Assembly (NCBI GenBank): GCA_944368945.1
Contig: CALVXH010000001.1
Coordinates: 1 to 53,913, forward strand
Origin: an uncultured Bacilli bacterium
GTDB lineage: Bacteria; Bacillota_I; Bacilli_A; RFN20; CAG-826
Direction: 5' to 3'
Length of the DNA: 53,913 nt
Below, in pieces: positions 1 through 53,913 of the stretch. The position numbers and the translations under genes are program-made. Positions within the stretch are counted from its first letter, which is position 1, and each line of letters opens with the position of its first letter. Under the pieces are notes generated by a model. That model had not been told where the DNA came from and did no database searches. It was given only the letters and a program-made list of their open reading frames with translations.

Positions 1-10
1 TTTAATTATA

Positions 11-47
11 TAAGAAAAAATAAAAAACCACGACAATTAAGTCGTGG
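11..47 (-). terminator. Rho-independent terminator downstream of the glycosyltransferase gene
   Basis: 7-bp stem ccacgac/gtcgtgg (28-34 / 41-47) with a 6-nt loop. On the minus strand it is followed by a T-run (complement of the A-run at 11-27). A second hairpin gtgaatc/gattcac (50-56 / 62-68) followed by TTTT faces the plus strand. Confidence 0.6.
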
Positions 48-78
48 ACGTGAATCATTTTGATTCACTTTTGTTCTC

Positions 79-1353
79 TTAAATATCAATTTTTCCAGTA
101 TGTTTAATTTTTTCCCGTGTGTATTTTTTTGATGGATGAAAGAAACCATCTAATAAACTAAAGAAGAAGTCTGACCAGAAAATAAAACCAAATACACAAA
201 GTTTAAATTTCATAGTTTTACTAGCATTAATTTTTTTTCCACTAATAGCCAACTCAATCATATTGGCAATCGAGCAGATAATAAACATAAAAATTATTTC
301 TAAAACTATTATTCCTAAATAAATCAATCCCCATGAAATATCTAATCGCGAAAAGGCTATTATCGACATTACTAATGTATATATGACATGCAAAGCAAAA
401 GCTGCTTCAATAAAAATAAATAGACCCATTGATAGTCTATATTCTAACATAGCCAAAAAAGAGGTTTTAGAATAAATTACACCTCCGTTTTTAAAGGGTT
501 TTATGGTGTTTTTATTAAAATATCCCCAAATCCAACGTACGTGTTGTTTATGCATTGTTTTATAATCTAAAGGTTGTTCATCATAAAAAATGGCATTTGG
601 ATTATAGCCCATATTTACTCCATGATAATAGCAGTACCTAGTTAATTCGACATCTTCAGTTAGGCCTAAAAATATCCATCCACCAGCATCTTCAATAACT
701 TTTTTATCTACATAATATCCTGTTCCATTAATGGCAAATTTATTAAACAATTCGGCTCTAGACTTATTGACAAAATTAGATTGAAATGAAAATAATAAAC
801 CACTTGAAGCACTTATAATCGAGGCGTTTGTGTTAGTCGAGTAGCGTTTGCCAACACCAACTTGATGCCCTTCGCCTTTTAATTTGTTTAATTCGAATAA
901 ATAATTTTTATCTACAATATTATCCGCATCTAAAATAACAAGTGAATCAAACTTTATATTGTTATGAATTAAATAATCATAACCTTCTTTTAATGCAAAT
1001 CCTTTCGTTCTTTTGTTTTGAATTTCTTTCCTTACAATAAAATTAAACCCATATGAAAGAGCAATCTCATTTGATTTATCATTTTCTCTTTCAGTTATTA
1101 CAAAAACCTTAAAATGACTCTTATCATATGTTTGATTATTTAATGATTCTAATATATTTTTAATTACTTTAGATTCGTTCCTAGCAGGAATTAACACTGC
1201 AAAATCAAACTTTTTTTCTGTATTTTTCAAAATTCTATCAGGTTTTTTAGATATTTTGAAAAACTTTAAGTAATAAGAAAAAAATATAAAAATTAAAAAA
1301 ATTATGCCTAATAAAACAAGGTATCCATAAATTAGAAATGTCTTATATTCCAT
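79..1353 (-). CDS. Membrane-bound family-2 glycosyltransferase, processive synthase type
   Basis: 424-aa ORF with an N-terminal TM helix, FAVLIPARNES, ILDADN and QHVRWIWG (QxxRW) motifs, and several C-terminal TM helices. Confidence 0.8.
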   Translation of the reverse strand: MEYKTFLIYGYLVLLGIIFLIFIFFSYYLKFFKISKKPDRILKNTEKKFDFAVLIPARNESKVIKNILESLNNQTYDKSHFKVFVITERENDKSNEIALSYGFNFIVRKEIQNKRTKGFALKEGYDYLIHNNIKFDSLVILDADNIVDKNYLFELNKLKGEGHQVGVGKRYSTNTNASIISASSGLLFSFQSNFVNKSRAELFNKFAINGTGYYVDKKVIEDAGGWIFLGLTEDVELTRYCYYHGVNMGYNPNAIFYDEQPLDYKTMHKQHVRWIWGYFNKNTIKPFKNGGVIYSKTSFLAMLEYRLSMGLFIFIEAAFALHVIYTLVMSIIAFSRLDISWGLIYLGIIVLEIIFMFIICSIANMIELAISGKKINASKTMKFKLCVFGFIFWSDFFFSLLDGFFHPSKKYTREKIKHTGKIDI

Positions 1354-1421
1354 ATTTAATATTCTATGCGTTTTGATGTATTTTTCAATAATTCTCTATA
1401 TTTCTTTGATATAATTATTTC

Positions 1422-2060
1422 ATGCAAAACGCAAAAAAGAATTATTATTTCGAATTTTTAAAGGATTATCACTCTATAAAAGGCACTTGTAAAAATGATG
1501 AATTGCCTAAACTATTACTACACGTTTGTTGTGGAGCTTGTTCATCATTTCCATTACCATTTTTCGTAGATTTATTTGATATTACTATTTATTTTACTAA
1601 CTCAAATATTTATCCAGTTGAAGAATTTAATTTGAGATTAAATGAGCTTAAAAGATATGTTAAATTTATAAATGAAAAATTAAATACAAAAATAAAGGTA
1701 GTAACTGATGAATATAATTATGAAAATTTTAAAATGGACCTTATTTCATTTAAAGATGAAAAAGAAGGTGGAAGAAGATGCAAAATTTGCATATATAAAA
1801 GACTTAAAAGAACTTTTGATTATGCATTAAATAATGGTTTTATTTTTGTGAGTTCTATAATGACTGTGTCTAGAAACAAAGATGTAGACTATATTAACGA
1901 AGTTGGTGAATTGATTAATAAGGAATATCCATCATTAAAATTTATTCATTCTGATTTAAAGAAAAACAATGGACAAGATATTGGGGTAGAAATATCAAAA
2001 CTTTTTGGAATTTATAGACAAGATTATTGTGGTTGTGAGTTTAGTTTTTTAAATAAATAA
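1422..2060 (+). CDS. queH: Epoxyqueuosine reductase QueH (DUF208 family)
   Basis: 212 aa with Cys motifs LLLHVCCGACSS, RCKIC and YCGCEFS, characteristic of QueH. Confidence 0.8.
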   Translation: MQNAKKNYYFEFLKDYHSIKGTCKNDELPKLLLHVCCGACSSFPLPFFVDLFDITIYFTNSNIYPVEEFNLRLNELKRYVKFINEKLNTKIKVVTDEYNYENFKMDLISFKDEKEGGRRCKICIYKRLKRTFDYALNNGFIFVSSIMTVSRNKDVDYINEVGELINKEYPSLKFIHSDLKKNNGQDIGVEISKLFGIYRQDYCGCEFSFLNK

Positions 2061-2255
2061 TTTTCATTTTTTGAATCAAAAATGCGTAATTGCTACTTTT
2101 TTATAATTTTTAAAAACCAAGTTATAAAGTTATAAATCTTTTTGATTTTTATGTAGCAAATGTGATAAATTTAAGACTGCAAATAATAAAAAAATATCGA
2201 TTGTGTCGGTGTTTTTTAAAATTTCAAATTAATTAAAAAAATAATAAAAAAGTGC

Positions 2256-2285
2256 TTGACTATATTTATCTATATATAGTAATAT
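2256..2285 (+). promoter_or_regulatory. Sigma-70-type promoter of the ribosomal S10 operon
   Basis: TTGACT (2256-2261), 18-nt spacer, TAATAT (2280-2285). It is preceded by an A/T-rich UP-like tract. Confidence 0.65.
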
Positions 2286-2290
2286 ATTTA

Positions 2291-2384
2291 GGCTTACGGA
2301 AAGCGTTGAAATGCGAGGTTGCTGATACACCCATAAGCGTTGTCATGATGGTGATCAGGTAATTCGCATTGAGCAGGTAGGCAT
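2291..2384 (+). promoter_or_regulatory. Structured GC-enriched 5' leader of rpsJ (candidate r-protein autoregulatory element)
   Basis: Long imperfect hairpin: aatgcga (about 2310-2316) pairs with tcgcatt (about 2364-2370), and ctgatacacc pairs with ggtgatcag further in. The octamer aagcgttg occurs twice. Much more GC-rich than the flanking DNA. Confidence 0.5.
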
Positions 2385-2405
2385 ATGTACGAAAGGAGCG
2401 AATTC

Positions 2406-2717
2406 ATGGCAAAAGTAAAGAAAATTAGAGTTCGTTTACAAGCTTATGATCACAAAGTACTTGATATGAGTGTTAGTAAAATTGTAAATGCAATTACTAA
2501 GACAGGTGCTAGTGTAGTAGGACCTATTCCACTACCAACGGAAAAACAAGTCTACACAATCTTAAGAGCTGTTCATAAATATAAAGATAGTCGTGAACAA
2601 TTCGAAATTAGAACACACAAGAGAATCATTGATATTGTCAATCCTAACAGCGATACAATCGATGCTTTAAGAAGATTAGATCTTCCAAGTGGTGTTGACA
2701 TCGATATCAAGTTATAA
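2406..2717 (+). CDS. rpsJ: 30S ribosomal protein S10
   Basis: [20 protein letters not shown]... The start is moved from the ORF-track ATG 2385 to ATG 2406, 7 nt after the AAAGGAG SD (2392-2398). Confidence 0.97.
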
Positions 2718-2731
2718 GGAGGGTAAGACGA

Positions 2732-3424
2732 ATGAAAGAAATCATCGGTAGAAAAATGGGTATGACTCAAGTCTACGCTGAAGATGGAACAATGTATGCT
2801 GTCACAGTCGTTGAAGTCTTACCAAATGTTGTTACCTTAAAGAAAACAAAAGAACATGACGGATATGAAGCAATTCAAATCGGTTATGAAGACAAGAAAG
2901 AAAGATTATTAAATAAAGCTGAAAAAGGAATCTTCACAAAGGCTAATGTATCACCAAAACAATTCTTATTCGAATTAAAGGGTGATGAAATGAATAGTTA
3001 CGAAGTTGGTTCTGAAATCAAAGCTGATTTATTCAAAGCAGGTGATATCGTTGATGTTCTCGGCACAAGTAAAGGTAGAGGTTACGCAGGTGTCATTAAG
3101 AGATGGGGACATACAATAGGACCTAAAGGACATGGATCTGGATATCATAGAGGACAAGGTTCATTTGCTAATAATGGTAGATGCAACAACCGTGTTATTC
3201 CAGGTAAGAAGATGTCAGGTCATATGGGAAATCAACATGCAACAGTTTTAAATCAAATTATTGTTAAAGTTGATGCTGAAAAGAACTATGTATTAGTTAG
3301 AGGTGGTATCCCAGGACCAAAGAAATCAATTGTTAAAATTAGAAGTGCTGTTAAGCCAGCTCTTCAAAAGACAACTGTTAAACCAGTTATCGATAGAAGT
3401 GTTGCATCAGCCGAAACTAAATAA
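2732..3424 (+). CDS. rplC: 50S ribosomal protein L3
   Basis: GRKMGMTQVY, KGRGYAGVIKRWG and operon position. Confidence 0.97.
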   Translation: MKEIIGRKMGMTQVYAEDGTMYAVTVVEVLPNVVTLKKTKEHDGYEAIQIGYEDKKERLLNKAEKGIFTKANVSPKQFLFELKGDEMNSYEVGSEIKADLFKAGDIVDVLGTSKGRGYAGVIKRWGHTIGPKGHGSGYHRGQGSFANNGRCNNRVIPGKKMSGHMGNQHATVLNQIIVKVDAEKNYVLVRGGIPGPKKSIVKIRSAVKPALQKTTVKPVIDRSVASAETK

Positions 3425-3441
3425 CTAGAAGGGAGAACAGT

Positions 3442-4074
3442 ATGGCAGATTTAAAAGTTAAAGTTTATTCCCAAGATGGTTCCGAAGTTGGCTCTGTTAC
3501 ATTAAGTAAAGAAGTCTTCGGAGTTGAAGCACATAACCAAGTTATGTTCGATGCTGTCTTAACATCACAAGCAAATGCTAGACAAGCAACTGCTAAAACT
3601 AAAAAGAGATTTGAAGTATCAGGTGGTGGTAAGAAACCATTCAGACAAAAAGGAACAGGTAGAGCAAGAGCTGGTTCTACAAGATCACCAATTTGGGTTG
3701 GTGGTGGAACAGTATTCGGCCCAACTGGAGAACAAAACTTCAAGATTAAACAAAACAAGAAAGCTCACACATTAGCTTTAAAGAGTGCATTAAGCTTAAA
3801 GACAAAGAAAGACTTAGTCGTTCTTGACGAATTTAAGGTTAGTGGAAAGACAAAAGAAGTCGTTAAATTACTCTCAGCATTCAAAGCTGAAAACGTTAAA
3901 ACACTTATCGTAAGTGAAGATCCATTACTTCTCCAAGGAGCAAATAACGTTTCAAACGTTACCTTAAGATGTGTTGGAAACATCAGCGTTTATGATCTTC
4001 TCAATAATGAAAAAGTTATTGTTTCTAAAGAAGATATTAAACGTATTGAAGCTTCATTAAATGGAAATAAATAG
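3442..4074 (+). CDS. rplD: 50S ribosomal protein L4
   Basis: GGGKKPFRQKGTGRARAGSTRSPIWVGGG motif and operon position. Confidence 0.97.
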   Translation: MADLKVKVYSQDGSEVGSVTLSKEVFGVEAHNQVMFDAVLTSQANARQATAKTKKRFEVSGGGKKPFRQKGTGRARAGSTRSPIWVGGGTVFGPTGEQNFKIKQNKKAHTLALKSALSLKTKKDLVVLDEFKVSGKTKEVVKLLSAFKAENVKTLIVSEDPLLLQGANNVSNVTLRCVGNISVYDLLNNEKVIVSKEDIKRIEASLNGNK

Positions 4075-4089
4075 GGAGGAAGTTAGGTA

Positions 4090-4437
4090 ATGGCTAAAAA
4101 GAAAGAAGTTGCTACAGTTACTCCTGAAGTTAAAACAAACAAAGCAACAATTACTGATTTCGAAACAATTATTGAACCATTAATCACTGAAAAAAGTGCT
4201 ACAGCAACAAGTGAAAATAACAAATTTACTTTCATTGTTAAAAAAGGTGCAAGCAAAGTTCAAATCAGAAACGCAGTTAAAAGAATTTATGGTGTTACAG
4301 TTTTAAATGTAAACACAGTTAATGTTCCTAGTAAAGTTACAACACGTGGCTCAAGATATAAAGGAACTATTAGCGGATTTAAAAAAGCTATTGTCACTAT
4401 TAAAGAAGGCGAAACAATTAACCTCTATGGTGAATAA
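4090..4437 (+). CDS. rplW: 50S ribosomal protein L23 (with about 20-aa N-terminal extension)
   Basis: [10 protein letters not shown]...[22 protein letters not shown] and operon position. Confidence 0.95.
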
Positions 4438-4466
4438 TAAATAAACTTATATATAGGAGATTAAAA

Positions 4467-5300
4467 ATGTCTGTTAAGAATTATAAACCATATACTCCTT
4501 CAAGACGTGCAATGACAACATTAGGTTTTGAAGAGATTACAAAAACTACTCCTGAAAAAAGTTTACTTGTCACATTAAAGAAGACAGGTGGAAGAAACCA
4601 ACAAGGTGTTATTACCACTCGTCATATTGGTGGCGGAAACAAAAGAAAATATAGAATTATCGATTTCAAGAGAAATAAAGATGGAGTAGTTGGAAAGGTT
4701 CAAGCAATTGAATACGATCCAAATAGAAACGCATTCATCGCATTAATTAGTTATGCTGATGGTGAAAAACGTTACATACTCCAACCAAAAGGATTAAAAG
4801 TCGGAGATAAAATCGTTTCTGGAGAAACAGCTGATATTGTTACAGGAAACGCATTACTCTTAAAGAACATTCCTGAAGGTACTTTAATTCATAACGTTGA
4901 ATTAATGCCTAAAAAAGGTGGACAACTTTGTAGAAGTGCTGGTTGTTCAGCTCAAATCCTTGGTAAAGAAGGAAAATATGTCATCGTAAGACTTCAAAGT
5001 GGTGAAACACGTAAGCTCTTAGGTGAATGTAAAGCAACAATTGGTGTTGTTGGAAATGAAGATTATAGCTTACTTAACTTTGGTAAAGCTGGTAAAAATA
5101 GATGGTTAGGTGTTAGACCTACTGTTAGAGGTAGCGCTATGAACCCACCAGATCACCCACACGGTGGTGGTGAAGGTAAGTGTCCTGTTGGTAGAGATGC
5201 ACCTCGTACACCTTGGGGCAAGAGAGCTCTTGGCGTTAAGACAAGAAAATCAAAGAAAGCTTCTAGTAAATTAATTATTAGAAGAGTTAATGATAAATAG
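4467..5300 (+). CDS. rplB: 50S ribosomal protein L2
   Basis: [17 protein letters not shown] and [16 protein letters not shown] motifs. Confidence 0.98.
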
Positions 5301-5316
5301 AGAAAGGAGTTAGAAA

Positions 5317-5622
5317 ATGGCACGTAGTTTAAAAAAGGGACCATTTGTTGATGAAAGCTTAATGAAAAAAGTACAAGCTTTAAATGCTTCAAATAAGAAA
5401 GCAGTCATTAAAACTTGGTCAAGAAGAAGTACAATTTTCCCAGATTTCGTTGAACACACTTTCGCTGTTTATAACGGACATACATTCATCACAGTTTACG
5501 TTACAGAAGACATGGTCGGTCATAAACTTGGTGAATTTGCACCAACAAGAACCTATAAAGGTCACTTTGGAAATAACGCTGAAGATAAGGCAGCTGCAAT
5601 GAAGGCTGCTGGTATTAAATAA
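5317..5622 (+). CDS. rpsS: 30S ribosomal protein S19
   Basis: [12 protein letters not shown]...VYNGHTF...[17 protein letters not shown]. Confidence 0.97.
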
Positions 5623-5633
5623 GGAGACGTATT

Positions 5634-6233
5634 ATGGCAGAAACAAAGAAAACTACCAAAAAAGTAGAAGGCGAAGCTACAGAAACAACAAAGAAAGTAG
5701 CTAAGAAAACTGCTACAAAAACCAGTGCTCCTAAAAAGACCACTGCTAAGAAAGCAGTAAAAGCAGAAGAAACTGTTGCTGAAGAAACAAAGACCACTGC
5801 TAAGAAAGCTGCAACTAAGAAAGCAACAACCTCTAAAAAGACAACTGCTAAAAAAGTTGAAAAGAAGGAAGTTGTTGAAGTTAAAAAACCTGTTGTTACA
5901 GAAGCTCACGCAAAGGCAATCAGTGTTAAATGCACTCCTCGTAAAGCTAGATTAGTTATTGATTTAGTAAGAGGAAAAGATTGTGAAGAAGCACTTGAAA
6001 TTTTATTCAATGTTAATCACAAAGCATGTGCTGCTGTTTCTAAATTAATTAAGAGCGCAATGGCAAATGCTACAAATAACTTCAACATGAATGCAGATAA
6101 ATTATATGTCGCTTCAATTCAAGCAAGCGATAGCGTAAAAATGAAGAGATATCTTCCAAGAGCTAAGGGTAGCGCAAGCGGCTTAGTTAAAAGATTCTGT
6201 AATATCTACGTTACAGTAAAGGAAAGAAATTAA
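5634..6233 (+). CDS. rplV: 50S ribosomal protein L22 with about 90-aa Lys/Ala/Thr-rich N-terminal extension
   Basis: C-terminal about 110 aa is canonical L22 (AKAISVKCTPRKARLVIDLVRGK...). The N-terminus is low-complexity KKTTAKK-type repeats. Confidence 0.95.
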   Translation: MAETKKTTKKVEGEATETTKKVAKKTATKTSAPKKTTAKKAVKAEETVAEETKTTAKKAATKKATTSKKTTAKKVEKKEVVEVKKPVVTEAHAKAISVKCTPRKARLVIDLVRGKDCEEALEILFNVNHKACAAVSKLIKSAMANATNNFNMNADKLYVASIQASDSVKMKRYLPRAKGSASGLVKRFCNIYVTVKERN

Positions 6234-6248
6234 GAGAGGTAATCGAGA

Positions 6249-6947
6249 ATGGGTCAAAAAGTTAATCCAGTAGGAATGAGAATCGGTTTAAATAAAAACT
6301 GGAACTCAAGATGGTACGCTTCCGATAAAGATTATGCACATTTCTTATCCGAAGATATGAAAATTAGAAATTTCATTGAAGAAAAAGTTGGACGTGAAGC
6401 ACAACTTTCTCACATTGAAATTGAAAGAAAAAAGAATGATAAAGGTTATTTCGTTAAAGTTATAATCTTCGTTGCGAAACCTGGAACTGTTATCGGTCAA
6501 AAAGGTGAAAATATTAATAAATTAACTGAAGCTTTAGTAAAAATGTTAAAGTGCACAGTTAAGATTGATGTTGTTGAAGTTAAACAACCATACTTAGATG
6601 CAAGAATTGTTGCAGATCAAATTGCTGCTCAACTCGAAGCTCGTGCAAGTTTCAGAATCGTTCAAAAGAAAGCTATTTCTCAAGTTAGAAAAGCCGGAGC
6701 AAAAGGTATTAAGACTGAAGTAAGTGGTAGACTTGCTGGAGCTGATATCGCTCGTAGTGAATGGTATAAAGAAGGAACAATGGCTATCAATACATTAGCA
6801 AGTGATATTGATTATTCATGTAGAGAAGCTATGACAACTTATGGTAAACTCGGCGTTAAAGTTTGGATTTGCCGTGGTGTTAAAGATTTCTCATTAAAGC
6901 CTGAAACTCCTGAAACACCTAATAAAAATTCAAAGAAGGGAGAATAG
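6249..6947 (+). CDS. rpsC: 30S ribosomal protein S3
   Basis: [13 protein letters not shown]...KH domain...[17 protein letters not shown]. Confidence 0.97.
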
Positions 6948-6949
6948 TT

Positions 6950-7369
6950 ATGTTACAACCAAAAAGAGTTAAGTACAGACGCCCTCATATTATTAGATAT
7001 GAAGGCTTATCAAAAGGTGGTAACACTGTCGCCTTTGGTGATTATGGCTTACAAGCTGTTACAGGTAATTGGGTAAGCGATAGACAAATTGAAGCTTGCC
7101 GTATTGTCTTATCAAGATATACCAAAAGAGAAGGTAAAATTTATATCAGAATCTTCCCACACTTAGCAAAGACTAAAAAGCCTGCTGAAGTCCGTATGGG
7201 TAGTGGTAAAGGTAATCCAGAATACTGGGTTGCAGTAGTTAAAAAGAATAGAGTTATGTTTGAAATTGGCGGTGTCAGTGAAGAAGTTGCTATGGAAGCT
7301 CTCCATCAAGCAAGTTATAAACTCCCACTTCAAACACGTATTATTAAAAAGAATAAGGAGGTTAAATAG
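6950..7369 (+). CDS. rplP: 50S ribosomal protein L16
   Basis: [11 protein letters not shown]...[17 protein letters not shown]. Confidence 0.97.
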
Positions 7370-7371
7370 TT

Positions 7372-7581
7372 ATGAAGATTAAAGAAGTTAGAGAATTATC
7401 TACTGAAGAATTAAATAATCGTATTTACTCCTTAAAAGAAGAGTTATACAACTTAAAGAGAAAGAAAGCAGTTGGACAACTCGAAGATTTAATGGAAGTT
7501 AGAAGAGTTCGTAAAGATATCGCACGTGTCTTAACAGTCTTAAAAGAAAGAGAACTCGGAATGGCTAAAGAAGGTAAGTAA
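7372..7581 (+). CDS. rpmC: 50S ribosomal protein L29
   Basis: 69 aa, ELSTEELNNRIYSLKEELYNLK, operon position. Confidence 0.95.
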   Translation: MKIKEVRELSTEELNNRIYSLKEELYNLKRKKAVGQLEDLMEVRRVRKDIARVLTVLKERELGMAKEGK

Positions 7582-7583
7582 TT

Positions 7584-7913
7584 ATGGATCACAAGAAGAG
7601 AATTACTGGAACAGTCGTAAGCGACAAGAGTGCTAAAACATTAGTTGTTTTAGTTGAAGGTTATAGAAACCATCCTAAATATAAAAAGAGAGTTCAATTC
7701 AGAAATAAATACTATGCACATGATGAAGAAGGCTTAGCCCATGTCGGTGATGTAGTTACTATTGAAGAATGCAGACCTATGAGTGCTTTAAAGAGATTTA
7801 AACTCGTAAGCGTCGTTAAGAAAGCTTTAGAAGATGTTAAAGTCGATGAAAGTGAAGAATTAAAAGAAGTTTTACATGAAACTTCAGAAGAAGATAACAA
7901 GGAGGCTAAATAA
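7584..7913 (+). CDS. rpsQ: 30S ribosomal protein S17 (acidic C-terminal tail)
   Basis: GTVVSDKSAKTLVVLVE...HPKYKKR...YYAHDE and operon position. Confidence 0.95.
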   Translation: MDHKKRITGTVVSDKSAKTLVVLVEGYRNHPKYKKRVQFRNKYYAHDEEGLAHVGDVVTIEECRPMSALKRFKLVSVVKKALEDVKVDESEELKEVLHETSEEDNKEAK

Positions 7914-7916
7914 ACT

Positions 7917-8291
7917 ATGATACAAGTCGAAACAAATTTAGTTGTCGCTGATAATAGTGGTGCTCGTGTTGTCAGAGTCTTCAGAATTTATGGTGGAAGC
8001 CATAGAAAATCATGTACAGTCGGTGATGTTGTTCAATGTGCTGTTAAAGATGCTATCCCAAACGCAAAAGTTAAAAAGGGTGATGTTGTTAAAGCAGTTA
8101 TCGTTAGAACAAGCTACCCATTAGAAAGAAAAGATGGTTCAACAATTAGATTTGATGACAATGCTTGCGTTATCATCAATGAAGATAAGACACCAGTTGG
8201 AACCCGTGTCTTTGGACCAGTTGCAAGAGAACTTCGTGATAAAGGTGAAGGATTTATGAAAATCGTCTCTTTAGCACCAGAAGTCTTATAA
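7917..8291 (+). CDS. rplN: 50S ribosomal protein L14
   Basis: [17 protein letters not shown]... Confidence 0.98.
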
Positions 8292-8304
8292 GGAGGTAAA
8301 CGAA

Positions 8305-8616
8305 ATGAAACTTAAAAAAGGTGATAAAGTAATCGTTATCTCTGGAAAAGATAAAAAGAAAGTTGGCATAATTCAAAAAGCTTTACCAAAAGAAAATAAA
8401 GTTGTTGTTGAAGGTGTCAATATTCGTAAAAAGCATGTAAAACCTACACAAGCTAATCCAGAAGGTAGCATTCAAGAAATCTATGCTCCAATCGATGCTT
8501 CAAAAGTTATGTTTTACGATGAAAAAAGTAAAAAAGGTTCAAAACTTGGTTATAAATTCGATAAGGATGGTAACAAAGTAAGAATCATCAAAAGAACACA
8601 AAAAGAAGTTAAATAA
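8305..8616 (+). CDS. rplX: 50S ribosomal protein L24
   Basis: [21 protein letters not shown] (KOW motif) and operon position. Confidence 0.96.
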
Positions 8617-8627
8617 GGAGAAAAGTT

Positions 8628-9245
8628 ATGGCAGAGACAAAGAAAACTACAGCTAAAAAAACTACTAAAGCTGCAACTTCTAAGGGACATAAAACTCCTG
8701 TAAATCATACTCGTTTATTAGATGCTTATAATAACGAAATTAAAGCAAATTTAATGAAACAATTTGGTTACACAAGCGTTATGCAAGTTCCTCAATTATC
8801 AAAGATCGTCATTAACATTGGTGTTGGTGATGCAACTCAAGATAAGAAGAGACTTGAAGAAGCAGTTGAAGAACTTGCTTTAATTACTGGTCAAAAACCT
8901 GTTATTACAAAAGCTAAAAAGAGTATTGCAACTTTCAAATTAAGACAAGATGAACCAATTGGTTGCAAAGTTACTTTAAGAGGAATCAGAATGTATGAAT
9001 TCTTCGATAAGTTAGTATCAATATCATTACCAAGAGTTAGAGACTTCCGTGGTGTTAATAAAAACGCTTTCGATGGAAGAGGAAATTATACTTTAGGTAT
9101 TAAAGAGCAATTAATCTTCCCTGAAATTGACTACGATAAAGTTCAAAAAGTTAGAGGTATGGATATTGTAATCGTTACAACAGCTAAGACTGATGAAGAA
9201 GCACATGCTTTATTAAAAGAATTAGGCATGCCATTTAGTAGATAA
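8628..9245 (+). CDS. rplE: 50S ribosomal protein L5 (about 25-aa Lys/Thr-rich N-terminal extension)
   Basis: [16 protein letters not shown]...[22 protein letters not shown]. Confidence 0.97.
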
Positions 9246-9256
9246 GGAGAAGGGAT

Positions 9257-9442
9257 ATGGCTAAGACAAGTTTAAAGGTCAAACAATCAAGACCACAAAA
9301 ATTTAAAGTCAGAGAATATACACGTTGCCAAAGATGTGGAAGACCTCACTCAGTCTACTCAAAGTTTGGTCTTTGCAGAGTCTGCCTTAGAGAACTCGCT
9401 TATAAAGGTGAGATCCCAGGCATGAAAAAATCTTCATGGTAA
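9257..9442 (+). CDS. rpsZ: 30S ribosomal protein S14 type Z (zinc-binding)
   Basis: 61 aa, [20 protein letters not shown] (CxxC...CxxC). Confidence 0.97.
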
Positions 9443-9460
9443 TTTAAGGAGGAATAGAAT

Positions 9461-9859
9461 ATGCATCAAGATCCAATAGCAGATATGCTTACAAGAATTA
9501 GAAACGCTAATGCTTTACATCATGAAAAAGTTTCTATGCCTTCAAGTAAAATGAAGGTTGGTATCGCAAAAATTCTTTTAGATGAAGGTTTCATCACTTC
9601 ATTTAAAGAAGGAAAAGACAAAGATGGCCACAAAAAACTCGACGTCGTCTTAAAATATGGACCAAATGGCGAAAAAGTCATCTCAGGTTTAAAGAGAATT
9701 TCTAAACCAGGATTAAGAGTTACTGCTGATAGTAAACACATTCCATTTGTCTTAAAAGGTTTAGGAATTGCAATTATTTCAACTAGTAAAGGACTTCTTA
9801 CTGACAAAGGTGCTAGAACACTTAATGTTGGTGGTGAAGTGGTTTGCTTCGTTTGGTAA
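9461..9859 (+). CDS. rpsH: 30S ribosomal protein S8
   Basis: [13 protein letters not shown]... and operon position. Confidence 0.97.
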
Positions 9860-9874
9860 TAGGAGGGAGAATTT

Positions 9875-10438
9875 ATGTCACGTATCGGAAATAAACTCGT
9901 TCATATTCCAGAGGGATTAAACGTTACTATTGGTGAAGGTTTTGTCGACATTAAAGGTAAATTTGGTGAAGATAAAATTGACTTTGATTCAAAATTAATT
10001 TCTTGCGAACTTAAAGATGGTGTCTTAAAAGTTACAAGAGCTAATGATGAAAAGAGTACAAAAGCTATGCATGGTACAATTAGAGCTTTAATTAATAATG
10101 CTTGTATTGGTTGCCACGAAGGCTTTACAAAGAAATTAGCTATTATTGGTATTGGTTATAGAGCTGAAATGAAGGGTAAAGATATTGTTCTTTATGTTGG
10201 TTATTCTCATCCAATTACTATTACTCCACTTGAAGGAGTTACCGTTAAAGTCATTGAATCAAAATCAAAAGATATTAATGGCTTTGTTGAAGTAAGTGGA
10301 AGCGACAAATTCAAAGTTGGTCAAACTGCTGCTTTAATTAGAGAAACACGTAGACCAGAACCTTACTTAGGTAAAGGTATCCGTTATGTAGGAGAACACA
10401 TCTTACGTAAAGAAGGTAAACGTGCTGGTAAGAAGTAA
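9875..10438 (+). CDS. rplF: 50S ribosomal protein L6
   Basis: MSRIGNKLVHIPEG...GYSHPI... Confidence 0.97.
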   Translation: MSRIGNKLVHIPEGLNVTIGEGFVDIKGKFGEDKIDFDSKLISCELKDGVLKVTRANDEKSTKAMHGTIRALINNACIGCHEGFTKKLAIIGIGYRAEMKGKDIVLYVGYSHPITITPLEGVTVKVIESKSKDINGFVEVSGSDKFKVGQTAALIRETRRPEPYLGKGIRYVGEHILRKEGKRAGKK

Positions 10439-10456
10439 TAGGAGGCTAAATGTATT

Positions 10457-10813
10457 ATGATTAAAAATACTGATAGAAATGAAGTTAGATTAAGAAAACA
10501 CATTCGTGTTCGTAAAAAGATTAGTGGTACTGCTTCTTGCCCAAGACTTTGTGTTTATAGATCAAATAAAAACATTGAAGTTCAAGTTATTGATGATGTA
10601 AAAGGTGTAACCCTTGCATCAAGTTCAAGTGAACAACTCCATATTACAAATGGTAACAATATTGAAGGTGCTAAATTAGTTGGTGCTGACATCGCTAAGA
10701 AATGTTTAGCACTTAAAATTGAAACAGTCGTTTTTGATAGAGGTGGATACGTCTATCATGGTAGAGTCAAAGCTTTAGCTGAAAGTGCTCGTGAAAACGG
10801 CTTAAAATTCTAA
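10457..10813 (+). CDS. rplR: 50S ribosomal protein L18
   Basis: [15 protein letters not shown]...[18 protein letters not shown]...[26 protein letters not shown]. Confidence 0.97.
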
Positions 10814-10824
10814 GGAGAAAACTT

Positions 10825-11445
10825 ATGGAAGAGAAAAAAGAAATTCAAAACACAGCTAATGAAGCAACAGCTCCAGTAGCTAGCGAAGAGAAAAAAGCTG
10901 CTCCACAAGGAAAGAAATTCTCCAAAGGCAAAAAGAATTTTTCAAGAGCTCCTAAAAAAGAAGTAGTCAAAGAATATGACGAAAGAGTAGTTGCTATTAA
11001 CCGTGTTACAAAAGTCGTTAAGGGTGGTAAAAGAATGAAATTTAGTGCCCTTGTCGTTATTGGTAATGGTAAAGGCAAATTTGGATTCTCAACTGGAAAG
11101 AGCGGAGAAGTCCCAGATGCAATTAAGAAGAGTGTTGATAAAGCAAAGAGAAATTTACATACAGTCAATATCGTTAATGGCGGAACAATTCCACATGAAG
11201 TTATTGGTAAATTCGGAGCTACAGAAGTCTTCTTAAAACCAGCTCCAGAAGGAACTGGAATTATTGCTGGAGGTCCAGTTAGAGCAATCGTTGAACTTTC
11301 AGGAATTAAAAACGTTTATAGTAAAGTCTATGGTAGTAGAACTAAGATTAACATTATTAGAGCAACAACTGCTGCACTTAACAGCTTAAAGAACTATAAA
11401 GATGTTAAAGCTTTACGTGAAGGAGGAAAAGCTGATGTTAAATAA
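10825..11445 (+). CDS. rpsE: 30S ribosomal protein S5 (about 45-aa N-terminal extension)
   Basis: [39 protein letters not shown]... Confidence 0.97.
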
Positions 11446-11875
11446 TCTTAAACCAACAGTCGGAAGCAGAAAAGAAAGTAAGAGACGCTGCAGAGGATTA
11501 GGTAGTGGACTTGGTAAAAACGGTGGTACCGGAAATAAAGGTCAAAATTCAAGAAGTGGCGGCGGAGTCAGACTTGGATTTGAAGGTGGACAATTACCAC
11601 TCTTCCGTAGATTACCAAAACGTGGTTTTAAAAACTATGGCCACAAAGAATACGCTGTAGTTAATTTAGATGCTTTCAATTCATTCAATGATGGTGATAC
11701 AGTAAATATCACTTCATTAATTGAAAAAGGATTAGTAAAAAAAGAATTTGATGGTTTAAAAGTCTTAGGAAATGGTGAATTAACTAAGAAAGTTACTATC
11801 GAAGCTAAAAAATTCTCTAAAACTGCATTAGAAAAGATAGAAAAGTGTGGCGCAAAAGCCGAAATTAGTAAATAA
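11435..11875 (+). CDS. rplO: 50S ribosomal protein L15
   Basis: [40 protein letters not shown] 11435 sits behind a GGAGG SD and overlaps the rpsE stop by 11 nt. The ORF-track start 11402 is rejected. Confidence 0.95.
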
Positions 11876-11911
11876 TATTTATTAGTTATTTAATAAAAAA
11901 GGCTTTTACCC

Positions 11912-13261
11912 ATGAAGAAATTTGTAGAGATTTTTAAAAATAAAGAAGTCGTTGGTCGTATATTTTTTACGATCATGATTCTATTTGTATTTAGAATTGG
12001 CTGTGCAATTCCTACTCCAGGAATTGATGCTAGCGAATTCTCAGATCAATTGAACTCCAATTCTAATAATATTCTTGCTTTAATGAATTTATTAGGTGGT
12101 GGAGCTCTTCAGAATTTCTCGATATTTGCTTTAGGCGTTTCTCCTTATATTACTGCTCAAATTATTATTCAGCTATTAAGTATGGATGTTTTACCTGCTT
12201 TAACTGAACTTAATAGGCAAGGTCAATATGGGCGTAGAAAAATTGAAATGGCAACAAGATATTTAACTTTAATGCTTGCTGCCGTTCAAGCTTATGGCAT
12301 CATTCAAACTGCATTAAATACTTCGTGGATAAGCTTCACGATGGAAGAAAACTTCTTAACATATGCATATATCGTTACAGTTATGGTTGCTGGCGCAATG
12401 CTTGTTATGTGGCTTGGTGACCAAATTACTACAAAAGGTATTGGTAATGGTATATCAGTTATTATTTTTGCAGGCATCGTTAGTAGTTTACCAAATCAAA
12501 TTGTAACAGCGTTCCAAAGATGGGTGTTAACAAGCTGGAACCATGGTAGTATTGAAGCTACTAAAGGTGTATTCCAATTCTTACTTTACGTTTTATCATT
12601 TATACTTATCATCGCATTTGTTGTCTTTATTGAATTAAGTAGAAGAAAAATACCAGTTCAACATGCAACTCGTAGTGGTGGTAGTGAAAAATTAAGCAAA
12701 GCAAGTTTCTTACCTATTAAGGTAAATAGTGCAGGTGTTATTCCTGTCATCTTCGCTAGTAGTATTTTAATGGCACCAAGCGTTATTGCAACATTTATAT
12801 CAAGTGATGCAGCTAATGCTGAGTGGCTTAAAGTCTTCCAATATAACCAAATGGTTTATATGGGAGGAGGCGTTTATATGCCTTGGGGATTAATAATTTA
12901 TATTGTATTAGTCTTCGCCTTCACATTCTTCTATGCTAACTTGCAAATTAATCCTGCCCAACTTGCCGAAAATTTTCAAAAGAATGGTAGTTATATCCCT
13001 GGAATTCGTCCAGGTGTTGAAACAGAAAAATACGTCAGTAGAGTTTTAAATAGAGTTACATTAATTGGCGCACTTAGTTTGTCGTTTATTAGTGCATTAC
13101 CTGTTGTATTAACTCTCTCTGGAGTATTTGGAAATGATAGTACTCTTGCTTTAGGTGGTACTGGATTAATCATTGTTGTTGGTGTTGCTCTTGAGCTTAA
13201 TAACCAAATCAATGGTCTTATTGCTGGTAAGAGTTACGATGAAGTTATTGGAGGCATGTAA
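11912..13261 (+). CDS. secY: Preprotein translocase subunit SecY
   Basis: 449 aa, 10 TM segments, GVSPYITAQIIIQLL motif, operon position. Confidence 0.97.
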   Translation: MKKFVEIFKNKEVVGRIFFTIMILFVFRIGCAIPTPGIDASEFSDQLNSNSNNILALMNLLGGGALQNFSIFALGVSPYITAQIIIQLLSMDVLPALTELNRQGQYGRRKIEMATRYLTLMLAAVQAYGIIQTALNTSWISFTMEENFLTYAYIVTVMVAGAMLVMWLGDQITTKGIGNGISVIIFAGIVSSLPNQIVTAFQRWVLTSWNHGSIEATKGVFQFLLYVLSFILIIAFVVFIELSRRKIPVQHATRSGGSEKLSKASFLPIKVNSAGVIPVIFASSILMAPSVIATFISSDAANAEWLKVFQYNQMVYMGGGVYMPWGLIIYIVLVFAFTFFYANLQINPAQLAENFQKNGSYIPGIRPGVETEKYVSRVLNRVTLIGALSLSFISALPVVLTLSGVFGNDSTLALGGTGLIIVVGVALELNNQINGLIAGKSYDEVIGGM

Positions 13262-13266
13262 ATCAA

Positions 13267-13914
13267 ATGAAAAATATTATATTAATGGGCCCACCAGGTG
13301 CTGGTAAGGGAACGAACGCAAAACGTATCGCATCACATTATGGTATTCCACATATTTCTACTGGGGATATGTTTAGAGAGGCCATTAAAAACAAAACTCC
13401 CCTTGGAGAGCTCGCTAATAAATATATTTCACAAGGATTACTTGTCCCAGATGATGTCACAATCGGACTTGTTAAAGAAAGAATTTCTCTTGATGATTGC
13501 AAAAATGGTTTCTTGTTGGACGGTTTCCCAAGATCATTACCTCAAGCAGAAGCTTTAACTTCGATTGGTGAAGAAATATCTAGACCAATCAAATACGTTA
13601 TAAATATTGTCGTTCCTGAATCTATCTTAGTTGATAGAATTTCAGGAAGACGTGTTTGTAAGACATGTGGTGCTCCTTATCACATTAGAAACATGAAACC
13701 AAAAGTTGAAGGTATTTGTGATTTATGTGGTGGAGAATTAGTCCAAAGAAAAGATGATAATGAAGAAACTTTAAAAGCTAGACTTCATGAATATCATAAG
13801 ATGACTGAGCCACTTATCTCATATTATAAAAATCTTGGTGTTGTCTATGATGTAGATGGCACAAAAGACTTAGATGAATTAAGTAAAGACATTGCAAAAA
13901 TCTTAGGAGAGTAG
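13267..13914 (+). CDS. adk: Adenylate kinase (zinc-lid type)
   Basis: GPPGAGKGT P-loop; CKTCGAPYH...CDLCGGEL lid. Confidence 0.97.
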   Translation: MKNIILMGPPGAGKGTNAKRIASHYGIPHISTGDMFREAIKNKTPLGELANKYISQGLLVPDDVTIGLVKERISLDDCKNGFLLDGFPRSLPQAEALTSIGEEISRPIKYVINIVVPESILVDRISGRRVCKTCGAPYHIRNMKPKVEGICDLCGGELVQRKDDNEETLKARLHEYHKMTEPLISYYKNLGVVYDVDGTKDLDELSKDIAKILGE

Positions 13915-13919
13915 TTGTA

Positions 13920-14684
13920 GTGTCAATTATTATTAAATCACCTCGTGAAATCGAGTTAATTAGGGAAGCTGGAGATATCGTTCGAGGAACATTCAAAGTA
14001 TTAAAAGAGAACACGCTTCCTGGTAAATCCACCTACGAATTAGATAGAATCGCTGAAAAGTACATTAGATCTAAAGGTGGTATCCCAAGTAGTAAAGGCT
14101 ACGAAGGATTCCCTGGCGCAATTTGTATCAGTGTTAATGATACTTTAGTTCATGGCATTCCTAGTAAAAAGATAATCCTTAAAGAAGGAGATATCGTTAG
14201 TTATGATGTCGTTGTAACTTATAAAGGATATTATGCTGATGCATGTAGGACATATCCAGTAGGAGAAATTGCTCCTCATGTCGCTAAATTAGTCGAGACA
14301 ACAAAAAATTGTTTTTTTGAAGCGGTTAAATTAGTCAAACCTGGTGTCCATCTTGGTGACATTTCCAACAAAATCGAGACTGTGGCAAAAGCTGAAGGTT
14401 ATACTTTAACAGATATGTTTACTGGTCATGGTGTTGGTAGGGAAATGCATGAAGATCCTTATATATTCAATGTTGGTAAAAAAGGAACTGGTCCAATTTT
14501 AATGAAAGGAATGGTTCTTGCTATTGAACCAATGGTGAATGAAGGAAAAGTTGATCTAGTTGTTGAAAAAGATGGCTGGACTACTAAGACCAAAGATGGT
14601 AAAATGTGTAGTCATTACGAAAATACGGTCGTAGTGACTGATACTGGCTATGAGCTTTTAACTTTTAAAGAAGGGGACGAATAA
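13920..14684 (+). CDS. map: Methionine aminopeptidase type I (GTG start)
   Basis: 254 aa with the pita-bread fold pattern (DVVVTYKGYYADACRT, HGVGREMHE, LAIEP) and operon position. Confidence 0.95.
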   Translation: MSIIIKSPREIELIREAGDIVRGTFKVLKENTLPGKSTYELDRIAEKYIRSKGGIPSSKGYEGFPGAICISVNDTLVHGIPSKKIILKEGDIVSYDVVVTYKGYYADACRTYPVGEIAPHVAKLVETTKNCFFEAVKLVKPGVHLGDISNKIETVAKAEGYTLTDMFTGHGVGREMHEDPYIFNVGKKGTGPILMKGMVLAIEPMVNEGKVDLVVEKDGWTTKTKDGKMCSHYENTVVVTDTGYELLTFKEGDE

Positions 14685-14688
14685 GTAA

Positions 14689-14907
14689 ATGGCAAAGCAA
14701 GATGTAATAACCGTCGAGGCGGTAGTAACTGAAGCATTACCTAATTGTAATTTCAAGGTAAAGCTAGAAAACGATGTTGTAATTCATGCCACTGTTTCTG
14801 GTAAAATCCGTATGCATTACATTCGCATTTTACCAGGTGATAAAGTTACCATCGAATTATCGCCTTATGATTTAAACAATGGCAGAATAGTTTTTAGACA
14901 CAAGTAG
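14689..14907 (+). CDS. infA: Translation initiation factor IF-1
   Basis: 72 aa, [37 protein letters not shown]. Confidence 0.97.
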
Positions 14908-14926
14908 TCTGTTTGGAGGTAATTTT

Positions 14927-15040
14927 ATGAAAGTTAGACCATCCGTAAAACCTATTTGCGACAAGTGCAAAGTTATCAAAAGACATGGAAAAGTCATGGT
15001 AATTTGTTCAAATCCAAAGCATAAGCAAAGACAAGGTTAA
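14927..15040 (+). CDS. rpmJ: 50S ribosomal protein L36 (absent from the ORF track because it is under 60 aa)
   Basis: Hand-translated as [45 protein letters not shown] lies at 14915-14919. Confidence 0.95.
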
Positions 15041-15059
15041 TAGGAGGAATCGTTTTAGT

Positions 15060-15434
15060 ATGGCACGTATTGTCGGTGTTGACATTCCTAATGAGAAAGT
15101 TGTAGTTGTTGCTTTAACCTACATTTATGGTATTGGAATTTCAACAAGTAAAGAAATTTTAAAGAAAGCACAAGTTCCAGAACTCAAGAGAGTTAAGGAC
15201 TTAACTGAAGAAGAAATCACAAAAATTAGAGCTGAAATCGCTCATTTAAAAGTTGAAGGTGATTTAAGAAGAGAAGTTCTCTTAAATATTAAACGTCTTC
15301 AAGAAATTGGCTGTTATAGAGGAATTCGTCATAGAAAAGGACTCCCAGTTAGAGGCCAAAGAACAAAAACAAATGCTCGTACACGTAAAGGTCCACGTAA
15401 GACCATTGCTAATAAGAAAGAAGCAGTTAAATAG
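15060..15434 (+). CDS. rpsM: 30S ribosomal protein S13
   Basis: [13 protein letters not shown]...[23 protein letters not shown]. Confidence 0.97.
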
Positions 15435-15452
15435 TTAAGGGGGTAGGATAAA

Positions 15453-15842
15453 ATGGCAAAGAAACAAACAACCCGTAAAAAGAAAATTAAAAGATCTTTT
15501 ACTAAAGGTGTAGCTCATATTCATGCAACCTTCAACAATACCATTGTTACAATTACTGATGAAAAAGGTAATGCTATTGCATGGTCATCAAGTGGTGTTT
15601 TAGGCTTTAAAGGAGCAAAAAAATCAACTCCATTTGCAGCTCAAAGTGCTGCTGAAGCTGCTGCAAAAGCTGCTGTTGATCAAGGTATTAAAACCGTTGA
15701 TGTCGATGTTAAGGGTCCAGGTGCAGGAAGAGAAAGTGCTGTTAGAGCATTAGAAGCTGCAGGATTAAAAGTTACTTCAATTATTGATACAACACCAATT
15801 CCACATAATGGTTGCCGTCCACCAAAAAGAACTCACGGTTAA
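15453..15842 (+). CDS. rpsK: 30S ribosomal protein S11
   Basis: [18 protein letters not shown]...[13 protein letters not shown]. Confidence 0.97.
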
Positions 15843-15862
15843 TATTTAAGGAGGATGATATA

Positions 15863-16840
15863 ATGGCTGATAATGAATTAAAAATTGCTCATCCATTTGA
15901 AAAATGTTCGTTCAAAATAACATTTGCTGATAGCAAGGAAAACTATTGCAAGGTTGTTGCTGAACCACTCGAAAGAGGCTTTGGATTAACTCTTGGCAAT
16001 GCTTTAAGAAGAGTTCTTCTAGCTTCATTACCAGGTACAAGCGTCTACGCAATCGAAGTTGAAGGTGCCGTACACGAATTTACAGCACTTCCAGGTGTAG
16101 AAGAAGATTTAACACAAATCATCCTAAACCTTAAGGACTTAGTTCTTAGAAGCGACACAATTGGTGAAGAAGATTATGCTGTTTCAATTAATAAGGGTGA
16201 GGGTGAGTTTAAAGCAGGCGATTTAGAAATGCCTACAGGACTTGAAGTTGTAAATCCAGATTTAGTAATTGCACATATTGCTAATGGTGGTCATTTAAAT
16301 ATTACTCTTCATATTAGAAACGGAAGAGGATATGCTACAAGTGCTGAAAATAAGACTTTAGGACTTAACGCTGGATTAATTGCTACAGATAGTAACTACT
16401 CTCCAGTTGTTAGAGTAAACTACAAAGTTGAACAAACACGTGTTGGTCACGATCCACGTTTTGATAAATTAATTTTAGAAGTTTGGACAAATGGTTCAAT
16501 CAAGCCTGAAGATGCTATTGCATTAAGCAGTAAGATTCTTGTTAATCATTTTGAAAACTTCTTACATTTAGATGATAAATTTGTCGATGTTAGTTTAGTT
16601 AAAGATCCAGTTGTACAAGCTGAAGAAACATTCGAAAACTTAACAATTGAAGATCTTGATTTAAGTGTTCGTAGCTATAACTGCTTAAAGAGAGCAGGTA
16701 TTGCTAATGTCCAAGAATTAACTCAAAAGAGTGAAGCTGAAATGATGAAAGTTAGAAATCTTGGGAAGAAATCACTTAAAGAAGTTAAAGATAAACTTCT
16801 TGAAAAAGGATTATCTTTTAAAGATAGCAAAGACGAATAA
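15863..16840 (+). CDS. rpoA: DNA-directed RNA polymerase subunit alpha
   Basis: LERGFGLTLGNALRRVLL and the C-terminal domain LDLSVRSYNCLKRAGI. ATG 15863 sits behind an AAGGAGG SD. The ORF-track start 15812 is rejected. Confidence 0.96.
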   Translation: MADNELKIAHPFEKCSFKITFADSKENYCKVVAEPLERGFGLTLGNALRRVLLASLPGTSVYAIEVEGAVHEFTALPGVEEDLTQIILNLKDLVLRSDTIGEEDYAVSINKGEGEFKAGDLEMPTGLEVVNPDLVIAHIANGGHLNITLHIRNGRGYATSAENKTLGLNAGLIATDSNYSPVVRVNYKVEQTRVGHDPRFDKLILEVWTNGSIKPEDAIALSSKILVNHFENFLHLDDKFVDVSLVKDPVVQAEETFENLTIEDLDLSVRSYNCLKRAGIANVQELTQKSEAEMMKVRNLGKKSLKEVKDKLLEKGLSFKDSKDE

Positions 16841-16851
16841 GGAGAAAAGTA

Positions 16852-17247
16852 ATGCAATTTGGTAGAAAGAATGTTCATGGTAAAGGCGGTGTAAGATTTA
16901 AGACCCCTTATACTTCATCAAAGAAAAAAGCTCAAGTTAGAAACCTTGTTACAGAATTAGTCCTTTTTGAAAAAGTTACAGTTACAACTAGCATGGTTAA
17001 AGATGTAATTAAAGAATTTGATCATTTAGTAACATTAGCTAAAAAAGGTGATTTACATTCTCGTAGACAAGCTGCAAGTGTTTTAAGAAATTATCACGTT
17101 GAAGGTGAAACAAAGGCTTTAGATAAATTATTTAATGATTTATCTAAGAGATTTGCATCACGTAATGGTGGTTACTTAAAGCTCTACAAATTAGCTAATA
17201 GAAAAGGAGATAATGCTCCTGTAAGACTTCTTACATTAGCTGATTAA
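16852..17247 (+). CDS. rplQ: 50S ribosomal protein L17
   Basis: 131 aa; last gene of the alpha operon; NGGYLKLYKLANRKGDNAP. Confidence 0.95.
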   Translation: MQFGRKNVHGKGGVRFKTPYTSSKKKAQVRNLVTELVLFEKVTVTTSMVKDVIKEFDHLVTLAKKGDLHSRRQAASVLRNYHVEGETKALDKLFNDLSKRFASRNGGYLKLYKLANRKGDNAPVRLLTLAD

Positions 17248-17265
17248 TTAAACTAAACTTTATGA

Positions 17266-17300
17266 CCTTCTTAGACTATAATGTTTAAGAAGGTTTTTTT
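17266..17300 (+). terminator. Rho-independent terminator of the ribosomal superoperon
   Basis: 8-bp stem ccttctta/taagaagg (17266-17273 / 17286-17293) followed by T7 (17294-17300). Confidence 0.8.
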
Positions 17301-17313
17301 AATGGAGTGATTT

Positions 17314-17946
17314 ATGTTTGATTATATTGTATTTGATTTAGATGGTACATTAATTGATACACTAGAAGGCTTAACAGTGGCCGTAAATAAGACAATGGAG
17401 CAATTAAATTTAAAATACCATTATTCTAAAGAAGAAGTAAAAACTTTTATCGGAAGAGGCGCTAAAAGGCTTTTAACACTAGCTTTAAAGCGTGAATTTA
17501 GTGAAGAAGAATTTAAGCTGTTTTTAAATAACTATGAAGCTTTTCAATATGTAAGTAAACCATTTAAAAATGTTATTGAGACTTTAAAGATATTAAATGC
17601 AAAAAATATTCCACTTATTATTTATTCAAATAAACCTGATGAAATATTACAAAAATTAATTACTGCTTCTTTAAAAGGTGTTAATTTTTTATACATTCAA
17701 GGTCAAGATTTAAATTATCCTCCAAAACCAGATGTTACCCTTTTAAATAAAATTATTGCTAAGTTTAATCTATTTAATAAAAAAGGACTCTATGTAGGTG
17801 ATTCTATAGTCGATATACAAACAGCTAATAATGCTAATATGAAATGTTTGATATTAACTTATGGATATGGAAAAATAGAAGAGATGGACAAAGAAGAGAA
17901 TAAAACGTATATTGAAGATTTTAAGGAGATTTTAACTTATTTATGA
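17314..17946 (+). CDS. HAD-superfamily phosphatase (phosphoglycolate phosphatase/PpaX-like)
   Basis: FDLDGTLIDT motif I, SNKP motif II, VGDSIVDIQTANNA motif III/IV. Confidence 0.8.
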   Translation: MFDYIVFDLDGTLIDTLEGLTVAVNKTMEQLNLKYHYSKEEVKTFIGRGAKRLLTLALKREFSEEEFKLFLNNYEAFQYVSKPFKNVIETLKILNAKNIPLIIYSNKPDEILQKLITASLKGVNFLYIQGQDLNYPPKPDVTLLNKIIAKFNLFNKKGLYVGDSIVDIQTANNANMKCLILTYGYGKIEEMDKEENKTYIEDFKEILTYL

Positions 17947-18275
17947 CTTATCAAGAAGAATTAATTTTTGGACTAGTAAGATGGCTAATCAAAGGAACTA
18001 AATATTTAGAAAAATATGATGATTGTAATCAACTTATAAGTGACGAACTTAGGTTTGATGCGTTAAGTTATGTTATTTTAATGGTTAGTGAAATAGCTGG
18101 TAGAATTGCTAATGAAGAAAACCTCGTTAATAAATATAATACGGTTGATTTTGATGAACTCAAAGATCTTAAAGATGATATTTTTGTCGGAGATAAGATT
18201 GATTTCTCATTAATGTTTGATGAAGTAAAAGATAATTTCCCAATGGTTATATCATCTTTAATAAGCAATAAGTAA
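17943..18275 (+). CDS. Hypothetical protein, possibly a degenerate DUF86/HepT-like fold
   Basis: 110 aa, overlaps the HAD gene by 4 nt. The helical pattern SEIAGRI...LKDLKDDIFVGDKIDF resembles the HepT GEA...RNxxxHxY region, but the R and H are missing. Confidence 0.4.
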   Translation: MTYQEELIFGLVRWLIKGTKYLEKYDDCNQLISDELRFDALSYVILMVSEIAGRIANEENLVNKYNTVDFDELKDLKDDIFVGDKIDFSLMFDEVKDNFPMVISSLISNK

Positions 18276-18277
18276 TG

Positions 18278-18550
18278 TTATTGCTTATTTTGTATCCTGG
18301 AGTAGTACTCTAAATCTTTAGAAGTATCAATGCTTTCGTAGTTATCTACATCTTCAATTGGAGAAAATAAAAAGTCTTTATATATATTTAAAAAATCTGA
18401 AAAACTCACAGAAACACTATATTTTTTTGTTTTTACATAAATTTTGCCGTTATTTTCAAAGAAAATATATTCTTCTTTATCAAAAGATGACGTTAATATA
18501 TATTTGTCTTTTAATAATTTTAAAGCTTTGATTGAGTCCAATTTATTCAT
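18278..18550 (-). CDS. Hypothetical protein (90 aa)
   Basis: Stop-free 90-codon frame in AT-rich DNA, convergent with the previous gene. No motif recognised. Confidence 0.45.
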   Translation of the reverse strand: MNKLDSIKALKLLKDKYILTSSFDKEEYIFFENNGKIYVKTKKYSVSVSFSDFLNIYKDFLFSPIEDVDNYESIDTSKDLEYYSRIQNKQ

Positions 18551-18731
18551 ATGACTATATTTTAAAATAATTTTTAATTAATATCATTTAAAAAATTTAA
18601 ACTTTGTATCTGATTTTGTTGATTAGTTATCTTTTTGCCGATTTATAAAAATGCGATAATTATCGTATAAAATAGACTATATATTTACTATATTTCAGTG
18701 ACAATATTGAATGTGTTGATTAACTTTTATA

Positions 18732-18753
18732 AAATTTTACAATTGTAAAATTT
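18732..18753. repeat. Perfect 22-bp palindrome in the long spx upstream region
   Basis: aaattttacaa|ttgtaaaattt, verified base by base. Symmetry breaks at 18731/18754. Confidence 0.9.
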
Positions 18754-18940
18754 ATTCGTGAATTATTCTTATGAAAAAATTCAAAAAATAACTAAAAATA
18801 TCAATAAGTGTGCAGTTAATATGTTAAAAGTTTATTTTCGAAAGTAAAAAACTTTTGAAAATAATAAAAAAGTGCGCATTATTCAAATACTTTTTAAAAA
18901 AACTATTTATTAGAATCATTTAATTATATATAATTGTATC

Positions 18941-19405
18941 ATGATAGTAATATATACATCCCCAAGTTGTTCTAGTTGTAAAAAAGTTAAAAAGTGGTTT
19001 AATGACCAAAATATTCCTTTTAAAGAAAAGAATATTTTTTCGAGTGTTTTAAATCCAAATGAGCTAAAAGAAATTTTAGCTAAGTCTGAAAATGGAACAG
19101 ATGATATCATTTCAACAAGAAGTAATATCATGAAAGAAGGTAATGTACATATTGAAGATATGTCTATTAATGAACTTATTGATTTTATAAGAAAGAATCC
19201 TAGCATCTTAAAAAGACCAATAGTTGTTGATGATAGAAGAATACAAGTCGGATATAACGAAGAAGAAATAAGATCATTTATACCGGCTGCAAGAAGAATC
19301 GCTAGATCATCTTGCCCAAATCATTTAGAAGCTTGCACCGATGCTTGTAATGATGGATTTGCTGAATATATTCGCGAAATGGAAAATAATAAAAATGTAA
19401 AATAA
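18941..19405 (+). CDS. spx: Spx/ArsC-family redox regulator with Cys-rich C-terminal tail
   Basis: MIVIYTSPSCSSCKKVKKWF (CxxC), ILKRPI. The 154 aa includes an extra tail SSCPNHLEACTDACNDG. Confidence 0.85.
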   Translation: MIVIYTSPSCSSCKKVKKWFNDQNIPFKEKNIFSSVLNPNELKEILAKSENGTDDIISTRSNIMKEGNVHIEDMSINELIDFIRKNPSILKRPIVVDDRRIQVGYNEEEIRSFIPAARRIARSSCPNHLEACTDACNDGFAEYIREMENNKNVK

Positions 19406-19419
19406 TTTTTGATGAAAGT

Positions 19420-19446
19420 AACTCCTCTAAAGGAGTTTTTTCTTTT
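19420..19446 (+). terminator. Rho-independent terminator of spx
   Basis: Stem aactcct/aggagtt (19420-19426 / 19431-19437) followed by a T-run. Confidence 0.75.
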
Positions 19447-19456
19447 ACATTATCAA

Positions 19457-19489
19457 TAAAATAAAAGTGCTAGTTGCAAAACTAGCACT
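19457..19489 (-). terminator. Rho-independent terminator of the CYTH gene
   Basis: 9-bp stem agtgctagt/actagcact (19466-19474 / 19481-19489). A T-rich run follows on the minus strand. Confidence 0.7.
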
Positions 19490-19506
19490 ATAAATTAAAC
19501 ATTGAA

Positions 19507-20085
19507 TTAAAGAGTTTCTAAACATCTAGTTTGTTTTGATCTAGTGTTGTCTTTATAAGGCACCCCGTTAATTTCACAGATTTCTTGCAATTTATTTTTA
19601 GCTCTTAACAATGAATTAGAATTCATTTCTAATTCAAAATCTGTAATTTTATTATACTCATTTTTATCGATTGAGAATGTATTTTTGCCATCATCAAGAG
19701 GAATTTCAATTCTATGAGTTTTTAATTGAGCACGAATTTTAAGTAAATCAGGATCAAATCCTAACATCTTAACAAATTCTTTAATATAACAATCAGGGAA
19801 TATTCCTTTTTCTTTAAATTCTTTATATTGATCTTCATTTAATTGAGCATTCTTTTCAAGTAAACCTTCACTCATTGGAGCTTTTAATGTCATAACATAA
19901 GAATTATCCTTCTTTCTAATTCTTAATCCGACACCTAATTTCTTAAGATCTAAATCTTTGCTTTCAATATAATAATTTACTTGATCAAATTCATCTGTTT
20001 TTTCTTTTGAGTAAATTTTGACTAATTTATCGTAATCTTCTTTTGTAATTAAAACTTTAGCTTCAATTTCAATATTTGTTGCCAT
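19507..20085 (-). CDS. CYTH-domain triphosphatase (YjbK-like)
   Basis: NIEIEAKVLI (ExExK signature) and 192 aa. It sits between spx and nadK, as in the Bacillus yjb region. Confidence 0.75.
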   Translation of the reverse strand: MATNIEIEAKVLITKEDYDKLVKIYSKEKTDEFDQVNYYIESKDLDLKKLGVGLRIRKKDNSYVMTLKAPMSEGLLEKNAQLNEDQYKEFKEKGIFPDCYIKEFVKMLGFDPDLLKIRAQLKTHRIEIPLDDGKNTFSIDKNEYNKITDFELEMNSNSLLRAKNKLQEICEINGVPYKDNTRSKQTRCLETL

Positions 20086-20147
20086 AATTTATATCTTCCT
20101 TTCAAAATATGATACAATAATTAAGTAAAATTTTAAAGGGATATAGT

Positions 20148-20924
20148 ATGAAGTTTTTTATTTCTACGATTGATGAATTGGATGCGCAAAAAGAAGCTAG
20201 TATTATAAAAAATAAGTTAATTGACAATGGTTTTATTTACGACGAGAGAGAACCAAATTTAGTAATATCCGTTGGTGGAGATGGAACTTTTTTAAGATCA
20301 ATTCAAAAGTATTATAAGATTAATCCCCTTTTTGCTAATATTAATTTTGGCAACTTAGGATATCTTTGTGAATATAGTACAAAAGAAGTTAGTGAACTTA
20401 TTAATGATATTTTAGATATAAATCATCAAGAAAAAGAAGTTAGTTTACTTGTTGCGACTATTAAAGGTAAAAAAGCTTATGCGATTAATGAATTTAGAAT
20501 TGAAGCTGCGCAAGGAAGTACTATAACTTTTGATGTTCATATTAATGGAACATTTTTAGAAAAGATAAAAGGAGATGGATGTTTAGTTTCTTCTTCAATT
20601 GGTTCAAGTGGAATGTCTAGATCAATTGGGGGAGCATTAGTAGATAATGAAATAGAAATGATTCAATTTGTTGAGAAGGCTCCAATTAATAATAAATTTT
20701 ATTCTTCAATCCATTCCCCATATGTTTTAAATAAAGATAAGGTAATAACTATTAACAATTTAAAGCCTAATAGTTGTTGGTTATTTTATGATTGTAAGTC
20801 AGTTTTTTTAGAAAATATAAGTGATCCAATATCTTTTAAAATTAGTGATAAGAAAATTCGCTTTTTGAAAAATAAAAGAAATAATTATATTCAAAAAACA
20901 AGGGAGGCGTTTTTAAATGAATAA
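20148..20924 (+). CDS. nadK: NAD kinase
   Basis: ISVGGDGTFLRS motif, 258 aa. Confidence 0.9.
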   Translation: MKFFISTIDELDAQKEASIIKNKLIDNGFIYDEREPNLVISVGGDGTFLRSIQKYYKINPLFANINFGNLGYLCEYSTKEVSELINDILDINHQEKEVSLLVATIKGKKAYAINEFRIEAAQGSTITFDVHINGTFLEKIKGDGCLVSSSIGSSGMSRSIGGALVDNEIEMIQFVEKAPINNKFYSSIHSPYVLNKDKVITINNLKPNSCWLFYDCKSVFLENISDPISFKISDKKIRFLKNKRNNYIQKTREAFLNE

Positions 20925-21297
20925 ATTAGTTACTTTAAATTTAAATCCTATTCAAATTACTTGGATAGTAATAATAGCTATTTTAGCTATTGTTATTATT
21001 GTATTTTTTTGTCTACATTTCTTTAAGAAAAAACCTAAAGTTAATGATGATAAAAAACCTTTAACTATATCGAATGATGACTTCTTTAAATATCTTGGTG
21101 GCAAAGACAATATAATTTCATATAAATTAGTTGGTTCAAGATTATCCTTAGAATTAAAAGACTATTCTTTGGTTAACAAAGAGGCCTTAAAAAAAGAAAA
21201 TTTCGATGGAATCATCGAAATGAAGAACAAATTAATTCTTGTAAAAGAAGATTTAAGTGAAGAACTTAAAGCCTTAGATAATCTTAAGACTAATTAA
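20917..21297 (+). CDS. Membrane-anchored PTS-EIIB(Glc)-like domain protein lacking the phospho-Cys
   Basis: TM helix, then FFKYLGGKDNIISYKLVGSRLSLELKD. This resembles the EIIB consensus LGGkeNI...CaTRLR, but with Cys replaced. Confidence 0.5.
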   Translation: MNKLVTLNLNPIQITWIVIIAILAIVIIVFFCLHFFKKKPKVNDDKKPLTISNDDFFKYLGGKDNIISYKLVGSRLSLELKDYSLVNKEALKKENFDGIIEMKNKLILVKEDLSEELKALDNLKTN

Positions 21298-21834
21298 ATC
21301 ATTTCTAATTTCTTGAGTAGGGAAGCCAATGACATTATCAAGGCTTCCTTTTATTTTGTTAATTAAATGATATTTATCATCAAATTGAATTGCATAGCTT
21401 CCTGCTTTATCTAAAACATTATTTTCATGTATATATTTATTTATTAAGTCATTAGACAATTTATTAAAAGTTACCTCTGTAGTGACTTCTTTAGAAATAA
21501 CTTTTCCTTTATAGATAATAGTATATCCAGAAACAACTTCATGTGTTTTATTTGATAAGAACTCTAATGTTTTAAATGCATCATCTAAATTTTTAGGTTT
21601 AAGAAAAACTCTATCTTTATATTTTACAATAGTATCACAAGCAATTATGCAATCATCGAAATTAACAAGATTTTGCACGCTTTTTGCTTTATTTTCACTT
21701 TCCAATAGAGATAGATGATTTACCGATTTACTTATTTTACTTTCATCAAAAGTTGGTGAAATAATTTTAAAATCTGTTGTAATCTTTTTTATCAATTCAA
21801 TTCGTCTGGGAGAAGTGGAAGCTAGATAAATCAT
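21274..21834 (-). CDS. maf: Maf-like nucleoside triphosphate pyrophosphatase
   Basis: IYLASTSPRRIELI...AGSYAIQ motifs, 186 aa. Confidence 0.9.
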   Translation of the reverse strand: MIYLASTSPRRIELIKKITTDFKIISPTFDESKISKSVNHLSLLESENKAKSVQNLVNFDDCIIACDTIVKYKDRVFLKPKNLDDAFKTLEFLSNKTHEVVSGYTIIYKGKVISKEVTTEVTFNKLSNDLINKYIHENNVLDKAGSYAIQFDDKYHLINKIKGSLDNVIGFPTQEIRNDLISLKII

Positions 21835-21836
21835 TT

Positions 21837-23525
21837 TTAGTTTACCTTGTTCATGACTAATGGAATAATCATTGGATTACGTTGTGTTTTTCTAAAATAA
21901 TATTTAGAAACAACACTTCTACAAGTGTTTTTAATATCATTGAATGTTACCTTCTTAGAAGAAAATAACTCTTGTAAAGCCTCTTGAACGTGCATTGAAG
22001 CATGTCTTGTTAAATGGTCTTCGTATTTTCCATAACTAACAAATCCAACTGTAATAACCTTTGGAGGGCACATTAATTTTGAAGCCTTGCTATCAATAAC
22101 AAGCATGACGCTGACCATTCCATCATCTTGAAGAATTTTTCTATCTCTGATGACTGCAGTAGAAACACCATTAATATCATATCCATCAATATACACGTCT
22201 TCTGCAGGGATTCTATCTCCATCTACAACTTTATGATTCTTTAATAATAAAGTATCACCATTACCTAGAATAAAAATATTTTCTCTAGGGATTCCTAATT
22301 GTCTAGCAATATCACCGTGAAGTTTTAACATATGGTACTCACCATGTGCTGGCATAAAATACTTAGGATTATATAATTTAAGATTCATTCTTAATTCTTG
22401 TCTTGATGGGTGTCCACTTGAGTGAATGTCGACAAATACTGAACTGGTGATAACGTCAGCACCAGCTCTAGTTAATTGGTTAACAACTCTTTGAATACTT
22501 ACACCATTTCCAGGAATTGGCGAAGAAGAGAAGACAACAGTGTCTCCAGGTATTATACGTAATCCTTTAAAAGTGCCATTTGCAATTCTAGAAAGAGCAG
22601 CCATTGGCTCACCTTGGCTACCTGTACATAAAATAACGGTTTCGGAATCCTTTAAATCGCTCATTGTATCAATGTCTCTAATCATTGATGAAGGTATTTT
22701 GATATAACCAAATTTTAAAGCTATTTCAACAGTATTAACCATGCTTCTACCAACGATGACAATTTTTCTATTATGCTTAATGGTACAATCGACAATTTGT
22801 TGAATACGAGAAATGTTACTTGAGAAAGTTGAAATAATTAATCTTCCATTAGCTTTATCAAAAATTTCATTAATAGAATCTAAAACATTCTTTTCACTTG
22901 GAGTCCAACCATCTTTTTCAGCATTTGTTGAATCAGCTAATAATAAGTCAACGCCTTCGACACCAATACGTGACATTTTATGAATTTCAATATCAGGACC
23001 TACTGGAGTTAAATCAATTTTAAAGTCACCGGTGTCAACAATTCTTCCTTCTTTGGTATCAACGCAGATACCAAAACTATCAGGAATTGAGTGAGTAACT
23101 CTAATGAAGGAAACTTTAAATTCACCAGCAGTGATTACGCTATCACTATCATATTCGACGATTTTAATTTTTTCTTTTATTTTTTGGTCTTCTAATTTTT
23201 GCTTAATTAAGGCTGCTGCTAATTTAGGAGCGTATATAACAGGTATTTTTACCGTCTTAACCAAAAAAGGAATTCCACCGATATGGTCTTCGTGGCCATG
23301 AGTAATAAATAATGCTCTAATTTTTTGTTGGTTGTCCTTTAAATGTGAATAATTTGGTATGACATAGTCAACACCAACTAAATCATCTTCAGGAAACTTA
23401 ACGCCAGCATCTAAAATAATTAAATCGTTTTCACTTTCAATACAATAGGTATTTTTACCGACCTCGCCTAAACCACCTAAAGCATAAATTTTAATTGGAC
23501 TAATTAATACATTTTTTCCTTGCAT
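21837..23525 (-). CDS. rnj: Ribonuclease J
   Basis: 562 aa, ALGGLGEVGKN, HGHEDHIGG metallo-beta-lactamase motif, beta-CASP region. Confidence 0.93.
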   Translation of the reverse strand: MQGKNVLISPIKIYALGGLGEVGKNTYCIESENDLIILDAGVKFPEDDLVGVDYVIPNYSHLKDNQQKIRALFITHGHEDHIGGIPFLVKTVKIPVIYAPKLAAALIKQKLEDQKIKEKIKIVEYDSDSVITAGEFKVSFIRVTHSIPDSFGICVDTKEGRIVDTGDFKIDLTPVGPDIEIHKMSRIGVEGVDLLLADSTNAEKDGWTPSEKNVLDSINEIFDKANGRLIISTFSSNISRIQQIVDCTIKHNRKIVIVGRSMVNTVEIALKFGYIKIPSSMIRDIDTMSDLKDSETVILCTGSQGEPMAALSRIANGTFKGLRIIPGDTVVFSSSPIPGNGVSIQRVVNQLTRAGADVITSSVFVDIHSSGHPSRQELRMNLKLYNPKYFMPAHGEYHMLKLHGDIARQLGIPRENIFILGNGDTLLLKNHKVVDGDRIPAEDVYIDGYDINGVSTAVIRDRKILQDDGMVSVMLVIDSKASKLMCPPKVITVGFVSYGKYEDHLTRHASMHVQEALQELFSSKKVTFNDIKNTCRSVVSKYYFRKTQRNPMIIPLVMNKVN

Positions 23526-23589
23526 TATAAAATATCTCCTAAAAATATGTTAATTTATTTTATCTAAAATTAAGAAACGTGTAAATTAT

Positions 23590-24141
23590 TTAAATAACAA
23601 TTGATCCAGGAATTTTCTTAAACGGATTTATTTTATCAATGTGATCATAAAAAAGTATACCTTTAAGGTGATCAATTTCGTGTTGAGCAACTATTGCGCC
23701 AAATCCGGTAAAGACATATTCGACATCTTTTTCTACTAATAGATCAAAAGCTTTTACAGTAACTTTATAAGCACGATAAACATATCCTTGATGTTCTTTA
23801 TCAACGCTTAAACAACCTTCGCCATTTTCAAGATAACATTTTTTAACTGATTCACTGATTATGCGTGGATTTATTAAACAATATTGATGAGCAACATTTT
23901 TTTCGTCGACATAATAGATTGCTAACATTTGTTTATTAATACCAATTTGTGGAGCAGCTAAACCAACACCACTACGAACATTTGGATGCTTATCTAAAAA
24001 GTCATCATCTTGAGATAATTTAAGATATTCAAGCATATTTAAAAGTGTTTCCTTTAATTCATTTGACAAAGGAAAAGTAATTTGTTCGCTTCTAGCGCGT
24101 AAACTAGGTTTGTTATCTTTAACAATTTTGAATAATTCCAC
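23590..24141 (-). CDS. def: Peptide deformylase
   Basis: GVGLAAPQIG, EGCLS, HEIDHLKG motifs. Confidence 0.95.
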   Translation of the reverse strand: MELFKIVKDNKPSLRARSEQITFPLSNELKETLLNMLEYLKLSQDDDFLDKHPNVRSGVGLAAPQIGINKQMLAIYYVDEKNVAHQYCLINPRIISESVKKCYLENGEGCLSVDKEHQGYVYRAYKVTVKAFDLLVEKDVEYVFTGFGAIVAQHEIDHLKGILFYDHIDKINPFKKIPGSIVI

Positions 24142-24268
24142 GCGTTAATACTAGCATTTTTATAAACATGTTTTAATAAAAATTATAATTTTTTAGAAAT
24201 AAAGCGCTTACAAACTCTTTATGGCTTTTATTTTGAACAATTAAGTGCGATGTGTGTAAAATATTGAT

Positions 24269-24610
24269 ATGGAAATTTCATTAATTGATAAGATTTTAGA
24301 TTTGAAAGAAGAATTACTTAATAGTAAGGAATTTTTAGATTTCAAAGGTGCTGAACTCGGATTAGAAAATAATGATGAAGTTGCTTTATTATCATATAAA
24401 AAAGATATGGCTATTGTTGAATATGAAGATACATTAAAACATTATTCGCGTAATTCAAACGAGGCTTTAAAATCTAATAAATTATTAAGTGAAGCTATAT
24501 TTAAATTAAATGAAAACCCTTTAGTTAAAGAGTATAATTCTTCTTTAGATATCTTAAATGATTTATTAAGAGATATTGAAAGTAGAATTTTTGAGGGAAT
24601 AGATGATTAG
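24269..24610 (+). CDS. YlbF/YmcA-like helical protein
   Basis: 113 aa, helical. Its position upstream of rsmD-coaD matches Bacillus ylbF-ylbH-coaD. No catalytic motif. Confidence 0.5.
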   Translation: MEISLIDKILDLKEELLNSKEFLDFKGAELGLENNDEVALLSYKKDMAIVEYEDTLKHYSRNSNEALKSNKLLSEAIFKLNENPLVKEYNSSLDILNDLLRDIESRIFEGIDD

Positions 24611-25148
24611 AGTTATTGCAGGAAAATTTAAACATCGAGTATTAAAGCAACCTAGTTTGAGTATAACTAGGTCTACAAAAGATGTTTGTAAAGAAGGCTT
24701 ATTTTCTAGTTTAGGTGATATATCCGAACTATCATTTTTGGATTTATTTAGTGGAAGTGGAGCAATAGGGATTGAAGCGTTCTCTAGAGGTGCTTTTCCT
24801 GTATATTTAAATGATGTATCTAAAGAAGCTATTTCTATTATTAAAGAAAACTTACGTAATCTAAAAATAGAAAACGAAATTAAAGTGTTTAACTTAGATT
24901 ATTTAAAGGCTTTAAAAAGATTTAATGAACTTAATATTAGTTTTGACATTATATTTTTAGATCCACCATATAAGATGATAATTGATTTCGAATTTATATC
25001 TAATTTACTTAAGTTTAATGTTTTAAAAGAGAATGGCATTATTGTCGCTGAAACAGATTATCCTTTAGATCAAAAATTAATAGATTTATATCATGTTAAA
25101 CAATTAAAATATGGTAGATCAAGTATGTATATTATAAGAGGTTTTTAA
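24603..25148 (+). CDS. rsmD: 16S rRNA (guanine966-N2)-methyltransferase RsmD
   Basis: MIRVIAGKFK..., DLFSGSGAIGIEAFSRGA, LDPPY. Confidence 0.9.
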   Translation: MIRVIAGKFKHRVLKQPSLSITRSTKDVCKEGLFSSLGDISELSFLDLFSGSGAIGIEAFSRGAFPVYLNDVSKEAISIIKENLRNLKIENEIKVFNLDYLKALKRFNELNISFDIIFLDPPYKMIIDFEFISNLLKFNVLKENGIIVAETDYPLDQKLIDLYHVKQLKYGRSSMYIIRGF

Positions 25149-25625
25149 ATGAGAAAAGCAATTTATCCTGGAAGTTTTGATCCAATTACTAATGGTCATA
25201 TCGATATTATTTCTAGAGCAAGCAAACTTTTTGATGAAGTTATTGTTTTATTGGCAGTTAATCCAAATAAAGAATGCAGATTTAGTGTCGATGAAAGAAT
25301 AGAGATGCTTAAAAAGGCAACATCTCAATTTGACAATGTTAAAGTTGATTTTTATCCTGGTTTAACCATTCAATATGCAAGAAATGTAGGTGCAGTTGCT
25401 TTAATAAGAGGGTTAAGAGTTGTTAGTGATTTTGAATATGAGTGGACATTAAGTGCTGCAAATGAGTTTATCGACAAAGGCATTGAAATGGTATTTTTAA
25501 TGGCACATCATGAAATGACATTTATATCTTCAAGTGCGATTGATGAACTATATCATAGTGGTGTTGATATATCACCATTAGTCCCTAAAGTTGTTATTGA
25601 AATGTATAAGAAAAAATCCAAGTAA
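25149..25625 (+). CDS. coaD: Phosphopantetheine adenylyltransferase
   Basis: AIYPGSFDPITNGHIDII motif, 158 aa. Confidence 0.95.
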   Translation: MRKAIYPGSFDPITNGHIDIISRASKLFDEVIVLLAVNPNKECRFSVDERIEMLKKATSQFDNVKVDFYPGLTIQYARNVGAVALIRGLRVVSDFEYEWTLSAANEFIDKGIEMVFLMAHHEMTFISSSAIDELYHSGVDISPLVPKVVIEMYKKKSK

Positions 25626-25635
25626 AAATGTGTAT

Positions 25636-25668
25636 AAAAAAATCTCCTCAGAACGAAGGAGATTTTTT
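25636..25668. terminator. Bidirectional rho-independent terminator
   Basis: 8-bp stem aatctcct/aggagatt (25641-25648 / 25657-25664) flanked by an A-run and a T-run, between convergent genes. Confidence 0.8.
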
Positions 25669-25686
25669 AATAATGCTACTTAATAA

Positions 25687-26586
25687 TTATAATTTGAATT
25701 GGTCATTATAAATCCATGCATTTGCTAAGAATGTAGCTCTTTCATATTGATTGGTTCCATCAAAAGTAAATACTGCATTTGTAATGATGTTTGAAGTACT
25801 ATTAGCATCTGTTAAATCGATAACAACTAATGAAGGAATTGTACTATCGTAATTTGCAACTTCACGGAAGTTTTCGATATTTGTAACATATGCATCGATT
25901 GTAGAAGAATCAGATTCTTTTCTTACAAGATTTTGATAGTATGAGAAATCTTGATAAGCATCATTTAATGTGGCATAGAATCTTGAGAACATACCACTAT
26001 AAAGTAAGTAGTCATAAGCACTATTATCATCGTAAGTGTGATCATTGTCATCGACATCAATTTCTTGATCAGTGAAAATTGTTTGATACTTGAATTCGCC
26101 AGCAATATATTGTTGAGCATTATCACGATAAAGTTTATTAGCTTCTTCAACAACTTTTTGTTGCCATGATGATGAAACAAGTAAGTTACTAGCATCATTA
26201 ATATTAGCGCTAGCATCATTTTCTTTAACAAAATATAAGAACATTTTGTTTGTTGAGCCAACATATTTATTTAATGCTTGTCTAGCTTCATTTTTATTTC
26301 CGTTTGACCATTCGACTTGAGCTTCGTTAAATGATTCAAAGAATTCAGCAGCTTCACCTTCAATTTCACGATCTGTTATTCCTTCAAGTGATAATTGATT
26401 TTTCTCTAACCAAGTATAGGTGTCATCTCCGAAGTCCCAACTGCTTACCCAACTTGTGATAGAAGGAATAGAGAAAATTACTGCGAAAATAATACCGACA
26501 ATTAAAAGTGGTTGAACCCATGCTGTTTCTTTAATCCATCTCCATAAACTTATAAATGGAGTAGCTAATTTCTTTAAAAATACCAT
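25687..26586 (-). CDS. Membrane-anchored acidic extracytoplasmic protein, unknown function
   Basis: One N-terminal TM helix followed by a D/E/N/Y-rich ectodomain. ATG 26586 behind a GAGG SD is preferred over the TTG at 26610. Confidence 0.6.
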   Translation of the reverse strand: MVFLKKLATPFISLWRWIKETAWVQPLLIVGIIFAVIFSIPSITSWVSSWDFGDDTYTWLEKNQLSLEGITDREIEGEAAEFFESFNEAQVEWSNGNKNEARQALNKYVGSTNKMFLYFVKENDASANINDASNLLVSSSWQQKVVEEANKLYRDNAQQYIAGEFKYQTIFTDQEIDVDDNDHTYDDNSAYDYLLYSGMFSRFYATLNDAYQDFSYYQNLVRKESDSSTIDAYVTNIENFREVANYDSTIPSLVVIDLTDANSTSNIITNAVFTFDGTNQYERATFLANAWIYNDQFKL

Positions 26587-26784
26587 TAAAAATACCTCAT
26601 CTAAATGCAATTAAAAGTATATCACTAATTAAAAAGTAATAACAACTAAAAATGTGCTTTCTTATATACTAAGTATATAAATGTAAGAATAATTAAGTTG
26701 CTTTTTAGTTATTATATTAAAAAAATAGAAAAAAATAAAACAAGTGTTGTCTTTTTCTTTCAAGATTAATAATATTAATATCAT

Positions 26785-27867
26785 ATGTATTACTTTAAAA
26801 AATTAAAAAAGGATTTTATCAATTATTTCTTTGATCATCCTATTCAAAAAAATATTTTTGAACATAGTTATTATTTAATTTTAACAGTTATTTCTAGTTT
26901 TATTTTTTCATTTGGGTTTAAAGCTTTTATCCAACCTAATTATGATGCGATTGCACAAACTTCATCATTTGTTAGCGACCTTTCTATTAAAACTTTAGCA
27001 AGTTGTGGTGCTAGTGGAATTAGTCAAGTTCTAATTTCTATTATGAAAATATGTGGATGTGATTATTTAACTGATAACGTCTTACATGATATTACCTATT
27101 GGTGTTTTTATTTAGGTGTTAATATACCATTGTTTATTATTGGATTCTTAAAGGTAGGCAAAAGATTTACATTATATTCTTTTTTAAATGTCGCTTTTGC
27201 GTCGATTTTTGGTATTATACTTCCAAATTCGCAGCCTACTGATTTTATAAATCAAGTTACAGCCGCCATTGGAACAGATATTTTTGCTAGAGTTACTTTT
27301 GGTGCTTTATGTACTGGTATGGCAAGTGTTTTAGCTTATATGATTGATTCATCAACTGGTGGAACTGACATAGTTGCTTATTATATTTCAGAGAAGAAAA
27401 GTGTGCCTGTAGGCAAGTGGTCTGCTTTCTTTAATGTTATTACTGTCTCTGTGTTTTCTATTTTATCAGTAGTTCCATTAGATGAAGTTTTCGCAGCTCA
27501 TGAAATGGGAAGCGTCCAACCTGCTACTGCTTTAACCATTTTCTTATTTACTATTTTCTATATGATTTTTGTTACTTTAGTTGTTGATACAATTAATGTT
27601 AAAAATAAAAAAGTCGAAATTCAAATTATTACTAAAAATTCAAATTTATCAAATGTTTTAATTGCTAATATTCCTCATAGTTGCACTATTTTAGAAGGTG
27701 CTGGAGGTTATACAGGAGATAAAATTTATATTGTAAATGTCTCAGTTAGAAAAAAAGAAGCAAAAAAAGTCGTAAAAGTTTGTCGAAGTGTTGATCCTAA
27801 TGCATTCATCAATGTTATACCTATGGACCAAATTTATGGACGTTTCTATAAAAAACCTATTAAATAG
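26785..27867 (+). CDS. YitT-family membrane protein (DUF2179 C-terminal domain)
   Basis: 360 aa, multiple TM helices. The C-terminal GAGGYTGD...VDPNAFINV pattern is typical of YitT/DUF2179. Confidence 0.7.
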   Translation: MYYFKKLKKDFINYFFDHPIQKNIFEHSYYLILTVISSFIFSFGFKAFIQPNYDAIAQTSSFVSDLSIKTLASCGASGISQVLISIMKICGCDYLTDNVLHDITYWCFYLGVNIPLFIIGFLKVGKRFTLYSFLNVAFASIFGIILPNSQPTDFINQVTAAIGTDIFARVTFGALCTGMASVLAYMIDSSTGGTDIVAYYISEKKSVPVGKWSAFFNVITVSVFSILSVVPLDEVFAAHEMGSVQPATALTIFLFTIFYMIFVTLVVDTINVKNKKVEIQIITKNSNLSNVLIANIPHSCTILEGAGGYTGDKIYIVNVSVRKKEAKKVVKVCRSVDPNAFINVIPMDQIYGRFYKKPIK

Positions 27868-27870
27868 GTT

Positions 27871-28395
27871 TTGGAGGTATTAATTATTAAGGCAAAACTT
27901 TTAAAAATTTGCTCATTATTCTTGTGCGTTTTTATCACTACTTCATGTAATGATACAAAAAAATATGAGGACTTAGATTACAAAGATTTTGAACAATTTA
28001 GTTTAAGCACATTAGATGATCTTTATTCATTGAAAGGAACATATTGTGTAGAACTTTATTATCCAACTTGTTCGCATTGCGTTTCTTTAAAACCATATTT
28101 ATTTAAGTATTTAGATGAATATGAAAGGGGTGAAAAAACGACAAAAGTTTACTTTTTTGATGTTGAAAGCAGTACAACAGCTAATGGAAAATTAAATAGA
28201 GCGAAGTTCAAATCAAAGTCTGTTAATTATAATAGAGAAGAGCTTATATTAGAGATGAAGGAGAATAAGCCAAGTACTTTAAGCGAAACTTATTTTTTTG
28301 GCACGCCATCACTATATGTAATAGAAAATAATAGTTTTAAGGATTTAATTGTTGGTGATAAAACCATTGCAAGCTATTTTAATTCATTAAAATAA
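27871..28395 (+). CDS. Thioredoxin-like lipoprotein
   Basis: Signal peptide ending ITTSC (lipobox-like) and a YYPTCSHC CxxC motif. The start codon is uncertain: TTG 27871 overlaps a GGAGG that may instead be the SD for a start a few codons downstream. Confidence 0.6.
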   Translation: MEVLIIKAKLLKICSLFLCVFITTSCNDTKKYEDLDYKDFEQFSLSTLDDLYSLKGTYCVELYYPTCSHCVSLKPYLFKYLDEYERGEKTTKVYFFDVESSTTANGKLNRAKFKSKSVNYNREELILEMKENKPSTLSETYFFGTPSLYVIENNSFKDLIVGDKTIASYFNSLK

Positions 28396-28443
28396 GTTTA
28401 CATTTTGGTATTAAAATTACACTTATTAGTGTATTATAATTTC

Positions 28444-29409
28444 ATGCTTGAAAAGATAAGTTTTACAAAAACAATTAAAGAAGAATTAACAAAGAACAAT
28501 TATAAAGAAGGGGAGGCTAGATCTTTATTAGCTGCTTTTATTAAGGTTAATGGAATGATAAGCTTTTCTAATGATGGTGAAAAACTAACTCTTAGAACAG
28601 AAAATGCTAATATTGCTAAATTTATATATAGTCTATTAAAAGAAAGATATCCTAAATCAGTCGTCTCTTTTTCTTTTGTAAGAGCTATGAAACTTTATAA
28701 ATCAACCGCTTATTTGATTAATGTTATTGACGGAGTTGAAGAAATTATTAAAACTTTGCCTGTTGATTTATTAAATTCTAAGATTCCTTACGAACTTCAT
28801 AATAAAGAAGACAAAATTAGAGGCTATTTAGTTGGCACATTCCTAGCATCAGGAAGTTGTAATGATCCACACACAAGTAACTATCATTTTGAATTTTCTT
28901 TTAGCGAACTTGAATATGCTAATTCTATATTAAAATTAACAAATAAAATTAAAAGTACGAGCTTGAATTTTAAAATCACTCAACGCAGAAACAAACATAT
29001 TGTATATTTAAAAAGAAGCGATCAGATAAGTGATTTTTTAGCTTTTTTAAATGCGAACAATTCATGTATTGAATTCGAAAATATACGAATGGATCGTGAT
29101 TTTTCAAATACTACTAATAGATTGATGAATTGTGACTCATATAATTTTAAAAAAACAATAGATATTGCTAATAAGCAAATAGAACTCATAAAAACAATTG
29201 ATAAAAAGCTTGGAATTGATAACATCCAAAACGAGAAGGTAAAATTGCTTTGTCATTTAAGAATTGATAATCCAGAAGCAAATTACAATGAGCTCGCATC
29301 TTTGATGAGCGAAAAACTTGATGAGTCTATTTCTAAATCAAATGTTAATCATTTGATGATAAAGATTAAAAAAATGGCGGAGAGTTATAATGAAACTAAG
29401 CCAAATTGA
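28444..29409 (+). CDS. whiA: DNA-binding protein WhiA
   Basis: MLEKISFTKTIKEEL start, LAGLIDADG-like middle domain (GYLVGTFLASGS), C-terminal HTH. ATG 28444 is preferred over the ORF-track start 28405. Confidence 0.85.
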   Translation: MLEKISFTKTIKEELTKNNYKEGEARSLLAAFIKVNGMISFSNDGEKLTLRTENANIAKFIYSLLKERYPKSVVSFSFVRAMKLYKSTAYLINVIDGVEEIIKTLPVDLLNSKIPYELHNKEDKIRGYLVGTFLASGSCNDPHTSNYHFEFSFSELEYANSILKLTNKIKSTSLNFKITQRRNKHIVYLKRSDQISDFLAFLNANNSCIEFENIRMDRDFSNTTNRLMNCDSYNFKKTIDIANKQIELIKTIDKKLGIDNIQNEKVKLLCHLRIDNPEANYNELASLMSEKLDESISKSNVNHLMIKIKKMAESYNETKPN

Positions 29410-29626
29410 TATTAACTTTGAGTTAGGAAAAAGAATCCAATACTTAAGAAAAAGAAGAGGAATGTCACAAGAAGACTTAGCTTTAGAATGCAAAATTAAT
29501 AAAAATTACTTAAGTGATATGGAAAGAGGAACAAGAAATCCTACAATAAAGATATTGGAAAAGGTTTCTAAAGGATTAAATATTAGTTTAGAAGAACTTT
29601 TTAGAGGAATTGGAAGCATAAAATAA
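29390..29626 (+). CDS. XRE-family HTH transcriptional regulator
   Basis: 78 aa, LRKRRGMSQEDLALECKINKNYLSDMERGTRNPT. Confidence 0.85.
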   Translation: MKLSQIDINFELGKRIQYLRKRRGMSQEDLALECKINKNYLSDMERGTRNPTIKILEKVSKGLNISLEELFRGIGSIK

Positions 29627-29691
29627 TCAACACTTTTATTTGAAATGTTTATTATTTTTACTTATTATAATATAATGTTGATTGGTGAATT

Positions 29692-30810
29692 ATGTTAAAG
29701 TCCAAAGGTTTAATTATAGTATCAGCTCTTATTATTACTACTAGTGCTTTAGGCGGAGTTTCTGGATGGTTTTTAGGAACAATGTTTAAGCCAGTTCAAG
29801 AACAACAAAATAAAGTATATTTTGATGAGCCAGTTGTATTTTCAAATAATATAGAATCTGTCAAAAAAATTCTTGATGGGGCTAAGATTAATGATATATC
29901 AAAAATTAATGAAGTTGATGTCACTTTATTAATAGGAGTAAATGGCATTACTATTGGTGATATTGCCGAGGTAAGTCAACTTTTATTATATAAAAATGAA
30001 AATGCTAAGATGATTTCAAATAACTTTGCAACTAGTAATGCAATGGGAATAGTAAACGATCAAGAAACTAATTCTACATGGATAAAGAAAGATGATTTTT
30101 ATTTTAAAGAAAATGTTTCTTATTCTAGGAATGCTTCTTTTGGCGAGAGATCATATAATTTTAATAACGAAGCAATTATTTCTCCTTTAATTAATCCGTT
30201 TGATAATTATATTGAGTATTTTAGAGTTATTGGTAACACAAATTGTACTAATGTTAGTTTTTTAGAAAGTGCAAAATCTTCTTATTTAGTTAACTCAACT
30301 GAAAATGATTTAGATAGTGAAGGAAATCAAATTAAAAGTTATTCTAGTACTTTTGGCTTATCTTTATATAAACCTTTTAATTATGATTTTAGCGAAGATA
30401 ATTTATTAAAAAATGATAATGGAGAATATGTTTCTTGTACTTTAAAAAATTCAAAGACAAATGAAGAATTTAATTATGTGACAAGTATTACATCTACCGA
30501 AAATGGATATGAGATTAATTTAGTAATGGATATAAAAGCCTTAGAAAATTATGCTTCATACATTTATACAACTACAAGAGACGCTTCTCAGCTTGCTAAA
30601 ATGAAGAAAAAACCTGAATTTAAGAATGCCGGAGTTAAGCTAGTTGTTGACAAAAACTTATTAATTCAATCAATGCATATTGATGAAGATTATAATGTTA
30701 TTTCAAATCTTGTTGGCAATGTACCAACTATCTGTTCAAGTGATTTAGTTTTTGAGTATGAAAATACGACTATACCATCGATAAAGGAAACAATTACATA
30801 TGAAGGATAA
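29692..30810 (+). CDS. Membrane-anchored surface protein, unknown function
   Basis: N-terminal TM helix followed by a 340-aa N/S/E-rich ectodomain. No motif recognised. Confidence 0.6.
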   Translation: MLKSKGLIIVSALIITTSALGGVSGWFLGTMFKPVQEQQNKVYFDEPVVFSNNIESVKKILDGAKINDISKINEVDVTLLIGVNGITIGDIAEVSQLLLYKNENAKMISNNFATSNAMGIVNDQETNSTWIKKDDFYFKENVSYSRNASFGERSYNFNNEAIISPLINPFDNYIEYFRVIGNTNCTNVSFLESAKSSYLVNSTENDLDSEGNQIKSYSSTFGLSLYKPFNYDFSEDNLLKNDNGEYVSCTLKNSKTNEEFNYVTSITSTENGYEINLVMDIKALENYASYIYTTTRDASQLAKMKKKPEFKNAGVKLVVDKNLLIQSMHIDEDYNVISNLVGNVPTICSSDLVFEYENTTIPSIKETITYEG

Positions 30811-30937
30811 AAAAGGGTATTTAAAAAGATTCTTAAGTTGGTTTTCTAACTTGCCATGGTTTTGTTATTTATTAATGGCAATTGCAAGTTTCTTTCTTTT
30901 TTATACAATATTTTTCTATATTTTCTACTTCATATAA
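30800..30937 (+). CDS. Candidate 45-aa small membrane protein (not in the ORF track)
   Basis: Hand-translated as MKDKKGYLKRFLSWFSNLPWFCYLLMAIASFFLFYTIFFYIFYFI*. Its ATG overlaps the end of the upstream gene (ATGAAGGATAA), and a terminator follows immediately. Confidence 0.4.
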   Translation: MKDKKGYLKRFLSWFSNLPWFCYLLMAIASFFLFYTIFFYIFYFI

Positions 30938-30968
30938 TAAAAAACTTTGCAAATCGCAAAGTTTTTTA
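30938..30968. terminator. Bidirectional rho-independent terminator
   Basis: Stem aactttgc/gcaaagtt (30943-30950 / 30956-30963) with an A-run before and a T-run after. Confidence 0.75.
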
Positions 30969-32876
30969 ATATTTCTTCAATAATAATCTTAATGAATTAA
31001 GAACACATATTACAGTTACACCAACATCTGCAAAAATAGCAAACCACATTATGTAAGGTGTAATAGGTAAATTAGGAATTAAAGACAATATCATAATAAG
31101 AATTTTAACTCCTATTGCGAACACGATATTTTCTATAGCAATAATATGATTCTTTTTTGATATTTTCATAACATAATTTACTTTATTTAAATCATCATCC
31201 ATTATAACTGCATCGCTAGATTCGATAGTTAAATCGCTTCCATTTACTCCCATTGAAATTCCAAGATCAGATAATGTTAAACTTGGTGCATCATTAATTC
31301 CATCGCCAACATAAGCAACAATTTTATTTGTATTAGCATCTTTAATTTTCTTTAATTCATTAACTTTATCAAGAGGCAGTAAATTACTTACATAATTATT
31401 AATTCCAGCCTCACTAGCAACTTTTTCAACAATTTCTTTATTATCGCCAGAGAGGATATAGGTTTGACTAACTCCATTTTTATACATGTTTTGAATAGCA
31501 AGTTTACTACTTTCTTTGATCTCATCTCTAATGGTAATTGTTCCAATAAAGTTCCCATCATATGCGCAATAGATAATTGTGAATGGAGTAGAAGCTTTAT
31601 TAAATTTTATATCATTATCTTGAAGTAACTTGTCATTACCTACAAGCAATTTTTTATCTTTATAAGTAACTTCAATACCTTTACCGCTTAGTTCTTTATA
31701 ATCAGCTAGTAAATTTTTATTTAAAGAATCATGTTCGTTTTTTAATATAGCATTTGCGATTGGGTGAGTTGAATAATATTCGCCGTATTTTACTAAATTA
31801 AGTAATTCTTCATTAGTATGATTTATAGTTGGATTAACTTCGCTAATAACGAAATTTCCTTTTGTTATTGTGCCTGTTTTATCAAAAACTACTGCAAATA
31901 TCTTACGAAATTTATCTAAATAGTTACTTCCTTTAATGAGAATTTTATATTTTGATGCTTGTCCTAGACTTACAAAGTATGCCATAGGAACACTTAAAAC
32001 TAATGCACAAGGACATGATATGACAAGGAATGATGCACCAACTCTAATATATTGAGACCAAACTGCGCCATCATTATATCCGAAAAATAGTGGTGGTATA
32101 ATAGCAATTAAAAAAGCTAATAAAATGACAATAGGAGTATATATTTTTGAAAATTTTGTAATAAATTTTTCAACAGGAGCTTTATTAGAAGAAGCGTTTT
32201 CAACTAATTCAAGCATTTTAGACATTGTCGAATCATAAAATTCTTTAGTTGATTTAATTATAAGAGGAGATCCAATGTTAATTACACCACTAATAATAAC
32301 TTGACCTTCTTTAACTTTTTTAGGAATACTTTCACCAGTCATCGAAGAAGTATCTAAACTTGATTCTCCTTTGTAAACGATTCCATCAATAGGTACTCTT
32401 TCACCATTTTTTACAATAAATAAGTCACCAACTTGAACTTCATAAGGATCAACAACTTTTTCGATTTCATCATTATAAAGAGTTACTTTATCTGGTCTTA
32501 AATTAATAATAGATTTAATAGACTCTCTACTTTTATCTACAGCGTAATCTTCAAATTTTTCTCCGATTTGGAAGAATAAGGTAACAGCTAAACCTTCGAC
32601 ATATTCACCAATTGCAAATGCTGCTATTGATGCGATAAGTGTTAATGTTACTTCGTTAAAGAAATCTTTTCTTGTTAACTGCTTATAAGATTTTATGTAT
32701 AAGTCATATGAAACAAGTAAATAAAAAACAAGTGAAATAGGTAATATGACAACATTTTTAAATAAATAAATGTCATTTATAACTAGATCCTCATATAAAA
32801 TGTTTATTACTAATAAAATAATGACAGCAATTAATGAAAACCCAATCCTTAATAAATCGATTTTTTTCTTAAACAT
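30966..32876 (-). CDS. P1B-type heavy-metal (Cd/Zn/Co-type) translocating ATPase without an N-terminal HMA domain
   Basis: 636 aa with SCPCAL (CPC), DKTGTIT, TGES and GDGINDAP motifs. Confidence 0.9.
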   Translation of the reverse strand: MFKKKIDLLRIGFSLIAVIILLVINILYEDLVINDIYLFKNVVILPISLVFYLLVSYDLYIKSYKQLTRKDFFNEVTLTLIASIAAFAIGEYVEGLAVTLFFQIGEKFEDYAVDKSRESIKSIINLRPDKVTLYNDEIEKVVDPYEVQVGDLFIVKNGERVPIDGIVYKGESSLDTSSMTGESIPKKVKEGQVIISGVINIGSPLIIKSTKEFYDSTMSKMLELVENASSNKAPVEKFITKFSKIYTPIVILLAFLIAIIPPLFFGYNDGAVWSQYIRVGASFLVISCPCALVLSVPMAYFVSLGQASKYKILIKGSNYLDKFRKIFAVVFDKTGTITKGNFVISEVNPTINHTNEELLNLVKYGEYYSTHPIANAILKNEHDSLNKNLLADYKELSGKGIEVTYKDKKLLVGNDKLLQDNDIKFNKASTPFTIIYCAYDGNFIGTITIRDEIKESSKLAIQNMYKNGVSQTYILSGDNKEIVEKVASEAGINNYVSNLLPLDKVNELKKIKDANTNKIVAYVGDGINDAPSLTLSDLGISMGVNGSDLTIESSDAVIMDDDLNKVNYVMKISKKNHIIAIENIVFAIGVKILIMILSLIPNLPITPYIMWFAIFADVGVTVICVLNSLRLLLKKY

Positions 32877-32877
32877 A

Positions 32878-33093
32878 TTATTTTATCCTCTTTAAAGAAA
32901 CTCCATCTTCAAAATTTTTACAGGTAGTAAAAACTTTATCAACTGCATTATCATTTAAATCAATAGTCATTTTTTCGGCTAAAAAATTTATTTGGCAAGA
33001 TTCAACACCATCAATTTTTTGTAATTTCCTTTCTAACTTTAGTGCACAGTTTGCGCAATCAAGTCCCTTTAGAATATAAATTTGTTTCATCAT
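32878..33093 (-). CDS. Heavy-metal-associated (HMA) domain metallochaperone
   Basis: 71 aa, GLDCANCALKLE (CxxC) ferredoxin-like HMA motif. Confidence 0.85.
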   Translation of the reverse strand: MMKQIYILKGLDCANCALKLERKLQKIDGVESCQINFLAEKMTIDLNDNAVDKVFTTCKNFEDGVSLKRIK

Positions 33094-33434
33094 TTTTCCT
33101 CCAAATGTTTTTTAGCAGTTTCTATAATCATACTGACATGGTCATCATCTAATGAATAAACTACGTTTTTTCCGACTTTTCTATATTTCACTAATTTATT
33201 GGCTTTTAGAATATTTAATTGATGTGAAGCTGCACTTTTAGTTATATCTATTGCGTTACAAAGATCACCAACACACATTTGATTTGCCTCTAATGCACAT
33301 AGAATTTGTAAGCGTGTAGAGTCTCCAAATATTTTAAAAAAGTCACTAATAGCATAAATTGTTGTTTCGTCAGGTAGTCTCGACTTTGTGAATTCAACAA
33401 CATCTTTATTTATTACTGGTGTATCTGCTCTCAT
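33090..33434 (-). CDS. ArsR/SmtB-family metalloregulator
   Basis: FKIFGDSTRLQILCAL...MCVGDLC...SHQLNILK. ATG 33434 behind a GGAGG SD is preferred over the TTG at 33476. Confidence 0.85.
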   Translation of the reverse strand: MRADTPVINKDVVEFTKSRLPDETTIYAISDFFKIFGDSTRLQILCALEANQMCVGDLCNAIDITKSAASHQLNILKANKLVKYRKVGKNVVYSLDDDHVSMIIETAKKHLEEK

Positions 33435-33453
33435 AATTGCCTCCAACACAAAT

Positions 33454-33483
33454 AGTATAGTTGAACGATTGTTCAATTGTCAA
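33454..33483 (-). promoter_or_regulatory. Promoter of the metal operon with an embedded ArsR-type operator palindrome
   Basis: On the minus strand: TTGACA (33483-33478), 18-nt spacer, TATACT (33459-33454). The spacer contains the perfect 6-4-6 inverted repeat TTGAAC-N4-GTTCAA (33461-33476). Confidence 0.65.
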
Positions 33484-33530
33484 ATAATTTTTTATTTTTA
33501 TTTTACGCCATAAAGTTTTAAACTATTCTC

Positions 33531-34838
33531 ATGAAGAAAATTGAACGAGATAACTACATTTTTAAAAAGAAATGTTTATTAATATTATTATATTTATACT
33601 ATATAAATGATGTTGACTATCATGGAATAATATTTAGAAGTTTTGGGTTTCATTTTGACCCAACATGTAACTTTAAAGTTATTGTAAATTCTAAAAATAA
33701 TCATATTCATAAATATGTTGTACATATATTTGTAAGTAATAGGGGAGTTAATTTAGAAGAACTCGATGTAATGGGAAATATAAATATTTTAAAAGTTAAG
33801 AATGTTAAAACTATTGACCCTTATATTCCATCATCTTCGTTAAATATATATTTTGATGAATCAAATTTTCTTGTTTATGGTTATATGGAAGGAAAACTTA
33901 TTAACTATAAATTGATTCAAAATAGTGGAACATATTTTAAAGATGAAATTCTCTATTATTTAAGCAATGATGTAAAATATGATAATGTAAATAAATCAGC
34001 AAATAATTTTACATTGTATTTATTAAGGTTTTTTACTGAAAAGATACAAACTGATTTAATTATGGGTGCAGGAATTAATTGTGATTATGGCGCTAAGGAT
34101 TGGGGACATTTAATCGAAGCTTTAAATAATGAATTTTATAAAAATGATGATAAAGCGATTGAACAAATAAAGCACTTTGTTGGAGATGAACTCTTCGTTA
34201 ATGGAAAGGTACTTAAAACAAGTGGATTTGATACATATAAATCTTTAAACCAAGAACTATATTTATTTAAAGAAGCAAAGAGCTTTAATGATTCAAATTC
34301 TACTTTATATAATTGCGTTAATTATTTAATAAAACACCCTAAAAGTGAGGTAATTACATATAATTACGACACAAATCTTGAATATTTACTTAAAAAGAGA
34401 AATATAAAATATACTAGTGTTTATGATGAAAATAGTTTTGTGCATAATGATAGCATAGTAACAATTTTCCATGTTCATGGCTTATTACCTTTCGATAAAT
34501 ATAAAGAGCAAAAATATCTTGATTCCTTAGTTTTCAATGAATCAGAATATTTTAATTTATACAATAATCCTTACTCATGGAACATATCTAAGCAAATGCA
34601 TGACTTTACTTTTAGAACGTGCTTATTTATAGGTGTTTCTTTAACCGACCCTAATATGAAAAGGCTATTGGAAGTTTCGATAAATCCATTAAAATTTAAC
34701 TTTATCTTTATGAAAAAAGAAAATGGATATAATGAAAATACATATCGTACAGTCACTAATTATTTCTTTAGTTATGACCTCATTACTATATGGATTGATA
34801 ACTACGATGAGATTGGAAAGTGGCTCGAATTAATATAA
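33531..34838 (+). CDS. Standalone SIR2-like (SIR2_2 family) protein with an unknown about 170-aa N-terminal domain
   Basis: IMGAGINCDYGAKDWGHL, VITYNYDTNLEYLL, IFHVHG, LVFNESEY and LFIGVSLTDPNMKRLL occur in the order expected for PF13289-type SIR2 domains. No clear SD, so the start is uncertain. Confidence 0.7.
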   Translation: MKKIERDNYIFKKKCLLILLYLYYINDVDYHGIIFRSFGFHFDPTCNFKVIVNSKNNHIHKYVVHIFVSNRGVNLEELDVMGNINILKVKNVKTIDPYIPSSSLNIYFDESNFLVYGYMEGKLINYKLIQNSGTYFKDEILYYLSNDVKYDNVNKSANNFTLYLLRFFTEKIQTDLIMGAGINCDYGAKDWGHLIEALNNEFYKNDDKAIEQIKHFVGDELFVNGKVLKTSGFDTYKSLNQELYLFKEAKSFNDSNSTLYNCVNYLIKHPKSEVITYNYDTNLEYLLKKRNIKYTSVYDENSFVHNDSIVTIFHVHGLLPFDKYKEQKYLDSLVFNESEYFNLYNNPYSWNISKQMHDFTFRTCLFIGVSLTDPNMKRLLEVSINPLKFNFIFMKKENGYNENTYRTVTNYFFSYDLITIWIDNYDEIGKWLELI

Positions 34839-34950
34839 TAATTGAAAATTTTTTCTTTTTTTGAAAATATTTTCATAAATATCTTTTTAAAAAGTAAATT
34901 TGAAGTGTTTTCTTTTTACTTATAACGTCTTTTTTGCTAAAATTTTTAGC

Positions 34951-36396
34951 ATGAGAACAAATGGAATTTTAATGCCTTTAAGTAGTTTACCTAGTAAATA
35001 TGGAATAGGCGATTTTGGAAAAAGTTGTTTTGAATTTATAGACTTATTAACAAATGCTGGAGTGAAATTTTGGCAACTATTGCCTTTAAATCCTTTAGGA
35101 GGCGGGAATTCTCCATACCAATCTATATGTTCATATGCAATTGATCCTATTTATATAGATTTAAGTGAATTTTATGATGAAGGCCTTGTAGATGAACTCG
35201 AATCATTTAACGAGAAAAAGAAACGTGTCGATTATCCTAAAGTTAGAGCTTTTAAGATGAAGGTTTTACATGAGGCATTTAAAAATCAAAGAGACACTAA
35301 TAAAGTTGCTTTTAAAAATTTCTTAAAAGAAAATCCGTGGATTGATGCTTATGCACGTTATCTTATTTTAAGAGAAAAGAATAATTATCAAGAATGGTGG
35401 TTCTGGCCAAAAGAAGAAAGATATGATTTTTATAAGAATACTTTTGACTATTCAAAATATAAGGAAGAAATCTTATTTACAGAGTGGTGTCAATATATCG
35501 CTTATAAGCAATATCTGAAATTAAAAAAATATGCTAATGAGTGTGGAATTAAATTAATGGGTGATATTCCTTTTTATGTTGGAAGTGATAGCAGCGACGC
35601 ATGGTCTAATCAAGATGAATTCTTATTAGATGAAAACGATAGACCAAGAAAAGTTGCTGGAGTACCACCTGATTACTTTAATGAGAATGGTCAAAGATGG
35701 GGCAATTTAATTTATGATTGGGAATATATGAAAGATGATAATTTTACTTTCTGGATTTCAAGAGTTGAACATGCCTCAAAATTATTTGATTATTTAAGAA
35801 TCGATCATTTTAGAGCTTTTGACACATATTGGGCTATTAATCCTGAGTGTCCAACAGCGATTGATGGAAAATGGGAAAAAGCTTATGGTGAAGAATTCTT
35901 TAACGAACTTAAGTCTAAGAATTTAAGTATAAAGTTATTTGCTGAAGATTTAGGAGAATCTGCCCCTGGAGTAGAAAAGTTAAGAGATGAGTTTGAATTA
36001 CCAGGAATGAATGTAGTTCAATTTACCATCCTAAATCCTGAATTTAAAGAAAAGGAAAATCAAATAATTTATACTGACACTCACGATAATGACACTTTAA
36101 AAGGTTGGATTTTATCATTAAATGCAGGTGATAAAGAGTTACTTAAAATCGCTTTAAGAGAAAAAAATATCTCTGGAAGAAGCTTATACGACAAATTATT
36201 AAATTATACTCTTTCTAGTGAATGTGATTATGCTTGTATACCTATTTGGGATTATTTAAAATTGGATTCTTCTGCGAGGATGAATACTCCTGGTACATGT
36301 GGTTCGCCAAATTGGGAGTTTAGATTAGTTACTTTTGCAGATTTTATAAAAATTATTAATGATATTAAAGGACGTTTAATAAAGTTTAAGAGATGA
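34951..36396 (+). CDS. malQ: 4-alpha-glucanotransferase (amylomaltase)
   Basis: MRTNGILMPLSSLPSKYGIGDFG, RIDHFRAF and TDTHDNDT motifs. ATG 34951 is preferred over the TTG at 34900. TGA stop. Confidence 0.92.
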   Translation: MRTNGILMPLSSLPSKYGIGDFGKSCFEFIDLLTNAGVKFWQLLPLNPLGGGNSPYQSICSYAIDPIYIDLSEFYDEGLVDELESFNEKKKRVDYPKVRAFKMKVLHEAFKNQRDTNKVAFKNFLKENPWIDAYARYLILREKNNYQEWWFWPKEERYDFYKNTFDYSKYKEEILFTEWCQYIAYKQYLKLKKYANECGIKLMGDIPFYVGSDSSDAWSNQDEFLLDENDRPRKVAGVPPDYFNENGQRWGNLIYDWEYMKDDNFTFWISRVEHASKLFDYLRIDHFRAFDTYWAINPECPTAIDGKWEKAYGEEFFNELKSKNLSIKLFAEDLGESAPGVEKLRDEFELPGMNVVQFTILNPEFKEKENQIIYTDTHDNDTLKGWILSLNAGDKELLKIALREKNISGRSLYDKLLNYTLSSECDYACIPIWDYLKLDSSARMNTPGTCGSPNWEFRLVTFADFIKIINDIKGRLIKFKR

Positions 36397-37685
36397 AAAA
36401 AATTGCTTTAATTTCACTTGGATGTGTTAAAAATACTGTTGATAGTGAAGCTATATTAGCTTTATTTAAAAAACCTGATTTTGAGATTGTTACTAAACTT
36501 GAAGATAGCGATGTAATTATTATTAATACCTGTGGATTTATTTTAAGCGCAAAAATTGAAGGTATTGATACAATACTTGATACCTTAAAATATGGCAAGA
36601 AAGTTGTTGTTATTGGTTGCTTAGTACAAAGATATTTAGATGAACTTAAAAAATCTATTCCAGAAGTTACAATGTGGGTTCCTTTTAAGGATGAATATTC
36701 TTTGTTACCTTCAAAAATTCAATCACTTTTTGAAGATGAAAAGGTAGTTGATAAATTTGATATTTTTACTAGAGTAACTGAACCTTCATTTTCAACTTAT
36801 ATTAAAATTAGTGAAGGATGCGACAATTTTTGTGCTTTTTGTGCAATACCTGCAATAAGAGGTAGATTCGTATCTTATCCAATAGAAGAAATTGTAAATT
36901 ACGCAAAAAAAGCCGCAAATTCTGGCTCAAAAGAAATTGTTTTAATTGGACAAGATCCTACGAGCTATGGAAAAGACATAAAGGATAAGAACATCAATTT
37001 AGTTAGTTTACTTAAAGAATTAGACAAAATTGAAAATATTTCAAAAATAAGATTACTATATTTATATCCTGATGGAATTACTGATGAATTAATAGATTTT
37101 ATTAAAACGCATAAAAAAATGTCTCATTACTTTGACATCCCTATTCAACATTGTTCAACTAAAATATTAAAGCTAATGAATCGTAGAGATACAAAAAAGA
37201 CCACTGAAATACTTTTTAATAAAATTAAAAAAGAAATTCCTGATGCTATATTAAGAACGACTCTTATCGTTGGTTTTCCTGGTGAAACTACAAAAGAATT
37301 TAATGAATTATTAGCATTCATAAACAAATACAAATTTAACCATTTAGGTTGTTTTACATATAGCAAAGAAGAGAATACTAAGGCCTATTTTTTGCCTCAC
37401 CAAGTCAGAGAAAATACTAAATTTAAACGTAAGGATATTTTAATGAAAAAACAAGCTAAAATATCTTATGAATTGAATAAAAATCTCATTGGTAGAAAAT
37501 TTAGTGCTTTCGTTACTAAAGTTAATAGTGAAGACTATTTTGTAAGATGTGATTATAACGCACCTGATGATATTGATGGGAATATTATTTTAAAAACAGA
37601 TAAAAAACATAATGTTGGCGATATTGTTGAAATAGAAATTACTCATGCGTTTGTATATGATTTAATAGCTAAAGAAATCTATTAA
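36393..37685 (+). CDS. rimO: Radical-SAM methylthiotransferase, RimO-like (ribosomal protein S12)
   Basis: ISLGCVKNTVDSE, CDNFCAFCAIP (CxxxCxxC), C-terminal TRAM domain, 430 aa. Confidence 0.8.
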   Translation: MKKIALISLGCVKNTVDSEAILALFKKPDFEIVTKLEDSDVIIINTCGFILSAKIEGIDTILDTLKYGKKVVVIGCLVQRYLDELKKSIPEVTMWVPFKDEYSLLPSKIQSLFEDEKVVDKFDIFTRVTEPSFSTYIKISEGCDNFCAFCAIPAIRGRFVSYPIEEIVNYAKKAANSGSKEIVLIGQDPTSYGKDIKDKNINLVSLLKELDKIENISKIRLLYLYPDGITDELIDFIKTHKKMSHYFDIPIQHCSTKILKLMNRRDTKKTTEILFNKIKKEIPDAILRTTLIVGFPGETTKEFNELLAFINKYKFNHLGCFTYSKEENTKAYFLPHQVRENTKFKRKDILMKKQAKISYELNKNLIGRKFSAFVTKVNSEDYFVRCDYNAPDDIDGNIILKTDKKHNVGDIVEIEITHAFVYDLIAKEIY

Positions 37686-37699
37686 AGCAATGTATTAAA

Positions 37700-37728
37700 A
37701 GTCTAATTAAAAAAATTAGGCTTTTTTA
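37700..37728 (+). terminator. Rho-independent terminator of rimO
   Basis: 8-bp stem gtctaatt/aattaggc (37701-37708 / 37714-37721, one G-U pair) followed by T6. Confidence 0.7.
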
Positions 37729-37845
37729 TTTAAAATGGAAAAAAATAAATAATGATATTGTTGTGCATAATGAAAGGATATATTTGTGCAATCGGCACAC
37801 TAAGGTTGAATAAACTAAGTAGATTGTCTACACGATTATGGATTT

Positions 37846-39042
37846 ATGTACGAAAAAAGATATCTTGATATTAGAAAATTTAAACTTTATCCAAGAAATA
37901 ACGAAGTAAAGCTGATTAATAAAGAGTTTAAATTTTATCAACGCTATTTTTTAGCGTTGGAAAAATATGTATCTTCTAATATTGATGGAAGGAAAATAAC
38001 TAAGAAAACTATTGTTGATTTATGTAATGAATTTAGTAACAAAGTTAAAAAACTTAATTTCGACTATACAAAATATTTTGCCAATGATCATTTTTTATTC
38101 GCAAAAGAAAACTTGCTAAAAAAATTATTTTTTAGAAAGAAAGAGAATATAAAAAAGTACATACCTATAAAAAGAACGATTAAATTATCTGGATATGGCT
38201 GCTTCATTATGAATGATTATTTCTACTTAAAAAATGTTCCTAAAATAAAAATTAGGCCAAAGTTAGAAATGTATGGTGATTTTACTTTTATAACAATAAC
38301 AAAAATTCATAAAGATTTTTTTCTAACAATTGTTAAATCTGTTAAAGCAATAGATTTTCCTAAGACAGGTGTTGCCTGTGGTATTGATATAGGTTTTAAA
38401 GAATACGCAACCATATATGATTCTAACGATGACGTTACAAAAATAGACTTTAAAAATGATAAATTAGATACTTTGGTATCGAAAGCTAATTTTTATAAAA
38501 AAGTTTTGGTGAATATAGAAAATAAAAATATTAATTATAAAAAATCAAAAAATTATATAAAAATTTTATCCAAATTAGAAAAGGTGTATCGTAAAATTTC
38601 AAATATTCAGGCTAATTTTTATAGTAGAATAACAAACTTAATTGTTAAAAAATATGATTTAATAACAATAGAAAGTATTAATTTGGAATCACTATATAAA
38701 GTTCGGACATCAAAAATAAATTTACAAAGAAGATCGTTTGGAAAGTTTTTTAAAGTATTAGAAGATAAATGCAAAAAATATAATAAAAAGTTAATTAAGG
38801 CTGATCAATTATTTATGTCTAGTCAAATTTGTTCTTCTTGTGGAGTCGTTCATCATGAGATGAAGGATTATACATTAAGAAGATTTAAATGCGAATGTGG
38901 TTATGAAGCAGATAGGGATGAAAATGCTGCTAAGAATCTTATGTATTATGGAATAAGATTTGTTAGATATAAAAATGTTAGCTTAGAAAATGGTAAAAAT
39001 GAGGGTGAAATGTATGAACTACAAAATAAAATTAAAAAGTAA
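37846..39042 (+). CDS. tnpB: TnpB / IS605-OrfB-family RuvC nuclease (OMEGA-type RNA-guided nuclease homologue), catalytic residues intact
   Basis: RKFKLYP N-terminal motif; GIDIG (D181); ITIESINL (E276); CSSC...CEC zinc ribbon; DRDENAAKNL (D356/D358). No tnpA gene nearby. Confidence 0.85.
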   Translation: MYEKRYLDIRKFKLYPRNNEVKLINKEFKFYQRYFLALEKYVSSNIDGRKITKKTIVDLCNEFSNKVKKLNFDYTKYFANDHFLFAKENLLKKLFFRKKENIKKYIPIKRTIKLSGYGCFIMNDYFYLKNVPKIKIRPKLEMYGDFTFITITKIHKDFFLTIVKSVKAIDFPKTGVACGIDIGFKEYATIYDSNDDVTKIDFKNDKLDTLVSKANFYKKVLVNIENKNINYKKSKNYIKILSKLEKVYRKISNIQANFYSRITNLIVKKYDLITIESINLESLYKVRTSKINLQRRSFGKFFKVLEDKCKKYNKKLIKADQLFMSSQICSSCGVVHHEMKDYTLRRFKCECGYEADRDENAAKNLMYYGIRFVRYKNVSLENGKNEGEMYELQNKIKK

Positions 39043-39568
39043 TGAAAAATCCAATAAAAAAATATTAAAAGTAACTAGTGATGAAAAGAAAAATCTAGTG
39101 AAGAAATACAAAAATATTGTATTTTTAGAAAATGTTATAGGAACACCTTATTTATGTTATAAGATTATTAAATCAAATATTATTAAAGAAGATACAATCA
39201 TATGTTTTGGTAAAATAAAATTTAATAATAGTAATGATGGTAAATACTCTAAAAAGTATAATAATATATTTGTTCTTATAACATTAGAAAAACTTAAAAA
39301 AATTTATAATAAGTTTTTAGAAATATATGGTGATGAATATATTAAAGATTATTTAAACATTATCAAAATATTAAATTATACCTATGCAATACAATATGAT
39401 GAAATAAGAAATGAAGTTACTTTTTTGTCCAGTATTTTATTAAGAAAATATAAGTCTTCATTTATAATTAGTGAAAACAATGATGTAATATTTTTAGATG
39501 ATATTTCTAAGATTATGTATATCCACGAGACAAGTAATTTTAATTTAGAAAGATTTGCCATAGCATAA
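39014..39568 (+). CDS. Unknown 184-aa Lys/Asn/Ile-rich protein, translationally coupled to tnpB
   Basis: Stop-free 184-codon frame in very AT-rich DNA. A GAGGGTG SD (39001-39007) lies 6 nt before ATG 39014. Overlaps the 3' end of tnpB by 29 nt. Confidence 0.6.
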   Translation: MNYKIKLKSNEKSNKKILKVTSDEKKNLVKKYKNIVFLENVIGTPYLCYKIIKSNIIKEDTIICFGKIKFNNSNDGKYSKKYNNIFVLITLEKLKKIYNKFLEIYGDEYIKDYLNIIKILNYTYAIQYDEIRNEVTFLSSILLRKYKSSFIISENNDVIFLDDISKIMYIHETSNFNLERFAIA

Positions 39569-39570
39569 TA

Positions 39571-40236
39571 ATGAATAATTTTTATATTGATGAAAGTGGG
39601 AGTATGACAAAAAAGTATGCAGAAGCTTTTCCTTTTTTCGTTATTTGTTTAATCAAAGTTTTTGAACCAGGTAAACTAAAACATCTATATAAAAAATTAT
39701 TTTTAAAGAAAGGAAGTTTATTTTTCACAGGGAGTGATAAAAGAATTGAACTTAAAGGATCGAAGTTAAAATATGATGATAAAAAGTATCTAGCGAAATA
39801 TTTTAATAGACCAGGTTTATTTGAAGTTTATTATATAAAAGTAGTGAACAAAAATTTGGATCAATCAGAAATTTATAATAATAAAGCACGCGCTTTTAAT
39901 TATTTAATTGCCAAAGACTTGGAACATTTATTTAATAAAAAGCTCATAAACTATGGAAAATACTATCTGTATATAGATAACAGAAATGTTAAGAATGAGT
40001 CAAAAAACTCATTAGAAGATTACTTAAATATTAAATTTGCAGTTGAAAGAACTTTTTTAGAAAGCGTTGAGGCAAAATATTTTGACTCAAAAAATGTTAA
40101 GTTTATACAACTAGCCGATTTCTTTTCTAATTTATTTTACTCGGATTTAATGACTCAAAATTTTGAAAATGAGATGATTGAATTCGTTAAAAATAAAATT
40201 ATACGCGATATTTTTATTTTTCCTATAAAATATTGA
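39571..40236 (+). CDS. DUF3800-like protein
   Basis: N-terminal FYIDESGSM and C-terminal FIQLADFFSN motifs match my recollection of the DUF3800 signature. It starts 2 nt after the upstream stop. Confidence 0.65.
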   Translation: MNNFYIDESGSMTKKYAEAFPFFVICLIKVFEPGKLKHLYKKLFLKKGSLFFTGSDKRIELKGSKLKYDDKKYLAKYFNRPGLFEVYYIKVVNKNLDQSEIYNNKARAFNYLIAKDLEHLFNKKLINYGKYYLYIDNRNVKNESKNSLEDYLNIKFAVERTFLESVEAKYFDSKNVKFIQLADFFSNLFYSDLMTQNFENEMIEFVKNKIIRDIFIFPIKY

Positions 40237-40249
40237 ATATACAAATGTA

Positions 40250-40278
40250 TTGACGTAATTTAGGGAAACTATTAATAT
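40250..40278 (+). promoter_or_regulatory. Near-consensus orphan sigma-70 promoter
   Basis: TTGACG (40250-40255), exactly 17-nt spacer, TAATAT (40273-40278). No protein-coding ORF lies downstream. Confidence 0.6.
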
Positions 40279-40284
40279 AAGTCA

Positions 40285-40398
40285 TAAAGAGTAAGTCTTA
40301 ATATATTCTATTTTCAAGGTAAGCTATGTTTTTTCGTAGCAGTATGTTAAGCCATTTATGTTAAACTGCCAACGATATTACTTCTGAGGCAGTTTTTT
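40285..40398 (+). ncRNA. Candidate small RNA of about 115 nt (possible guide/omega-like or regulatory RNA of the adjacent cassette)
   Basis: Bounded by the promoter above and the hairpin ctgcc/ggcag plus T6 (40366-40398). Internal hairpin gctatg-tttttt-cgtagc (40323-40340). The octamer tatgttaa is repeated (40343-40350 / 40356-40363). Confidence 0.4.
40366..40398 (+). terminator. Putative intrinsic terminator
   Basis: 5-bp GC-rich stem ctgcc/ggcag (40366-40370 / 40388-40392), a large 17-nt loop, then T6 (40393-40398). Confidence 0.45.
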
Positions 40399-40493
40399 CA
40401 TTTAAAAAACTTTAATTTATCTAACTAAATTATATCGTTAGAAAAATTTTTAGATTTTTTTCTAAAATTTTTCTAAATACATACTTTGAAAAA

Positions 40494-40525
40494 TAAAAAA
40501 AGCCGATTAAATCGGCGCTTTTTTA
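40494..40525. terminator. Bidirectional rho-independent terminator (serves tRNA-Thr on the minus strand)
   Basis: Stem gccgat/atcggc (40502-40507 / 40511-40516) with an A-run upstream and T6 downstream. Confidence 0.75.
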
Positions 40526-40529
40526 AATC

Positions 40530-40603
40530 TGGTGCCTCTTCGCAGAATCGAACTACGAATAGATCCTTACCATGGATCCGTTATGCCATTTAACTAAAGA
40601 GGC
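40530..40603 (-). tRNA. tRNA-Thr: tRNA-Thr (anticodon GGU), CCA encoded
   Basis: Hand-folded cloverleaf. Acceptor GCCTCTT/AAGAGGC, D stem GTTA/TAAC, anticodon stem GATCC/GGATC with loop AT-GGT-AA, T arm CGTAG-TTCGATT-CTGCG, 3' ACCA. Confidence 0.9.
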
Positions 40604-40819
40604 TTGATAGCCTATTTAGTATAGCATAACGGAGCCATTACACAAAACAATTATTTTTATTTCTTTGCAGCCTTAATAAAATGAGACCTTATATTTTAAG
40701 GAATATATGCGTATTTCTAATAAAAATAGATAAAAGACTCGTTTATAATAACAGAAATTACTAATAAACGGATTATGTGCATATTTGAGTTTTGCATAAT
40801 AAATTAATATAATATTTTT

Positions 40820-41740
40820 ATGTCAACCAATGATTTTAAGGGAATAATTGAAGTTAATAACTTTACTAAAGATTATGGAAGTAATCGAGGTGTTTTTGAT
40901 GTAAGTTTTGCAATTAAAAAAGGTCAATTCTTCGGCTTTTTAGGTCCTAACGGGGCTGGAAAGTCAACAACGATAAGACATCTAATGGGATTCTCTAAAC
41001 CTGATAAGGGGAACTTAAAAATAAATGGACTAAATACATTTAAGTATCATTCACAATTAATGAAAGATGTAGGGTATTTACCAGGGGAGATAAATTTGCC
41101 AACTTTTTTGAATGGAAAAGAATTTTTAAATGAAATAATAAAATTTAGAAAGAATATAGATTATGATTATTTAAATTATTTATTAAAACTATTTCCGCTG
41201 GATTTAAATGAGGAGATAAAATATATGTCTTTTGGCGATAAAAGAAAACTTGCCATAATAGTAGCTTTTATGCATAACCCAAGTATTTTAATACTCGATG
41301 AACCAACAAGTGGATTAGATGCTATTAGTCAAGATATTTTTTTAAACTTTCTGATTAGTGAGAAGGACAAAGGCAAAACAATTCTTTTATCAAGTCACAT
41401 TTTAAGAGAAGCTGAGAAAACTTGCGATTATATAGCCATAATAAAGGATGGAAAAATTGTATCTCAGTTTGATAAAAGTTTGTTTAATATAGAAAATAAA
41501 AATAGCTTCAAAATTTATTTTAATACAACTTTTGATGCTGATTGTTTTTTAGAAAATATTGGCAAAAATATTAAGATAACAAACATTTGTAAAGATGATT
41601 TTTCTGTTTCAGTTAAAGTTCGCGACGACTCATTAAGTGACTTATTTTTTGTTTTATCAGATGATCGTTTTCAATTTAATAGAATAGAACAAGAGGGAGA
41701 AAGTTTAGAAAATTTTTTCCTATCATTCTATAAAAGATAA
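40820..41740 (+). CDS. ABC transporter ATP-binding protein
   Basis: GPNGAGKST Walker A, MSFGDKRKL signature-like, ILILDEPTSGLD Walker B. Confidence 0.9.
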   Translation: MSTNDFKGIIEVNNFTKDYGSNRGVFDVSFAIKKGQFFGFLGPNGAGKSTTIRHLMGFSKPDKGNLKINGLNTFKYHSQLMKDVGYLPGEINLPTFLNGKEFLNEIIKFRKNIDYDYLNYLLKLFPLDLNEEIKYMSFGDKRKLAIIVAFMHNPSILILDEPTSGLDAISQDIFLNFLISEKDKGKTILLSSHILREAEKTCDYIAIIKDGKIVSQFDKSLFNIENKNSFKIYFNTTFDADCFLENIGKNIKITNICKDDFSVSVKVRDDSLSDLFFVLSDDRFQFNRIEQEGESLENFFLSFYKR

Positions 41741-41759
41741 ATATAGGGAGTAGCGTACT

Positions 41760-42653
41760 ATGTATGAATTGCCTCTTTTATCAATTAAAAAGGTAACAAA
41801 AAAGTTTGGAAATTATGTTGCGCTTTCTGACATAAACTTTGATGTATATAGTAATGAAACTTTGGCTTTAATAGGTGAAAGTGGAGCTGGTAAGAGCACA
41901 TTATTAAGAATAATAATGGGCTTTATTTCACCATCATTAGGAGAAATATATATTAATGGGCAAAGCGCTTTTTCTAATCAAAAAATAATACACAAAACAA
42001 TTAGTTATTTGCCTAGTGAATTTACTCTTTTTGATTTTCCAAAAGGGTCTGATTTTATAAATCTATGTGCAAAATTAAACAATTCTTCAAATAAAAATGC
42101 TTTATCATTAATAAAAGACTTTGATTTAGATGTTAATGCTAACCCTAAAAGAATGAGTAAGGGAATGAAACAAAAAACGGCTATTATTTCCACATTTATG
42201 AATGATAAAGATGTATATTTATTAGATGAGCCATCGACAGGATTAGATCCTTTGATGCGCGAAAAATTATATAATCAAATTCTAAAGTTAAAAGACAATA
42301 GTAAAACGATAATTTTTACAACAAATAGCTATGATGAAGCTATGAGGTTAGCAGATAAAGTTTTAATAATTTCAAATGGAAAAATACTTAAAACTATTAA
42401 TATAAATGACATAAAAAAATTAAGAATCCATACTTTTAAAATTAAAGTAGATGAAAAGAATAAAGAGAAATTAAAAAACTATATTTATGATGAAGATGAT
42501 GAGTTTATTTATGCATTGATTGAAGCTTCGCACTTGAAGACTTTTTTTAAACTTTTATCAAATATAGAGATATTAAGTTTTGAAACTTTACAATTTAATT
42601 TAGAAAATTACGTGCTGCATCTGTTAAAAGGAGATAAAAATGAAAAGAAGTAA
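41760..42653 (+). CDS. ABC transporter ATP-binding protein (second ATPase)
   Basis: GESGAGKST Walker A, MSKGMKQK signature-like, VYLLDEPSTGLD Walker B. Confidence 0.9.
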   Translation: MYELPLLSIKKVTKKFGNYVALSDINFDVYSNETLALIGESGAGKSTLLRIIMGFISPSLGEIYINGQSAFSNQKIIHKTISYLPSEFTLFDFPKGSDFINLCAKLNNSSNKNALSLIKDFDLDVNANPKRMSKGMKQKTAIISTFMNDKDVYLLDEPSTGLDPLMREKLYNQILKLKDNSKTIIFTTNSYDEAMRLADKVLIISNGKILKTININDIKKLRIHTFKIKVDEKNKEKLKNYIYDEDDEFIYALIEASHLKTFFKLLSNIEILSFETLQFNLENYVLHLLKGDKNEKK

Positions 42654-44895
42654 AAGATTTTTTAGTTGGTCAATTTTTTTGGCCTCTTTTAAAAGTAATT
42701 ATATTAGCTATTTAGTAGTTACTTTTGGAAATGCATTAATTTTATTTATTCTTGTTTTAATTTTATCTAGCTTAACTATAAATGCTACAAGGCAATCCAT
42801 GAGTAACTTATTTAACTCTGCAAATATGGAAAGGCAAATGAAAGAAGGAGCGGTTTCATTATATCTTTCTTATGATGAAGGCATTCAATTATATAATGAT
42901 GAAATGCCTTTATTAGGTGAATATAGCCCATTATTATATGAAAGTTTCGTGACAATAATGGAGTTAAATACTGGAGAATATGATTTAGCACTTAACACAA
43001 TAAAAATAACTTATGATGGGTTATATTCTTCACCTTTAAATAATGGTGAAACTATAGAAGAAAAACATGCATACGCTATTAGTGAAACAATTAATCTAGT
43101 TAATACATTTATTCCTCTTTTTAATCTTGATGATTCAATTAATGATTTTTTGCCATATTTTATTAGCGACTTTTTAGATCAATATTCTTTAAATAGTGAA
43201 ATGAGCAATAAAAAATTAATTAAAGGGTCTATAAAAAATTCTATTGATGATTATTTAAAAAATAAATTCGATTTTAAAAATGAAAATATTGGATTAATTA
43301 ATGAATCTATAGATAAATTATTAGTCGTAGAAAATAAAGATGAATTTAGTGCAGTTGCTTTAAATGAGGTTGATGTAGTTGTTGATACGTTAGGAAATAA
43401 TGTAGTCAATTATTTTACTATTGATATTCCAACTAATATTATTATTGAAGCATATCTTTCTAATAAAGATGCTTATCAAGAAAATACGATTCTTGATGGA
43501 AATATAGGTTATAAGGATAATGTTTATATAGAAGTGATTGCTACTTTAATGGGTACTTTGTTTGAGGAAAACTATTATTTAGAAGCCTTGCCAGAATTTA
43601 CAGTTAATTATTTAACAAATGAAAGAGGTATTCCTTATTATGTTAAGGATGGAAAAGAAGTTTTAGTATTAAATATAAGTGATAGAGATAAACTAGTTAA
43701 AGTTAAAGAAGGAATGGGCAAAAAAGCAAATTTATTAGAAAAACAATATAAAGAAATATTAACTGGTGAGCCTTATTCTGAAAGCGAGATTAACATTGCA
43801 AAAGTTGAATCTAAAGAATTTTATGATATTGGTTATAAGTTTGTTTATGATTTTTTAAAAGAATATATAAATAATAAATCACTTTATTATAATGAAGAAA
43901 CAAACGTGATAAACGATGATGCAGTTATTAAAAAAGTGGCAAATGATTTAAAAATCTATGCAGAACCAATTATAAATAATCTTTTTGGTGTAAATTCAAT
44001 TGATGAATTAACAGAAGATAAGTATGGTATTGATGGTAAAGAAATTTTATCAAAAGTATATGATTATGCTTTTAGTTCTATTTCGGTTTATAAGACTGAG
44101 TATGATATTTGCAAAGTTGATAAAGGGTATGATGAAAAAACTAGTATTTTAGTTTCACTAGTAAAGGCAAGTGATACATTAGTTGATCAAATACCTGACG
44201 ATATTTATATAAAACTATATGATCTCTCATCTAGAAATTTATATGGCTTAGTAATTGGAAGTATGTTCTTCTCAATGGCTGGATTATTGTTACCAATGGT
44301 TTATTCGATTTTAACAAGTAATTCCTTAGTTGCAAGTGAAGTAGAAAATGGCTCTTTAGCTTTTACATTGTCTAGTCCTTTAAGTAGAACAAGCATTATT
44401 TTAACAAAGGCCATTTATCAAATTGTTTCAATAACAACAATGTTTATTGTTTTGTTAATTTTTGGCTTAATAGCTAGAGAGTTAGCAATTTTAATTGGTG
44501 GCGATGATTTTATTAGTAGTTTTTCTGTTCTGGACCTTACTTTATATTCATTAGGAGCATATCTAGTCATTTTAGCGATTAGTGGAATTTGTTTTTTATG
44601 TAGTACAGTATTTAATAAAACAAAATATTCATTAGGAGTAGGCGGTGGAATATCAATATTTTTCCTAGTAACTTCTATTTTAGGATTATTTGGTTTAGAT
44701 GTTATGCCATTAGCTTTAAGAATTGATACAATGAATATTTTTAATTACCTTACAATTATACGTTTATTCGACGTACAGGCGATTATGGATGGAAATGTTA
44801 TTTTTTATTATAAAATTATTGGCTTAATATTAATTGCCTTTGTAACATATTCTTCATCAATAGTTATATTTAATAAAAAAGATTTACCTTTATAG
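42640..44895 (+). CDS. ABC transporter permease with about 500-aa extracytoplasmic domain
   Basis: 751 aa: one N-terminal TM helix, a large soluble region, then about 5 C-terminal TM helices (ABC-2-like). Overlaps the upstream ATPase gene by 14 nt. Confidence 0.75.
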   Translation: MKRSKRFFSWSIFLASFKSNYISYLVVTFGNALILFILVLILSSLTINATRQSMSNLFNSANMERQMKEGAVSLYLSYDEGIQLYNDEMPLLGEYSPLLYESFVTIMELNTGEYDLALNTIKITYDGLYSSPLNNGETIEEKHAYAISETINLVNTFIPLFNLDDSINDFLPYFISDFLDQYSLNSEMSNKKLIKGSIKNSIDDYLKNKFDFKNENIGLINESIDKLLVVENKDEFSAVALNEVDVVVDTLGNNVVNYFTIDIPTNIIIEAYLSNKDAYQENTILDGNIGYKDNVYIEVIATLMGTLFEENYYLEALPEFTVNYLTNERGIPYYVKDGKEVLVLNISDRDKLVKVKEGMGKKANLLEKQYKEILTGEPYSESEINIAKVESKEFYDIGYKFVYDFLKEYINNKSLYYNEETNVINDDAVIKKVANDLKIYAEPIINNLFGVNSIDELTEDKYGIDGKEILSKVYDYAFSSISVYKTEYDICKVDKGYDEKTSILVSLVKASDTLVDQIPDDIYIKLYDLSSRNLYGLVIGSMFFSMAGLLLPMVYSILTSNSLVASEVENGSLAFTLSSPLSRTSIILTKAIYQIVSITTMFIVLLIFGLIARELAILIGGDDFISSFSVLDLTLYSLGAYLVILAISGICFLCSTVFNKTKYSLGVGGGISIFFLVTSILGLFGLDVMPLALRIDTMNIFNYLTIIRLFDVQAIMDGNVIFYYKIIGLILIAFVTYSSSIVIFNKKDLPL

Positions 44896-44945
44896 TGAAA
44901 TAACTTTTTAAATATTTTAAAATAAAAAAGATATGGGAGATAAAT

Positions 44946-45332
44946 ATGAAAATAGCATTAATTGCGCACGATAAAAAGAAACCAGAAATGATTGCTCTTG
45001 CAGTAAAATATAAAGATTGTTTAGAAAAAAATGAATTATACGCAACAGGAACTACAGGAAAATTAGTTGGACAAGCGACAGGATTAAATATTAAATGTTT
45101 AAAAAGTGGCCCACTTGGTGGAGATCAGCAAATTGGTTCTATGATTGCTGATAGCGATTTAGATTTAGTTATTTTTCTTAGGGACCCATTAACAGCTCAA
45201 CCACACGAACCTGATGTTAATGCTTTACTAAGACTTTGTGATGTTACTCAAACACCACTTGCAACTAATTTAAAAAGTGCTGAAATAATGCTTAGTGCAC
45301 TGAGAAATAATGAAATAGAAGTAAAAAAATAG
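44946..45332 (+). CDS. mgsA: Methylglyoxal synthase
   Basis: [12 protein letters not shown]...ATGTTG...[10 protein letters not shown]...[11 protein letters not shown]. Confidence 0.93.
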
Positions 45333-45371
45333 TATAAAAAGTGTTTTAAATTTAGATAGTTTTGCACCTCC

Positions 45372-45401
45372 TTGATATGGCTATTATCGCCTCACTATAA
45401 T
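45372..45401 (+). promoter_or_regulatory. Sigma-70 promoter upstream of the giant helicase operon
   Basis: TTGATA (45372-45377), 18-nt spacer, TATAAT (45396-45401), about 150 nt upstream of ATG 45550. Confidence 0.6.
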
Positions 45402-45549
45402 AAGCTAAATATTATTAACCGTTTTCAAAATTATTAAAAATTTGAAACACTTTTTTAATTATAAAAATACATTAAAATTACAAGTTTTTTAAAGAATTAA
45501 TATTAACATAATGATAAAATAATAAGTATGTAAATAGGAGATTGATAAT

Positions 45550-48500
45550 ATGGAAGGCGAAAATAAACTTGTTTTAGAGATTGATGCTATTAATAAAGTA
45601 AACTATTGTCTTGTTCATAATGGTATTAAAATTATAAGCTCTATTAAACTTATTAATGAAAGTGACAAGATATATAGAAATTTAATTGTCAAAGTTCGCT
45701 TTGAACCAACTTTTGCCGATGGCTATACTTTTGAAATTTCATTTATTGACAAGAATCAATCCATTATTGAAAGAAATATTAATCTACCTATTAACTTTGA
45801 CTATTTATATTCTTTAAATGAATCTTTTAAAGCTAATTTAATTTGTGAAGTCTTTGATGGTGAAAATATTATCGCAAGTGTAATTAAACCATTAGAAGTA
45901 TTAACTTTTGACCAATGGGATGGCTCACAAGTTGCTACACAATATCTAGCTAGCTTTGTTTTGCCAAATGATAATGTAGCTAAGAAAATTTTAAAAAACG
46001 CAGAAGAAATTTTAACTTCTGAATCTACATTAAAATGCTTTTCTGGGTATATTGATGGAGATAAAAATTTAGTTATTAAAGAAGTTGGAGCTATTTATTA
46101 TGCTTTATTAAAAGAAAATATATCCTACGCTTTACCTAAACCAAGTTTTGAACTTAATGGTCAAAAAATACGTTTACCATTAGAAATAATTAATAGTAAA
46201 TTTGCAACATGTCTTGATTCAACTTTACTTTATTCAGCAATACTTGAACTTGCTGGGCTTAATTCTTTAATTATTTTAATTGATGGACATGCTTATTTAG
46301 GTGTGTGGCTAGATGATGAAAACTATCCTAGTGTTTTAATTGAGGACAAAGCTTACATTGAAAATAAAGTTAAAAATAATGAAATTATTTTAATAGAAAC
46401 AACTTTAATTACTAGTAAAGCTAGTCCAAGTTTTGAAGAAGCAATTAATGCAGGCAAGCATAATTTAAATACAAAAACAAAGACCTTCTACGCTATTGAT
46501 TTAAGAAGTGCTAGGGCAAGTCAAATTAAACCTTTACCTATATCTAGTGATGAAACTGGAAAATATATATTGGTTGATGAAAAGGACTTAGATATTAAAC
46601 CTGATTTAAATTATTCTGTTGAAAATGTGCGTATAATCGACAATAAAATTAATAAAGATAGATTTGATGTTTGGGAGAAAAAACTTTTAGATTTAACAAA
46701 TAGAAATAAATTAGTTAGTTTCGTGCCAGGCAACCAGCATTTTCAATTCTTTGCTTATGATATTTATAGATTCTTTGGTGCTTTGCTTCATGAAAACTTA
46801 CTTGTTTTAAGCGAAAAAATGGAAGTGTATAAGGAAGTTGTTGATAAAATCTTTGATGTCAATTTTTCTCAAAATAAAACAATTTTTGATAATGATATTG
46901 AAAACGAAAGAGTTAGACTACTAGTCACAGAGAAAAAGCTTCCGACAATATTGCGCAATTTACAAAGCAATGCTAAAAGTTCAATTGAAGAAAGTGGTAG
47001 CAATACATTATTTGTAACTTTCGGAACACTTTCTTACAAAGAAAAAGGAAAAGTAAGATATGCGCCTTTAATCTTAGTCCCAGTTGATATTACAAAAAAT
47101 AGTACTGGAAGAAATTATTCACTTTCAGCTCGTGATGATGAAATACTAGTTAATAATACATTATTTGAATATTTAAAAGTCAATTTCGATTTGCATTTTG
47201 ATGAGTTACGTAAAATCCCTTACGATGAGGAAAATGATTCTTACGACTTAAAATCTTATTTTGATACATTAAGAAGCAAAATTACTGGTTTAGAAGGTTG
47301 GACAGTTAGTGAAACAGCATTTATCGGCATATTTTCGTTTACTAGATTTATTATGTGGAATGATTTAAGAAATAGAAAAGAAGATCTTTTAAAGAATGAT
47401 ATTGTTAAATCTTTAGTAGATAATTCAATTCCATTTAAAAATAAGAATCAACCTGTAAATATTAATGATTTAGATTTAATTCTTGCCCCAAATAAATATG
47501 CAATTCCTTTGATGGCTGATTCTAGTCAAACTGAAGCAATCGTTGATGCAAGTAGAGGATTATCGTTTGTTTTAAATGGCCCACCAGGAACTGGCAAGTC
47601 TCAAACTATTACAAACATGATTATTAATTCATTATATAATAAAAAGACAGTACTTTTTGTTGCTCAAAAAATGGCAGCTCTTGAAGTTGTTAAAAAAAGA
47701 CTAGATGAAACTGGTTTAGGATTATTTTGCCTTGAATTACATTCAAATAAAGCGCAAAAAGCAGATGTTTTGTCACAAATTAAAAGAATTTTAGATACAG
47801 GAAAATTGAAAAAACCTGAAGAATACGATGTAATATGTGCTCGTTTATTAGAAAAAAGAAATGAATTAAATAACGATATCAAAAAGTTACATAAAAATAG
47901 CACTAATGGATTTGATTTATATGAAAACATTACTTGCTATGAAGAATATAAAGATTATTACAAAAATATTAAACTTCAAGGCATTGATTATAGTTTAATA
48001 AATAAGGATATTTACTTAGCGACTTTAAAAGAAATAGAAACGTTTATTAACTTTAAAAAAGAACTTGGAGATAAATATATTAAATTATTTAGTCCAATCA
48101 AATTAGAAGAATACTCTATTTCTTTAAGAACAGATTTTAAAGAAACTTTAGATCAATATTCAGTTTCTTTATTTAATTATTCAAGTTATCTACAAAATGT
48201 TTTGCAATCAACTAATATCACCTTGGCTCTAAATTATTCTAATTTATATAATTTATATTTGGCTGTAACTTTTTATAACTCAAAGAAAAATAATATTTAT
48301 AAAGAACTTGTTTTATCAAACGACGAAAAAGAGAAGAGTATATTAAAAGGTCTTGTTAGTAAATTAGGTGAGTTCAAATCTACTAATGATTTAATTAATA
48401 GTTCATTTAATAGAAGTGTTTTAACATTACCTTTTGATAACTTGCTTTTTAGATATGATCGTTCTTTAAATTTATCATTTTTTAGTAAGCGAAAAGAACA

Positions 48501-51261
48501 AAAAGCAATATTAAACGAATTAAAAAGATATGCTTTATTGCCAAAATCACTTAATAAAGGAGGACTATATAAATTATTAGATGATTTAAATAAGTTCTCT
48601 AACTTTTATAAAGAGTTAAAAGATAATGAAAATAGTCTTAAGCATTATTTTAAAGATGATTATAAAGAATTTGATACAGACTATTCACTTGTATTAAGTA
48701 ATATAGAAACAAGTTTAGAATTTAAAAAAGTATTCGACTCTTTTGATGCAAGTGACAAATTTAAACTTTTAGATGAAATTTCTAATAATAGTTTTGATCG
48801 TTATAGAATTATTGCTGAGAACAGCAATTCAATTGAAGATAAATTAAATACAAAATTCAAATTATCTATTAAATCATTAGGATTTACAAATTTCTTTGCA
48901 GAAACTAATAAATTTATCGAAAGTTTAAAAGAGAATCTTGAAAAACTTAAAGAATATGTTTTGTTTAATGAAGAAAAAAATAAATTAAATAAATTGCCAG
49001 TTGGAAATTTAGTTAAACTTATTCTTGAAGGTTTTGTTAAAGATGATGACGCAATTAATTTTTATAAAAAAGATATAAACTATAACTTAGCAATGCTTCG
49101 TATAAATAATGATAAAGATTTAAATTTATTTAGTGGTGCTAAAGAAAATGACACGATAGAATCTTATAGAAAATTAATTAATGAATATAATGAAATTACT
49201 ATTAAAGAAGTTGCAGCTAGATTGTCAAAATCTACTTCGCAATTCTTTAATAGTGAAAATTCAAGTTTAAGTAGTGAATTTGTAATCTTAAATAAAGCCA
49301 TATCAAATAATGGTAGAGGAATTTCATTAAGAAATTTATTTGATTCAATACCAAATATTTTACATTTAATTTGTCCTTGCTTTTTAATGTCTCCTTTATC
49401 GGTTGCTCAATATTTAGACCCTAAAAATGAACCATTTGATATAGTTATTTTTGATGAAGCAAGTCAAATTACAACTAGTGATGCAATTGGCGCTATTGCT
49501 AGAGGCAAAAGTGCAGTAATTGTTGGCGATGAAAAACAACTTCCTCCAACAAGTTTCTTCCAAGCAAATACTAGTGATGAAGATGATTTCTTTATTGAAG
49601 ACGGAGAAAGTGTTTTATCTGATTGTCTGAATATATCTATGCCTAAAAAATATCTTTCTTGGCATTATAGAAGTAAAGATGAAAGTTTAATTGCTTTCAG
49701 TAATGCTTCTTATTATGACAATAGATTATTAACATTCCCTTCACCTGAAAATATTGAAGGTGCAATTACTTATAATTATATTAGTGATGGTGTTTATGAA
49801 AATAGACGTAATAAACGTGAAGCAGAAGAAATTATTAAAGAAGTGACAAGACGTTTAAAAGATCCTATATTATCAAAAAAATCTATTGGTATTGTTACTT
49901 TCTCAATTGCTCAACAATCATTGATTGAAGAAAAGTTCCAAGAAGCATTACGTAAAGATCGTGATTTAGAAAATGCAGTTTCTTCACAAAAAGAGGAACT
50001 ATTTATCAAAAACCTTGAGAATGTTCAAGGAGATGAAAGGGATGTTATTATCTTCTCTATTTGCTATGGTCCAGGCAAAGATGGAAAAGTAAGTTTAAAC
50101 TTTGGACCTTTATCAACTAACGGTGGTGAAAAGCGATTAAATGTTGCTGTTTCTAGAGCTAGGGAAGAAATGATAATTTATACTTCTTTGCGTAGTGATA
50201 TGATTGATTTATCTAGAGCTCAAAATAGTGGATCTAGAGGATTAAAGGAATTTTTAGAATATGCTAGAAGAGGCAAGAGTTACATTTTAATTAAAAATGG
50301 TGAACAAAAAGAATATAGAGAAGGAATTGAAAAATATATTGCTAGAGACCTTGAGGCTAGAGGATATAAATGTAATATTAATGTCGGAACTAGCGATTTT
50401 AGAGTTGATATTGGTGTTATAAGTAAAGAAGATCCTAATAAGTATTCATTAGGCATTTTGTGTGATTCAAAATCTTACATTGAAAGTAAAACTGCTAAAG
50501 ATCGTAATGTTACTCAAAAAGCAGTTTTAAATCGACTTGGCTGGAAAATTATTAGAATTTGGTCACTTGACTATTTCGATTCACCAAATTATGTAATTGA
50601 TAAGATTGTTGAGGCAATAAATAATCCTCATTTTGATGAATCCCAAAATGATGCTAGGATTCCTCACATTTCTTTTGAAAAATCTGATGAAGTAGTATCT
50701 ATGAATCACGCTATTGATTATGTATCAACTGGATATATTAAAAAGAGCGATGATAGTGATAATTTCTTTATGTTTTTAGATGAGGTTAAAAACGTCTGCA
50801 ATTTCTTTATTAAAAATGAGGCACCTATAAGTTATAGATTATTAGTTAAAAAGGTATTAGATCATTATAATATTTCAAAAAATTCCGCAAAAACTAGAGA
50901 AGTATTTTATAAGGTACTTAATGGATATAAAGTCACATATACTGGTGATGTTCCATTTTATTGGAGCGATGAGTTACAATATTTAAGCTTAAGTAAATAT
51001 CGTGTTGGTGGTGAAAGAGAGTTTATTGATATTCCTAAAGAAGAATTATTAATTGCTATTAGCGATATCATGAAAAAGAAATTATCTCTTAATGAAGTAG
51101 AACTCACTAAGGAATTAACAAACTGCTTTGGATTTACAAAAGTTGGTGATACCATTAAAAATGTTGTCGATATTGCAATTCAATATGCTTTAGAGAAAAA
51201 AGTAATTAGAGAAGAAAATGGAGCGTATTATTATATAGCGCCAACAAGAGTAGAAAGGTAA
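45550..51261 (+). CDS. 1903-aa multidomain protein: transglutaminase-like N-terminal region, DUF4011-like region, Upf1-like SF1 helicase, Vsr/DUF559-like PD-(D/E)xK nuclease, DUF3320-like C-terminus (Hhe-like defence helicase-nuclease)
   Basis: ATCLDS...GHAYLGVW (C221/H247); WEKKLLDLTNRNKLVSF; GPPGTGKS (G677, nt 47578); IFDEASQ (D1302, nt 49453); VGDEKQLPP; WHYRS; VQGDERDVIIFS; NVAVSRAR; FRVDIGV...LGILCDSKSY...RIWSLDYF; NEAPISYRLLVKKV. Confidence 0.8.
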   Translation: MEGENKLVLEIDAINKVNYCLVHNGIKIISSIKLINESDKIYRNLIVKVRFEPTFADGYTFEISFIDKNQSIIERNINLPINFDYLYSLNESFKANLICEVFDGENIIASVIKPLEVLTFDQWDGSQVATQYLASFVLPNDNVAKKILKNAEEILTSESTLKCFSGYIDGDKNLVIKEVGAIYYALLKENISYALPKPSFELNGQKIRLPLEIINSKFATCLDSTLLYSAILELAGLNSLIILIDGHAYLGVWLDDENYPSVLIEDKAYIENKVKNNEIILIETTLITSKASPSFEEAINAGKHNLNTKTKTFYAIDLRSARASQIKPLPISSDETGKYILVDEKDLDIKPDLNYSVENVRIIDNKINKDRFDVWEKKLLDLTNRNKLVSFVPGNQHFQFFAYDIYRFFGALLHENLLVLSEKMEVYKEVVDKIFDVNFSQNKTIFDNDIENERVRLLVTEKKLPTILRNLQSNAKSSIEESGSNTLFVTFGTLSYKEKGKVRYAPLILVPVDITKNSTGRNYSLSARDDEILVNNTLFEYLKVNFDLHFDELRKIPYDEENDSYDLKSYFDTLRSKITGLEGWTVSETAFIGIFSFTRFIMWNDLRNRKEDLLKNDIVKSLVDNSIPFKNKNQPVNINDLDLILAPNKYAIPLMADSSQTEAIVDASRGLSFVLNGPPGTGKSQTITNMIINSLYNKKTVLFVAQKMAALEVVKKRLDETGLGLFCLELHSNKAQKADVLSQIKRILDTGKLKKPEEYDVICARLLEKRNELNNDIKKLHKNSTNGFDLYENITCYEEYKDYYKNIKLQGIDYSLINKDIYLATLKEIETFINFKKELGDKYIKLFSPIKLEEYSISLRTDFKETLDQYSVSLFNYSSYLQNVLQSTNITLALNYSNLYNLYLAVTFYNSKKNNIYKELVLSNDEKEKSILKGLVSKLGEFKSTNDLINSSFNRSVLTLPFDNLLFRYDRSLNLSFFSKRKEQKAILNELKRYALLPKSLNKGGLYKLLDDLNKFSNFYKELKDNENSLKHYFKDDYKEFDTDYSLVLSNIETSLEFKKVFDSFDASDKFKLLDEISNNSFDRYRIIAENSNSIEDKLNTKFKLSIKSLGFTNFFAETNKFIESLKENLEKLKEYVLFNEEKNKLNKLPVGNLVKLILEGFVKDDDAINFYKKDINYNLAMLRINNDKDLNLFSGAKENDTIESYRKLINEYNEITIKEVAARLSKSTSQFFNSENSSLSSEFVILNKAISNNGRGISLRNLFDSIPNILHLICPCFLMSPLSVAQYLDPKNEPFDIVIFDEASQITTSDAIGAIARGKSAVIVGDEKQLPPTSFFQANTSDEDDFFIEDGESVLSDCLNISMPKKYLSWHYRSKDESLIAFSNASYYDNRLLTFPSPENIEGAITYNYISDGVYENRRNKREAEEIIKEVTRRLKDPILSKKSIGIVTFSIAQQSLIEEKFQEALRKDRDLENAVSSQKEELFIKNLENVQGDERDVIIFSICYGPGKDGKVSLNFGPLSTNGGEKRLNVAVSRAREEMIIYTSLRSDMIDLSRAQNSGSRGLKEFLEYARRGKSYILIKNGEQKEYREGIEKYIARDLEARGYKCNINVGTSDFRVDIGVISKEDPNKYSLGILCDSKSYIESKTAKDRNVTQKAVLNRLGWKIIRIWSLDYFDSPNYVIDKIVEAINNPHFDESQNDARIPHISFEKSDEVVSMNHAIDYVSTGYIKKSDDSDNFFMFLDEVKNVCNFFIKNEAPISYRLLVKKVLDHYNISKNSAKTREVFYKVLNGYKVTYTGDVPFYWSDELQYLSLSKYRVGGEREFIDIPKEELLIAISDIMKKKLSLNEVELTKELTNCFGFTKVGDTIKNVVDIAIQYALEKKVIREENGAYYYIAPTRVER

Positions 51262-51266
51262 TAAGT

Positions 51267-52145
51267 ATGAAAGTTATTTGCCCTCGTTGTGGAAATATTA
51301 TTGAAATATCTAAAAAAGATAAGACTTGTTTTTGCTCAGAATGTGGTAATAATTTTTCTAAGGAGCAAGGTCAAGAAGCCATTAGTAGAAAGTATAAGTC
51401 GCTTCAAAATTTAGCTTATCGTCTTGCTTATGATAGATTAGATTATGAAGGAGCAATTCAAGCATACAAAGAGTCACTAGAACTTAAAAGTAATGATTTT
51501 TCTTCTATAATTGGTATTATTTTATGCAAATTATATGGTCAAACATTTGATAAACTTGAATTTAAGGAAATTATTAATATTTTAAATTCATATGACATTA
51601 GTTTAAATAATGAGAATACTTTTATTTATTTAAACTTTATTAAAGATGTTCTAGGACAAGTAAATGTTTTTTATGAAGAATCTACATCCAGGCTTATGAA
51701 AGATGGAAAATTTATTAATTCTCAATATAAGACATACTTTTTAGATGGGCTTAAAGATATTCATGAAGCTTTATTATTCTTAAAAGATAATTTAAGCATT
51801 TGCTATGAACCTGAAGTTAAAGAATTTAGTGAAAGTGACGATACTTTGAAAAATTTAGATTTAGTTATTAGTAAAGTTGAAGATGACTTAAATAAAGATT
51901 TCGAAGTAGAAAATGAAGAAACCACACTTGATGATTTATCTGTGATTATTGTTGATGAAAAAGATAGAAATAAATTAACAAAATTTTATATTGTTTGTGG
52001 AGGCATCATAGTACTTGCAATTATTATACTTATTTTAGGAAGTGCTTTAAAAAATTATTTAATTTATATAGCACTAGTAGTTCCGATCATATTAGGTATT
52101 GGTGCTTTTGTTTATTTTAAAAAATACTTTAATTTAAAAAAATAA
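51267..52145 (+). CDS. Zinc-ribbon / helical-repeat protein with two C-terminal TM helices, co-operonic with the giant helicase
   Basis: CPRCGN...CFCSECGN zinc ribbon, TPR-like helical middle, and C-terminal hydrophobic segments IVCGGIIVLAIIILILG and LIYIALVVPIILGIGAFVY. Starts 5 nt after the upstream stop. Confidence 0.65.
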   Translation: MKVICPRCGNIIEISKKDKTCFCSECGNNFSKEQGQEAISRKYKSLQNLAYRLAYDRLDYEGAIQAYKESLELKSNDFSSIIGIILCKLYGQTFDKLEFKEIINILNSYDISLNNENTFIYLNFIKDVLGQVNVFYEESTSRLMKDGKFINSQYKTYFLDGLKDIHEALLFLKDNLSICYEPEVKEFSESDDTLKNLDLVISKVEDDLNKDFEVENEETTLDDLSVIIVDEKDRNKLTKFYIVCGGIIVLAIIILILGSALKNYLIYIALVVPIILGIGAFVYFKKYFNLKK

Positions 52146-52167
52146 GGATTTGCTCCTTATTTTTTTA
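52136..52167. terminator. Bidirectional rho-independent terminator
   Basis: Stem ataagga/tccttat (52142-52148 / 52154-52160) flanked by A- and T-runs, between convergent genes. Confidence 0.75.
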
Positions 52168-52752
52168 TAGATAATTATTTATTTTTAAATATGATAATAA
52201 TTCTTTAGCTGCATTATATCTATGTGAGATTTTATTTTTCTCTTCAGGCTTTAGCGTTGAAACACTGCAATCATATCCATCTGGTACAAATATTGGATCA
52301 TATCCAAAGCCGTTAACTCCTTCAACTTTGTTATTTATTTTGCCATACATATGTCCAGTAAAATCTAATCTTTGGCCAGGTTTTAAATTTAATAAAACGA
52401 AGTGTGAAGTGAATATAGCTTTGCTATTAGCACATGTTTGAGTAAGTTTTAAATTAAGTGCTTCTTGCCCGCCATTTTCTAATGCATATCGATGTGAATA
52501 TATTCCAGGGAAATGTTCACCTAATTTTTCAATTTCAATGCCTGAATCATCACTTAAGACAGGTAAATCTGTATATTTAGAAACTGCATTAGCTTTTATA
52601 AAAGCGTTTTCAGCATAAGTCTTACCATTTTCTTCTGGATCAACTTTAATACCAACATCTTTTAAAGAATAGAGAATGACACTATTAGATAACATTGCTC
52701 TTAGCTCTTGAATTTTATGTGTGTTATTAGTAGCAACAACAATTTTTAACAT
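52165..52752 (-). CDS. rdgB: dITP/XTP pyrophosphatase (RdgB/HAM1 family)
   Basis: IVVATNNTHKIQE...SDDSGIEI...GFGYDPIF...SHR. Confidence 0.92.
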   Translation of the reverse strand: MLKIVVATNNTHKIQELRAMLSNSVILYSLKDVGIKVDPEENGKTYAENAFIKANAVSKYTDLPVLSDDSGIEIEKLGEHFPGIYSHRYALENGGQEALNLKLTQTCANSKAIFTSHFVLLNLKPGQRLDFTGHMYGKINNKVEGVNGFGYDPIFVPDGYDCSVSTLKPEEKNKISHRYNAAKELLSYLKINNYL

Positions 52753-53030
52753 ATAAAAACCTCTTTTAAATTAATACTACAATCTAGAATTTAAACTTAT
52801 AAAAGTTTAATAATTTTAAGACCTTGTAAGTTTATAAAATAGGTTAGTTAATGTCAATAACTATAGTAATTATCATTCCTTTTATATTATGAATATGATA
52901 TTGATATTTAATATTTAAAATAAGAAATAACATAAAAATATATTCTTAAGTTATTTTTAAAAAATCAATTTATGCAAAATATAAAAGTATTATTTAATAT
53001 TTTTTTACTAGTTTAATAATTAATCCTTAA

Positions 53031-53667
53031 CACAAAACAAGAAGTCGAGATAATGTTACTAATTTTCTTAACGGATATGAAGGCTATTTGCTAACTGATG
53101 GATATAGCGGATATAAAAATATAGCCGGTATAACAAATGCGTATTGTCGGGCTCATGCAAGAAGAAAGTTTGTTGAAATATTAAAAACACTTACTGCTAA
53201 ACAACAAAAAGAAAGCGTTTCACTAAAAATTGTAAAATTGATTGATAAATTGTTTGTAAAAGAAGCTCAATTTAAGAAGAATCTTTATGGTCCTCAAAAA
53301 AATACTTGAAATGAGAAATGAACCTGAATACATAGAAATCATAGATTCTATATTTAAAATATTAAAAGATACAGACCCAAGTAAAGGTTCAGCTTTAGAG
53401 AATGCATTTAAATATATTCTAGATAGAGAAGGTGGCTTTAGATCTTTCCTTAGTGATGGCCATATTGAACTTAGCAATAATATCTCTGAAAGAGCTATAA
53501 AACCTTTCGTAATTGCTAGGAAAAACTTTTTGTTTTCCAATACAGAAAACGGAGCTGAAAGTAGCTTAATTTATTTTTCAATTCAGCAAACAGCAAGAGC
53601 AAATAATTTAGATCCAATTAAGTACATAGAAAAGTTAATAAATATTTTATGTACTAAAATACAATAA
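53031..53667 (+). pseudogene. IS66-family transposase, 5'-truncated and frameshifted remnant
   Basis: NGYEGYLLTDGYSGY...AYCRAHARRKF (the DGYxGY...C.AH.RR.F signature). The reading frame switches from the 53088 frame to the 53287 frame around the A7 run near 53298-53304. Only about the C-terminal 200 aa is present. Confidence 0.8.
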
Positions 53668-53756
53668 CAGATGAACTTCTCGAAAGTTTATTACCTCGGA
53701 ATATAAAAATTGAATAATTATTATTTAGATTCGAACGGTTCAAATTTTACGCTTAC
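53031..53756 (+). mobile_element. Decayed IS66-family element, right part only
   Basis: The transposase remnant plus a terminal ...TTTTACGCTTAC at 53745-53756. Its reverse complement GTAAGCG is the typical IS66 terminal sequence. No left end or tnpA/tnpB accessory ORFs are present. Confidence 0.65.
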
Positions 53757-53796
53757 GCCTTAAATAACTAATTTATTTTTTATTAATTTATTAAAT

Positions 53797-53822
53797 AAAA
53801 AAACACGATGATTAACACCGTG
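53797..53822 (-). terminator. Rho-independent terminator of tRNA-Gly
   Basis: On the minus strand: stem cacggtg/catcgtg (one G-U pair), loop ttaat, followed by T7. Confidence 0.7.
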
Positions 53823-53836
53823 CATATTCTTTAAAC

Positions 53837-53910
53837 TGGAGCAGGTGACGGGAATCGAACCCGCGTAATCAGCTTGGAAGGCTGATGCTCTACCATTAAA
53901 CTACACCTGC
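53837..53910 (-). tRNA. tRNA-Gly: tRNA-Gly (anticodon UCC), CCA encoded
   Basis: Hand-folded cloverleaf. Acceptor GCAGGTG/CACCTGC, anticodon stem TCAGC/GCTGA with loop CT-TCC-AA, T arm GCGGG-TTCGATT-CCCGT, discriminator T, CCA. Confidence 0.9.
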
Positions 53911-53913
53911 GCG

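Follow-up and report, generated by a model that had tools for sequence, protein, structure and literature searches.

A vertically inherited SIR2_2 protein with a private N-terminal domain in uncultured gut Bacilli of RFN20

We found that the gene at 33531..34838 (plus strand) of the 54-kb window (the whole stretch of DNA that was analysed, 53,913 nucleotides) encodes a protein in which an N-terminal domain, for which no relative could be detected by sequence or by structure, precedes a SIR2_2 domain. Judging from its sequence and those of its relatives, the gene is chromosomal, vertically inherited, slowly evolving and strongly constrained. We give about even odds to its being a clade-fixed, 'domesticated' SIR2_2 NADase of the immune type, comparable to vertebrate FAM118. 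Prokaryotic SIR2_2 proteins are now read near-automatically as accessory anti-phage effectors, and this family evolves in the opposite manner.

The reading frame proposed in the initial annotation is real. The complete CDS, identified by ORF call as 435 codons and a stop, starts with ATG, and its homologues, which fall into 226 clusters, align with the protein from residue 1 onward. Among the 120 clusters listed, all but three are 431-441 aa long, and 119 cover 99-100% of the query. The alignment from residue 1, together with the low dN/dS of the codons of the N-terminal domain (0.01-0.15; dN/dS values here are approximate, as dS is saturated in most pairs), rules out a wrong start codon. Upstream lies a 54-nt divergent intergenic region (33477..33530), which the gene shares with arsR. 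On the side of the SIR2 gene it carries a weak plus-strand promoter-like site, TTGTCA-16-TATTTT (9/12), that ends at 33504, and on the arsR side a strong minus-strand one, TTGACA-18-TATACT (11/12); sites of this kind were no more numerous than in shuffled controls. The idea of an upstream riboswitch or leader was dropped after a scan with Rfam (E up to 1), which yielded no element for the window and, for a related locus, L030, nothing but noise below the threshold.

The catalytic domain, of the SIRim type, occupies residues 173-435 (34047..34835, plus strand) and was recognised with Pfam, PADLOC and Foldseek. The Pfam SIR2_2 model (PF13289) scored 57.8 bits over residues 273-393 (E=1.7e-15), well above its curated gathering score of 24.5, which bears out the identity first assigned by eye, and SIR2_2 was the sole Pfam family found; canonical SIR2 (PF02146) gave no match at E up to 1. 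The SIR2 model of ThsA in PADLOC matched residues 176-433 weakly (E=3.8e-8). Reading of the sequence placed all five SIR2_2 motifs where they had been claimed to be, all on the plus strand. They include the glycine-rich NAD-binding loop GAGIN (G179-N183, codons 179-183, 34065..34079); ITYNYDT (codons 275-281, 34353..34373), whose alignment with TTNYDT of EcThsA (8wc0) points to N278 (34362-34364) as the putative catalytic Asn; and HVHG (codons 314-317, 34470..34481), in which the motif suggests H316 (34476-34478) as the putative catalytic His. LVFNESEY and the LFIGVSLTDPNMKRLL motif were likewise found in the protein, and the FIGVSLTDPNMKRLL motif (F366-L380, 34626..34670) aligns with LFIGFSFTDPNL of ThsA. 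Across the family, represented by 189 distinct sequences, invariance is 100% for G179, G181, N183, N278, D280, H314, H316 and G317, and conservation is 99% for A180. The best-conserved stretch of the protein, residues 321-400 (mean top-residue frequency 0.84), includes the FIGVSLTDPNMKRLL motif. These observations support an intact set of NAD-site residues.

We compared the protein with solved structures. The full-length AF2 model is moderate (pLDDT 67.8 overall, below 50 at residues 183-250 and 316-360). With Foldseek it matched KomC, ThsA, DSR2, SIR2-HerA and FAM118B at E-values of 2e-9 to 4e-7 and a probability of 1.00, indicating a SIR2-like Rossmann fold that lacks the zinc module, in a model that is weak in the helical insert. 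The family profile had no match among PDB sequences at E up to 0.01, and the link of the family to solved SIR2 proteins is therefore one of structure comparison only. The results support kinship of the catalytic domain with defence-type sirtuins and not with deacetylases of the CobB type. 

Canonical sirtuins (CobB, Sir2) have in common with this protein a distant Rossmann-type NAD-binding fold with a catalytic His, but possess PF02146 and a zinc module, and this protein has neither. It is improbable, in our view, that the protein is a housekeeping sirtuin which modifies a conserved target by NAD+-dependent deacylation or ADP-ribosylation instead of merely breaking NAD+ down, with the N-terminal domain serving in substrate recognition. 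The extreme conservation of surface-forming segments (residues 321-400, 0.84) would fit recognition of a conserved macromolecule, and the gene behaves like a core gene (see below); however, we know of no SIR2_2 member that is a deacylase, and PF02146 gave no match. Deacetylation by canonical sirtuins, moreover, depends on a zinc module, which SIR2_2 proteins do not have (PMC12700824).

Of the structures compared, KomC (HAM-SIR2) of the Kongming system matched best, with target-normalised TM-scores of 0.52-0.56 and E-values of ~2-4e-9 (9xvc_E and 8zsf_A). KomC, a SIR2_2 NADase known to form helical filaments, consists of SIR2 only (~264 aa) and works with KomA, KomB and a dITP signal, whereas the protein described here has an extra 172-aa N-terminal domain, and neither KomA (deaminase) nor KomB (HAM1-like) is encoded beside it, be it in the window or in the conserved contexts. 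ThsA of type I Thoeris also has the SIR2_2 fold (Foldseek E ~3e-9 to BcThsA and EcThsA), and shares with our protein the GAGxS/N loop, T(T/Y)NYD (catalytic Asn), xHG (catalytic His) and FIGxSxTDPN, at ~15-18% identity in the structural alignment. However, ThsA has a SLOG/STALD or Macro domain, and here there is none, the accessory domain being N-terminal and unrelated to SLOG. Consistently, the PADLOC ThsA model (478 positions) was matched only at 24-272, its N-terminal half. There is no ThsB/TIR gene near the gene, and ThsA is patchy, in contrast to the vertical inheritance and clade-wide fixation of this family. DSR1 and DSR2 likewise combine a SIR2 NADase and a non-catalytic domain in a single polypeptide (Foldseek E 4e-8 to 1e-6), but are ~1000-1275 aa long, with SIR2 at the N terminus and a big C-terminal sensor, as compared with 435 aa and the reversed order here, and no Dsr model of PADLOC, Dsr1 included, matches the window protein. 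SIR2-HerA was matched structurally by Foldseek, but neither the window nor the related loci have a HerA-type ATPase gene adjoining the one for SIR2. For SPARSA (short pAgo with SIR2-APAZ) the sole trace was a sequence match to 8qlo_B (E=0.064 over 55 residues), and there is no pAgo neighbour. The initial annotation was thus correct in that the partner genes of known SIR2 systems (TIR, HerA, pAgo, SLOG) do not adjoin the gene in the window; a TIR gene was also not found in the conserved contexts of 80 loci.

The N-terminal domain (residues 1-172; 33531..34046, plus strand) was modelled by AF2 with pLDDT 88.4 and pTM 0.86, as one long helix (residues 3-25), seven beta strands and two helices. 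Its ~170 residues had at first been described as unrecognised, and searches led to the same result: there was no match in Pfam, NCBIfam, PHROGs or PADLOC, the best hit of its profile among PDB sequences had an E-value of 0.78, and the best Foldseek hits had E=0.012 (PDB) and 0.016 (BFVD), none of which is significant, with a TM-score of at most 0.33 among the matches listed. A search of 1.84e9 representative proteins with the profile returned 12 matches, of which ten were the family itself or fragments thereof and two were weak, partial matches to 2,000-aa proteins. The domain is thus well folded and private to this family. Weak matches of the domain to YaeQ, SPARDA and a splicing endonuclease had given rise to the idea of a PD-(D/E)XK nuclease (D109...E120-x-K122), which we gave up for lack of conservation at K122. 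The residues C46, H58, H60 and H65 were considered as a His/Cys metal site, but C46 and H65 vary in two homologues (P0050, P0091), and this idea was dropped too. The N-terminal helix as a membrane anchor was rejected as well, since its hydrophobic run of ~14 residues is too short and AF2 packs the helix confidently into the folded domain.

We analysed the distribution and descent of the family. Among the uncultured gut Bacilli of RFN20, at least 90 species-level genomes have a full-length copy, the carriers including Onthovivens, Enterosoma, Enteromonas and CAG:288. Enterosoma belongs to RFN20/CAG-288 and Enteromonas to RFN20/CAG-826 (PMC8035907), and the two families (CAG-288, CAG-826) have both been predicted to be without peptidoglycan (PMC10868615). 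The best 120 of the 226 homologue clusters are 57-98% identical to the query and the genome loci extend the range down to 49%, so identity within the family is 49-98%, as compared with 27-29% for the nearest outsiders. No pseudogene was found in 80 species-level loci, each copy being either intact or truncated solely where its contig ends. Pairwise distances track those of RpsG, RpsL, EF-G and EF-Tu of the same loci (Pearson 0.72-0.82), and the GC content of the gene follows that of its locus (r=0.98 across 19-53%), which shows that the gene was retained while host GC drifted, from ~20% to ~55%. The SIR2 protein evolves more slowly than MalQ, RimO, CadA and an ABC ATPase: its divergence in the closest genus was 0.22 (MalQ, 0.37), and its mean divergence was 0.38, lower than that of the ABC ATPase (0.46) and of the binding protein (0.58). 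Whole-gene dN/dS, equally approximate, was 0.03-0.09 and in most comparisons did not exceed that of the neighbours; calculated by domain, it indicates purifying constraint on both. The initial annotation had itself named a conserved, housekeeping-like family as one finding that would speak against its proposal, and the data on conservation and descent come close to just that.

In the window the gene is flanked by metal-resistance genes (arsR-HMA-cadA, minus strand) on one side and by malQ-rimO (plus strand) on the other. These flanks had been named correctly, but the view that the gene is inserted between them did not hold. Its GC content does not deviate from that of the surroundings, and there are no meaningful flanking repeats, only AT-rich chance matches with one copy inside the CDS. 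In relatives that were found via MalQ and not via SIR2, the gene lies between arsR and malQ in five out of five, none of them having an empty site; at another locus, L095, there is no SIR2 gene next to malQ. Having examined the surroundings for repeats, tRNAs and shifts in GC, we rejected an insertion or a mobile element. The family is absent from the collections of mobile elements searched (IMG/VR, GenBank phages, PLSDB plasmids), and no defence-island context, neighbouring defence genes or PADLOC system were found. The marks of accessory defence, namely location in islands or on mobile elements, patchiness, horizontal transfer and rapid turnover, were not seen in this family at the loci and in the collections covered.

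In most other genera the SIR2 gene comes first in an operon of overlapping genes, followed by two that encode RDD membrane proteins, and this SIR2-RDD-RDD operon stands upstream of a sugar ABC transporter. An RDD-family membrane gene lies directly downstream, on the same strand, in 44 species-level loci, with a gap of at most 20 nt or an overlap in 39 of them; at L030 the stop codon of the SIR2 gene overlaps the next start codon as ATGA. The description of the gene as standalone therefore holds for this genus specifically. RDD domains have a proposed intramembrane binding site that faces the cytoplasm (PMC12419801), and the SIR2 protein could be the cytoplasmic subunit of a three-protein membrane module, in which two RDD proteins relay a membrane or transport signal and whose genes are merely separated in the genus of the window. 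The close gene order and the stop/start overlaps would fit such a module, but we consider it very improbable. The RDD-RDD-ABC genes are present at L097-L100 with no SIR2 gene within 5 kb, while about a dozen Onthovivens-like loci (L001-L007, L091-L094, L096) have the SIR2 gene and no RDD genes within 5-8 kb, and there are none in the 54-kb window; on the evidence of L097-L100 and of the window, the RDD proteins were downgraded as obligate partners. In addition, they diverge about twice as fast as the SIR2 protein (0.72-0.78 versus 0.38), which argues against tight co-evolution, and they gave no match in PADLOC. Since neither the RDD-RDD-ABC loci L097-L100 nor L095 have the gene, it is not universal at any single position and may be absent from some lineages.

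A common context elsewhere is that of housekeeping genes, rpsL-rpsG-fusA-tuf, followed by the SIR2 gene and then RDD-RDD-ABC. The position just downstream of the tuf/fusA operon in many genomes would suit the protein-modifying sirtuin considered above; however, at L030 a terminator-like hairpin after tuf and then a separate promoter-like site for the SIR2 gene part the two.

To our knowledge, every prokaryotic SIR2_2 protein characterised so far acts as an antiviral effector, and the nearest outsiders of this family are found in phage or prophage DNA; an immune role is thus the default by homology. These closest outside relatives are 405-449-aa proteins of the same 'N-domain + SIR2' layout from IMG/VR (L082, 7701-9047; L083, 7701-8915), with 27% identity over residues 101-435 (E=7e-31). 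They are alike in length, domain order and a near-identical set of motifs, including the C-terminal (I/V)IWI(N/D)xFxEI, but their first ~100 residues are unlike the N-terminal domain of this family, and they match the SIR2 models of ThsA and LmuA in PADLOC far better (E 1e-19 to 1e-22). Their genes lie in viral contigs, and for one of them the site is the tail region of a P2-like prophage, with lysis genes on one side and baseplate genes on the other. The initial proposal of a minimal sensor-plus-SIR2 abortive-infection protein keeps its two-domain architecture and its NAD site, but not the inserted single-gene module, the family being clade-fixed and vertical. A fixed antiviral NADase, in which the N-terminal domain senses infection and SIR2 depletes NAD+ and so aborts the infection, kept lineage-wide by vertical descent, is possible, though we think it rather unlikely. 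The structural proximity to KomC, ThsA, DSR2 and SIR2-HerA, the weak PADLOC match to ThsA, the viral location of the nearest outsiders and the invariant catalytic residues all speak for it. However, sensors of phage proteins generally diversify and are subject to turnover, and the presumed sensor and effector are here under very strong purifying selection, evolving more slowly than housekeeping neighbours. The lack of a defence island, defence neighbours or a PADLOC system, the absence from the mobile elements searched, and the stable position and vertical descent across GC 19-53% argue against it too.

A domesticated immune-type NADase would work as follows. By analogy with biochemically studied SIR2_2 proteins, its C-terminal domain would bind NAD+ and cleave the nicotinamide-ribose bond, giving ADP-ribose and nicotinamide or else ADP-ribosyl transfer. 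NADase activity is toxic unless regulated, and the N-terminal domain is for that reason most likely a gate that holds the enzyme off. We infer that such gating acts between the domains, and that the gate would open when the N-terminal domain binds a ligand or a partner. Activation probably involves formation of oligomers or filaments, as in ThsA, DSR2, KomC and FAM118B. Hardly any sequence change is seen in either domain or in the helical insert, which makes a conserved component or metabolite of the cell a likelier trigger or partner than a phage protein that evolves fast. In the Onthovivens-like genus the gene would have been relocated, to stand alone between arsR-cadA and malQ-rimO.

The closest evolutionary analogue is vertebrate FAM118A/FAM118B (Foldseek E=4e-7 to 9r0p_B, FAM118B), likewise a SIR2_2 lineage confined to one clade. 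FAM118 proteins are at least 41% identical within their clade and less than 32% identical to proteins outside it (PMC12700824); the corresponding values here are at least 49% and at most 29%. Like this family, FAM118 has conserved surface patches beyond the NAD site; it forms filaments and processes NAD (PMC12700824). The two families differ in kingdom and have no accessory domain in common, and, of the two, it is FAM118 for which filaments are known. More tentatively, at clearly less than an even chance, the ancestor of RFN20's wall-less gut bacteria captured an immune sirtuin from the mobile defence pool and fused it to a newly arisen domain of novel fold, and the product would now be an indispensable cellular NAD+ switch that is retained constitutively. 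Dormancy, NAD turnover or a stress response linked to membrane or transport might be under the control of such a captured switch, which would be a bacterial counterpart of FAM118 or SARM1, an immune NADase turned core physiological regulator.

The above results call for caution in that a lone SIR2_2 gene is not automatically a new defence subtype. The N-terminal domain, ~170 residues with a confident fold and no relative in the PDB, is a worthwhile target for structural work and ligand discovery. The family is fixed, vertically inherited and better conserved than its metabolic neighbours across a clade of abundant uncultured gut bacteria. Should the protein prove antiviral, few other abortive-infection proteins would have been preserved in this form for so long; should it prove to be a regulated NADase that responds to a trigger in the cell, bacteria would offer a clear example of how an immune enzyme can be domesticated for core physiology.

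Reading of the sequence confirmed the 435-aa protein encoded by the ATG-initiated ORF at 33531-34838 (+), and its motifs lie where the initial annotation had placed them: GAGIN (codons 179-183, nt 34065-34079), ITYNYDT (codons 275-281) and HVHG (codons 314-317, nt 34470-34481), together with LVFNESEY and LFIGVSLTDPNMKRLL, the last two positioned in the same ORF as in that annotation, and all on the plus strand. The proposed SIR2_2 assignment was recovered too, PF13289 being the sole Pfam family in the protein (57.8 bits, gathering score 24.5, E=1.7e-15, residues 273-393). PADLOC matched the ThsA model alone, weakly (E=3.8e-8, residues 176-433), and NCBIfam and PHROGs gave no match with the protein. 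The full-length AlphaFold model (pLDDT 67.8, with SIR2 insert regions poorly modelled at pLDDT <50) matched defence-type and FAM118-type sirtuins in the PDB, namely KomC, ThsA, DSR2, SIR2-HerA and FAM118B (probability 1.00, E 2e-9 to 1e-6). The NAD-site residues of the family are intact and invariant; G179, G181, N183, N278, D280, H314, H316 and G317 do not vary among 189 distinct family sequences, in which the most conserved stretch is residues 321-400, helical insert included (mean top-residue frequency 0.84).

We analysed the N-terminal domain (residues 1-172), which had been described as unrecognised. It aligns without gaps from the first methionine across all homologues, and its codons show a dN/dS of 0.01-0.15; the assigned start is therefore correct and the domain codes for protein, which excludes a true start far downstream that would remove it. 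Modelled alone with 22 homologues (pLDDT 88.4, pTM 0.86), the domain is predicted to fold as a long helix, a sheet of seven strands and two further helices. Foldseek found no significant neighbour of this model (best E-values: PDB 0.012, BFVD 0.016; TM-score 0.33 or less among the matches listed), nothing was found with its profile among PDB sequences, and NCBIfam and PHROGs were likewise without a significant match. Against 1.84 billion representative proteins the profile gave 12 matches: one family representative, nine short family fragments and two weak partial matches to proteins of ~2,000 aa. As neither Foldseek nor the two profile searches gave an outside relative, the domain is confined to this family, and the window protein is a SIR2_2 member with a novel orphan domain.

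Each known SIR2 system has defining features that the protein lacks. Both the SLOG domain and the TIR partner of Thoeris are missing, as are the HerA gene of SIR2-HerA, pAgo and APAZ of SPARSA, and KomA and KomB of Kongming, so that the earlier statement that no known partner gene is present holds; DSR proteins differ in size and domain order. The PF02146 match and zinc module of canonical sirtuins are also missing. That the protein is a housekeeping sirtuin that modifies other proteins seems to us unlikely. Its genomic contexts (see below) are housekeeping ones. Among evolutionary analogues, vertebrate FAM118 comes closest: this SIR2_2 lineage is restricted to one clade, identity is high within that clade and low beyond it, and its surfaces are conserved (PMC12700824).

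A search of protein collections with the SIR2-like protein gave 226 clusters. The best 120 of these are 57% to 98% identical; with a single exception they align over 99-100% of the query, and only three fall outside a length of 431-441 aa. Outside the family the best matches reach 27-29% identity, mainly over the SIR2 domain, and none extends into the first 100 residues. Scanning one genome per GTDB species, we found a copy in at least 90 species and kept 80 loci (49% to 90% identity to the window protein). Named carriers include Candidatus Onthovivens, Enterosoma, Enteromonas and Clostridium sp. CAG:288. Enterosoma belongs to RFN20/CAG-288 and Enteromonas to RFN20/CAG-826 (PMC8035907), both families being predicted to lack peptidoglycan (PMC10868615). 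The window is nearest to Onthovivens-like genomes (L001 at 90%, L002 at 81%). Onthovivens, ranked by NCBI only as Bacilli incertae sedis, we take to be placed in RFN20 by GTDB. The organism names on L028, L032, L046, L059 and further 'cleanbin' records (for example Bacteroides uniformis, Prevotella sp., Roseburia hominis and Parasutterella) seem to stem from mis-assigned metagenomic bins, because the flanks show the same Bacilli/RFN20-type synteny as other loci.

The gene had been thought to be inserted between a metal-resistance operon and malQ. It is indeed flanked by arsR-HMA-cadA (minus strand) and malQ-rimO (plus strand), an arrangement common to the closest species-level loci (L001-L007). 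We retrieved further loci through MalQ homologues, avoiding selection on the SIR2-like gene itself; in 5 of 5 with MalQ at least 60% identical, the gene occupies the same slot (78-90% identical), and at 56% MalQ identity the synteny differs and the gene is not adjacent. No empty arsR-malQ site was found among the loci compared, so insertion is unsupported; nor did the window show a compositional break at the gene, meaningful flanking repeats or an adjoining tRNA (the nearest lies ~5.7 kb downstream). The mechanical malQ ORF, 34900-36396 (+), probably starts too early, at a TTG (34900); the ATG at 34951 yields 481 aa, which agrees with MalQ homologues in length and full coverage, and with a GH77 profile from position 1. 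The strongest promoter-like site between arsR and the SIR2-like gene (33454-33504; TTGACA-18-TATACT, 11/12) is that of arsR and overlaps a weak candidate promoter of the SIR2-like gene; judged by position alone, binding of ArsR in response to metal might in principle act on both.

Directly after rimO lies a TnpB-like gene (37846-39042, +; Cas12f1-like_TNB and OrfB_IS605) with visible RuvC-like GIDIG, IESI and ADRDENAA motifs, which matches PADLOC Cas12f models, as expected. TnpB occupies this slot in L001, L002, L091 and L092 (51-57% identity) and in L003, L005, L006, L094 and L096 (24-32%), a synteny unusually stable for an IS-derived gene. A 192-aa ORF without a family match and a DUF3800 gene follow (38990-40236, +), with the lowest GC of the region (0.19-0.23) and no PADLOC match, then tRNA-Thr (40530-40603, -); the DUF3800 gene is common to the window, L001 and L091. 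Farther on, a 1903-aa ORF (45550-51261, +) lies downstream of an MGS-like-domain gene.

We compared the evolution of the SIR2-like gene with that of its neighbours. Its pairwise protein distances correlate with those of RpsG, RpsL, EF-G and EF-Tu at the same loci (Pearson 0.72-0.82), showing vertical inheritance across a large clade. Its own GC content tracks that of the locus (19% to 53%, r=0.98, in loci of 23-55% GC), and it is a long-term resident of host genomes. At shared loci its mean divergence is 0.31 versus 0.18 for EF-G, and 0.38 versus 0.46 for the neighbouring ABC ATPase and 0.58 for the solute-binding protein; in the window's genus it is 0.22 versus 0.37 (MalQ), 0.33 (RimO) and 0.46 (CadA). 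Its dN/dS, 0.03-0.09, is at or below that of malQ, rimO and cadA in most comparisons; these values are approximate because most pairs have a saturated dS. For the pair with the least saturation (dS 0.75-0.78), the N-domain has a dN/dS of 0.01 and the SIR2 domain one of 0.03. Constraint is thus stronger than on the metabolic housekeeping neighbours. No disrupted copy was found in the 80 loci; four missed by the gene caller proved to be three intact ORFs and one contig-end truncation. This core-gene-like mode of evolution is unusual.

In other genera the usual order is rpsL-rpsG-fusA-tuf, the SIR2-like gene, two RDD-family membrane genes and a sugar-type ABC transporter, sometimes with a further membrane protein gene before the transporter. 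The gap from the SIR2-like to the RDD gene is at most 20 nt in 39 of 44 loci with this order, so the former typically leads an operon that also encodes membrane proteins. At L030, one such locus, a terminator-like hairpin lies 3' of tuf and a TATAAT box 5' of the SIR2-like gene, whose stop codon shares an ATGA with the following start codon; the RDD pair overlaps by 8 nt. This gene order could reflect an obligate membrane module of SIR2 and RDD proteins. We consider that very improbable, however, as four RDD-anchored loci (L097-L100) carry the RDD-RDD-ABC module without the SIR2-like gene, and no RDD homologue was found in the 54-kb window; the link is not obligatory. The SIR2-like gene stands alone only in the window's genus, and RDD proteins evolve about twice as fast as it does. 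The RDD-RDD-ABC module (L030 9299-13099, equivalent positions in ~45 loci, and L097-L100) has features of its own: fast-evolving RDD proteins with large inserts, an ATPase whose long insert splits the ABC_tran match in two and, sometimes, a 500-aa membrane protein without a family.

No family members were found in IMG/VR, GenBank phages or PLSDB plasmids, and PADLOC gave no match to RDD proteins or window neighbours, TnpB excepted. The nearest outside relatives are proteins of viral contigs, 405 aa (L083 7701-8915, +) and 449 aa (L082 7701-9047, +), in which a different N-domain precedes SIR2. One is encoded in a P2-like prophage, between its lysis and baseplate genes (PADLOC LmuA, 3e-22), the other after a gene with a faint AbiH-like match, and both score far more strongly than the window protein against the PADLOC SIR2 models for ThsA and LmuA. 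Because these are the nearest relatives, the mobile pool of defence genes is the probable source of the catalytic domain. Unlike the window gene, both are candidate single-gene SIR2 defence proteins. Of the initial reading, a standalone abortive-infection NADase, the SIR2_2 enzyme and orphan N-domain stand, but by generic genomic criteria the gene does not behave as an accessory defence gene. An antiviral role that has become fixed in the clade is a possibility of lower probability, to be set against the near-frozen sequence of both domains, which argues that the partner is a conserved cellular component, not a phage protein that evolves fast; we offer this as reasoning and not as a measurement.

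We give about even chances to a domesticated immune-type NADase. From its family, the protein is predicted to hydrolyse NAD+ as a glycohydrolase or to transfer ADP-ribose, like ThsA, DSR1/2, SIR2-HerA, SPARSA and FAM118B. Since NAD+-cleaving chemistry is toxic, the N-domain would probably hold the enzyme off, and a ligand or partner would probably switch it on, probably with oligomerisation. Fixation of an immune-type NADase throughout a bacterial clade would be contrary to the usual pattern for prokaryotic SIR2_2 genes.

Follow-up and report, generated by a model that had tools for sequence, protein, structure and literature searches.

A tnpB-family gene between a rimO-like gene and tRNA-Thr in gut Bacilli, its structured 5' leader, and a neighbouring DUF3800 gene with a small structured RNA

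Layout of the locus

The window (the whole stretch of DNA analysed, 53,913 nt from an uncultured Bacilli bacterium) contains a TnpB-family gene and two further open reading frames, ORF2 and ORF3, between a rimO-like gene and a tRNA-Thr gene on the minus strand. An earlier reading of this DNA, made from its letters only, had placed the three reading frames at 37846-39042, 39014-39568 and 39571-40236, and these boundaries were borne out. The features are as follows.

36393-37685, upstream rimO-like radical-SAM gene
37701..37728, plus strand, terminator hairpin and T-run of the rimO-like gene, left limit of the unit, read from sequence
37729..37845, plus strand, conserved tnpB 5' leader: A-rich box (AAAATGGAAAAAAATA), GTGAAAGGA box and pseudoknotted core
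37784..37845, plus strand, core RNA element, stopping at the tnpB ATG (covariation alignment A8)
37846..39042, plus strand, tnpB, 398 aa, RuvC triad and zinc ribbon intact
39014..39568, plus strand, ORF2, 184 aa, orphan, starting within the last 29 nt of tnpB
39571..40236, plus strand, ORF3, 221 aa, DUF3800 protein with RNase HII-like fold
40250..40278, plus strand, promoter-like site (TTGACG, 17 nt, TAATAT) ahead of the sRNA, from a consensus scan
40283..40360, plus strand, structured core of the sRNA (AGUAAGUCUUA ... GGUAAG-hairpin ... UAAGCCAUU), covariance model R2
40366..40398, plus strand, terminator-like hairpin CTGCC...GGCAG and T-run, predicted end of the sRNA, read from sequence
40502..40527, both strands, bidirectional terminator at the cassette/tRNA boundary, from a terminator scan; adjoins the tRNA in all lineages
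40530..40603, minus strand, tRNA-Thr(GGU), 3' end toward the cassette; conserved right-hand landmark and integration site for mobile elements

The structured RNAs 5' of tnpB and 3' of ORF3 had both gone unnoticed in the sequence-only reading.

Because the starts of tnpB, ORF2 and ORF3 overlap or abut what precedes them, and the terminator scan found no terminator-like site from the tnpB start to the ORF3 stop, we infer that the three genes are co-transcribed in the window lineage; RNA ends and RNA-protein binding at the locus are likewise predictions. The ORF2 ATG is preceded by a Shine-Dalgarno sequence (GAGGGTG, 39001-39007), and an alternative start at 38990 would yield 192 aa. The window holds no second tnpB, and the segment 37600-40700 contains no multi-copy direct repeats or repeat array of the kind that a type V CRISPR-Cas (Cas12) locus would carry. 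The earlier statement that a Y1 tnpA gene is lacking stands insofar as no such reading frame was seen in the window, but the test, made with an IS200 TnpA query, is weak. The surroundings had also been called defence-like. The SIR2 gene (Pfam SIR2_2, with a weak ThsA match) and the Hhe/PDC-S37 neighbour are indeed real, but both keep their syntenic position in every lineage and are not members of a variable defence island.

The tnpB gene and its 5' leader

Profiles and structures agree that the first reading frame has the full TnpB layout that had been ascribed to it. The protein scores 35.4 bits with Pfam OrfB_IS605 (cut-off 30.5), 69.6 with Cas12f1-like_TNB (cut-off 26.3) and 108.9 with NCBIfam guided_TnpB (cut-off 100), and the ISDra2 TnpB structures 8bf8/8exa match it at E=1.7e-24. 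It keeps the full WED/REC/RuvC/TNB length, alignable to ISDra2 TnpB, and a zinc ribbon of the form CxxC...CxC, so that profile, triad and zinc ribbon all place it in the TnpB (IS200/IS605 OrfB, RNA-guided endonuclease) family. The codons earlier named for D181 (38386-38388), E276 (38671-38673) and D356-R-D358 (38911-38919) are correct, and D181, E276, D358 and C329/C332/C349/C351 are invariant among 14 clade members of 29-55% identity. The protein therefore looks catalytically competent, and hence not TldR-like, as had been proposed. PADLOC returned only generic Cas12f-like matches for TnpB and no defence model for ORF2 or ORF3.

The clade is found in AT-rich gut Bacilli related to Candidatus Onthovivens. 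The order rimO-like gene, tnpB, minus-strand tRNA-Thr is shared by the window, L003, L005, L006, L007/L009, L008, L010, L011, L088, L089 and L090, and this slot holds tnpB in ten lineages in which TnpB identity falls to 33%. Pairwise identities of TnpB follow those of RimO closely (Spearman 0.88, Pearson 0.93; 45 pairs), and tnpB has a dN/dS of 0.09-0.15 at shallow and deep divergence alike (about 0.1 even where dS is about 1.7), compared with 0.06 for rimO. A genome scan found one tnpB locus per MAG, compared with many in Enterococcus, Youngiibacter and Alkalihalobacillus, hosts of classical TnpBs; since the clade genomes are MAGs or contigs, that count stands within them and does not prove single-copy status. 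The shared slot, the agreement with RimO and the dN/dS of about 0.1 indicate that tnpB is immobilised and under selection, and the comparison of lineages supports the earlier claim of fixation: tnpB is, on this evidence, a vertically inherited, single-locus gene that has been under purifying selection since before the lineages split.

Canonical transposons occur in several copies or at different sites, and no such distribution is seen in these MAGs and contigs. Near-identical copies of a 1.3-1.6 kb tnpB unit with defined ends, which the sequence-only reading had named as the mark of an ordinary insertion sequence, were likewise not seen in the clade. They do occur in its nearest outgroup, L015/L072, where a classical unit of 1.3 kb has other flanks and ends in a 155-nt 3' tail that is conserved. 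The omega-RNA scaffold that canonical elements carry from the tnpB 3' end to the right end is also missing, as the sequence-only reading had observed: ORF2 begins inside tnpB, neither the 3' end of tnpB nor the 5' end of ORF2 shows an island of conservation that would betray a hidden 3' RNA, and in lineages that lack ORF2 no conserved region was found 3' of tnpB. The L004 tnpB is a nonsense allele (Q321*), so loss of the gene can be tolerated, at least for a time. Retention of a presumably active nuclease over such a span would point to a host-level or addiction-type benefit.

Nucleotide conservation of the 5' leader extends to every lineage, despite TnpB protein identities of only 33-57%; between the window and L003 the leader is 98% identical, compared with about 93% for tnpB itself. 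The sequence of the terminator hairpin upstream, in contrast, varies among lineages. Other lineages have a CTCCTTT/AAAGGAG hairpin whose 3' strand is the counterpart of the GTGAAAGGA box. In the core element, helix P1 joins 37786-37789 to 37795-37798 and closes the loop AAUCG (37790-37794), the conserved single strand reads CUAAGGUUGAAUAAACUAAG, helix P2 pairs 37819-37823 with 37827-37831, and the P1 loop pairs with CGAUU at 37833-37837 to form a pseudoknot. Alignment A8 of the core has 93.4% of its cells paired (25-44% in slid controls), with compensatory changes in 9 of 14 pairs and a covariation score reached by none of 500 shuffles. Its pairs include nine G-U and no A-C cells, which places the RNA on the plus strand. 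The covariance model of the core scores 79 bits in the window and matches only upstream of tnpB genes of the syntenic clade; each of the tandem tnpB copies of L011 has its own core, and L090 has two. Rfam has no match to this element, and none of at least 70 classical tnpB loci has anything similar at its 3' end.

The slot between tnpB and tRNA-Thr

Neither ORF2 nor ORF3 is noise, as had been argued from their length: their dN/dS values are 0.21-0.24 and 0.02-0.08, respectively. ORF2, in which no motif had been recognised, matches nothing in Pfam, NCBIfam, PADLOC or PHROGs. Among 5.8 billion proteins it has no relatives below a cluster of >=86% identity, an exhaustive HMMER profile search adding none, and its AF2 model (pLDDT 45.9) gave no fold match. 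The ORF2 of the window group shows no detectable relation to the ORF2s that stand at the same position elsewhere (hhalign probability 0.1-2.6%), nor does it match the profile of PBECR3 (PF18812, a BECR-fold RNase). The ORF2s of L006, L007 and L088 do give PBECR3 matches, all below the gathering score (19.6 bits against 30 in L006; best E-value of the three 1.1e-6). To judge from these searches, ORF2 is a real but orphan gene, and the same-position ORF2s of the different lineages are unrelated or very diverged. The distance from the tnpB stop to the ORF2 start is -29, -4, -4, -4, -1 and +2 nt in six lineages, a packing tighter than random insertion of an island would produce, which argues for some functional coupling.

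ORF3 had been called DUF3800-like, and it scores 48.5 bits with Pfam DUF3800 (PF12686; cut-off 21). Two motifs of the family, DE at the N-terminus and QxxD at the C-terminus, are present, and D7, E8, E60, D136, Q180 and D183 are invariant in an alignment of 28 homologues (A11). The AF2 model (pLDDT 92.3) has its best Foldseek matches in RNase HII (1eke and 3p83; E=1e-6, probability 1.0), and ORF3 is accordingly a predicted RNase-HII-like nuclease. Homologues adjoin integrases, serine recombinases and tRNAs and also occur in 75 viral contigs. The linkage to TnpB does not extend beyond the clade: at none of 79 outside DUF3800 homologue loci does a homologue of TnpB or ORF2 lie within 4-5 kb, a lack of linkage that the sequence-only reading had itself listed as evidence against its proposal. 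The Pfam calls of the locus include no reverse transcriptase domain such as a type VII retron would have, the neighbours being tnpB, ORF2 and tRNA-Thr.

The sRNA that follows ORF3 accompanies the DUF3800 gene more widely. Covariance model R2 scores 96 bits in the window and finds 42 matches (E<=1), each next to a DUF3800 gene and on its strand; outside the clade copies (window, L004, L005, L008) these fall at about 30 phage or mobile-element DUF3800 loci. In an alignment of 27 sequences (A14), 93.8% of cells are paired, 15 of 23 pairs show compensatory changes (20 of 23 by RNAalifold), and the covariation score was reached in 0/500 shuffles. The promoter-like site is kept in L004, L005 and L008 and, as a consensus match alone, is a putative promoter, and the 3' hairpin with its T-run is retained in L005 and L008 with wholly different sequences. 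The sRNA matches no Rfam family. The model of the DUF3800-I RNA (RF02969) finds nothing in the window even at E<=10, and a relative (L241) reaches only 19.4 bits against the DUF3800-I gathering score of 44.2; a true DUF3800-I RNA does occupy the slot in L010, and it looks different from the window sRNA. Many different structured RNAs accompany DUF3800 genes (PMC5737381), and the sRNA shows what defines the DUF3800-associated RNAs of Weinberg 2017, namely a structured RNA beside the gene, often with a terminator. Since the DUF3800 gene has its own structured RNA, it is separable, and ORF3 and the sRNA very probably form one self-contained protein-RNA module of phage or integrative-element kind. 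With less confidence, we consider that this module was probably acquired through the tRNA-Thr integration site.

What follows tnpB differs between lineages. The gene stands alone in L011, L089 and L090, is followed only by a PBECR3-like ORF2 in L006, L007 and L088, and is followed by both ORF2 and a DUF3800 gene only in the window, L003, L004, L005 and L008. The space between the tnpB stop and tRNA-Thr is thus, as far as these sequences indicate, a variable slot, empty in the most distant lineages and holding a small, fast-evolving ORF2 in nearer ones. ORF2 and ORF3 are likely to be cargo rather than obligate partners of TnpB. Two kinds of DUF3800-RNA module, that of the window and that of L010, nevertheless adjoin tnpB in this clade, a pattern that may point to a functional link instead of a common integration hotspot.

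Interpretation and comparison with known systems

The best explanation overall, with a probability of roughly 0.55, is a fixed, vertically inherited tnpB with a clade-specific pseudoknotted 5' RNA and a variable cargo slot in which a DUF3800-sRNA module resides. Whether the 5' RNA is the cognate RNA of TnpB, derived from or replacing an omega-RNA, is a separate matter, on which we stand slightly short of even odds. In ISDra2 the omega-RNA pseudoknot adjoins the guide, and all Cas12 guide RNAs have kept a pseudoknot (PMC10097598); the pseudoknot 3' strand lies at -5 to -3 before the guide in ISDra2 and a few nucleotides before the tnpB start codon here. Because the pseudoknot strand sits where that of ISDra2 precedes the guide, a TnpB that occupied its own leader would mask the start codon and might repress its own translation. 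Alternatively, the leader may be processed into an RNA with a guide beginning near 37839; no target of such a guide was found within the window, where the best other match was 16/20. A bolder proposal, which we regard as improbable, is that in this TnpB clade the guide-RNA scaffold has shifted to the 5' side of the gene, so that the leader would be a genuine equivalent of the omega-RNA, to which an active, host-fixed TnpB binds and which it perhaps processes. If so, a domesticated RNA-guided nuclease would autoregulate through its own mRNA, or a fixed guide would serve a cellular or defensive task, and the repeated pairing with two independent types of DUF3800-RNA module would represent cooperation like that proposed for Cas12a2/a3 and DUF3800.

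It is also conceivable, though unlikely, that the 5' element is an ordinary cis-regulatory leader (an operator, attenuator or ligand sensor) to which TnpB does not bind, the guide being encoded elsewhere or TnpB acting free of RNA. The element stops at the start codon of a tnpB that has no obvious Shine-Dalgarno sequence, the leaders of several lineages contain the anti-SD/SD-like hairpin CTCCTTT...AAAGGAG, and the 3' ends of classical loci carry nothing similar. PMC10691335, moreover, places omega-RNAs and arrays downstream of tnpB or cas12 as a rule and mentions active TnpBs, fixed in their hosts, for which RNA may not be needed. However, the element is inherited with tnpB and not with the locus, as the tandem copies of L011 and the two elements of L090 attest; an H-type pseudoknot directly before a would-be guide mirrors the architecture of omega-RNA and crRNA; and TnpB retains every domain at a length that aligns with ISDra2 TnpB. 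The three-gene unit advanced by the sequence-only reading, in which TnpB would be sensor or nuclease of an RNA-guided defence and ORF2 and the DUF3800 protein (with its RNA) accessory or effector, appears improbable, even though the operon-like packing without internal terminators, the coupling of ORF2 to the tnpB stop in six lineages, the two independent DUF3800-RNA modules beside clade tnpB genes, and the published association of TPR-DUF3800 with Cas12a2/a3 and type VI-F loci and of DUF3800 with type VII retrons all speak in its favour. Its composition varies by lineage, with selected tnpB genes that lack both partners in three lineages (L011, L089, L090) and DUF3800 in three others (L006, L007, L088). 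Furthermore, none of the 79 outside loci pairs DUF3800 with TnpB or ORF2, ORF2 is not detectably conserved between lineages, the sRNA goes with DUF3800 and not with TnpB, and PADLOC models are unmatched apart from the generic Cas12f-like matches.

We disfavour, as very unlikely, an ordinary IS1341-type tnpB-only insertion, selfish or decaying, that came to lie upstream of unrelated genes by chance. The protein is a typical IS200/IS605-family TnpB, the L004 allele is already a pseudogene, and immobility is common to most TnpB clusters anyway. This reading is opposed by occupation of one slot in 10 lineages with TnpB co-diverging with RimO, by the low dN/dS at a dS of about 1.7 and the invariant catalytic residues, by the lack of a 3' right end or omega-RNA and of a second copy in the window or the MAGs, and by the contrast with the mobile outgroup unit L015/L072. 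Least credible of all is a 2.8-kb island comprising leader, tnpB, ORF2, ORF3 and sRNA that moves as one unit. L004 does share 37721-40535 with the window at 94% identity and differs on both sides. Its right break, however, falls inside the tRNA-Thr 3' end (TGGTGC is kept, then the sequence diverges), as in L008, which keeps a 16-nt tRNA 3' core followed by XRE-type genes; this would be expected from integration of another element into tRNA-Thr. The left flank of L004 is known over 24 nt only and resembles a terminator hairpin, which differs from lineage to lineage in any case, and no terminal repeats of the block were found.

Non-mobile TnpBs with a predicted active RuvC domain are a described class (Altae-Tran et al., PNAS 2023, PMC10691335), and a fixed tnpB joined to a DUF3800-RNA cargo module would be a new variant of it. 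The other nonmobile TnpB systems of that paper resemble the present one in being single-locus, lineage-fixed and without a transposase, with the triad retained, and the main text of the paper does not name an Onthovivens-like clade between rimO and tRNA-Thr. Here a covariation-supported pseudoknotted RNA lies upstream, whereas omega-RNAs or arrays lie downstream there, and the DNA right after the stop codon is a variable cargo slot. Canonical IS200/IS605/IS1341 TnpBs (ISDra2; PDB 8exa, 8h1j) are homologous full-length proteins with the same D-E-D triad and zinc ribbon, and in ISDra2, too, the pseudoknot 3' strand comes just before the would-be guide. Unlike them, the clade lacks an LE/RE pair, a 3' omega-RNA, extra copies and different insertion sites (and, by the weak test, tnpA), and its structured RNA lies on the 5' side of the gene, leading into the start codon of tnpB itself and not into flanking DNA.

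The DUF3800-I to -XI RNA motifs (Weinberg et al., NAR 2017, PMC5737381) share with the sRNA a structured RNA near a DUF3800 gene, a Rho-independent terminator and a mobile-element setting. The sRNA shows no sequence resemblance to DUF3800-I and may be one of motifs II-XI or new. TPR-DUF3800 accompanies Cas12a2/Cas12a3, and DUF3800 occurs in type VI-F and type VII retron systems (PMC10910872, PMC12669027, PMC7736814), so that in all of these an RNase-H-fold DUF3800 protein is encoded beside an RNA-guided or RNA-templated effector of the TnpB/Cas12 lineage. In contrast to those systems, the present locus has no CRISPR array, TPR domain or reverse transcriptase; its DUF3800 gene comes with a separate RNA, and most members of the TnpB clade lack such a gene. 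TldRs (Wiegand et al., bioRxiv 10.1101/2023.11.30.569447) are likewise domesticated, immobilised TnpB derivatives at fixed loci with an adjacent non-coding RNA, but they have lost RuvC residues and have their guide RNA downstream, whereas here the RNA is upstream and the triad is invariant. The upstream tandem paralogue of L011 (6527-7729), in whose translation D-to-V and E-to-Q replacements were read, is closer to TldR in that respect.

The tnpB gene and its fixed locus

The three reading frames at the tnpB locus lie where the sequence-only reading had placed them, and the TnpB motif residues occur at the nucleotides that it had named.

Reading frames at the tnpB locus
37846–39042, + strand: ORF1, tnpB, 398 aa
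39014–39568, + strand: ORF2, 184 aa, with the SD GAGGGTG at 39001–39007; a 192-aa version begins at 38990
39571–40236, + strand: ORF3, 221 aa

ORF1 scored above the curated cut-offs of Pfam OrfB_IS605, Pfam Cas12f1-like_TNB and NCBIfam guided_TnpB, and aligned over its full length to ISDra2-type TnpB structures. Among 14 aligned clade members (29–55% identity), residues D181, E276 and D358 and the four zinc-ribbon cysteines were invariant, suggesting that the nuclease is catalytically competent, as had been proposed. The assignment of ORF3 to DUF3800 was borne out by the Pfam gathering score, and its predicted AF2 fold (pLDDT 92.3, using a 28-sequence alignment) had RNase HII as its best PDB matches (1eke and 3p83, probability 1.0). 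ORF2, described earlier as lacking any recognisable motif, had no family match in Pfam, NCBIfam, PADLOC or PHROGs. A word-indexed search recovered only relatives of at least 86% identity, an exhaustive HMMER profile search of 1.84 billion representatives added nothing to these, and the AF2 model (pLDDT 45.9) was too poor for a meaningful fold search. Values of dN/dS against close relatives were 0.09–0.15 for tnpB, 0.21–0.24 for ORF2 and 0.02–0.08 for ORF3, compared to 0.06 for the neighbouring rimO-like gene. Because dN/dS is low in each, all three ORFs are genuine genes, and the earlier view that the frames of ORF2 and ORF3 are not noise holds. With a G+C content this low (28.7% in the window, only 18% in ORF2), an open frame as long as 184 codons is far more than chance would give. 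No tnpA-like ORF was found in the window with an approximate IS200 TnpA sequence as query, in keeping with the reported absence of tnpA, and neither a further tnpB nor a repeat array is present there. The same TnpB protein, without any difference, is encoded on one Logan contig and on a gut-metagenome scaffold from ENA whose sequence equals that of the window; the nearest named genome is a Candidatus Onthovivens sp. MAG, and others are labelled uncultured Bacilli or Mollicutes.

TnpB orthologues, from 57% down to 33% identity, were all encoded directly 3' of the same rimO-like radical-SAM gene, with a tRNA-Thr(GGU) on the minus strand further downstream. The wider order was usually common as well (SIR2_2, GH77, rimO, tnpB, tRNA-Thr, three ABC genes, MGS and a 1900-aa Hhe/PDC-S37 helicase), and the locus could be traced in at least ten lineages. 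TnpB identity tracked RimO identity across 45 lineage pairs (Spearman 0.88, Pearson 0.93), which is the signature of vertical co-divergence, and tnpB was under purifying selection at dS ~0.05–0.3 and likewise at dS ~1.7. A scan of species-representative genomes found a single tnpB locus in each of four clade MAGs, and several each in the classical hosts Enterococcus cecorum, E. columbae, Youngiibacter multivorans and Alkalihalobacillus alcalophilus; the sample behind copy number and synteny consists of MAGs or contigs throughout. The clade tnpB is fixed, not mobile. The nearest outgroup TnpB (~30% identity) is encoded at two loci, L015:39–1320 and L072:7969–9280, by a classical tnpB-only unit of 1.3 kb that behaves as an ordinary IS1341-type unit: homology between the two (79.6%) is confined to 1.3 kb and the flanks differ. 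Multiple copies with defined ends, which the sequence-only reading had named as the mark of an ordinary insertion sequence, were thus found in this nearest classical relative and not in the clade. Most TnpB clusters are described as immobile, and some fixed clades keep an active RuvC of unknown function (PMC10691335). Since the literature recognises such clades, immobilised active TnpBs are already known as a class, and what is new is the specific syntenic clade.

Locus L011, from an uncultured Bacilli MAG, carries two tandem tnpB genes between rimO and tRNA-Thr (6527–7729 and 8001–9227). Its upstream copy, in a translation read by eye, has RuvC-I D changed to V and RuvC-II E changed to Q, and the downstream copy is intact. 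The upstream paralogue thus appears nuclease-dead and TldR-like, paired there with an active copy.

The neighbourhood had also been described as defence-like. The matches themselves are real, with a weak ThsA match (3.8e-8) for the SIR2_2 protein (window 33531–34838) and PADLOC scores of 1085 bits for PDC-S37 and 518 bits for Hhe in the 1903-aa helicase (window 45550–51261). However, most lineages examined keep both genes in synteny with the locus, and the two look like core genes of the clade, not a variable defence island; in L090, another clade locus, the SIR2_2 gene is not found where it would be expected.

A pseudoknotted RNA element upstream of tnpB

Conservation at the nucleotide level extends ~115 nt 5' of the tnpB ATG in all lineages, and centres on a predicted RNA; neither this RNA nor the one after ORF3 had been noticed in the sequence-only reading.

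Upstream RNA element
37784–37845, tnpB strand: 5' RNA core, with P1 (loop AAUCG), the invariant CUAAGGUUGAAUAAACUAAG, hairpin P2 and a pseudoknot

The pseudoknot pairs the P1 loop AAUCG with CGAUU at 37833–37837, and five sequences switch a C-G pair to U-A. In an alignment of 13 sequences, 93.4% of cells were paired, compared to 25–44% in slid controls, 9/14 pairs were compensatory, and the covariation score was reached by 0/500 shuffles. Nine G-U cells and no A-C cells indicate that the RNA lies on the tnpB strand. We also considered a small ORF (MKG...TRLWI), which was rejected: it is stop-interrupted in L006 and L007, two related lineages, its frame differs in the window, and the compensatory changes favour RNA. 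A covariance model matched only upstream of tnpB in the clade, once per gene (both tandem copies in L011 included) and twice in L090; the element had no counterpart in at least 70 classical TnpB loci, in the rest of the window or in Rfam. Scans of metagenome and viral contigs with a 16-nt pattern gave, among the matches listed, chance matches and one duplicate of L010, a further clade locus. As the sequence-only reading had noted for the window, the usual 3' omega-RNA tail is missing: no conserved 3' non-coding region follows tnpB in the clade, and the least conserved parts of the block include the 3' end of tnpB and the 5' end of ORF2. The clade thus has a fixed, selected TnpB, catalytically intact in appearance, with a private RNA predicted to be pseudoknotted, and this upstream RNA in place of a 3' omega-RNA is new.

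The element may be the cognate RNA of TnpB, most simply an autoregulatory operator on its own mRNA to which the protein would bind. We give this reading a probability of about 45%, based on the analogous position of the pseudoknot and the absence of a conserved 3' RNA. All Cas12 guide RNAs share a pseudoknot, and in the ISDra2 omega-RNA the 3' strand of the pseudoknot occupies positions −5 to −3 as counted from the guide (PMC10097598). By analogy with this spacing, a would-be guide would begin near 37839 and cross the tnpB start codon. The window held no target matching at least 17/20 positions of a guide starting after the pseudoknot, and no second match to the would-be guide sequence. The main rival is a cis-regulatory leader that acts independently of TnpB. 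If TnpB does bind the 5' element, this would be an exception to the rule placing TnpB/Cas12 guide RNAs downstream of the gene, and would suggest autoregulation through an omega-RNA-like leader. With a locus traceable in at least ten lineages, clear selection and an RNA of ~60–110 nt in an unexpected place, the clade is a clean study case in which the RNA partner and role of a domesticated active TnpB are directly testable. For genome editing, the compactness of the nuclease (398 aa) and the short candidate scaffold may also be of interest.

The outgroup unit at L015/L072 would be a useful comparator. Its 5' end is short (promoter and SD), and a tail of ~155 nt after the tnpB stop (AGTACGGCAGCGACTGTCGG...) is conserved with compensatory-looking changes, a candidate omega-RNA. 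The unit and the clade have TATGG(A/T)TT(T)ATG at the start codon in common. The upstream tnpB of L011 has a degenerate copy of the 5' RNA (47 bits). In L090 (also L091), the core occurs twice, ~100 nt apart, upstream of one tnpB (L090:5769–5832 and 5933–5996), the first copy being enclosed by a long-range stem; this doubling resembles omega-RNA duplications described for some exapted TnpBs.

The variable slot between tnpB and tRNA-Thr

What lies between the tnpB stop and the integration-prone tRNA-Thr varies among related lineages carrying tnpB of the same clade.

Content of the slot by locus
L011, L089, L090: nothing between tnpB stop and tRNA
L006, L007/L009, L088: one ORF, 183–191 aa, with sub-threshold PBECR3 similarity
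L005, L008: ORF of 182–197 aa and DUF3800
Window, L003, L004: orphan ORF2 and DUF3800
L010: insert of 5.6 kb carrying another kind of DUF3800 gene, on the opposite strand, and restriction-modification-like genes; DUF3800-I RNA (RF02969, 77.9 bits) 5' of the DUF3800 gene

The ORF2s of L005/L008 and L006/L007/L088 have weak, collinear similarity (pairwise BLAST 8e-4), and that of the window had no detectable relation to either group (hhalign insignificant). ORF2 evolves very fast, since L005 and L008 are 35% identical in ORF2 and 76% in TnpB. In six lineages ORF2 starts at −29, −4, −4, −4, −1 and +2 nt relative to the tnpB stop. Because lengths are similar and all starts lie at or within the tnpB stop codon, a common origin of the ORF2s, those of the window and the PBECR3-like group included, is possible.

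The sequence-only reading had proposed a three-gene system with ORF2 and ORF3 as accessory or effector proteins beside TnpB. Behind tnpB, the window lineage has the orphan ORF2 packed together with a DUF3800-sRNA module, with no terminator in between, and tnpB, ORF2 and ORF3 are probably co-transcribed. Two observations still speak for such a system: in six lineages an ORF2 is tightly coupled to the stop of tnpB, and clade tnpB genes have two different DUF3800-RNA modules as neighbours. There is precedent too, as DUF3800 is an accessory elsewhere, accompanying Cas12a2/a3, type VI-F CRISPR systems and type VII retrons (PMC10910872, PMC12669027, PMC7736814). However, conserved partnership did not hold, as the slot varies by lineage and 0/79 DUF3800 homologue loci outside the clade had a TnpB or ORF2 homologue within 4–5 kb. 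These homologues (27–48% identity) lie beside integrases, serine recombinases and tRNAs, and occur in 75 viral contigs. A composite system of all three genes is therefore unlikely, and ORF2 and ORF3 are probably cargo, not obligate partners of TnpB.

Locus L004 matches window 37721–40535 at 94% identity with both flanks different, its left flank being known for 24 nt only. The right-hand break lies inside the tRNA-Thr 3' end, where TGGTGC is kept (L004:2828–2840), and AraC, GH2 and GH3 genes follow. In L008, 16 nt of the tRNA 3' end (TGGTGCCTCTTCGCAG) remain before the sequence diverges (L008:7219–7240), with XRE-type regulators and a 409-aa surface-like protein beyond the tRNA core. We rejected L004 as evidence of a mobile block, since L008 breaks likewise within tRNA-Thr. 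The simplest reading of these sequences is that the tRNA-Thr 3' end is an attachment site for another element, not that the tnpB block moves; a search near tnpB and ORF2 for an att repeat left over from the tRNA 3' core found none. The tnpB allele of L004 (L004:150–1346; 98.6% nucleotide identity) has a single nonsense codon, Q321*, and its ORF2 and ORF3 are intact. Values of dS against the window form a mosaic (tnpB 0.05, ORF2 0.24, ORF3 0.63), indicating recombination between strains.

The insert in L010, an uncultured Mollicutes MAG, has minus-strand features at 5795–5907, 6643–6759 and 6964–8318. It includes the DUF3800 gene (259 aa) with DUF3800-I RNA directly upstream, a Fusobacteriales-1 RNA (RF02920, 63.9 bits), and a gene pair resembling restriction-modification (methyltransferase-like 223 aa and 226 aa).

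A structured RNA that accompanies DUF3800

Features following ORF3
40250–40278: promoter-like site, directly after the ORF3 stop
40283–40360, + strand: sRNA conserved core
40366–40398, + strand: hairpin and T-run

The sRNA core is 100% identical to that of L004, within surrounding sequence of 84–93% identity. With a model made from three sequences, 42 matches were obtained. Besides the four copies in the clade (window, L004, L005 and L008), these adjoin DUF3800 genes at ~30 loci of phages or mobile elements. The matches share the strand of the gene in every case, lie 40–250 nt downstream and/or upstream, and sometimes come in two copies. In an alignment of 27 sequences, 93.8% of cells were paired, 15/23 pairs were compensatory (20/23 by RNAalifold), and the covariation score was reached by 0/500 shuffles. 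The sRNA had no family match in Rfam, and the DUF3800-I RNA of L010 appears unrelated to it.

The best reading of these comparisons is that ORF3 and the sRNA form a single portable protein-RNA module, in which DUF3800 may act on or with its sRNA. This fits the published association of DUF3800 genes with no fewer than 11 structured RNAs that are unrelated to one another and have no known function (PMC5737381). The association is already known; the family without an Rfam match is new here, and may be among motifs DUF3800-II to -XI. With its strong covariation and occurrence on many phage and mobile-element contigs, this DUF3800-associated RNA family bears on the unsolved question of an RNase-H-like DUF3800 always paired with a structured RNA.

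The first codons of tnpB (37849–37866, within the would-be guide) and the apical hairpin of the sRNA (40321–40338) are complementary at 16/18 positions, probably by chance, as the pairing is not kept in L005/L008 and is weaker in L004. Several mobile-element DUF3800 loci carry the sRNA motif twice (L221:4862–4939 and 5722–5797; L222:3653–3729 and 4517–4592; L230:4744–4820 and 4877–4954), where it either flanks the DUF3800 gene or stands in tandem downstream, and such doubling could mark a mobile or processed unit.
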